From the NCBI GenBank assembly GCA_002633005.1, contig NMRA01000895.1, positions 1 to 48,330 of the forward strand: 48,330 nt of DNA. The letters are read 5' to 3'. Source of the DNA: Phoronis australis. Lineage: Eukaryota; Animalia; Phoronida. This document shows, piece after piece, positions 1 to 48,330 of the stretch. The stretch's first letter is position 1, and each line of letters starts with the position of its first letter. The notes below the pieces were generated by a model that was not told the origin of the DNA, ran no database searches, and was given only the letters and a program-made list of their open reading frames with translations. Position numbers and translations under genes: made by a program.

Positions 1-594
1 TCGAATAAAAGTGTTTGCGTAAAGATCCGTTTCATGAAGTTTTTAACAAAAATGAAGCGGAAATAGTGCCTTTAATACTGGACGTTATTGCTTGACAGAG
101 GACTATTATCTGATTAGGATGAGCCCGGAATACTGAAACTCGGCAGAAACCAATGAAGGCGGTAGTTGGCGTGGCTTAATTCATTATTTTCTATGTTGAA
201 ATGAACGTACATGTATATGTTCACTGTAGGGAAATTCGTATTGTAATCAATCCATATGCGTTTGCTTTCATTCGAATTACTAAATTTCGTTCTGTTAACT
301 ATGATCCCTAAAACCAAAATTTGTTTGTCATGGTCTAAAAATGGTCAGACTGATGTCGTCTTCACATTGAAATAATGGAATGCCTTTTGTATGCTTTCTG
401 AATAGCTTATTCAGATGTAGGAGACAAAATTGTGATTTTCGTTATTTCCATTTATATGATTCCTTTTGACACTTTTGTACAATTTCAATCTTGTTGCGAC
501 GGTGGATCTTGGTGAAGCCGATTTAATATCAAATCGGCTCAAAATTTCCCAATGTGGTTTGACACAACATTTTCGAGTCTCTTTAAATGTTTAG

Positions 595-3500
595 GTGTCG
601 GTCGAAATAAGAGTACCCTGACCACTTTCAATGCGGATAACGATGGGGGCACCGGAGGCGATTACCATACCACATACTTCCCACAGCCGACCTTCTTCAG
701 TTCACGCAAATATTACTGTCACGTGGATCTCGAAAACTATTCCATATTGGATTTCCGAGCAGACGACATACACGAGATAGCGATGTGGGGTCAGCCGGAA
801 AGTATTAGCTTCAAAACAGGAAGTTCGTTGAAGAACGTGACCCAGGAGTTCAGCGCCTTTATTGGCAAGCAGCCAGATTTACCCGATTGGGCAATAGAGG
901 GCACAATGCTTGGTGTTCAAGGTGGCACAGCAAAGGTACTATTAATGTTCTTGAACATGCGCGGTCGCTGCCTAATCGTTGTATTGTGTTTTGCGATAGT
1001 AATATTGTAACTCCGCCGGCCGATAATTCGTTCATTAACCAGGAATTTGATATGACCGCTTCTCTCAAGACGGAAACTATCAAAGTTCAAACCTGAAATG
1101 TGTGACTTTTGCAGCATATAGGCGTGTTTCAACAGTAAATTGTTTACGAAGTGGTAGTTCAACCAATTTTTTCACTTTTATAAATATAACCGGTTGCATC
1201 TTTAACTGCCTTTTGATTCTTTCAATGCAATGGAGGTGCTTGTTGACAAGTCTGCGCAATTAGCCAGAAGTTTACTCACCTTGCATTTTATCTCAGTGAA
1301 AGCATATATCTTCTGAAAGTAGAAAACCAAAAGAATTTTTGATATTTTACCAGTCTGTCATTGATTTGTGTCATGTGACCATGCCTCAAGTTAAATCAAT
1401 TATGGAAAGAAGAACGGTGCATTGATAGCAAGCGAACGGTATGGATAACATCATCAACTTTTATTTGATATACATGTTCGAGATGAGATGTCAAAAACAG
1501 TGTTACGGTTTCTTAAAATATCTCATTGTTTTAGTTTTATGTGACTTCAGATTTTTCATGAAAATCCTAATGGCCCATCATGTAAAAGGGGAAAAGCTGA
1601 TAGCGTTTTGGAACACACTGCATACAGCATAGTATGCGGAAGCTACATACATGCATGAATCCGATAAGACATGTCTGAGATACGAGGCCTTTCCAAGTCA
1701 GTCAACATTGTTTTTTTCTTCTACGGCGCTGTAAATTAACCTTAAAACAAATTACGTCATAGTTTACGTTATCTCAACAATGAGCGTTAACGCCCTTCTA
1801 AATTTTACATTATATTAAGTGAGCTGTAGCAACTTATTTCATAGATGGAAAGAACTTGGCTTAATTTTAGATGTTAGAATACCTTGAACAAGCAGAGCGG
1901 CACAATATAATGGTGAAAGGACTGTGGATTCAAGACTGGGTCGGAAGAATTACGACATCTTTCGGACGCCGTCTCTTTTGGAATTGGAAGTGGAACCCAA
2001 AGCAGTATCCAGGTATACCCGGATGTCAGATTTGAATCAGCAAGTGTGGGTCTAAGTGTCTAATTAAGTTTAAGTCATCACAGTGGTAGATGTGGTATTT
2101 TATGGTATAGACTTTGATATTTTGACACCTGCTTTGGTATCAAATCTTGATAGCGTTCCGTAGAACAAATTTCTTGCAATAAAGTCAAGGACTACGCAAC
2201 ACCTCGCAAAATCACCTTAGTGAAACGCCTTTGCTTCCCCAGTGTAGCCTGGGACTATCTTATCAAAATTTCCGCCACCAGTGTGATTGATCGTTGAGGT
2301 CGGAATGTTGAGTTATGGGCATGCGCGCACCCAGCGTTCAAGATGGGGTTTCAAATTCCTAACGTTGTGGACCCTTTGGTAACAAAATAGTCGGCAAACT
2401 AAAAAAAAAAAAAAAAACGGNAAAAAAAAAACGGGCGCACCATTATGAATTGCGCATTTGTGCTTGTTTGGTGGACTTTTGTCTCATTTTCTCGGACTTT
2501 TTGTTTCTCCCAAGCGGACCTTTTTGCCCACTACGCCAAATGGGGGGCTCGAGCCCCCCCCCTCCCTGGGTGCACGCATGGTGTGTATCTAAAACCGTTC
2601 TGAGGTGGTGGTGTGTTATATCTATTGTTAAGATCTCTTGTCTATTTACACTGCCACGACGTTTCGGTCGGTCTGTTCTCCGGTCATCCTCAGGTGTTCC
2701 CGCGTTCTTAGAAGAACGAGCACGGCATTGACTTCCTAAACACGCGCCAGTCCATGGTTTCGTTCGCTATGATTTGTAAATTCAATTGAGTAGAATGAAA
2801 CAAACCAACGTGCTTTTCACATGTACATGTAAGTGGACAGGACAATAAGACCAGTGCAATACACTATTTTTCACGATGTTTCTACCCGAGATGTTCTGGA
2901 ACCAGCAACTGCTTACTGAAGATAGACTTAATTATATGTGAAATTTTATGTGAACTAATTTACATGTGGGTTACATCTGTTCTTATAGGTTTGGATGTCA
3001 TCATCAAACAATTGAAAGCCAGAGGTATACGCGTTTTGGGCTACATCAATCCCAACCTCAACCGAGAGGGGGAGCTGTTTAAGACGGCTGATCGACTGGG
3101 CTATTTTATAAAGAACTCTGAAGGGGAAACGTACATCACCGACTACGGAGAGTTTTACTGCGGGATTATCGACATGACAAATCCAGTGGCGTTTGAGTGG
3201 TACAAAGGTATCGAGCAATATGAGTAAAAAATAACTGCAGGCAGTCTAGTACAAGTGTACCAGACTCAAGTAGGCCCATTGCATTGAACACCTGAAACCA
3301 CTTAATGCTTTACTGATATGTATTAGCTGCACAGATGAGAAGCTGAGAGAACTGGTTCTTAAAAAACGAGACTTTCAAGATTCGACATTTGTTGTTCACC
3401 GCCCTGTTCTTTTCGCCATTACAAAGTCCGGCAGTCAGGAAATTGTAAACAACTCTGTTGGTCCTGTAGGAAGCGAAACGTTTGGCGTGGACCTATCCGT

Positions 3501-6412
3501 TGGTTGGAGCCATGTCTTCATAAACGTCAACAACATCAGGTCACAAGAGTCTGTACTTGCGCTTTATACTGTCGGAATCCCTCAAACGTTCATGAATATG
3601 TAACTTGATTATTTCCACATGCAACAACTCCGTGCATCGTTCATTCTTTCAACAGGTATAATCAAAACCAACATGATTGGTTTGGGGCTGGGCGGCTGGA
3701 TGGCGGACTTTGGCGAATATTTACCGGTAGACGGCGTGTTCTACAATGGAAAATCTGGCCAAGAAATGCACAACATGTGGCCCGCGTTGTGGGCTCGCTT
3801 AAACCGAGAGGCAGTTGAAGAAGCCGGCGCGGTTGGAGAGGTAGTCTTCTGGATGAGGGCAGGCTATTCGGGTAAAGGCAGATGAGCGTCAATTCCTTGT
3901 AGGATATTTCACTGAAAGCTTTATACATGTGGATTTACTAATGGCTTCCGGTTGCGCATGATATAATATTTTATTTCTGCTTAATTACTATCCGCTTCTT
4001 TTGTACGTTGTCAGGTTGCAAGTCGAGATAACGGTTTCCATAATAACTATGCGACTTACCAAAAGTATCAACTTGTTTTAGCTTTAAGCTGGAAAACACT
4101 TCTACCGATGTAGTGGTACATGTTTTATCTTCCCAGGTTTTTATAAAATGTATCCTACATTGGTTTACCCTGTGGAACACCATATTGGTTTTTGATATAC
4201 ACACGTTAGAATCTTTAGTTGTGATTGATTTTTTCGAACCACATAGCTTCCACTTGCTCATTTCGCTGTACATGTATTTCTGTTAGCCATAGCGACTTTA
4301 TTATAGCTCGACTGTTTACCCAGTGAAAATGGCTGTGGTTAAGTGTCGTCATTAACTTTGTCACGTTACCTTGCCACGGTCAGCGTTTCCCGTGACTCGT
4401 CATTCACACTTGAGGTAGTCTTCACGGTTATTCAGGACCTCATGGACAAGTCAGGCAAATATCTAAAAAACTATGAAATCTAATTTGGAACAGTTCTCAG
4501 TAGTTGTCTCAAAGCTAGCCAAAATCACATGCTCACATTCAAAATACACGGCAATATCTCGGGTAATCTCTTTAATATCTCGGGAATTTGGCAAATTTAC
4601 CAAAACAACAGCATCAATAACATGACTAAATTTCGTTTAATAGAAATCTCCATGAAACCTCAAAAACACTGCTCCAGTTTCCTGAACTATCACACGCTTT
4701 TCGTTTCATGCAATATATTTTCTGACAGTCCTATTTTTATATTTAACCGTTTCTGCAGAAATGGTTAATTCTAAATAACACGTTTTGGAGACGTTAGTGC
4801 ATAAAGCATATTGTTCGTATGAATCCAATAAGTCCCTTAGCCAAACTTGGACATTTTTTAGGATCTTACATAACGTTAATACGACCACCCTGCTCTGAAC
4901 AATGCAATTGCAGTAGATACCAGTTTCACAGGTAGAGATCCAATCCTTTCGTAGGGAATCGAGCTACCTGATGAAAATTTCACCCCGCATCTCGTACTAA
5001 GACTCAGAAGTATTACCCTCTTAGCCATTTTTAAATTCATTTTAGATAACTTAATAATTTTTTGATTAAAGTCTTTTTTCTAGGTTCATAACTAGATTGT
5101 GGGAAGTGAACCGGAACGAACAAAATGTATCTGGTTCTGGAAATTTCATCAAGACGCCTCGGTGTTGTTTTGAATGTATTGACCTTGCGCAATGACAACA
5201 GTTATTGATTTCATGATTGATTTCGTCTTCACATCAGGAACACAAAAGCATAGCCTTCTTGCCTGGGCCGGAGATCAAAACGTTGACTTCAGCTACGCAG
5301 ACGGCATTGCATCCACCATTCCAGCTGCGCTGTCGCTTGGAATTCTGGGAATGGGTTTGACTCATTTTGATATAGGCGGGTTCACCTCGCTGTATGGCGT
5401 CATCAGGACAAAAGAACTTTTGCTGAGAAGTGCCGAACACGCAGTCTTCACCCCCGTTATGAGAACTCACGAAGGTTTCAGTCATTTTATTTGATGTTCT
5501 GGAGTACTAATGTACCACATCGCGTCACTGTTGACTCTATTCAGTTTTATACGTTATGTGCATATTTATTGGTTTATAAATCAAAATAATTTTTCAGGAG
5601 CCACTACTGTTGAAAAAAATTGTTATACATGTACATACGACAATGTTCGCGATCAACAGTTTTCAACGTCTGTTTTATTATTTCCCTGTGAACAACCGTC
5701 AAAGTTCCAACGAATTTCGTTGAAAATTATTCATCGTGAACATTGCTGTGTCTTCAACTAACTTTGTCTGCTTTTATACATGTAAATGACGTAGGTACAT
5801 TTGATTTAATAAACAAATGGAGTATGTCGAAGATTTTTGAAACTCAATCTTGGTCTCCTTTAGAATTTACTATTAAATCACCACACTATGGTATAGTTAA
5901 TCATGAGAATGAACAGTGGAAGGTCTTATTGCAAAGCTCAGCATATTTTTGCACAAAACCCATTTTTGATGAAAGCTTTCGTTTCAGGTAATCGGCCGTC
6001 GGAAAATTTCCAGTACTACTCCACAAATTCTACGCTGGACGAATTTGGTCGACTTACCCGCCTGCATAATTTGTTGTTTAACTACACACGTGAAGCTGTC
6101 AGACAAAATTCTCAACTTGGCATACCAGTTCAGAGACCAATCTTTCTGCAATATCCGGAAACTGCGACTAATCTTGCAGTAAAGTACCAGTACATGTACG
6201 GCGACGACATACTGGTTGCTCCAATATTAGATGAAGGCGCCACCTCTTGGAACGTGTACCTACCAGAAGACGAATGGGTTTTTCTGTGGAACGAAACCGT
6301 GTCGAGCGGCCCTATAGACGTCACTGTTAACTCACCAATCGGTTTCCCGCCAGTGTTTTACAGAAAATCGACGAAATGGAGTTCCGTTTTTGAAGCAATG
6401 AGGTCACAATAA
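595..6412 (+). CDS. yihQ: Sulfoquinovosidase-like GH31 alpha-glycosidase (YihQ family), 5'-partial, 6 exons
   Basis: Exons 595-935, 1871-2012, 2989-3207, 3656-3871, 5238-5474 and 5988-6412 are all bounded by AG/GT with compatible phases (about 526 codons). Motifs: GVGRNK, LGVQGG, WIQDWVGRITTSFGRRLFWNWKW, YINP, WMADFGE (nucleophile), WAGDQNVD (acid/base), HFDIGGF, MRTHEGNRP, QYMYGDDILVAP. AATAAA at about 6650. Confidence 0.93.
2320..2580. mobile_element. MITE-like element in intron 2 of the GH31 gene
   Basis: 15-bp terminal inverted repeat CATGCGCGCACCCAG / CTGGGTGCACGCATG (1 mismatch), with internal poly-A and G/C runs. No clear TSD. Confidence 0.6.
2654..2698 (-). ncRNA. Degenerate minimal type I hammerhead ribozyme motif in a Penelope-like terminal repeat fragment
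   Basis: The minus strand reads CAC-CTGAGGA-TGACCGG-AGAACAGA-CCGACC-GAAA-CGTC-GTG. This has the CUGANGA and GAAA core boxes plus the short palindromic ACGT stem III typical of Penelope hammerheads. Stem II is imperfect. Confidence 0.5.
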
Positions 6413-6752
6413 ATGCAGTTATTGATTTTTGTTCATTAGAGGCTATTAACACTCAGAGATCCGGTTTTATGAAACTACTTTAGTCTTCGCCAAGACCGAA
6501 ATAACAATGCTGTCACTCCATCACCTGTCACATTAAGCTTGTTGAACAATGCTGATGATGTCATGACAACAATCAAACTTTGAGGCTTAACCTTTCCTGA
6601 AACGGAGCCCTGAAATTGGATCGCCCTTTGGTATCAAATGATAAAATGAAATAAAGGATATTTGTGAGACCTTATGCAGGTTGATTTCTGTCATTTTGTG
6701 CTAAATGTTTATCCAGTTTTACGCATCTGATTGTGAAGTGTGTTGCATGCCA

Positions 6753-6894
6753 CATGGGCGGCGCAGCAGTGAAAAATTGGGGAGGGGGGGGCTAAAGCCT
6801 CTTCAGCCACCCTGTGGTGCAACGGCTATAGACCATGTGCGGTGTGGCGCTAAAAAAGTGGGGCTATAGCCCCCCCCATGGTGTGCCGCCCATG
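6753..6894. mobile_element. GC-rich MITE (CATGGGCGGC family)
   Basis: TIR CATGGGCGGCGCA ... TGTGCCGCCCATG. An inverted, diverged homologue lies at 40397-40548. Confidence 0.65.
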
Positions 6895-6920
6895 TGCCTT
6901 TGCGTGTAACGTATCCTTTC

Positions 6921-7039
6921 CAGTGGCGGGTTTAGAGAGGGCCATGGCCCCCTATAATTCTCGCAGATGCCATTTCGCCGTTCGAATGTCTGACAGGCAA
7001 AATCTTGTCCCCCCAACTCAAAATCCTGGATCCGCCCCT
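6921..7039. mobile_element. MITE-like element (CAGTGGCGG family)
   Basis: Imperfect TIR CAGTGGCGGGTTTAG ... CTGGATCCGCCCCT. A related end occurs at 47255. Confidence 0.5.
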
Positions 7040-7674
7040 CCTTTCCTTGTTCGGTCTTTGCCTACATGTACATGTATATATCGTTGATGCGACATACATG
7101 TAAGCGCACCTTACGAACTACTTTTGTGTTTTCATTTTGCTGTGCCCTGAATGCCTATAGTAGCCTGGTTGATTGTCCGAATTTTCCATTGCATTTTGTA
7201 CCCTACTGAACTCAGCCAGTACTCCGTCGTGCACTAAGCAGTCTTGGCCACTTGCTTCAACAGTTATTGTCTGAAAACTTCAGGGAAAATGGGAACGCGG
7301 CGTATCACGGATTTTTGACGCTTAGGCTGTGATATCATTGGTAGGCATGAAAAACAGTCACGGCAGTTTTATTTCAAGGGGCGCTCCGCTTCATGGAAAA
7401 TGACTCCGCTATTAAATTCATACTATTTAGGTTCACATGTAGTGTTTGGGGCGTGGATTTCAACGCTGTCTTCTCCACAGAAACGCGGGAAAAATATAAT
7501 TTCACATTCACAACCGAAGTAGCCCTATCCGTTTTGAAATTGAGGTTGTGGAATATTCTCTGTCCCTCATGTGTACATTTTTTGTGGTCGACTCGCCATG
7601 TCAATTACGGTAAATGCAAACACCGTTTCTTGTCTCTCATACAGGGGATCGGACTCGCAAAACACGATCCATTC

Positions 7675-7836
7675 ACCTAAACTACACGGTCACACACTCG
7701 CATTAATGTAGAAACACGATACACGGACTGCCAAACATGGTTCGCTTCGTGAATGGTGTTTGCAGGTGCGTGACTCGTGTTTTTTCGTCCGACACCGTGT
7801 TCAACAGTCCGTAAAGTTAAACAGTGTAGTTTAGGT
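7675..7836. mobile_element. Short MITE-like element
   Basis: Perfect 13-bp inverted repeat ACCTAAACTACAC (7675-7687) / GTGTAGTTTAGGT (7824-7836). Confidence 0.5.
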
Positions 7837-8155
7837 ACCTTAGTATAGCTTTACACAGTGGGCATTAGTTTGTTAGAGATGGTTGCTCTACATGTACATC
7901 GTTTTGATTGCGTCTCGTTTGCAGTTACATTATGACAGTGTTTATAGCTAAGGGTGGAAGGGTGTTGTGCACTTGACAAGTGTGGTTTACAGTAGGGTAC
8001 TAGTCACATGAAAGCTACGCGCGCTTATTACGTGCTCATTCCTTCTTGTAGTGGTTGTCTTACTAAATAGGCGTGTTTTAAATGACTTGCATTTAGTTGT
8101 TATTTTAATAATTTGAAACTTGTTCTACTAACTCAACATGTGTATACAGTAGTTT

Positions 8156-11100
8156 TTGTCGGTGGGCCAGATTTTGTAGGGCCTCTAGAAAATGGTTTTT
8201 GTGAGTACTTTAGGGGGGCAATTTTATTTAGGTGTTTTTTAATTTATTTATTAGAGTGTTTTCAAAATCTAAAAAGTTCCCACATATAAAGTTGCACATT
8301 TTTGAGAAATTTGAGTTTGAAGTTACCTAATAATCACCAAAGAACTTAGTAAAGTTATATTTGTAAAAACAACAGTTTTGGTGACTTTTTTGTAAAACAA
8401 GTAATACGGTCCCATCAGTGCCAATGTATTGAACAATATTACACTCACATTACATGTTTTACTATTGTAAATTAATTGTAAACAGTGAAATTTAAAAAAC
8501 GTAAAGAGACACCTAGTGGCAAAAATGCAAACTAAGTCTGAATGTTACCAGGAAGTTATTCTGGCATTGTCAGGCAACAAAAATAACACAAAAGACTTGA
8601 GACTGGGCAAAATTTGTGCCTCAATGACTAAAACATTGACTAATGGTGTAAAATACAGCTTGTTTGCATAATACACCAGAAATACGTTATAGTACAAAAA
8701 CAATATAGTTGAATGATCTCTGTGAATGTGCACAAAGACTGTTTGAAAATAATAGATTATTCTGACAGTGTTTATCAAGCAGTATGAGACAAATACATGA
8801 CAATGATCAAAGGATGTACTTTCTATGAGTTAATCAACAAATAAAATTAACTTTTTAATACAAAAAAGGAAATAATGGGGTTGGAGGTCTATTTAGGGTT
8901 GACTTGTCAAAGAACTATCCAATGTTAAGCAGTCAGTGTTGCTGATGTTACTACAGTTGTCACAGCTGCACATTTCTGTACAGTTTTACCCAGCATTGCA
9001 GCACAAACTCAGTTTCCCAGCACACATGTTCTTTTTGCACTTGCAGCGTTCATCGTTTAGTAAGGTCAATGGAGATGCGGTCATTGCCATACATTTTAAC
9101 TGCAAAGCTCCACCGCCAAGGAGCCAACTATCGTCGATTAGAGAGGGTACAGCACTGCACAGTGGTGTTTGGCCCGCAGGCAATGAAGGGTCAAACACTA
9201 AGTTCTTGTTTGGAGGCGGGCAGGATTTGGGCAAACGTTTGATTCAAAATATGTTATAATGGGCTGTGTTAATTAGAGTCAGCAAGTGAATTATTGAACA
9301 CTAGCCTCAATTTACTTTCGTATCTCTTAGTCGGGCACAAACTACAACAGTGAGTAGCTTCAACAATATTCCTTAAGATTGCTTGTCCAAATAACTTCAT
9401 GCACACCAGCTTTTTGAAGAAAAGCTTCAAAGTCTTGCTTTAGGTTTGAAAGGCAAATGACATATCCTTGTGTTAGAAGCTTTGATTCAATGAACTCCAA
9501 ACAAAACTGTAGAAAATCATCTCTGAAAACGGTGGATTCGTCACCCTCTTCACAATCGTTGTCTTTCTATTTTTTTATAGCATGATGATCTGTGGTACTT
9601 GGCTTCTAAGACACAAGGTCTTTATCTTTGAATTTCATTTGCATATTCAGGGCTCTGGACTGAGCTGTTACTTGCGATACAAGTCCAACTGAAAAAACCC
9701 GAACTGTTAACACTACTTTAACATTCAACTATGAGTGAGTTGGCATGCAACTTTTTCAGAGGGACTTGTCAGGAACTGATCCACTACCAGCCTAACAAAT
9801 TTACATGCCGTCTGATCTGTAGCCTAAAAATGTTATCTCGTCTAATAATTAGATTAGTTGATGCAACTGAAAATAAATCAGCTGATATACAAGTGCAGTG
9901 ATTGAAATCAGATGCTCAAACCATAGTCAATCGATTTACACTTAAGGTAATCGACGTTTGACGAAATGGACAGTGGCTTCCATCGTCCTCAAATTTCGAT
10001 GGCGACGATGGCCACTTAGGTACTTTAATTTAATTATCATTGCAGCTACCTAAGTAATTAATGTTTACAAAAAATTGAGAAGAGGTTCCCCCTATCCTAG
10101 GAATACGGCAGGAGATGACGGCCACTTGGGCATATTGTTTGCAACCATCTACTCCATTTAACCTTTTCAAAAATTTTTGACTTAGAGTGCTTTAAAATCA
10201 CACCCACAGTATAACGCCATAGGATTATCCCTTAACGCAAGCAGTGTCGATGTGGCAACTGAATGGAGTGTTCGAAAAACAGGATTGCAGGAGTATTTGT
10301 TTAAACTGGGAACAAATGAAAACATTAACGACCTCCTCAGAGGCATCTCTCTACGCGATACTTCTAAACTTATAGGAACATAATTTGCCGAAAAGTATCC
10401 GGCATATGAAGTACCTATGGTATGATCATCGTCTCTACTGGGTCATCAGTATTGTCTAAGGCCTAGGCAGCCAAGGGGCTGAACAAGTTAAAAAACAACT
10501 GTTTTTTTTTGTTGATTAAATACTGAATCACACATGGAAAACACCACAAAATGTATTTTTAAAAAACACGTACCTGTTTTTGAAAGCTATATTTCTTTCT
10601 CTTTCTTGAAATGTGGCCCATAATGTATTTTTCCTGCTAACAAATGATGCACTCATATTTCAGAATGTTAATATCTTGTTCAGGTTAATTGGGTGTTTCA
10701 GATTTTGGAAGTATAATCGATTTTCTTGGGAAATCTTGGATAACATCTGTATCAGTTTCAGCAGCTTCAGCTTCACTGTTGGTGCCTTGAAACGTTACTA
10801 TGCCGTTCTATGTCCTTTCAATTTTGACACTTGGTCTTCTAGTCTACAGCACTCAGCACTATACTGTGTAGGCTACCAGGACATGCAGCTGTTTTCTGCA
10901 CAAACGTTTGTGACACCTCTTCTTCTTTTTGATCTACTTATCTACAGAGTTCCACAGTCAATCAGCTTTCGTCAGGAAACTTTCCTAAGCTTCTTTAGGC
11001 TCTGACATCACAATTTTGTGCTGTTTGATAAACCTTGAATGGTACAGGCATCACACTCCATGTGAGCAGCCATATTGAAGTAACTAAGCACAACAATACC

Positions 11101-11331
11101 ATCTGGCTCTCTGATTGGTCAATTCACTAGAAAAGCGCCATCAAGTGGCAGGAATGTGCATCATATTTTGTGCAACAAAAACACCTTTTTTAAAAAAATG
11201 TGCAAGTGTAGACGTGGAACTTTTTGGAATTTGATTGTATAGGTATATTATCTAGCCACATAGAGAAAACTAGGTTGCCCCCCCCAAAGTACTCACAAGG
11301 ATGAACGCTATGAGATCTGGCCCACCGACTA
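8156..11331 (-). mobile_element. Non-autonomous, decayed Academ-type DNA transposon
   Basis: TIR TTGTCGGTGGGCCAGAT ... ATCTGGCCCACCGACTA, plus a subterminal inverted block TTGTGAGTACTTT..GGGGGGCAA / TTGCCCCCCCCAAAGTACTCACAA. TTT lies on both flanks (3-bp TSD). A minus-strand C-terminal Cys-rich remnant RCKCKKNMC..LCCNAG*NCTEMCSCDNCSN sits at 8940-9050. Confidence 0.75.
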
Positions 11332-12745
11332 TTTCTAAACAAACCGAACAACGTTGACATTAGACGACGTTTCGGCGCGCGCAACCGCCATTATGTATCC
11401 ATATTTTCAACTAGAATATGTTTCAAATCTGGCCAAATGTCGACAAATTCTCGACAGGTTTTGTGTCATTCCCGTTGTCGAAATCGCGACAAAGTATAGT
11501 GCAAGTCCGCTGGATAAGTAAAAAATTAGAGGCAATGTTTTATGACGTCACATTAAACACTGACAAAGGTTTCAAAAAAAAAAACGTGACTTCATTGCAC
11601 CAACCTGCCAAACATGTTGGCAAGATGTTTATCCGTCAGAGTGCTGGGGAATTCTGTTTATTTTATTATGAAAACTACCGTATTTGTGGAGCTTTGTATA
11701 GAAATAAGACTGAACTTTTTGGTTGACGTAAAAAACAAAGATTAGCTTTCCTTCAAATTCCCTGTATGATTTCCAAAGCCGCCAGGGAACCAGCCCCTGG
11801 TTTACTATACGCGCGGCAAACAATAACATATTACTTTGAAACCCTTCATCTGACCAAAATGAGTTGTTGATACTCCCCAATGTCACCAAAGGTCATTTCT
11901 TTGTGACCTAGCAGCGATCCACAACTCTCAGTAAGTATCATGTGTTCCATACCATGTAGAACCGTGATGGCTGCAGTTAAATGACGATCAACGATAAATT
12001 AAAACTGTGTCGAACCCCCTTAAATCCGTGCTCCTTGACAACAGGGAAAATGACCAATTTTATAACAGCATGTTTCTCTCATCAGAACTTGTTTTTGACA
12101 AAAAGCAAGGTATAAGTCTTTTGTCGAAATAGCTATATTTTCATTCACCTAAGTGTCAGGCACCCTGGTCAAGATGACACATTTCCAAATAAAGATAATA
12201 CATCTAATCTAAATAACATAATCGGCCATCTGACGATAGCTTGACTGGTCGTGTTTTAAAGTTTACTCAAAGAGACGCACATGTGCACATGAAACTACAT
12301 AGACATTCCGAAATTTTACAAGTCATGAAAAGAATCCTACGTTAAGACCCTAACCGGTCGAGATTGGGCAAATCAACGGGATAAGGTTGACAAATATTCA
12401 GACATCAATCAAAGACAACTAAATGTGGAAGAGTGGATAAAGTAATTCGTCATTTTGTTCATTTTGTACCGAGAAGAATCCACTTTGAAGATATAATCAA
12501 TTCCGGTATATCGGTTGAAATCGAAAATATTTCCACGGCCATAGCGTACTTCGTGGGTCTCCGACATGACCTGAGCAAATAGGCCTGACATTCCAAACGG
12601 ACAATGAAAACAACGTGTTTTCTTACCTCCGGGACAAAGAGAGTATCGCTGGACAGTATTATGAATGAACTAACGGCTAATTTCTAAGACCCTGGTGATG
12701 AATACAATAAAGAGTGATTAGCTGTAAACGAATTACGGCGATAAT

Positions 12746-13030
12746 TCATACTATAAGCATCTTGACATCTTTATCATTCACTCTTTCTCTTCTGGCAGCA
12801 TTATACTTCGCACATTTCCTTGCGCTGTACAACAATACAATAATCATTTTGAGTAAACACAAGCCTACAATGATCACCACCATTCCTGTGTTTCGCCTAT
12901 CGTCTCGCGACTGTTTACACGCTTCAATTTCATCCAAAATCAAAATAATGATTATCGAACTCGTCAATATCACGTACACTGGAATAGAGAAGGCTTTCTC
13001 CAACCTTTGGAATGAAGTCTTTTTACCCAT
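12746..13030 (-). CDS. Putative small protein with two hydrophobic (TM) segments, 94 aa
   Basis: The ATG at 13030 is preceded by a strong acceptor (pyrimidine tract + CAG, exon start 13077). Hydrophobic runs FSIPVYVILTSSIIIILIL and GMVVIIVGLCLLKMIIVLLY are followed by a basic tail. A GAG|GTAAG donor lies downstream at about 12627. No recognised family. Confidence 0.35.
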   Translation of the reverse strand: MGKKTSFQRLEKAFSIPVYVILTSSIIIILILDEIEACKQSRDDRRNTGMVVIIVGLCLLKMIIVLLYSARKCAKYNAARRERVNDKDVKMLIV

Positions 13031-13969
13031 GATGCAGCTGCTGATTCTCACGAAGTTTGTTGACTTGTGTTTATTAACTGAAAAGAATAAAAAAAATGTG
13101 AGATGCATGTGTGTTGAACATCAGAATACTAAAATTTGTTCAAACCGTCATAGAATCTAGCTGAGCGTTAAAATGAGGAGTTGAAGCCACGCACGTGTCA
13201 ATTCAAATAGGACCGCGTTAATGACTGCCAGTTTTTGTGTGTGCCGGATCTGTTTTTTATTTCTGGTTCTGATCCGGGTTAACCTCACCAAGAATAACTC
13301 AGCAAATTTCGTAACTTCAATTTATCTTTCGGATGTGAACGTTTCTGCACGTGTGCAAACCATAGATTAAGTATTCCGAGATGCGCCCGCGACACATAGC
13401 GCCAGCTGGTTACTTATGCAGTCGATAGGCGAGGACGGCTCATCTCCCTTGCCTACCGCCTGGTAACGATAAACGAATGAACATATAGGGGCCTACAAAA
13501 TCATACTCTTTTCAACCTACAGTTGATGACTAGAAAGCTTCCAATGGATTCTAGTATACATGTACGTATATAATTTGAATGTACATTTTAGACTAAGCCT
13601 TAGACGGAAGTCAAGAAGAACGTGGAAGTTATTAGGCAAAGGCAAGGACTCGTTATAACATCCCTGAATCCGCCAACGAGAGATCTTATCCTGCGCTAGG
13701 TGAGGTCAGCCGACAAGCCAATTATCCTACTAAAATGCCTCGGGTGTACTCAATCGCCTATAATAAGCTACGGCTAGACTGCGCAAGGAGGGTGTACTCA
13801 CCCCAGGACACTGGTGTTTTTCATTCAGAAATTGTGAAAGCCCCGTATGCTGTTTATATATGTGAGCATGCGCATTCCACAGTCCATAGTTTCCTGTACA
13901 TTTTTCTAATTTACAACATATGGCTGTGGTGAGTTGTTGCCGAGATATTTGAAAGTTTACGCAAGTTTT

Positions 13970-14784
13970 ATCTTGGCTGGTGCCAAACGTGGTAAGATTA
14001 CTGCTGACCAGTTTCTTGAGGAAGTGTTCATGGACTCAGATAGTGAAAACAAGCTGGAATTGGCACTCAAAGTGACGGTGACAGTGACTGGGAAACTAAT
14101 ACAACAGTCACAAGTAATGCAGATTCTATCGATTCGGATCTCAGTGCAATTTTGGAGGAGTTACCGGTCCCTGAAGCTGAACTTGGACGAGCCTAAGACG
14201 ATGCTTGGCTCACGCCCTTTGCGCATGATGGAACTCATTCAGAACTAGATATTTTTGGTGACTTTTTCACAGAATAGCTTTGTGTCCCCACCCGTGTTTC
14301 AAGGTTTTTGCATATCAAGGTGAACTTCAAAACAGACTTTAGCAAGCGACTGCACCACTCATAAATTTGTTATTGTGCAAAGTTGAGGTAGGCCCTATGT
14401 TATATACTGTACAATCTTGTTTGTAGATGTGATGTTAAAAACAATAAATCTGCTTTGTTAAACATGCAAATCCCATGAATTCCCTTTTAAAAATTATGGT
14501 TTTTGAGTAGCAGCTATAATGTTCTCATGTGCAAAAACAGATAAAAACAAAGGGTGTCCAGTTTGAAAGTTAATAGAATTATTCACAGCAAGACGATAGT
14601 AAAGATATGTATATGGTGAAAACCTCCATTAAATTCTGAACAACTTTTGTGCTGACTACTTTTATGTGAAATTGACATTACCCCTTCAAATTTCCAATTT
14701 AAAAATGTTAGGTCATTAATCTGAGTGACCTTCATAACAGCCCAGTGCATAGCAGCAGGGAAAGTTGTCTGAATAGAGGGTTAG
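13970..14784 (+). mobile_element. piggyBac internal-deletion derivative (left end not located)
   Basis: An acidic N-terminal remnant (KRGKITADQFLEEVFMDSDSE..DGDSDWE) and an SELDIFGDFFT motif join directly to the C-terminal ALCPHPCFKV motif (14277-14310). The right end AGGG|TTAG at 14777-14784 resembles AGGG|TTAA. Confidence 0.6.
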
Positions 14785-14938
14785 CAGGATAAGGGTTTGA
14801 TGTTTATGGCCATGACCATGGGTATTCACCTCTTTCACGAACGCGGGGCATGCTGTCGTGTTGATCGAAAACGAGGCGCCTTGACAAACATTGTATCGTC
14901 CAGGAAGGTGTTGTGGTCAAAAGACTCATCAACGTTAC

Positions 14939-15338
14939 TGTGAGTGCTTGGCAAGTCAAGAGGAATTACATCTTTTTAAAGAGCTTTATTGAGAGACGTG
15001 AAACATTTCTCATTGACATTTTCACAGTTCTTCTCTGTTTCAGTTCTAAAAATAAAAAAAAAAAAAAATGCATAGCAAACCTCACAGATACAGACAAATG
15101 CAAATTCGGCAATACCAAATACGAAAACACCATGAAAAATACCTCAATACTGCCGCTCCCTGGCTCTCCTCCCTGACGCCAAATATGCACTGCCACAATG
15201 TAAGTAAATCGAGTCAGCGCACAGCACTTATACTGAAAAGAGGGTCAGGTCATATGCAAATTACATTCAGTCCATTCAGTCATGAATATACACGTGACCA
15301 TGAGCCACCCGGAGCAAACAAACGTGAAGTATCTTACA
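14939..15338 (-). repeat. 3' LTR of the BEL/Pao element
   Basis: Direct repeat of 20729-21125, with about 8-9 substitutions plus poly-A and 1-bp indels by manual comparison. Confidence 0.95.
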
Positions 15339-15454
15339 CCGGCCCCCAAAGACTGACCCAAGTCTTTTACACAACTAAACACCAAATACAAAATACAAAT
15401 CATACTGTTACAAAACTAATTAACAACTTCAACTCCAGTAACACAATATACACT

Positions 15455-18400
15455 TCAAATATCAGACTTCCTGTCCAACAAACAAACCTTACGAATGTCT
15501 CTAAGAAAAGAACCCTTACTTGTCCTAATTCTAACCTTACGATTCTGACCATGAACATCAGGGAATGTTTCCTCAACAACACCCATAGGCCAGTTACCAC
15601 GCGAGACATTATCGTCAACAATCAAAACAATATCACCCTCAGCAATATTAGCCCGAGGAGATAACCATTTTTGACGTTCCTGCATAGAGGGCAAATACTC
15701 ACGAATCCATCGTTTCCAAAAGGAATTCGCAAGACACTGAACTTGACGCCACTGCTTTTGAGCATAATTCATACTACTCGGAATCGACAAAGGTTTACAA
15801 CAGTTCAATCGTTGCAAAATCAACTTGTTAGGTGTCAATACCTCAGGATCATTAAGATCATCACTAATAACAGTTAATGGACGATCGTTGAGAATCTTCT
15901 CAACCTCAGCCATAAACGTAACCAGTAACTCATCACTGACAATCTGTTCCTTCATCAGAGCGCGCAAAATCTTACGAATTGACCGAATCGTCCGTTCCCA
16001 CACTCCACCTGTATGGCTAGCTGCAGGTGGATTGAAATTCCACTGAATCGCACGCTTTAACAAATAATCATTAACCTTATCTCACGCTTAAGTTCCGCAT
16101 CTGCACCTCTGAAATTGGTACTGTTATCACTGTAGATAATCTCAGGCAAACCTCTACGACTGATAAATCTAGTCAGTGCACACAAGAAGGAATCAGTACT
16201 CAAACTATGACAAACTTCAATATGCACAGCTCTCAAATTCAAATCAGTGAAAATACAGCCAAAACGCTTAGCTCTAGCCCTTCCAACTTTCACCATAAAA
16301 GGACCAAAATAGTCTAGACCAATATATGCAAATGGTGGCTTAAACGGTGACACTCTATCCTTAGGCAAAGAACCCATAATCTGTTCACCAGGACGTGCAT
16401 TACGTTTGCGACAATCGAAACATCTGTCAACAACGCGTTTAACTGCAGAACGGCCTTGCAAAATCCAAAATTTCTGTCTAATAGCAGCCAAAACCATATT
16501 GACTCCTGAATGACCTTCCTGTTCATGATAGAAGGAAATGACAAGATCAGTTACATAATGCTTATTCGGCAAAATTACAGGATGTCTAGTATCAAAACAC
16601 ACATCAGCATTTTCAATACGACCACCCACACGTAATATACCTTCTACCAACATAGGATTCAGTTTANNNNNNNNNNNNNNNNNNNNNNNNNNNNNNNNNN
16701 NNNNNNNNNNNNNNNNNNNNNNNNNNNNNNNNNNNNNNNNNNNNNNNNNNNNNNNNNNNNNNNNNNNNNNNNNNNNNNNNNNNNNNNNNNNNNNNNNNNN
16801 NNNNNNNNNNNNNNNNNNNNNNNNNNNNNNNNNNNNNNNNNNNNNNNNNNNNNNNNNNNNNNNNNNNNNNNNNNNNNNNNNNNNNNNNNNNNNNNNNNNN
16901 NNNNNNNNNNNNNNNNNNNNNNNNNNNNNNNNNNNNNNNNNNNNNNNNNNNNNNNNNNNNNNNNNNNNNNNNNNNNNNNNNNNNNNNNNNNNNNNNNNNN
17001 NNNNNNNNNNNNNNNNNNNNNNNNNNNNNNNNNNNNNNNNNNNNNNNNNNNNNNNNNNNNNNNNNNNNNNNNNNNNNNNNNNNNNNNNNNNNNNNNNNNN
17101 TCACAGCTAAAGCCGCAGCAGATAATTCTAACCTGGGGATAGTCAAACCTTTGGAAGGAGCAACACGCGACTTTCCCAAGACGATAGAACAGAAAATATT
17201 ACCACAATCGTTCAACAACCGTAAGTAAGTCACAACGCCATACCCTACTTCCGAAGCATCTGAGAAGCAATGTAATTGCACAGAGTAACTCTCACCAAAT
17301 CCAACAGGTTTAAAGCAGCGAGGAACATCAATAACACTCAACCTAGAAAAACCGTCTTACCAACCTCTCCACCGCAACAACATATCGTCAGGTATCAATT
17401 CATCCCATCCGAGTTTCATTACGCACAATTTCTGCAAAATCAGTTTACCCGGCAAAATGAATGGAGAAGCCATACCTAGGGGATCATACATAGAGCTTAC
17501 TACTGACAAGATACCTCTTCTTGTAGGAGGAACAGACTTCTCTACAACACGGAAACTAAATGTGTCGCTATCAACATTCCACTGAACACCAAGAGCATAT
17601 TCAATCGGCAATTTATCAAGATTTAAATCTACAACTGACGGAGCCCTCTCACTATGAGGAATGTGAGCAAGAACATTGCGACTGTTACTAATCCACTTAG
17701 TGAGATGAAATTCAGCTCTCGACATCATATCACGCAGCTGTTCAATTAGTTGTAGAGCTCTAGACTCCGAATCAACAGATTTCAACAAANTGCGACTGTT
17801 ACTAATCCACTTAGTGAGATGAAATCCAGCTCTCGACATCATATCACGCAGCTGTTCAATAAGTTGAGGAGCTCTAGACTCTGAATCAACAGATTTCAAC
17901 AAATCATCGACATAGAAATTATGACTAACAGTAGAGCATGTCAAATCATCATACTCGCCTCCGAAATCCTCAACTGTGTGCTTAACACAATAGCTGGCAA
18001 CGCATGGAGAAGACGTTGCACCAAATATGTGAACTAACATCTGGTAGTCTACCGGATCTTGAGACAAATCATCATTAGGCCACCACAAGAAGCGTAACGC
18101 ATTACTGTCATCAGTTCTCACCCGAACTTGATGAAACATTGCCTCTGTGTCAGCAACCAAAGCCACATGATCCTGCCTAAAACGCATCAAAACACCCACA
18201 AGGTCATTAGTCATATCTGGACCCTGTAATAATACATCATTCAGACAGACACCCTTATACTTAGCTGAGCAATCAAATACGACCCTGACCTTTACAGGTT
18301 TCTAACCTGTCACGACAGGATGATGGGGGAGATACCATCTGAGCTCTGAATCACTATTAACACTGTCATCCTCTGAAACGACCTTTGCATGACCTTTATC

Positions 18401-18697
18401 AACATAGTCATTAACCGATTTCCTACGCATCTCAAACAACGAGCTATCTTTAAGAAATCTTTTCTTCAAAAGACGCAATCTTGCTTGTGCAAGTTCTTTA
18501 TTGTTAGGTAAATCTGGTTTCTCATCCCTCCAAGGTAACGCAACAGAATAATGACCTGTATTATCCAAAGAAATCGAACTCTCTATCTTACGCAATGCTG
18601 ATTTATCTTCAATAGACATCGCAGACTTTGGATCATGAGAATTGCAAAAACTCATATGAAAACATCTTATTAACTGACTGTTGCAAAACATCATCAT
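15455..18697 (-). pseudogene. BEL/Pao Pol (RT, RNase H, integrase), broken by frameshifts, stops and an N gap
   Basis: RT 17357-18697 (YVDD), RNase H 17101-17341 (FSDAS), and integrase 15455-16653 (H-H-C-C zinc finger, LDYFGP, SDN, VWER). Confidence 0.9.
16668..17100. other. Scaffold gap (N run) inside the retrotransposon
   Basis: About 433 Ns. Confidence 0.99.
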
Positions 18698-20699
18698 TCT
18701 GCGTACTCAGATAGTTAGCAAGAAACCCACTGCGATTACCCTCAGATCTCACCGGTCCCAGTAATGTCCAACCAAGTAGAGTACGAATCGCATATGGCTG
18801 CTTACGTCTACCTCTGCGTTCCTCGAAAATCCAGTGTACCTCTGGTACATCAGAACCAATGATAATACCTACTTCACGATGAGACTGTGACAACTCGGAA
18901 ATCTCAACACCACGAAGATGATTCCAGCCCTTCACATCATCACTAGTAGGAATGCATGAATCAGAAATGGTCAATTTATCAATCGAAAGCACATTGTTTA
19001 CCACTAAACTATCATCCGTAATTATTGAACCAACGATCAGATTAAGTTCAAACCCTTTACGCTTAACAGTGTTATTAACCGTCGTTAACGTGTATTCTTT
19101 TGGAACAGCATCAACTCCTAGCTGATCTACTAACTTACGACTACACAAAGAAACATCTGATCCATCATCCAACAAAGCATATGTTAGAACTTCATTTTTA
19201 CTTTTTCTCGACTTAACAACAACTGGTAAACATTTAAGTTTCACATTACAGCTACTGCGAACTGAGTTACAAGCACTAGAATTACCATCTACCTTACACT
19301 CAGTAGCCTTACTTCCAGCATTTGAAACACTTTCGTTAGCAGGAGGTTCTGTCCGTGTGAAACCAGGATCATGCATCAAGGAGTGATGTCGTTTACCGCA
19401 ACCATCAACACTGCAAACCACCTTGACTCTGCAATACTTAGAGATGTGACCCTGTTTCAGACAAACAAAACATCTTCTTGCCTGACGAATGGTTTTCTTC
19501 CTACCCTCAAGAGAGTCATGAACAAACCTAGAACAAGTCAATAGATCATGATCGGTTGTCTTACACAAGGAACAGAATTTCTTATCTACAGCATTACCCT
19601 GTGACTGTGTGGCAAAAGACACTTTATCACCACGTGACTGAGTTTTAGCAACTTGCTTTTCAGATCTATACTTAGATTTTGAACCAACAATCTGTCCATA
19701 CAGAGTTTTAGCTACTCTAGCCTTTGACTCAATGAAATCAGTTAAATCTGAGAACTTTGGCTCTACACCTTGTTTATCCATGATACCACTAGCATGCTCT
19801 GCCCACTTAGCTTGCATATGAAATGGCAAACGCTTCACAATTTTGATCAAAGTGTCTGAGCAATTCAAATCTGACTCATAATTCATTTGTTCCAGAGTGA
19901 GCATGCCTCTCCTCATGAGCACAGCTAAGTCTGAGAGAGCTACACTGTTAGAACCATCAATGACTGGACCTTGGGTCACCTGTTTAATAAACGCATGAGC
20001 TATAACATGTTTCTGACCAAAATTATCATACAACATCGCTTTTGCTTTTCTGTAGGCTAGCTCTGAGTTACCAAAAATAGAGCAGTTTTCAATACACTGT
20101 CTAGCTTTCCCTTTACACTGTTGCAAAAGATACATTAGCTTAGACTGACTATCACTAACTCTAGATTCAATATTAGCCTCGAAATTTCGAATAAAAGACC
20201 AATACTCAGTTGGATTGCCATCAAATGTAAGCAGTTCTTTTTTCGGCATTTCAAACCCTTCTCTCAAAGTTTCCGCGAGCTGCTTCATAACTTCCGGTAA
20301 ACCAGGATACGACCACGGCGACTCTTGCGGGAAACTAGGGAACCGCGCTGCACCAGCATTCGGTTCTGCACGGGGTCTGGGAGTGCTAGTATGCTTAGCA
20401 CCAGCGGCAAACGAAGTATTCATTGGCGAGACTTCATTATCGGCGGCTAACGTGGCTTCTTGAAGCTGCATTTCCATGCGAAGCATTTCCTCACGCCTAC
20501 GTAATTCAGACTCTGCCTCCATCTGTTTCAGTGCTTCACGCTCTCTCTCTATTTCATGAAGCTGCTGCATTTGCTTTAATTTCAGTTGTACAAGTGCTTT
20601 CCTAGAGTAGACCTCCTTCATGTTTTTTGACGATTCCTCGTCCCCAAACAGGTCATTTTTCACACTCTCCATCACACTCTCTCTTTCGGCTTCAGCCAT
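18633..20699 (-). CDS. BEL/Pao Gag and aspartic protease part of the polyprotein
   Basis: 688-aa ORF with a coiled coil, FDGNPTEYWSF (DUF1759-like), zinc knuckles CSLC..HDLLTC, CFVCLKQGHISKYC and CSVDGCGKRHHSLMH, and the protease motif YALLDDGSD. Frameshift at about 18650. Confidence 0.9.
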   Translation of the reverse strand: MAEAERESVMESVKNDLFGDEESSKNMKEVYSRKALVQLKLKQMQQLHEIEREREALKQMEAESELRRREEMLRMEMQLQEATLAADNEVSPMNTSFAAGAKHTSTPRPRAEPNAGAARFPSFPQESPWSYPGLPEVMKQLAETLREGFEMPKKELLTFDGNPTEYWSFIRNFEANIESRVSDSQSKLMYLLQQCKGKARQCIENCSIFGNSELAYRKAKAMLYDNFGQKHVIAHAFIKQVTQGPVIDGSNSVALSDLAVLMRRGMLTLEQMNYESDLNCSDTLIKIVKRLPFHMQAKWAEHASGIMDKQGVEPKFSDLTDFIESKARVAKTLYGQIVGSKSKYRSEKQVAKTQSRGDKVSFATQSQGNAVDKKFCSLCKTTDHDLLTCSRFVHDSLEGRKKTIRQARRCFVCLKQGHISKYCRVKVVCSVDGCGKRHHSLMHDPGFTRTEPPANESVSNAGSKATECKVDGNSSACNSVRSSCNVKLKCLPVVVKSRKSKNEVLTYALLDDGSDVSLCSRKLVDQLGVDAVPKEYTLTTVNNTVKRKGFELNLIVGSIITDDSLVVNNVLSIDKLTISDSCIPTSDDVKGWNHLRGVEISELSQSHREVGIIIGSDVPEVHWIFEERRGRRKQPYAIRTLLGWTLLGPVRSEGNRSGFLANYLSTQNDDVLQQSVNKMFSYEFLQFS

Positions 20700-20728
20700 C
20701 TCACAGTTAAGAGCTTATTGAGAACCAA

Positions 20729-21125
20729 TGTGAGTGCTTGGCAAGTCAAGAGGAGTTACATCTTTTTAAAGAGCTTTATTGAGAGACGTGAAACATTTCT
20801 CATTGACATTTTCACAGTTCTTCTCTGTTTCAGTTCTAAAAATAAAAAACAAAATGCATAGCAAACCTCAAAGATACAGACAAAATGCAAATTCGGAAAT
20901 ACCAAATACGAAAACACCATGAAAAATACCTCAATACTGCCGCTCCCTGGCTCTCTTCCCTGACGCCAAATATGCACTGCCACAATGTGAGTAAATCGAG
21001 TCAGCGCACAAAACTTATACTGAAATGAGGGTCAGGTCATATGCAAATTACATTCAGTCCATTCAGTCATGAATATACACGTGACCATGAGCCACCCGGA
21101 GCAAACAAACGTGAAGTATCTTACA
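20729..21125 (-). repeat. 5' LTR of the BEL/Pao element
   Basis: Reads TGTAAG...CACA on the minus strand, followed by TTGGTTCTC (PBS-like). Confidence 0.95.
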
Positions 21126-21834
21126 TTAATTATAACTCCGTGTTCCTATATGTATGGTTCATTTGATTTTATTTGCTGTATTATGAAATGAGTAACTTTT
21201 TGTGAGGATGTACTATCGCCCCCTGAATGCCTGCGGCATCCAGTGCGTGTAATTGCCTAGGGGCCATCGTGTGTGCAGCGAACATTTTCCTGGTGGAAAA
21301 AAGACGTATGAGAACAGCATTCCCACGGAGTTTCCTCTTAAAATTATCGTCTCTAGCATATCCACGGCGAAAGCTACAAAAGTTAAGCAACCCAAGAACT
21401 ATCAACTTGTCTGAAATCGGATGAGATTTCGAAATCAACGCCAATAGGCCCAATCCTGAACATGACGACAGTCGTGCCCTCGGTCACACGGTCACTGATC
21501 ATAGCTACGTAGTGTTTACGAACGAGAGAGAGAGAGAGGACTTGCTTGGTATTATAAAGAAAAAAATGAAACATGGTTTTTAGTTTGCAAATCACTCCAA
21601 ATGCACACACTATCCAGCGTGCTCAAGACATGCCTGACCACAAGCTATCCCATGAGCCTTCGCTAAGGAAGTGACTCGCACATGCGCAATGCGTAGTTCG
21701 TTTGCGCAGCAAATCCGCTANATGCCTGACCACAAGCTATCCCATGAGCCTTCGCGCAGGAAGTAACTCGCACATGCGCAATGCGTAGTTCGTTTGCGCT
21801 GCAAATCCGCTATTGTCTTACTTCTTAATTCCAG

Positions 21835-22034
21835 GTGACAAATCTACGTACATGGTCGGCACCTACGGTCCAAAGTCTGACGAACCTCAAGAATGGACTT
21901 CCCCATCGGAAGAGATTCCCAAGGGACTACTGTATAGGGGCGAGTACGAATACCACAGCAAAATTTATGATGTTACAAAACACATTATAGGGGACTGGTA
22001 TTGGTCTGTCCACATTAAAAAAGACTGGGACTAG
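21835..22034 (+). CDS. RhoGDI: Terminal exon of a divergent Rho GDP-dissociation inhibitor
   Basis: Acceptor ttcttaattccag, then DKSTYMVGTYGPK..EWTSPSEEIPKGLLYRGEY..W.WSVHIKKDWD*. This matches the RhoGDI C-terminus (YMVGSYGP..EEAPKGMLARGSY..WEWNLTIKKDW). Upstream exons were not found. Confidence 0.85.
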
Positions 22035-22968
22035 GTCAGGACCGTAGGCCACTTTTTGTGGGATTCAGGAGCATAAAGGGGTACTTGGGCTGGTGTTGTC
22101 TGGTCTTGTTTTGCGTTGTGAACTGCTGAAATTTACTATTTTATCTGGTTGTGGCATTTGTGTCTAACTAGCCTCACCTTACACCGTGGCATTCAAGTAC
22201 ATGTGCTAACTTTGTAAAAAGTTTTTCGAGTCGAGATTGTTCACCTGTGGTGGAGATGCTGAAAACTTAATAAGGTTAAAATTATATCTTTCATTTGGTC
22301 AACCCTGCAACCGGTTTACTATGTAGTAGTTATGCTTAACTTTGTCATTATTAACTGAAGGAATAAAATGAAAATGGAAATGAAATTTCGTTTTGGCAAG
22401 TAGTAAGTGTTTGGACATCAGGTACAGCATTAAAGAGCTATATATCATGTGAAAAAACAATATCACCCTCCCGGGAGCTGCACAACAGTCTATTATTTCG
22501 CCGGCTTGGCGAATTGCAAAAACACAAAGTAGTGGCTCTGCAGCTTCAACATTTCTCACTAACTATGAACCTTGACCTGGATGTCTCCAAAAGCGACTAG
22601 CCAGGAGATGCTCAGCGTTTTCCACGGTGACTAGTACTTGTGTATAGGGGGCCAAAAGGGCAAAAATTGTTACATCGGACATTCAATTCAAGAAAATAAA
22701 TTCAATCTTATGATGATGTATCAATGCTATTTCATAAATCCGACTTCAACTCAACAGCTTCATTTGGTCTAGGTTATGCCATTTTGTCAATCTGATCGTC
22801 AACTCAACAACTTCATTTCATCTATTTTATCCTTTATCGCAAACACAATGCTACTTCGTAAATTCTGCAATTGTGTTTTGTAAAGTCAATTCTGTTTCGT
22901 GACAGTTTACATATTAAAACCAGTTCAGTCCATTCCGTTCTGTCACTTCAACTGCATTCTGCCTGATN

Positions 22969-23040
22969 GCACAAAAGGAGTAGAGAACTTGCCAAAATAC
23001 TTTTGAGTTCGTTTCAAGTACAAATATTAGAGACTGGGCC
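22969..23040. mobile_element. Right-end fragment of the Harbinger-like MITE family seen at 41395-41773
   Basis: GCACAAAAGGAGTAGAGAA...GAGACTGGGCC|CTG matches 41703-41776. It begins immediately after the single N at 22968. Confidence 0.7.
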
Positions 23041-23382
23041 CTGGTCACAATGTGAATGCTTAAATAAATTTGAAGAACTTACAGCTAATAGAAATCAGTA
23101 ACTTAAGCGAAGTTAACACAAATTAGGGAATGAAATGGAAAAACTAAGCATTATTATTTCATTCCCCAATTGGTGTAATCGTCATCTTTTATGTATGACG
23201 TCAATCCACCAGCCTCGAATTTCTGATGTGGCGATAGAAGTAAATATCTAGTTCGTATTGGTACAGTTTGTAACGTGCTTGATACTGTATAGTGCATTTT
23301 TAGCACGTGGCAGGAAGGGGATTTGCATGACTTGTGTTACTCTACAGTGTGGACTTAAAAGTTAGTGAGTTGTGTCTTGCAG

Positions 23383-26300
23383 GACGGACGAACAGCTTAC
23401 GATGTCTGTGGCGAAAATCCTCTTTGGTTATTTAACAAGATCGATGATGAGACTATCGAAACAATAAAGAATGTTCTTGAGGTAGGTAGTAGTGAAAAAA
23501 ACAGTAGATTCTGGTTACGAAGAATATATCGCTGTTTTTTGTGATTTATTTCATAAGCGTCGTGTCAGAATCAATTACTTGAAGGAATCTCGTTAACGTT
23601 GTCATTAATTGTCGAACCACCAAAATAAAACAACTCCCTTGTATTAGGGTGATTCACAGCAAAAGATGACAGGAGTTATGTATACTAAAAGCATCACTCT
23701 AAAGAGCACCTAGTGTTGAATATACGGAAGTAAATATACCACACTGTGGAGTCCCAAGCGGTAGTCACCTGCATTATTGGTGTTCAGTGCAAGGGACCAG
23801 GGAACCGATATTGCATGATATTATTGCTGAGTTTCTTCTAGTTAAGCTGGCTTAACTGAACATTAGCAACACTACCATATAAGACATTTCACTTTGATAA
23901 CTAAAATGTAGATCTGACACAGTACCGTTTACCGCTAGGATTCTATTTCAATCGGAGCTAGTGCGCCAACATGAACCAAACAGCACGTTTCCGTGACGTG
24001 ACTGTCAATTCTGTTTACATTTCGTTCACTTTAGTAATTCTTGATGAAATGAAGCGACAAAATGGCTGGAATAATCCAATAGACCAAATAGAGACCTGCT
24101 GAAAACTTTGATCAAATTTCCAATCTACACTGTACAGCTCAATTAGCGACATAGCATCAACGACTTAATTATCGTCTTTCATTAATATATAGTGCCATTT
24201 TATAAGGTTTTTCATGTCTCAGTGACTGCCAGTCTTGGACATTTTACTGTCTCTTTCAATCACTCAGAGTTTCGTGTTTTTCTATAGCTTTTAACGCCCA
24301 AGTATACGCGACGGACGCCTACCGCTTCAACTCATCAGACGTCGCAAAATCATTATCTCGTTCAAACCTGGCAACAATGTGCATTATGCAACACATTGTA
24401 AGTCTAAATGCCGTCACATCATGTTTGGTCAGTGGCCATGGGCTACACAGAAAACGATAGATGGAAATATCTACATTAACTGCTATACACCAAAAACCCT
24501 GTTTCAGATGTTGTTATTCTGTGAAATTTTGAACATTCTGTACACCATTGGGCTTGAATATAGCCTATTATATTCTCGAAAACGCTTCAAGAACGAAGAT
24601 TAAAACCTTCTGAAATGAAGGATTTGATCCAAAACATGCATTAATGTTTTTGCGTATCCTAACTATAATTAGATAGAAACACTTATGCTGGACACGCTAA
24701 GTAGATTTCATGCACTGGTGTTTCGCATCAGTTGTCTGAATTCTTCTAAATTGGCGCCATCACCCATCATATTTTATCCCCAATATGAAAGAGGGCCAAT
24801 TTTACAGAAACCGATGTTATTTTTAAATATTCCAGATGGTAATCATTCCACCTATTGCAAAAATCACTGATATGTCGTGTTACTGTTTTTACCTGACTTT
24901 TTCGTGCAGCCACTCTTTTTGTCTTCGCAATGAAATGACAAAATTGGCTCAAATACTCGATATGTACTTGTATTGTTTGTACGACGGTAGTGTTTATTCA
25001 TGAACGCTAAATGTAAAGTTTTCAAGGCGTGTTTTTTAGCATCCTGTTCTGAATGGTTATTTACGTTACTTATATAACTCACTGTAATTCCCAGAAACAC
25101 ATGAGACAAAGAAGTCACGGAAAAGAACGGCTACAAAGAGGTGGTGGCAGTGAAGTACGCCAGCGTGCCGCGAAAGTAGCGGCTAAGGGTTATTCCTACC
25201 GAAGTTTTGGAGCTGGTGAGTCCGAAAAGAACTAACGTCGCACTCAACAACTTTTGCTGATTTGGGGCTAGAACAAATATTAACACCAACAGTCCATTTC
25301 ATAAGGTGTACAAATCCTGAAAATGTGAACAGTATACACGGGAGAAGACGTTAAAAATCTTGCACACAGTGTATTGGAAGTTATTTCAATGTCAAATTTT
25401 CATCTTAAATGTACGACATTTCCACCCCAACGGCACCATTTGCTTGTGATTACTACGAACTTGTAACGTCAAAACCCTGCACTTTACGATAGTCAGGTGA
25501 AAAGTGGGTGTTCGCATGATACCTGAATCTCAAATTCCTGCTTTCAATCAATGAACTTCTCATAAAAGCCGCAGAGCTTCAACTGAGCAATATGTCGCTG
25601 CACGACATATATTTAAACTATTAGTTTCATTTGTTTTGTTGTCGGACAGGTCACTATTTGAGCCGTTAACGGTTTTGGTACATCCCGAAACATGACTGGC
25701 AGGTACATTGTACATACACATGTCAAGAATAGTCCTTGGGTTCTTTGAGCGTAACGGGTTAGCGACAACGAACAAATTTTCAGCACATCTAATCAATGAA
25801 GGATGCTGCTAAACCTCTATGGACAGCAGAAATAACTCATTTTTAACATAGTACATCCGTCATCAGGTATGCGATCCCACAGCTAGCTGATAAAAAGGAA
25901 AGATGCCCAGATTCCCTCCTCCCCCGCGTGCAGCATGGGCGTGCCAAAACCTTTTGCCTCCCATGGACAAGTTCAATCCGCAAACTGACCAGCCTTGCTA
26001 TCGCTCACCAATCTCTTTGAAGCGAAATCATTGGCAGAGACGTATAATACGCGTCTGTAAGAGAGGGACACCATCCGCTGGAAAATCAATGTGTGTGTGT
26101 AGGAAAGTCTGGTTACCGTGTACTTTGGAATCACATGCAACGGAATCTTCTAGTCATTTACTACATTTTGCGAAACATTTCTGTTCAAAAGCCGCGCATC
26201 AATGCCCATGCACCAAAGCTCCGCTATTAGGAGTGGCCTGAAACTTAAGCGTATGCGCTGAATTGCGACGCTTTATTGTTAAACAAGACAATTTCACAAA

Positions 26301-29300
26301 ACCAGTCTTTATCGTGTATTTTTTCCAAGTTGCATAATGAGATATTATATCATAATTATAAACTCTTATTCATGTACTTCCCAATTGTCGACCGTTGTCA
26401 TCGTTGAGCTTAGTGCTGTGTGTTTCTATAAGTTGTAGCGCGTTTTGGTAAAAGTTTCCTCCACCGTGGCTAAAGTATTCCTCTAATACAATGTAAAATT
26501 AACATTGTTATGACAATTTAAAAAGTTGTGACAATCTGTGCCTTCAACCTTGACCCAGAATGTCACAGTTTTGAAATTGTGACTTTTCTGGATGTTGTGA
26601 CAATTAAACCTGAATAAGTAATCACGAAAAGTTCTCAAAATTTACCCAAGTGTTTGCTCAAGCACAAGAGTTGTGCGATAGAGTTCAGTCCCTCGACGAT
26701 TACTTTGGAGGTCTTGGTCAATTGAGGACATTGGTGTTCTATGTTAGGAACCTGCTTCTAACGAGCATATTCCTAAGATTGGGAGGCTAACTGTAGATCA
26801 GACGGGGCCTCACAGGAAAACCCCTAGTTAAGTACTCATCGTCTCTAACAGCGGACTGAGTTCATCGAAAATCCTATTCAGAGCTCCATTCACACCGAAA
26901 TGAAAAGTAGTGACAAAAGGAATGAACATGTTCTTACTTTGCTTATCCATCTGGTCGTTGGGAACCAGTGCTGTAGTGGTAAAATTTGAGGTAAGTAAGC
27001 GCCCAAAGCCCACAGCATCACCTTCAGCACTGAACTTAACTTACGATGCGTAGGCGCTACGTTCAAATGCCAAAAGGGGGTTGACTGCGCCTTCGTGCGG
27101 CTACGCCCCACTACAGCTTTGTTAGAGACTAGGGGTTCCTCCCTTGAAATTGATTGTACCTTGGGCCGAGTGCTAGATACCAAACGTGGTTCGTAACCCG
27201 TATCAGCGAACCTAGTGAACAACACTCTAATTTCTCTACAGAAATCTGCCGCATCATCACGTTGTCTATTGTATGTCGCTATGTGGTCTCCTGTGCCCTT
27301 TTATTTTAGTCTAGACGCATTTCTGGAAAATGTGCATGTTAGAGGCATTTTTTAGTAAAAGTGAAGAACCCACCTTTTTAGCATAATTATGGTATGCTGA
27401 TTTCGATTATGCCTGTTCCCATGCTGGATTTTGAGTTTTTGACCATCTAATTTGCATAAACAAAATGGCCGCCAAACCAACAAGATAAGAAACATTCGTA
27501 AGATCAGGAGTACAATATGTGACGAATAATTAGGAAATTTTTGCTTCAAAAACATAATGTAAATGTGTTTAGATCACTTAAATTTAAGAGCATATTAATT
27601 AACGTCATTAAATTCCCCAATTATGCTAATTAGCTTCCGCCATTACCAAAAAATTCAAATTTCGGTGTAACTTTATCAATTTGCAGGCAACATGACAACT
27701 AAGGTGTCTATACCTATCTTTTGAAGGTCTAGAAAAATCATTATGACACATGTGAAGCTTTTTATTTCATCTTCACTAAGTTACAAATGTTCATTAATAA
27801 AGTCTGAAAATTAAATTAGAAATCATAATTATCAATGCTTTTTTGCGAACATCTCACTATTTAGATAAGACATAAAAGTATTGTAAACCAAACAACATGA
27901 CTTTTAAATACTGTTGTAAAGAGATGCATGGCCATATTGTCCCATTTTGGACAGGAACATACCGTCCTCACAGTCGACCAAGCACTCTGCTGCAGATTAA
28001 TGGAGCTTACGTGGTCGGTCCCAGAATACCAAAATATGTTAATACAGTACCTCATTAGTGGTTCTTCACTATCAATGAACTTTATTAAGGCCATAGAAGA
28101 TCACATGAGTGATTCCGGAATAGCTGAGGTGTGAATAGAGAGTGCAGTACTTGGTCAAGACCTATGGAACTGGTCCTTATTGAAAAGTTGTACTGCAAAG
28201 CTACAGTATGAGGGCACACAAACTGTCTTTGCAAGCTCTGTGGCATCTCCTGCATGTGTCAAGCTTTCTCTCGTTTATTGCAGAAGCGACTGTCATGCTT
28301 GTATTACCAGTATGTCTGCAGATGATGATCCAGAGTTTTTAACATTTCTCAATTAGGATAAGTTCAGGAAACTCCTGGGCATTTTGTCAACAGTAGTTCT
28401 GATGATGTGAATTTCAGCTTCTGGTGGAGTTAGATGTACATGGTTCCAATATTGTTAAAGGACACATGCTCTTAACGGGATGGTATTTTGGAACTGCATC
28501 TCTATTCATTTGCTCTCGTGCTGCCTCACCGAATTATGCCCGAGTGGGGTGCGGTCTTTTTAGCGGAAATACATCAGCTTCCACAGTCTGGTCAGAGTTT
28601 CAAGCAGGAAATTTTGTAGTCAAGTGATCTCCTCATATGCTCTGTCAGGTAGATGCTGACCAATGGGTAAATGGGGCAGGCAAAAAGGAGGTGGTATCAT
28701 CGGTAATACCAAAACCTCGTCAGCTCTATGGATGTGGACACTCTCATTTAATCTGAAATCTCATATAGCTGAACAAACTTACTGCTGTGGGAGTACATAG
28801 TTTCATAACGAATCCACGAGGCAACTGTTGAGAGTTCCCTTCTTTACGCATTCCATGGATTGAAGGTCTTCTCGTCCGCAAGGCCTTAGCTGCTACAAAG
28901 CCTTGCAACAAAAGACCTAGCAACAGCACTAATCCAAGAGTCACTTTTACATGCCAAGGAACTTGGTCACGAACAAACTAAGAAATTTGTTCGAGACCGA
29001 TTATCACTGAGCAATGCGATAATTCAGACATGTCAATTCACGCGCCTATGCGCAAAAATAATGCCCCAACATTTGTCAACTTACATGATGTGGTGAAACA
29101 ATCCAAAGACAAAGACAAGAAAATAGTTCTTAAGGCAGAGAAAGATATACTTCGCTGCCTAGCTACGGCTTATGAGGTGGGTCGGCTAGTTGATTTGCCG
29201 TCTGTGCCGAAACGCGAGCTTCTTCCCGTCCATGTTTTCTTACAGAAACGAGTGGCACATTGCGCACTGGAGATAAATCTCCACTTGATGAAGTATTAAT

Positions 29301-32300
29301 AGTTAACGCATCGACTGTCCTAAAAGAATTCAACTTCATGGCTCGCCCGCTTGCCCATTTTTGATGGTGAAGCATTGCTGGTAGCTCTTGGGAGGCTTGA
29401 TGGTGATGTGACCTTCGAGAACCTGGCTGATTCATTCATGAAAACAGTGCTAAACACAGGATTTCTATATCATATAATTGACGTTGTATTTGACAGATAC
29501 AGACAAGAAACTATGAAATACACAACAGGAAAACAGCGTAGTAAAGGAATACAGAAAATCAGGTGATTTTTGGAAGGCCGTGGTGTACCTCTTCCTCAAA
29601 ACTGGTCAAATTTTCGGGCACCGGCTGAGAATAAGAAAGACCTAGCACATTTCTTGTCAGAGGAACTGTGTTTGCAGACACCTGAAGTTAAAGAGTTTAT
29701 GGTTGCATGAGGGTTCAAAGATGAGCTGGAAGTAAATTAAATCATCTAAGGTTATGATTGATTTGAGGACTCTGAAATCCACACATGAAGAAGCAAATGC
29801 AAGACTGGTACTGCATGCTGTCCACAGTCAGTCGTATTTCCAGAGACACCCGATGTTCTATTGCTTCTGGTATCACACTTCCAACAAATGCAAAGTGAGC
29901 ATATCTGTATGATGTCAGGCACATCAAAGAAATGACGATATATACATATTGAAGCACTTTTCAACAAACTACGAAGAGACTCAGCAACATTCTTTTTTGC
30001 TTTTCATGCCGTGACCGGATTTGGCACCAACTCGTACTTTGCCAATCACATGAAACAATCATCATGGAAGGTGTTCCTAGAGCATCACAGATTGCTTAAG
30101 AACCCCTGCATTGGTGAAATCACTGAGCAAATTACGATGGCTTCAGAAGTATTTGTCTGCAGAATATACAACACGACCTGTAGATGTAGCACGCCATTTA
30201 CTATTCTCCAACCCCGTGAACCCAGAAGTCCTTCCCCCTCACCCATAATGCCCGCCGTTTCCATCTGATGTGAGTGCACTATCAGGTCAAGGTATGGCGA
30301 AATGATCATTGTTCCATACCTGAGCTCCCAGCACCCTCTGATATGGGGGGACACACACTAACTTATGCTTGCAGTCCATACTGATGACACAGAGTTCTAT
30401 CCCAGACAGGTGCCTAGAGATGGTATTGTGTGCATGCCAGAAACAACGCAACAGTAGACAATGCATATCATTATGCTCATGCCAGCAGCACATTCCTTGT
30501 ATGCAAACAGTTTGATTTGCCTGGCTTTAGGCATGTTAAAAAGTACAAAAAAGTGAATGCTAAAACTGTGTTTAGCAGGCCTGAAAATAATTCATGCAAA
30601 TGAGAATTTAATGTCTTCAATAACAACAACTATATTGATTTTTTATGAATGGAAGATAACGGGATAGTGAAAAACATTTGTCCTATATTCCATCAAACTA
30701 GTGACACCTTGCTTGACGAGCATTGCAGATTAATGACTATTTTTTCCCCATTCTGAAAGTATACATCTGTAACCCAATAAATATGAAATAAATTGCTCCA
30801 AAAATGTCTTTAGCATGTTTGTTGACCATGAAAATATAAGTATAAACAACTCATTTTTCAACTTAGCCTGCAGGAACACAAATTTTAGACGCAAATTACA
30901 TTGTATGGTAATGGCGGCACCTAATTTGCATAATTAGTTTTCAGAGTTGCATTTTTTAGTATTCATAAGTGATGTATTGCTCAAGAAGTATTTATAAGAA
31001 GTGTACAGGTGAGACATTTCACCATTTTAAATGGTATATGGTGACTTCTATTACAAAAATACATTCTGAACTTGACAATTTGGCCGCCATTTTGTTTATG
31101 CAAATTAGATGGTCAAAAATACAAAATTCGGCTTGGGAACAGGGTTAGTTGAATTCGCCATACCTTGTTTGTGTGAAAAAGTCTTGTTCCCAACTTTTCC
31201 TAAAAAATGCTTCTAGAACCTTATACAGGGCTCTTTTCAGGAAATGCGTCTAGACTATTTTAGAACCATCTATATGTACTCAGCAGTCTATAGCACACCC
31301 TTGACAAAGAGCGCATCGACGCCACTCGGGCGATAATTCTCCAAAATCCACTCGGGCTCTAGATAACGGGGCATAACGACTTCGCCATGTAATAATCTAT
31401 ATATATTTTAGTACAGACGCTCGTCGTTTTAGTTTTGCTATTTCATATTTTTATTCGTCGGTAACTGCACCGCATTCCAACAACTATTTGATTTGAATAA
31501 TTCCCACTTAGCAAGAAACATTCGTATAGTTACGCTGCTAGTCGGCGGAGCCGGACCGCCTGGCCTGGCTGCCGTGCGCGGCCAACTGTGGTCTTCGTGG
31601 CAAGGTGAAAACATTAATTAGCTACCCGGCCCTGAATGATTGAAATTCCCGTGACAAAGGGATTACAAAATACTGCGTCTTGCTCCTAACACTGCAATAG
31701 TTTCCAATCGTCGACATTCAGCTCACTGACAAAAATTCACCACACTCCCCCGCCCAGGTTTGCTGCGCGGAATTATATATTGTAATATTGTTTTTGTGAG
31801 GTTTGAAAATATATTTTCCCTGATAATTGAAAATCAGAACCAATTTAGCAAGTGATAAATTTTCTGTGGAAGTGTCACGACCACTGCAGGCCTGGAATTA
31901 CCGATACTTCGCAACTTACCGTGTCCTGGCAGCAAAATCAAGCAGAGATGGGGAGCTGACTGTTTTGGAATAAAATTTGTTTTGTTTCTGGAAACATCGT
32001 CGTATGCGGATGTTTTTTTTTCTATTTTACATGATTGTTAAACTATCAGTCAACCCAGTGTCGATTTGCTGCCAATCAGTTACGAACTGCACTCACACGT
32101 CCGGGTTTTCACTGTGACACGGCATTTGCTCCCTCCAGGCTGGTACTTTGCATCAATTTCAAGATATGGCGATAAAGATAAAACATGTGTTGATCTAGAA
32201 ACTTTTTTCCTGTAATCTATTTCCGAAACGGGTATTGTGGCTAATTTGGCTGACCTCAGTAGCCAAGAGGTGGCTACGCCGGAAACTTCACGACGGTACT

Positions 32301-35300
32301 TCGCAAACGTATAAATATATATATTAGATTCCATTCGAATATGCAATGAAAAAGTAAAATTAGAACAATAAGTAATCATGTTTGTATAAAAAAAACAAAA
32401 TGAGAATCAAAAACAGTCAAAGTAACGACGCTTTTACGCTAACGGTGATGTCAATACGCTTTCAAGGACAACATGCCTGACATTCAGGAATCGTTCCTGA
32501 ACTGACACACCGGAGATCAGGTCACGAAAATAGAAGTGAATACTATTCACTTCTGTTTTGTAGCTCGGCCGAAAATCAACTATTATAGTCGATGATTTTC
32601 GGCAGGGGTACGAAATTGGGCAAAAAGTCTTTTAGTTTGATAACAGAAAGGAAAGGATGTCACATAATATATTTTAAAGTTTTTGAACTAGAATTACCTT
32701 TGAGATGTGGACATTAAGAATCGTGTGGAATTCTCCCTCAGAATTTTTATCAAGAAATGGTTCTATCCAACACCTGTTCCATTTTCACCTATTTTCCACA
32801 AGAAATGCTTTGAGGCAGTTAGCACTTAACATCTACTGGTTGTATGGGGGAAGTGTTTGTGCAATGGTTCCTCTTTTATGTAATGAAGGCTACCTTAGTT
32901 TTCAACGTGTAGTGATTAACAACTTCCACTGAGTGCTTATTAACGATACAAATATCATTCACTCTAATCCTCAGAAACACACGAGACAAAAAGGTCACTT
33001 AAAAAAATCGAAGAATGTAGCAGTGGCAGTGAAGTTCGACAAGGTGCGACGGAATTAGCGACTGCGGGCTCATCCGACCACACTTTAGAAACGAGTGCTG
33101 GTGAGTGTGTACTCAACAATTTTTGCGGACTTGGTGCTTGAAAAACCAGGTGGGGTCAGGTGTAACAGTCTGTTCCACAGGGTGACCAAAAACTGAAACA
33201 GTGTGCTGCGGGTAAAAAGGATAAAAAGCAGAACATATTCAAAAGTTAACCAAATGCTATTTGTATCCTTCAGCTGCCGCACATGCGTTCACCCAAACTA
33301 AATCCGGGGGATCGATTTTTTGATAATGTGGACCTTTTAGTATTCTCATTTGTTTGGATATTCTTCTCATTTTCTACATATTTTACATTATTCGTTTCTC
33401 AGAGGGACCTTTTTACCTACCTGACTTCGCCAAATTCGAGCCCTGCTAGCACCGTGGATGAAGTAAACAACACAAAGTTAAAATTACCAGCCAACCCTGC
33501 AGTTGCCAATTTTTAATGGAATTGAACTTTTGGTGCAAAAACTATTTGATGTGAGACTTATGTCAATCTATGATTTGCAAGATGGGTCTATGTCAAGCAG
33601 ACCGCAAAATCACTTTCACATACTTGTCAGTTAAGTTCCACATAACTTTAAAGTATCGGTACTTGACTGGAGATATATGTTGACCATAATGATTTTCTGT
33701 TGAGATTATTGCTCTGATCAAGGTCTATTTCAAGCAAGTTTCCCATTGGAAGCTATGAATGGCACACATTCTTATTACATTAGGCGCTTTCTCGTAGGTA
33801 TAATCTTTAGAAGGCTTCTTTAATATTACAGGTGTTATTTCATGTAAACTGTAAGATATCCCCTATTATCTCGTCCCTTAAAACATAGACATTTGCCGTG
33901 AATTATTAACTCCTGCGTGTAACCTGTATATTAAATTTTAGAGCTTATGAGCCCGAGACCTTAGGTGCGAGAGTTTGCACTGTGAATCACCGATTGTCTG
34001 CTTTATTGGGTTTTGAGTTGAAGTTGTCAAATTATAAACCTGATTACAATTTTTCAGTTTCATTTTGTAATTTTTGTTCGTCAAGCGATACTTGTGATGC
34101 TTGAGTTATTATTAGTTTATTTGACAATATGCAAACTTACAATAATAAGTACAGTAATAGGTACAGAATGTAAATAACACTATCTGGATAGCACCAAAAA
34201 ACTTATTCCTATGGTGGTCCATACCCAAATTCAAAAATTAAAGAAAACATATATTAGAAATAAATATTAGATTATGAATACCTATACAGGAGAAAAGACA
34301 TACGAGATAGAAAATAGGTATAGATGAAAACAGCCGAAAAGGCTGAAGACTGAAATGACATGATATTTGACAGCAAAAAAGCAAATGAAAAAAATGACAT
34401 TAATAAAAAAATCGAAGATACAAATGTACATTATGCTTCCCTCCATCAATAAAAATTATTTGGTTTGTCGTTTAAAATTATTCAAATGTGTAATGTATTT
34501 CTTGTGGCCAGCAAGTGAATTCCAAACACGCATGGTTGAGTTTAAACAAGTTTTGGATGGTGTTTTCTAACTCTTAGCTGCGTAAACCACCATTGCTCCT
34601 TTTACTTCTGTGAGCATGGCGTGATTTATACTCTGAAGTGATCAAGGTCCTTAGGAGATAATTTAGGCCTTTGCCATGAATAATTTTGTGAATAACGTGG
34701 AGATTGAGTTGGTTAATTCAATTTTCAATATTTAGGTGTAAATTGAGAAAACATCTAATTATTTTGTTTTGAAATACCTGCAGCCTTTTTCGAAGTCAAA
34801 CTAGTTAACCAGGAAAACCAGCTCGAAGAAGCCTAATCAAACAATCGAATTCTTAGTGAATTGCATAGGGTTTCACGTGAAGTAAGATTGAAACACCCTC
34901 TATGTCTGTTCATAGATTTTAATCTGCAGTTATATTTATATTTATAATAATAGACTTGACAGTCCCCTCAAAACAGAGCTTGCAATCCATTTGGAGACGA
35001 GGATAACGAGGATGAACATGAAGTGATAATACTACCATTACATTTAAATCCACATAGTTTTATTAACTATGAATAACTGATTGAGTTTTATCAGCATGAA
35101 AAGATAGGTTGTTGTCAATAAATCAACCACATGATTATATCTATATCATGGGTAAGAATGTGCGTACAGAAGAAGATTACAGCCAACTACATGTTTTATT
35201 TCAATGACCTGCATGAGAAATAACAAGGGGCCTAGAACAGAACGCATGTCATCGCTTAAAGTAGTATGTCAACATGCTGGACTCAGGTTCAACTAGACTC

Positions 35301-38300
35301 TAACCATTTGGCAGAACTCTGTGTAAGACCAATATATTTAATTTATCAATCAAAATATCATGATTTGTCGTGTCTACAGCCTTCTGTCTATTTCCAGAAT
35401 GGTATTCATAGCGCAAATTCAAAATCACTTATTCAAACGTGCTAAACACTAACATGAACAATGAAGTGATCACCCATAATCTCTAAAACACTATGAAGCA
35501 AATACACCTCCGAAATTTAGTGACCATCGTTTCAATTCTTCCCAACCATTGACATATCTCACTTCTATCCCTTTAGCAATCATTGATGGAGCAGCTGGTG
35601 GTGTTATTCAGTGGAAAGAGATTGGACTTAAAATACCGCCGAATGCAATAGCTGGACACATAAAAGTTGAAATAGTAGACCAGCAGTTATTAGTGCAAGC
35701 AGTACATGACATCACGGAAGGCAAGGCTCTCCTCCATCGCCAGAGGATTTGGGTGACTGGTGCGAATGAACATGCAACATTCTCTGAGCCGGTAGAAGTG
35801 CGAGTGAATGTTAGATCAATGTTGGAAGCAGCGAGTGATATTCGACTAGACAGTCAGGGCTTTCATATATTGCGCGAAAAAAATGGTGAGATAACCGACG
35901 TTACAGAAGACTGTAACATCAGGATGCATGGGGAGGAAGTAGTGTACTACTGTAAGACTTTTAGTGACCTTCATGTTGTATTTTTGTACACTGCAAATCT
36001 TCTGAGATTCATCAAAAATATTATCAAAACGTCATACAAGTGCAAGATATGCCCGTACATAGAAGGTGGACAAAATGGAGGACTGGCAGTCAGTCTGTAT
36101 TGTCACGGCGTAAACGTCAGATGTTCTGGTGACCTTACACACACATGTATGTCAGAAATCAGGTGCTTGAGAGATAATGCACGGCTCCACTTTAAAGCTA
36201 AGTGCCTGGGCAGTAAGACTAATAAAGAAGAACACATATCTGCTGATGTTGAGCTTGACCGGAAATCTTGTGAAAGTACAGGCACACATTTTGGTGAATC
36301 TAAGCATGACGTTAAACCTCTTGTGGCGGACACGGTTCAACTGGAGGTGGAAGAGTTAAACTATCACAAAACGCTGCTACGCAAGCCTGTGAAGGTTCAT
36401 GTAAGCATTTATTTTAATAGTTTTTGTGTTGATGAGCGAGTGCATATGTGTGAGCCTGGCTGCATGACGTGTATTAGAGTGCACAATTTTGGTAGATTCG
36501 TTGAAAGGATTTGAAGTGGCGGCGGTGAGAATGAGAAAGAAGTATCCCTTTGATCGGTTTTCGTGATCCAAAACCAATGTGACTGATCATCTGACTTTCA
36601 TACAGCTTGTGATTTCCTTGCTGCAACCCAACAATTCTATGTTGTACAAACACTTTTTGTTTTATACCTTGAGAAATACCAAACAAAGCCACATGGGCCG
36701 CGTTTTTTATTTTTGATTCAGACAATGTAGCCGAATCGACACAACATGTACGTAAACGTTATATTATGGGCCATGACTTAATGCTGCTTCGCCAAATTCT
36801 TTACTCCACCAATATTATCCTGCATCACAAATTATTTGCTATTGGCAACCATTTCCGCATCCTTGGCGTTTCCATTTTCTTACCCACCCCCTGCCCCTGC
36901 TTCGGGAGCGGGGAGCAAACATTGGGTTCGCAGTCACCAGGTAGACCTCAGGAAGGCTACGACCTCCCTTAGAAGCAGGACATTTCAAGATTGCGTGATT
37001 TGTTATTTCTTTAAATCAGAACGCGTGATTTGAGCTTGATTTAAGCGAAGTCCTAATGTGTGTCCTAGCGATTAGCAAACTAAATATTACCCCAGAAAGG
37101 TTCAATTGCTAGACCTGAACACGCTAATCGCAAACGAAACATGCTCTTATCAGAAAGCTTCTCAAAACAGAGATTTTATGTCTCAGAGGACATTGGCTAG
37201 TTTCATGTAAACAAACCCCATAATATATATACGTTTCCTGTATACTGAGGTTTTAATGTATGCTGATAGTTATCGTATTAAGCAAATTATGATGAATAAC
37301 GATTACAGTAATAAGTTTGTTGATGAGGATATGGAGCTTTTCATAAGTTGTTTGCACAAGCCTGTGTGTTTAAAACAACCAAGTGGTTGTACCAAGAAAC
37401 TATTCTACCGCAACCAATTCCATTCACGTTATATTGAAGATGAACGAGTTTTAAAATGGATCATCTATAATTATGTTAAGACCGTAAAGCCAGAAGATAG
37501 CCTTAAGTTAATTATACATTAACAAAACCATAAAACTAAAGACCTTGTTGTTAAAAACAATATATGCTCACAGAGTATGCCCGAGTGTTAGCCAAAACTG
37601 ACTTGATTTATCAGTTCAATTGCCCCAACAACGAATGTATTCGTTCAAACACTGATTGCTCAAGGTATGTCAGTTAAACAACTTGAATTTATCTGGCCGG
37701 TTATCTATGCATTTACAAAATAGATCAATTAAAGATCATTTTTAAACACTCCACAAACAGAAAATTTCTCGTTCAGATATTGTTGACATCACCATTGTCA
37801 GGTATTTCGAACGTGACTCCTTTCGTTTGAAAATACTCGAAGCTTTAATAATGAAGATACTGGGTTCCAACGTACCTTGTCGTTATATAAGTAATGTCCA
37901 TAAGTTGTAACACCTATGTATATGTATATGTATATGTATATGAATAAGTATATATATAATATGTATATGTAAAATATAAATCCATATAATTCATTTTGAT
38001 ATGGTCACCGGGGCGTGTGTTGGTCTGTTTGACTGATTTACCTCAAAGAGATGATACTGTATTAGTAACTATTAGTGTGTATGCAATTTTGTTTGGTTTT
38101 AGATGCATTCGGCTTGCGAAACGGAACCTGTTTCACCTCCAACCCGTGATATATCTGGTAAGCACTGCAACTTTACATAGGGTGAATTCGGTTCACCTTC
38201 GAAAGAAAGATAGTTTAGACATAATTGGTTTCGAAAAACCAAGATCTCGCGAAACTTTGCAAAATCAATCGATTGAAATGCCAGAGTTTGGCGATTATGC

Positions 38301-41300
38301 TTGGAAGCCCACTTACTAGACTGTCGTGCCAAACTCATTAAAAATGATTGAAATGATTATGCTGCAACAATTAGAGCGTTCAAATATGAGATCGAGGCAT
38401 ATCATATTTATTCAAAAAGTAAAGTTTTGTCACCACTAGGGCAAATCAACATTCCAATCTCATGCCGTCCAGTCACTTCGGTTGCAGATATTTTGATGTT
38501 TTGCATCGATATGCAAGTAATCTCCAGTGCATACTCGAAAAACGTTCACCTTTGTGTCGCGTGCCCTTTGCAACGTCCCGCAATATCTTGCTTCGTTAAG
38601 ATTGAAGTTGGGTTCCCGGAACAGCTTCCGTGTTAGGAAGGCCACATTTGCAAAAACACAAAGACATCTCGAATTGTAAGATGACAAAACATTTATAGAG
38701 AAGTCGTCGTGACGATTTTAAGCAAAATACGTGATCACACTTAGCTTTACTCTCTCTACTGCATGTGGAACGCTTGCTTCAGGATGTCCACTTCAGGCTT
38801 AGGCCTATACAGTAATCTGGAGTGCAGTGTACCTTTTGTGCTTTCAGTAAAGTTGATGGTATTGTAAAATGCAAGGTCACAAAAATCTCGATATATTTCC
38901 ATTTACATGTATTAAAACAGAAGTCCTTACTTCTCGTCTTCGAAATCGAGTCCCCATTTCTTGCAAAGAAAACGAGGCTTGGCAAAGGGCGCGAGAGAGA
39001 AGTGTATTTTCACATGTATGCGATTTTGCCGATCTTATATTTAGCACTATAATGATTGGTCGGCGACCTTGGGCGTTTGATGGTGGGGTTTTATTCACAG
39101 CTATTTTTTCCATAAAATGAGCAATTTGAATAGCAAATGTTTTACTATCTGAAGATCGATATAGGCCAGCAAGTAGTCCCCCGTCTAAAGCTTATTGGCG
39201 ATGTTGCTATTCTGTCGGCAAAGTGGACGCTTACATTCTCTAAAAAGGGTTCAATACTTGTGATGAACTGTACTGCATGCTAGAATGAATAAACAAAGAT
39301 GGGATTAAAATGAACTATGTGATCAGCAAATTTAGTTCGGTGATTGATAGCAGTGTCAAACATGTTGTCAGTATTCCAATCCCCACTTTTTGGAAAACTG
39401 CTTAACGTGGTGTTAAAAACCTGTTTTTTGTAAGTAAACTTGACAACATTGTCCTCGCACTGGATGTTGTTATAACATATTTCAATATCTCAGGTATTCC
39501 TCCAAAGGGATTTCTTCCAGCTGCTGAAAGTTTTCTTGTAAAAGATCATGTTTCCAATTGAAGACGTTATCAGTCTGTACCTAATATTTTTGACCATCTG
39601 TCGTACATGTACATGTACCAGTACGTGATGGAAACGAACTCAGTAATTTGTTAGCTCAATGACTCAGTGGTAAACAACTCCAATGCCAGCTCATGTCACC
39701 TTAAAAATGACATCTAGCACGACCTCTATTCTGTAAAATTGTCTCAAAATATGTGAAATGCAATCGTGACTCGTGTCGTCTGGTTATGCAGAGTAGAACA
39801 GCAAGTACTGGAAGATTGCGTTTTAATGAAGTTGGAGTTATCCTATCTTGAGACAGCATTAGATCATCTGCAAACTAGCAAAATACAAAATATCATTACC
39901 ATTAACTTATAAACGTGTCAATTGATTGTCAGGAATCACGGACTGGGCAACTGAACTTCATTACAAGCTGTTGCAGAAGGTGTCTGACAGTGTCAGGAGC
40001 GAGGATTTTAACAGACTGAAGGCAGAGTGTCGACGTTGGATCACGTAAGGAAATCAGCTTTGCATGTTTATGAATGCATATACTGTTATGACGGTACTTC
40101 AAAGATATGCTGAGTACTGCTTTGGCCAATCAATAACTGCACATTTTCAAGTTAAATAAACTAGATAAGTAGCGGTCGAGTAAGTCAAAACCCCATAAGC
40201 TTCGTATTCCCATCACTTTAACACTCGAGAACAAGAACTGTCAATTTGCCGTATTTCACGCCTCCATTGTTGTCATAGACGTAAAATTAGATCAGTCACC
40301 ATTGCGTGATACATGGCGTCTTCAGCTAATAGTCTCATTAACATCAGAGCTCCCAAGATAGCTTCAAGTCTCAACGAGATCTTTTTGAGATTAATACATG
40401 GGCGCCGCGTCATAGGGAGCTGGGGTGTATAGGCTCCCACTTTTTCCAGTGTTTCGCCGCCCATGGTCTACGGACAGTGCACTGCATGGGGGTTGGGGGG
40501 GGGGGGGCTATAGGTAACCCCAATTTATTCAGTTCTGCGCCGCTCATGTAAAAGTGGACGGATTCAATAATGTTTATAAGTTGTGTGTAGGCTCAATGGG
40601 GAAGATTGGGCGAGATTTCGTACATTCTTGTATCTTTCGATCAAATGCTTTTGGAAATCTTCCATAACTCCTCTCATTATCCGATTTTTTCAAGTTATTT
40701 CAATCGGGGCATCAGATGTATGTCAAATAATGTTATTCAGTTGTCAATTATAAGACAGCTCTGTTATACAAATTATTTACATAAATGTGTTAGTGAGTAC
40801 TAAAACAGGTGAACTTATCTGTGAAGTTCAGTAAGGAATGTGAACGTCTGAATGTTGCGGGTGAGTAGAATATGGGCTTTTTAGGGGTAATTTTAGAATA
40901 AATAGTTATGTCTCTGCATGCATGTGCTCGAAGATTCTTCAACTGTAAATGAAGTTAATGTAAATGTCTTGATTAAAGGCCAGCAACACTACAGGGTATA
41001 ACAAGCACTCGTGAACTCCTCGAACAACTCGAGAGGCAAGCGGTTATTGGATTTGGGAAGTACAGCAATCTAATACATATACTGGGTCTGGTGGATCTGA
41101 ACACTCTTCAGGTTACAGTGAAAACATTATCACAAGAAATAAATGCACTTGGAATAAGAGGTAATTTTGATCTATTTCAGATGACCATATACCTGTTATT
41201 ACTGATTAAATGCATTTGTTATATTTTGACTATATTTATGGTTTCGATGTCTGCTGTTACTGCAATGGCTGGTGAGTACGACAAGCAATAATGCTCGATT

Positions 41301-44070
41301 TTAATGTCAAATCATAAGGCAATAAGACCTGTGTCGAATTGATCCGCCTGGTGCATGAAAACCTCCAATAAGAAATAACATTTTTTAGCTCCTGGGCCCG
41401 GTCTCCAAACTTTTTACTCGAAATGGAACTCGAAATTAAGTTTGGCATTTTCTACTCTACTTTTGGGCGAACTCAAGATAAGTGTCTATTATTCTATGCT
41501 CGAGTACACAATAACTTACGTAGATAATTTATTGCCCTTAGTTCACAGTTTGTAAAACCAATATTAAAGCAATAAGTTCGAGTTTTTACTCGAGATTGTA
41601 GCACGAATATAAGGGTCTTCAAGGGCAAACTTGATCTAGAAACTCATATGCATAAACTATAATGTATTCGAGCACAGTCTCATAACCAATTATCTTAAGT
41701 TCGCACAAAAGGAGCAGAGAAATTGCCAAATAGTTTCGAGTTCATTTCGAGTACAAAGATTGGAGACTGGGCCCTGGATGGTTTTGAGTATCTCTGACGT
41801 GGCTATAATTGATGTCAATGGTAAACGTCATTTTCTTTTGACAAAACTGGCCTCAAACCCACATTGCCTTTGGGTTTTTTGTTTAAGCTTGCCTTGTCAA
41901 TAACCAGTCTAGACAAATGCAGTTACTGTTTTATGAAAGGATTGGATAAAACTCGTATGAAATATTCACCCATAACTAGATGTTTTTCCCTCCTTGCAGT
42001 TTGAAACCAGGACAGCCGCATAATTTGGGTTATGCACTTGAGACATAGTAAGAACAATTGCACAATGTATAGACAATACATAACAACAGGATGGACCCAG
42101 TGCACTGTTAAATTGGCAAAAGATACATATTGAGTAACTGTTCAAGAGGCTTTTAGAATAACAATAGATCCTCGTAGTTCACATAGTCAAGTTGGCTTTT
42201 TATAACGTCTTTGATCCCTTGTGCAAAATTAACAACGAAATAAGACAGTTACCAGATCTGCGGTTATCTTTTGCAGTGGACATAACACACTTACAGTAAG
42301 TATGTTTACCCGAATGTAGGCGTGGCAGAATTGTATTGCCACTCCCCATTGACACCAGTGCTAGACAAGCATTTTTCATCAATTACATGCCCACAAATGT
42401 TGTCAATCAGCCACCCTTTCCTCGACAATATTTATGTATCTGTGTCGACAATTCGCGCACCATACAAATCATCGAATCAGTGATCACGTTGTCAAACATA
42501 CCTTATACAACTGTACAGTGTAGAATTTTCAATTTATTTACAGGACCACCGGATACGGCAGTCAATTCCCACAGCCAGCAGTTAGAAGAGGATACTAAAA
42601 CAGTTATTACGTGAGAAAAACAACGTAGATTTAGGTCTCAACAATGAGATTAATAACCAAATAAACAAGCATGCCTTTCACTATTGGCGTCATCTATTGC
42701 TAAACGTGTTGCAGTAGTGTATAGATTCAATTGGACTCTTTGCGTTAACTTAAGCAACAAGCGTTTTACACGACTGAGCATTTTTATTTCATGATGTTGA
42801 AAACTGTCATTTCTCCTCATTGATTCTAACGTTTTAAATAATTTTGATTGGGACACTATAAGTAGTCCAATTTATATGCTGTTGCCAAAAACCATACAGT
42901 CTTTTATTTTGATTGGACTATGGTTGTATACAAAGTACTGTACATGTGGCCATTTTGGTGAAGGTAAAAGGTAAGGTTTAAGACTGAATATTTCGTACGA
43001 GTAGGATTTTATTGCTTGAAATTTCCAAAAAAAAATAAAACTTAAAAAGAACTTTCGTATATTTTAAAATAGTTTGTGTTGTTTTTAACTCGATTGATCC
43101 AACAGCAACGCAATTGCTAAAATTTAATCACTTTTAAGAATAAGGTTTGCATTTGAAAAGTAGTAATTGACAGTGGCAATTATTTTTGTTAGACTCCAAG
43201 TATTTTTGAAATTCAAACATTTGCCTTTTCGCGGTTTTGATATCAGTCTTTGACAACTCACCATGAAAGTCTTATGCAGTTCCAAGTTCCCTTACTTCTT
43301 TTTTATCCGAACGCCATTGATACCAGTTGGCGTTGTAATTTCTCTGCGCACAAAACACTCAGTGTATAGGCTATCGGTGACGGCAATCACACCATAGGTC
43401 CGTCATAAAATCAGCCGAAATTATGACACCAGAACTCGAGTACCATCTATGACTGAAATTACAAATTCCCTTTTAGTGCATAGTAAAAAAAGCGCCAATA
43501 TGTGGATTCCCCATCTCTAAAGTATTAAATAAAATGACACAATTTGCAGAGATATTGAACAATCAGTAATCAGTTGCCAGTAGCAAGTATGGGTAATCGA
43601 AAGGGAACTAGAAAACGATTGTAAAAATTCAAGTCCAGTCAATTCATTTATAGTCGGTTATGGTAACACAGTAGAACAATATGTCCACTGTCTATTGCAG
43701 TATACTGAAACGTAAATACATAGAGCAACAAAGGAAAAATTACGTTTTAATCAAATATCCTAAGGTATCTAGGGTTTCGTCTACAGAACTGACATAAACG
43801 TCTTTTGGTCATGTATTTATATTTTCATCAACGTTCTTCAAACACCAGACATATTCCACTTGGCAATTGTACCTCTTAGCTCTTCGTCTTTCACATAGTT
43901 GAGTCAACTATTATTCTGTGATTTAAATGGTTTGCACTACATATGACTTCATTTTTTTCAGGTCCACCAGGGGCATGATTATTGACTTTGGACCGTTCGG
44001 GCTAACTGTGTGCTCTGTAGTGGCAATTTTAGTTTCATGTATTTTCCTGCATCTCATAGGTGTTCTCTGA
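23383..44070 (+). CDS. 5'-partial multi-exon gene: ankyrin repeat - ZU5/UPA-like - death effector domain - C-terminal TM protein
   Basis: Exons (phases): 23383-23481 (0-0), 25095-25215 (0-1), 32975-33100 (1-1), 35577-36400 (1-0), 38103-38157 (0-1), 39933-40044 (1-2), 40979-41160 (2-1), 42544-42610 (1-2), 43962-44070 (2-stop). All are AG/GT bounded and total 1695 nt with no internal stop. Linkage of the first three exons is less certain than that of the last six. Confidence 0.72.
27307..31257 (+). mobile_element. Academ (AcademX-type) DNA transposon, decayed, intronic
   Basis: Termini TAGTCTAGACGCATTTC ... GAAATGCGTCTAGACTA, long imperfect TIRs (over 170 bp, sharing TTTTTGACCATCTAATTTGCATAAACAAAATGG), and TTT on both flanks. 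Disrupted + strand coding: VLTVDQAL (transposase), FDGEAL, DVVFDRY, THEEANARLVLHA, FHAVTG (XPG-like nuclease) and a C-terminal Cys cluster. Confidence 0.85.
34380..35500 (-). mobile_element. Decayed CR1/L2-type LINE 3' fragment
   Basis: Minus-strand remnants SVLGPLLFL (about 35215-35245), FHADKT (about 35085-35102), LQVFQNKIIR (about 34755-34785) and VWNSL (about 34510-34527). Boundaries are approximate. Confidence 0.65.
35577..36400 (+). CDS. Large exon encoding a ZU5-like plus UPA-like region
   Basis: IIDGAAGGVIQWKEIGLKIPPNAI (ZU5 start, GG..L.IP.GAI), FSEPVEVRV and YYCKTFSDLHVV, followed by a beta-rich Cys-containing region. Acceptor ccctttag, donor CAT|gtaagc. Confidence 0.8.
37256..37860 (+). 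mobile_element. Penelope-like element remnant (RT C-terminus and GIY-YIG region)
   Basis: RIKQIMMNNDYSNKFVD..LFYRNQF..LKLIIH, then LIYQFNCPNNEC, RLSMHLQN, SIKDHF and LKILEALI, with stops and frameshifts. Confidence 0.75.
37915..37990. repeat. (TATATG)n / TA-rich microsatellite
   Basis: Tandem TATATG units are directly visible. Confidence 0.8.
39933..41160 (+). CDS. Two exons encoding a death effector domain (DED)-like fold
   Basis: Spliced 39933-40044 + 40979-41160 reads HYKLLQKVSDSVRSEDFNRLKAECRRWITPATLQGITSTRELLEQLERQAVIGFGKYSNLIHILGLVDLNTLQVTVK. This follows the DED pattern LL..ISE.L..EDL..LKFLC...I....LE.I.S..DLF..LE. Confidence 0.75.
40397..40548. mobile_element. GC-rich MITE, same family as 6753-6894, opposite orientation
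   Basis: CATGGGCGCCGC ... GCGCCGCTCATG, with internal blocks (CCCACTTTTT, CATGGTCTA, CCCCAATTT) collinear with the reverse complement of 6753-6894. Confidence 0.65.
41395..41773. mobile_element. PIF/Harbinger-like MITE
   Basis: About 40-bp imperfect TIR GGCCCGGTCTCCAAAC..TACTCGAAATG / ..TTTCGAGTACAAAGATTGGAGACTGGGCC, with a 3-bp TSD CTG at 41392-41394 and 41774-41776. Confidence 0.8.
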
Positions 44071-44954
44071 TAGATCTCTATGAGTAGTGGAAAATAGATT
44101 CTTCGAAATGGACTACGGCGCCTTTCCATTTTCCGGCGGTTTTGACCTTTTAGTGATGTGTATTGGCCATAGTTTTATGCACTTTTGAATCTATTTTTGG
44201 TATACAGTGTATGTATCTGGCAAGTAGCTAGAGAGGGTCGTAATGACAATTGGCAGGTGTGTCTGAAAAGGAAAGCATGTCTGCTGGTGGTGGGTTTTTG
44301 CCCGGCTGCTGCAATATCTTTAACCTTGTCTGAAAGTTAGCATATGCGTTCTTTGGGAGCTGACAACATAAGGTGAGCTCTTTCACACCAGCCGGACGTC
44401 TGATGTGGTCCGTAGTTGTGATACAAGGGATTGATGTCTTTACATTTTCGGAGTTTGTAAGGGCCTTTCTGTGAAATTTGTCAAGCATATTCCTACCAAT
44501 GACACAGCGACACTTTTTGGACGTATTGTTTATTATCACAAGTCCGTTTTTATCGACTGTCTCTCTTTTTGCCTTACTGCTCAAAGTGTAGTTTCAGTCA
44601 CCAGCTGTGTTCTTGATCATAAGGTCATAGCTAACACTGATTTTTGGATGAGTTTGGCAATTGCGGCTCTCCCTACGCGTCCACAGATGTACTTATATCT
44701 CATTAAAGTCAGGATAAATATTGCCAAATTCGTTTAGACGTGTGAAATATATGATCTTTTGTACAACACTTTTGTTTCGTTTTATTCCATCCAACAACAA
44801 CTTAATTGCAATTCTGTTCCACTCTCCGCAATAAGTGGCTACATAGGAAAATCCCCTCATTTTCTTGATCAATCAGCGACGATTAGTACACTGACTGCGG
44901 TGTGGGATCACACATTTCCACACAGTTGAACGCCAGTTGGAACAGTAAATAAAA

Positions 44955-46180
44955 ACTAGAAATATTATTGTCACGGCGTGACAATAACGGACTCTGCGCG
45001 TGCGTATTACAGTAATTATTTTGCCAAGTTGCTGACAGCAACCCGTTTACCAATATGAAAAGGAATTCTTTAAAATTGTAGGATAATTTACGTATTAATT
45101 TTTGATGACCTTTCCACTAACTGACCTCTTCCGGTGCATTATGAGCCCCGAGGAGGGAGTAATTGTAAATACGATTAAAAGTGTAGTTAATGCTAAAAAT
45201 CACAGATGCTTTACTTTAAGCACTTCAGAATACAAGATCAATGAATTGGTCAAACATTTAGAAGAAAAATGAACCTCATGACCCCATGGGTGCACCAAAT
45301 GACCTGAAAATGTAGAATTCAAACTCAGTCGCATTTAGTAAACAAACATGTAATTTTGAATTCTTTAGCTCAAATTTTTAGTTTTGCACTCAATGACCTA
45401 TTTTTTCTGATTGGGTTGCCTATTGCGAAATAAAGTAGGGTATTCAATCGGCATGTTGACATACACCAGTGCGCTGAAATTGAAGGAAATTCCTTGAAAA
45501 ACGTAAGAGATATCACATTTTGAACGTTAAACGACCTTTGCACTAATTAACCATATCCGGTGCATTATAAGCGTCTTTAGGAGAATTATTGCAGAGCCCA
45601 TAAAAATGTGTTTAATGCTGAGAATCACAGTTGTCTATCGGTTGACACATCAGAATGCTTGCTGATTAAAAAGGTCAATTTTTCAGAAGAAAAATGCACC
45701 TAATGACCCCATGTTTGCACTAAATGACCTGAAACTTTGGATAACAAAATTTAGTTACCTGTGCCAATCAAACCTGTCAATTTGAAATTTCTAGCTCAAA
45801 ATTTTAGTTTGCACCTACTGACCTTTGACCTATTTCACTTGATTGGAGGACCCGATTACTTATGAAAGTAATTTCTAAAATTGCCTTATTGACTTATACC
45901 AGTACACCGAATTTGAAAAGAAAACCTTTAAAAATGAAGAAAGAGTAGCTTTTAGAAAATTACATGACCTTTGCACCAATCGACCTCTTCCGGTGCAATA
46001 TGATTATATAACGAATCAAAATTTATGTACTGTCAAAAGTCATATGCTGAATTTAAGGAACGTACAGTGTAGGTGCACCCATATTGGAGTTATTAAACCT
46101 CGAAGTTGGTCGAAAGAAGAATGAAGTTGAAGAAAACCCAGGAACAACAGTACTCTGTGTTTACACGCGCAGAGTAACTA
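44955..46180 (-). mobile_element. Helentron-associated interspersed element (HINE/DINE-1-like) with an internal ~430-bp tandem repeat
   Basis: Subterminal inverted repeats ACTCTGCGCGTG (44991) / CACGCGCAGAGT (46164), a local hairpin at 46151-46176, an 11-bp palindrome at 44965-44987, and a CTAG end. Repeat units start at about 45106, 45533 and 45965. Confidence 0.75.
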
Positions 46181-47254
46181 CTTTGCCCAAGGAACTTTAA
46201 CAGATCATGGGCTTTCGGGATGTATGAATTGATAACGTAATTACGAACACAAATAATGGTGCAAACATGTAAAGCACCTTCAAACCCAACAAATTGAACA
46301 TCAGCGTTGATGTGTGATCGCTATCAATTAATTGACGGCGATGAAGACATGCCATAACCGTCGTTGGAACTAGGGTTGTCATTTCCACATTGCCATAAAA
46401 AGTGAAACGCTCGTTGACACAGAATCACTTGTCATTTACAAGTCAAAATCGTCTGCCAGGTACATCTCCTGACGCGCACACAGTGGAGCTGAAGATTGCG
46501 CAATGCGATGCTGTTGTAGATATTGTTAATGGATCATCCGGACGTCTTGCAAGAAACAAATAAAGTACATGTAGTTTGTTATGATCTATCGCAAGCTCCG
46601 CCCCTGTGCGAAAAGTCACAAGATACCCGACATTCGAACGAGATGTCAGAGGCAAATACACTGTCGCTATACGACGTTCCTGGTGAAATCGATGAGTCAT
46701 TTTGCACTGTTTGAAAACGAGTCGACAGAGACAAGGGGCGATGCTTTTCAACAGTGAGTCGTACGTTCATGATATGGGAATTTGTAAAGGTTACGATGAA
46801 AAAATAGGTGCTCGAGGAGCCAGCGAAAATCCGAAGAACCCCTCGGCCTCGGGGCCACCTTCACCTGACAAATGACAAGGCCACTGATACGATATGTTCA
46901 TGTAAAGCTGGGTATGTACATTAAAGTCGAATTATGTGTACGATTCCATAGATTTCATGATCTTTCGATTATAATCAGTGAAGATTCACCGATATTTTTA
47001 TTCTGTGGTCTGCTAAATTTCGCCAAATGAAAAGTAGTTCACAACTGGTGGGACACCTGGAGTAAAGTAGGTCATAGATTACAGACAACATATGCACTAT
47101 AATCTCTGAGTAGATAGACTCGATAGGTTTTCTAAACTTGTAACCAAATATTTTTATAAAAAATTCAGGTTCATAGCTCAGGTACACACTCATCTCGTCC
47201 TGGGCAAACAGGTAGGTCTAGGGCTGTGTCTAAGTAAAATTAATGTCTGCAATT

Positions 47255-47574
47255 CAGTGGCGGATCTAGGATCAACAAGGGGGGCCCAACGTATGTTGCC
47301 TCGTGGAATTGGGCAAAGTGGGTTTGTATGTGCACAGGCGGCCCGAAAGCTGCAAGGGCCAGGGATGTAGAGTGTTGGACCTTCTGTTCAGAAAATCTAT
47401 CGGTGGACTAAAAAAAAAACAAGAACACGATTGCGTCCCGATCTGGGGTCTGAGCCCCCCCCCTCTTCCGCTTCCTGTCCTAGTTACTGAACTCAATATT
47501 TCTTCACGCTTTTGCCGTTTCATTTTGCCTGCGGGGGCTGGGGCGCCTGCCCCCCCCCCCTTAATCCACCTATG
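47255..47574. mobile_element. MITE-like element (CAGTGGCGGATCTAGG family)
   Basis: Left end CAGTGGCGGATCTAGG, with a degenerate right end CCCCCCTTAATCCACCTATG. Confidence 0.5.
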
Positions 47575-48330
47575 GAATTGTCCGTTTGCACCATCAAGAC
47601 ATTTAATTTAGGCCTACCTTCTTATGAACTTGGCATTTTTCGTAGTTTCATTCAATAAAGGTAGATTTCATTTAATTTTGAAGGTACCATGATCACTAAG
47701 TCGTGGTATGGTTACAAAAGATTACAAGTCTGGTGTGGTAGTTGCAAAAATAGGGTATTTACAAAAATAACTCAAATTCTTTTTTAAAGCTTCATAAATC
47801 TAAATATAATGTTTGAACAACACCAAAATGAGCTATCTCTCTAACTCTGCAAACATAGTGTATATTAGAGGTACACGTCAAAAAGTAATTCAACAGTTTT
47901 TTTTAGTGAGAACAGCTCGACCAAGGCTTTGAGTTCTGGCAGTAATCCAGTGCCCTTCCCTGCGCGATCGAATCTCTGAATTTTGACCGGGAGAGAAGTT
48001 CAGTTGAACGCCAGCTTAAGGTTTATGAATAACAAAAAATGTACCTCTGATACGAAACAAAATACAGTCCATTAGGTTGAAATAAATAAAAAAACATAAA
48101 ATAAAAATGTCCTTGAAAACAACAATTTCCAGGGCCTACCGCTAGAGTGCTGAGATCCAGCAGGTGCCGAGACAAAGGCGGCCAGACCTAGCCAACTCGG
48201 GAGTCAAAATCTGAGATAGCCCTGCACCATAGCCACCAAGCTGAAAAGTGCGTATCATGGAACTAATATATTTGTGTTTATTATAGCCTTCGAGTTATCA
48301 AGCAACATCGCTAAGTTCAGCTGCTCGTGT

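Follow-up and report, generated by a model that had tools for sequence, protein, structure and literature searches.

Does the region between positions 23383 and 44070 of the window (the whole 48,330 nt stretch of DNA that was analysed) hold one gene for a protein in which a ZU5-UPA module is followed by a DED and a membrane anchor, and how might such a protein act? Recomputing the exon chain gives nine exons on the + strand, which splice into 1,695 nt, that is 564 amino acids plus TGA with no internal stop; AG precedes every exon and GT follows E1-E8, just as the original prediction had it. E3 is the sole exon whose omission keeps the frame; leaving out E2, E4, E5, E6, E7 or E8 singly leads to a premature stop. 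The features of the locus are the following.

22968, no strand: assembly joint, a single N, 415 nt upstream of E1, flanks not duplicated
23383..23481, + strand: E1, 99 nt, phase 0-0, residues 1-33, internal exon; at most a degenerate ankyrin repeat of the capping type
25095..25215, + strand: E2, 121 nt, phase 0-1, low-complexity linker, both joints in RNA
32975..33100, + strand: E3, 126 nt, phase 1-1, low-complexity linker rich in Ser, Ala, Gly, Glu and Arg, both joints in RNA
35577..36400, + strand: E4, full exon
35577..35989, + strand: ZU5, 5' part of E4, residues ~117-252, by HMM, Pfam, Atlas and model
35957..35965, + strand: Thr243-Phe244-Ser245, with Phe-Ser where self-cleaving ZU5 domains are cut and Thr instead of His
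35963..36400, + strand: probable UPA, 3' part of E4, residues 245-390 (146 aa), donor at 36400
38103..38157, + strand: E5, 55 nt, phase 0-1, linker of Pro, Ser, Thr and Glu, first among 100 phase-compatible candidates
39933..40044, + strand: E6, 112 nt, phase 1-2, predicted DED helices 1-2
40979..41160, + strand: E7, 182 nt, phase 2-1, predicted DED helices 3-6
42544..42610, + strand: E8, 67 nt, phase 1-2, polar linker, first among 90 candidates, weak donor
43962..44070, + strand: E9, terminal coding exon, hydrophobic helix at residues ~538-564, ends at TGA

The locus is a genuine spliced and expressed animal gene. In a sample of about 18-19% of each of three stranded raw runs, together with one contig set, RNA reads confirm the predicted GT-AG joints E1-E2 (16, 21 and 1 reads in the three runs), E2-E3 (5, 16 and 3) and E3-E4 (11, 8 and 14), each of which is also present in one contig. 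All joint reads are first-mate minus, which under the usual stranded protocol places the RNA on the + strand, so that the single + strand gene proposed earlier is observed directly for E1-E4; for E5-E9 we infer it. The exon chain, its expression and the splicing of E1 to E4 are the observed part of our explanation, and that E1-E4 are joined as modelled is practically certain. The reads over the locus are mostly less than 95% alike and hence come from a relative or from divergent alleles. Three RNA contigs cover E1 and one links an E1-like to an E4-like segment, which are hints of related gene copies. Among the E1 indels listed, the two with the best support (5 and 1 nt) together amount to 6 nt and so keep the frame; an apparent Leu-to-stop variant at 23429 adjoins this deletion and was taken as an alignment artefact. 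An additional exon near 34950-35020 was rejected because reads link E3 straight to E4, and a RhoGDI exon was set aside as a portion of the protein because it terminates in a stop.

RNA depth over the 3' end of E4 stops by 36420 and is zero across 36421-36918 in 4 of 4 runs; this favours use of the donor at 36400 over a transcript in which E4 runs on to the stop after 36511, a reading that was rejected. Since E4 is stop-free at its end and the reads end by 36420, it must splice onward. A generic splice score, applied to the phase-compatible candidate exons for each slot, points to the proposed 3' exons as the best candidates for their slots; the acceptor of E9 lies in the top 0.2% and that of E7 is weak (top 26%). 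On this basis E4 to E9 are very probably joined as modelled.

The ZU5 assignment draws on sequence and structure. The whole of E4 matches ZU5 clusters in the ESM Atlas at 0.96 (180 of 256 features), with a recognition value of 2144, below the tool's mark of 2300. Pfam lists ZU5 (PF00791) as the sole family for the ZU5 segment (residues 5-79 on profile 7-81), with E = 0.11 and 13.3 bits, short of the curated cut-off of 21 bits; the whole-E4 query returned no Pfam match. An HMM built from 39 seeds, 29 of which derive from a search with E4 inside its profile, scores 11.2 bits, is equalled by none of 2,000 shuffles and ranks E4 at the top of 540 window ORFs. With the 10 independent seeds alone the score is 4.3 bits (1 of 2,000 shuffles as good, rank 2 of 540), and hhalign gives a probability of 2%. 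The remote sequence signal above chance comprises a GG-x-IPP-A start and an F-xx-PV strand.

An AF2 model steered by a ZU5 alignment reaches pLDDT 78.9, Foldseek TM 0.64 to ankyrin ZU5 and, in VIA, Z 9.8 to AnkB (rmsd 3.1, 116 residues aligned); by system, the VIA Z of this steered model is 9.3-9.8 for ankyrin ZU5, 7.0 for UNC5B, 6.7 for CARD8 and 6.4 for NLRP1. The single-sequence AF2 model of E4 has pLDDT 37, with ankyrin ZU5 30th in VIA (Z 4.1), and Foldseek places the ZU5-ZU5-UPA of AnkB first at only E = 8e-3. Relatives of E4 at E <= 0.001 were absent from 1.84 billion representatives and from 1,375 longer candidates, and PDB sequence searches with E4, E7, E1 and E6 gave chance matches or none. 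A search with the ZU5 alignment yielded 28 proteins from 7,995 scored, none listing a death-fold Pfam family; the named ones are all bacterial, so that this search does not address the architecture in animals. Several weak lines thus agree, and a ZU5 domain, as claimed earlier, is almost certainly present.

Directly after ZU5 one expects UPA, a beta-sandwich of about 140 residues; here 146 residues lie in the right place, in a part of the model with pLDDT below 50. UPA-family rows in the Atlas score 0.91-0.93 for E4 and the UPA segment has no Pfam match; a UPA domain is likely. At the ZU5-UPA border stands Phe244-Ser245, with the Phe and the nucleophilic Ser in register. In the alignment it falls in the same columns as (H)FS in seeds L012, L015 and L020, HFS lying a few columns earlier in L013 and L021. 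Model residue 128-129, which is F244/S245, is where the NLRP1 chain that stops at residue 1212 and several GAIN chains terminate. An activating His is absent both from the PIDD1 place just before the Phe, occupied by Thr243, and from the CARD8 His-270 spacing 27 residues upstream; the nearest His are 212, 233 and 248. Two papers describe Ser before Phe, in place of His, as tolerated in CARD8 and NLRP1 (PMC3210808; PMC9162469), and in one of them mutating this Ser of CARD8 changed little (PMC3210808). UNC5b has Leu where the Phe would stand. Judged from the alignment, a Thr-Phe-Ser without the usual His at what would be the self-cut place of PIDD1, CARD8 and NLRP1 is a new observation here; self-cleavage at Phe244/Ser245 is a somewhat doubtful prediction.

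The death fold is carried by E6 and E7. Scanned as a single exon, E7 matches Pfam DED (PF01335) with E = 0.018 and 15.7 bits over profile positions 33-81 of 82, below the cut-off of 35.9. E6 alone has no DED match in Pfam or PDB; it would provide the 32 profile positions lacking from the E7 match. In the Atlas the top named cluster for E7 is DED at 0.86 and 10 of 10 named matches belong to the DED family or clan, with two unnamed bacterial clusters ranked above it; we treat this value as a lead only. There were no E7 homologues among 264 longer candidates, and the bacterial DED seeds lay above the cut-off in 0 of 401 genomes. Together E6 and E7 very likely form a divergent DED-type fold, as had been proposed. 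The accompanying proposal that it recruits FADD or caspase-8/10 fares worse. In an alignment by eye to a DED consensus, L486-N-T-L489 occupies the place of the RxDL charge triad (E/D-RxDL) and A439-E440 that of the alpha2/alpha5 Phe-Leu patch, surfaces that mediate FADD, FLIP and caspase-8 contacts according to PMC4558505. Direct recruitment of DED caspases is therefore a rather doubtful prediction.

The hydrophobic C-terminus claimed for the protein stands out clearly. KD19 peaks at 2.65 over residues 545-563 and exceeds 1.5 nowhere else in the 564 residues, so that a single hydrophobic helix lies within the last ~30 residues. Among 1,695 acceptor-phase pairs used as controls, none gave a tail of at least 2.6 and 13 gave at least 2.0. 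No basic flank follows the helix. A tail anchor is a likely prediction; a GPI anchor was set aside because the domains (the N-terminus being missing) are of cytosolic types, as ZU5, UPA and death-fold domains are. A hydrophobic read-through from E7 into its intron was also seen.

The N-terminal part is less clear. Of the domain labels in the original prediction, ZU5, the death fold and the hydrophobic tail are borne out, whereas 'ankyrin' is weak. The 'ankyrin sensor' was based on one degenerate exon, E1, which scores -0.8 bits against the ankyrin HMM (equalled by 1,024 of 5,000 shuffles), has no Pfam match and finds no ankyrin in the PDB sequence search. E1 departs from the 33-residue helix-turn-helix ankyrin consensus; its first 9 residues lie weakly above shuffles, an anchored 9-residue PSSM designed post hoc being equalled by 106 of 20,000 and scoring below all seeds. 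Further ankyrin was found neither in 1,586 window ORFs nor in 83 upstream ORFs, where the assembly gap at 22968 may conceal exons. An ankyrin N-terminus is somewhat doubtful. The gene is 5'-incomplete, and the missing 5' exons are probably hidden at this gap, whose flanks, unlike those of the joints at 17790 and 21721, are not duplicated. This incompleteness and the Phe-Ser motif were both absent from the original prediction. E2 and E3 share 85 of 127 columns, and the homology of the block including intron flanks is 67%; E2 thus reads as a duplicate of E3 in a shifted frame. Several transposon-like inserts lie within and near the gene.

The reading that we favour, at a probability of about 0.45, is a tail-anchored, self-inhibited ZU5-UPA-DED switch that faces the cytosol and arose from an invertebrate gene expansion. 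The lone C-terminal helix, lacking a basic flank, would insert post-translationally, most likely into ER/secretory membranes, and ZU5-UPA would pack against the death fold so as to cover it, the arrangement known from UNC5B and ankyrin-B; auto-inhibition of ZU5-UPA-DD is described for UNC5 and ANK2. A self-cut at Phe244/Ser245 would leave an N-terminal piece (the missing N-terminus, the disordered linker and ZU5) bound to a membrane-tethered UPA-DED. UPA-DED would be freed when this piece is lost by cleavage, or is degraded by way of its disordered linker, as happens in CARD8 and NLRP1; a conformational opening might have the same effect. PMC9213247 describes the disordered region and ZU5 of CARD8 as a degradable inhibitor of UPA-CARD. 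Once free, UPA-DED would cluster on the membrane and bring in a partner with a DED. With the canonical surfaces of its own DED gone, a lineage-specific DED protein or caspase that co-evolved with it is a likelier partner than a classical FADD. A bolder and quite unlikely version is a self-cleaving membrane tripwire, in which destruction of the N-terminal piece lets the tail-anchored UPA-DED nucleate DED-caspase filaments on an organelle without death receptor or FADD. If true, it would rewire the 'functional degradation' logic of CARD8 and NLRP1 for DED signalling and be the founder of a family of DISC-like platforms in invertebrates that need no receptor.

Other explanations differ in how much of this they keep. 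The same architecture could be cleavage-dead, an UNC5/ankyrin-like scaffold that is opened by a ligand or merely organises membrane proteins. The lack of His at both known catalytic positions is consistent with this, as is the order of the structural matches, with ankyrin ZU5 ahead of UNC5B, CARD8 and NLRP1; to our knowledge, the ZU5 domains of ankyrin and UNC5B do not self-cleave. Nevertheless, both Phe and Ser are retained in register and CARD8 itself has Ser before Phe, mutation of which had little effect in the work cited above (PMC3210808), so that we consider this scaffold unlikely. It is improbable that the protein is a membrane-bound decoy or brake, which would use its degenerate DED to cap DED filaments, to sequester them or to engage a partner outside cell death, in the manner of FLIP or PEA-15, which binds ERK via its DED. 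The apparent absence of the RxDL motif and the alpha2 hydrophobic patch fits such a role, but divergent surfaces may co-evolve with a paralogous partner, and PMC7794386 describes UPA as promoting death-fold oligomers in CARD8 and NLRP1.

Two further explanations concern the gene itself. E1-E4 (ZU5-UPA) and E5/E6-E9 (DED-tail) might be separate transcripts, or the tail exon might be unused. E5 starts with ATG, E7 has a weak acceptor and E8 a weak donor, and the joints examined in reads are those from E1 to E4, but E5 supplies the exact 0-to-1 phase change required at rank 1 of 100, E8 is likewise first of 90 and none of the 1,695 controls matches the tail, which leaves this a slim chance. Finally, the locus could be a young exon-shuffling product of a weakly constrained, fast-evolving family, expressed with no dedicated function. 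Although relatives are undetectable in the E4 and E7 searches, E2 appears to be a frameshifted copy of E3, motifs are degenerate and transposon-like inserts are present, the nine-exon frame is intact, the splice joints are identical in a relative whose reads are mostly less than 95% alike and the E1 indels total an in-frame 6 nt. We find this explanation very improbable.

Our preferred reading, a self-inhibited ZU5-UPA-DED switch, has several known counterparts. CARD8 and NLRP1 (FIIND, that is ZU5-UPA, then CARD) share the low-complexity linker, ZU5, border Phe-Ser, probable UPA, short linker and death fold. They differ in that here a DED-type fold replaces CARD, a hydrophobic helix follows, Thr-Phe-Ser lacks a His at the CARD8 His-270 spacing and the fold is nearer ankyrin ZU5 than FIIND, with no Pfam FIIND match. 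PIDD1 (LRR-ZU5-ZU5-UPA-DD) and invertebrate PIDD-like proteins share Phe-Ser and, possibly, a repeat region before ZU5-UPA-death fold; here only one ZU5 is seen, there is no His-Phe-Ser, no LRR was found within the window, and a DED replaces DD with a membrane tail added. UNC5 and ankyrin (the ZU5-UPA-DD 'ZUD' supramodule) have the same module order and the top structural matches, and UNC5 is membrane-associated. However, ankyrins carry long repeat arrays and two ZU5 domains, and UNC5 has its ectodomain and helix N-terminal to ZU5; UNC5CL also has an N-terminal anchor. Since the helix is C-terminal here, the death-fold piece would remain membrane-bound; PIDD1, NLRP1 and CARD8 release soluble fragments. 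A C-terminally anchored DED version, if true, would hold the active piece on the membrane and could feed DED caspases without a death receptor.

The characterised ZU5-UPA-death-fold proteins that we know of carry DD (UNC5, ankyrin, PIDD1) or CARD (NLRP1, CARD8). The earlier view that ZU5-UPA is never followed by a DED is nonetheless too strong. D'Osualdo et al. 2011 label a FIIND protein, 'Dog_ded', as DED-containing (PMC3210808); like ours it is a ZU5-UPA protein with a DED label, but it is an uncharacterised mammalian RefSeq model, 47% identical to the CARD8 FIIND, and may be a fused gene model. Marine invertebrate death-fold expansions, which are associated with transposons, also shuffle ZU5, UPA, DED, Death, ankyrin and TM modules (Kaur et al. 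2021, PMC8195603), as in sea urchin (Death+Death+TRADDN+ZU5+UPA), coral (Ankyrin+ZU5+ZU5), hemichordate (DED+TM+GT4) and sponge (DED+TRADDN+UPA+Death); our protein differs from these in having no TRADD-N or GT4 domain. UPA+DED, ZU5+DED and DED+ZU5 are absent from the searched text of 13 supplement files of that paper (one of them in shortened form), the tables of which cover TRADD-N/GT4 proteins only, and the supplements of PMC2575513 and PMC8662601 hold no ZU5-DED protein. Our literature searches found no description of ZU5-UPA-DED with a tail anchor, nor of FIIND with DED and invertebrate caspase-8. As marine invertebrates shuffle these domains freely, this may be another uncharacterised combination. 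A likely role is that of a membrane-bound cell-death or immune switch, ZU5-UPA being known from human cell-death and immune sensors. With this gene one could ask directly whether the ZU5-UPA release switch is compatible with any death fold and whether Thr-Phe-Ser without the canonical His is able to self-cleave. Because it is invisible to standard annotation (Pfam below cut-off, no sequence relatives), such families are probably under-counted.

The gene is real, and its product probably has the architecture ZU5-UPA-DED-tail after an N-terminus that probably lies in an assembly gap. The window is AT-rich animal DNA (GC content about 39%), interrupted by single-N joints and by one long gap. Recomputing the chain from the sequence returned exactly the nine AG/GT-bounded exons originally predicted, with a phase series of 0-0-1-1-0-1-2-1-2 and a spliced product of 564 amino acids plus TGA, free of internal stops.

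Exons of the gene
23383-23481, +, E1, AG/GT ends
25095-25215, +, E2, AG/GT ends
32975-33100, +, E3, AG/GT ends
35577-36400, +, E4 (ZU5 and probable UPA), AG/GT ends
38103-38157, +, E5, AG/GT ends; predicted from splice score and phase
39933-40044, +, E6, AG/GT ends; predicted
40979-41160, +, E7, AG/GT ends; predicted
42544-42610, +, E8, AG/GT ends; predicted from splice score and phase
43962-44070, +, E9, last exon, TGA; predicted

On a generic splice score, E5 ranks first of 100 phase-compatible candidates (8.7 versus -0.2 for the runner-up), E8 first of 90, and the E4 donor at 36400 first; the acceptor of E7 and the donor of E8 score weakly.

RNA from three stranded runs and one contig set was aligned over 22975-37900 at 85% likeness. 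Since most reads are less than 95% alike to the window, the source of the RNA is a relative or divergent alleles rather than the sequenced individual. All three predicted junctions in this interval are present as GT-AG joints: E1-E2 (16, 21 and 1 reads in the three runs), E2-E3 (5, 16 and 3) and E3-E4 (11, 8 and 14), each also in one contig and all with reads oriented as + strand RNA. Depth is roughly 8-21x over E4 and zero over 36421-36918 in all four RNA sets; E4 therefore terminates at its donor and must splice further. Three contigs cover E1 (23383-23430), one contig fuses an E1-like stretch of 26 nt to an E4-like one (35628), and in one run E1 reads far outnumber E1-E2 joints, which hints at paralogues or divergent alleles.

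E4 has no sequence relatives among 1.84 billion representatives, 1,375 longer candidates and the PDB. Several weak lines agree on a ZU5 in its 5' part, in keeping with the ZU5/UPA-like exon originally predicted. The ESM Atlas places it with ZU5-bearing clusters (0.96, 180 of 256 features; recognition value 2144, under the 2300 mark), whose members, for the few that have a record, come most often from echinoderms and sponges, and ZU5 is the sole Pfam family listed for residues 117-253 (E=0.11). The unsteered AF2 model is poor (pLDDT 37); its top Foldseek match is the ankyrin-B ZU5-ZU5-UPA (E=8e-3). Built on 10 ZU5 seeds from bacteria (nine of 401 genomes), an HMM gives 4.3 bits (1/2,000 shuffles; second among 540 window ORFs), with an hhalign probability of 2%. 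A 39-seed HMM, 29 of whose seeds came via a profile that included E4, gives 11.2 bits (0/2,000 shuffles; rank 1 of 540). Steered by the 10-seed alignment, AF2 reaches pLDDT 78.9 and a model matching ankyrin ZU5 (Foldseek TM 0.64; structural alignment Z 9.8, rmsd 3.1, 116 aligned), a match that is partly circular because ZU5 seeds served as the alignment. Residues 245-390 are probably UPA, the basis being position, length and Atlas rows.

E6 and E7 likely form a DED-type fold. E7 matches positions 33-81 of the 82 in Pfam DED (E=0.018, 15.7 bits; cut-off 35.9), and E6 would provide the 32 residues needed ahead of them. In the Atlas, DED is the best named cluster for E7 (0.86, a lead) and 10 of 10 named matches belong to the DED family or clan; two unnamed bacterial clusters score higher. 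By eye against the DED consensus, Leu-Asn-Thr-Leu stands in the RxDL place and Ala-Glu in the alpha2 Phe-Leu place. These surfaces, which mediate FADD, FLIP and caspase-8 contacts (PMC4558505), appear altered, so a DED-type fold is likely, but the usual partners, and with them the proposed link to DED caspases, should not be taken for granted.

The hydrophobic C-terminus was borne out: the last ~27 residues are the sole hydrophobic peak of the 564 (KD19 2.65), with no basic residues after them, and of 1,695 acceptor-phase pairs taken from both strands as controls, 13 reach 2.0 and none yields a tail like it. Tails that are strongly hydrophobic and lack a basic flank point to ER-type insertion, as may apply to E9. 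The E7 frame continues into the intron (41161-41288, +) through a hydrophobic stretch to a stop; intron retention could yield a shorter tail-anchored form, or the stretch could have arisen by chance, the DNA being AT-rich.

E1 is an internal exon. Searches of 1,586 window ORFs and 83 upstream ORFs turned up no exon, ankyrin or other, ahead of it, and the N-terminus is probably hidden in a gap 415 nt before E1, where an N joint lacks duplicated flanks. Its 99-nt phase 0-0 form fits ankyrin exons. The ankyrin assignment of E1 is weak: E1 has no ankyrin match in Pfam or the PDB, and scores -0.8 bits on an HMM of 48 bacterial repeats (equalled by 1,024 of 5,000 shuffles). In a post hoc test anchored on its first nine residues, 106 of 20,000 shuffles did as well and the score lay under every seed. 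A capping ankyrin repeat with a loop insertion is possible. E2 and E3, together with intron flanks, form a tandem duplicate (25017-25276 versus 32897-33145, 67%); a net +1 nt near the 5' end of E2 gives it phase 0-1 and puts its first ~16 codons in a different frame, and E2 may have acted as the phase adapter by which phase-0 E1 was joined to the phase-1 ZU5 cassette. A divergent RhoGDI last exon (21836-22034, +; Pfam E=1.1e-14) has its stop 1.35 kb before E1; its 5' exons are likewise unaccounted for, since none occurs among the 83 upstream ORFs.

The ZU5 ends in Thr243-Phe244-Ser245 (35957-35965), which aligns with (His)-Phe-Ser in three seeds; two others have His-Phe-Ser a few columns earlier. 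In structural alignments the NLRP1 chain whose last residue is 1212 comes to its end at model residues 128-129, equivalent to Phe244/Ser245, as do several GAIN chains. According to PMC3210808 and PMC9162469, the motif is His-Phe-Ser in PIDD1 and Ser-Phe-Ser in CARD8 and NLRP1, which in CARD8 goes with His-270, located 27 residues upstream. Neither the PIDD1-type nor the CARD8-type place holds a histidine here (nearest at 212, 233 and 248), and self-cleavage at Phe244/Ser245 is a tentative proposal, somewhat short of an even chance.

CARD8 has the same layout (low-complexity linker-ZU5-Phe-Ser-UPA-death fold), and loss of its disordered-ZU5 piece frees UPA-CARD (portions of PMC9213247); in UNC5 and ankyrin-B, UPA-DD is folded back onto ZU5 and masked (portions of PMC9162469). 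By these likenesses we infer a mechanism in which the protein would be an auto-inhibited switch, its UPA-DED output retained on the membrane. To a membrane-bound, self-cleaving tripwire we give a probability of about 0.17. The chief alternatives to this reading are a cleavage-dead scaffold, a decoy DED, a wrong 3' gene model and a neutral shuffle. Kaur et al. 2021 (PMC8195603) describe expansions in invertebrates that combine DED, Death, ZU5, UPA, ankyrin and TM modules. UPA+DED, ZU5+DED and DED+ZU5 had no matches in 13 supplement files of that paper, whose tables are limited to TRADD-N and GT4 proteins; file 4 was in truncated form, and the ZU5 entries covered were 51 of its 96 and 30 of the 66 in file 6. 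The protein is a variant within the ZU5-UPA-death-fold kind, not a separate category. A FIIND protein labelled 'Dog_ded', itself uncharacterised, is listed by D'Osualdo et al. 2011 (PMC3210808). The literature searched, which included PMC11874512, PMC11508797, PMC2575513 (and supplements), PMC12909245 and PMC8662601 (supplements only) and did not extend to subscription journals or InterPro architectures, nowhere describes a ZU5-UPA-DED protein that has a tail anchor.

Other features of the window
500-6410, +, gene of several exons for a glycoside hydrolase of family 31 (Pfam E=5.5e-20), with 28-44% identity to 11 bacterial loci
10185-13120, -, possible membrane-protein exons containing two hydrophobic stretches and matching no Pfam family at E<=0.01
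14939-21125, -, BEL/Pao-type LTR retroelement (DUF1759 and DUF5641 matches; terminal repeats 96.5% alike), broken up by assembly gaps
27307-31257, intron 2, probably a decayed DNA transposon (long inverted ends 67% alike, broken ORFs, antisense RNA reads)
37200-37650, +, ORF remnant that by eye resembles the final part of a Penelope-type retroelement; some RNA reads, and in Pfam only a weak DUF7774 match
41390-41778, intron 7, self-inverted ~390-nt MITE-like element, a piece of which is repeated at 22969-23044
45107-46001, tandem pair of ~460-nt repeats, 70% alike
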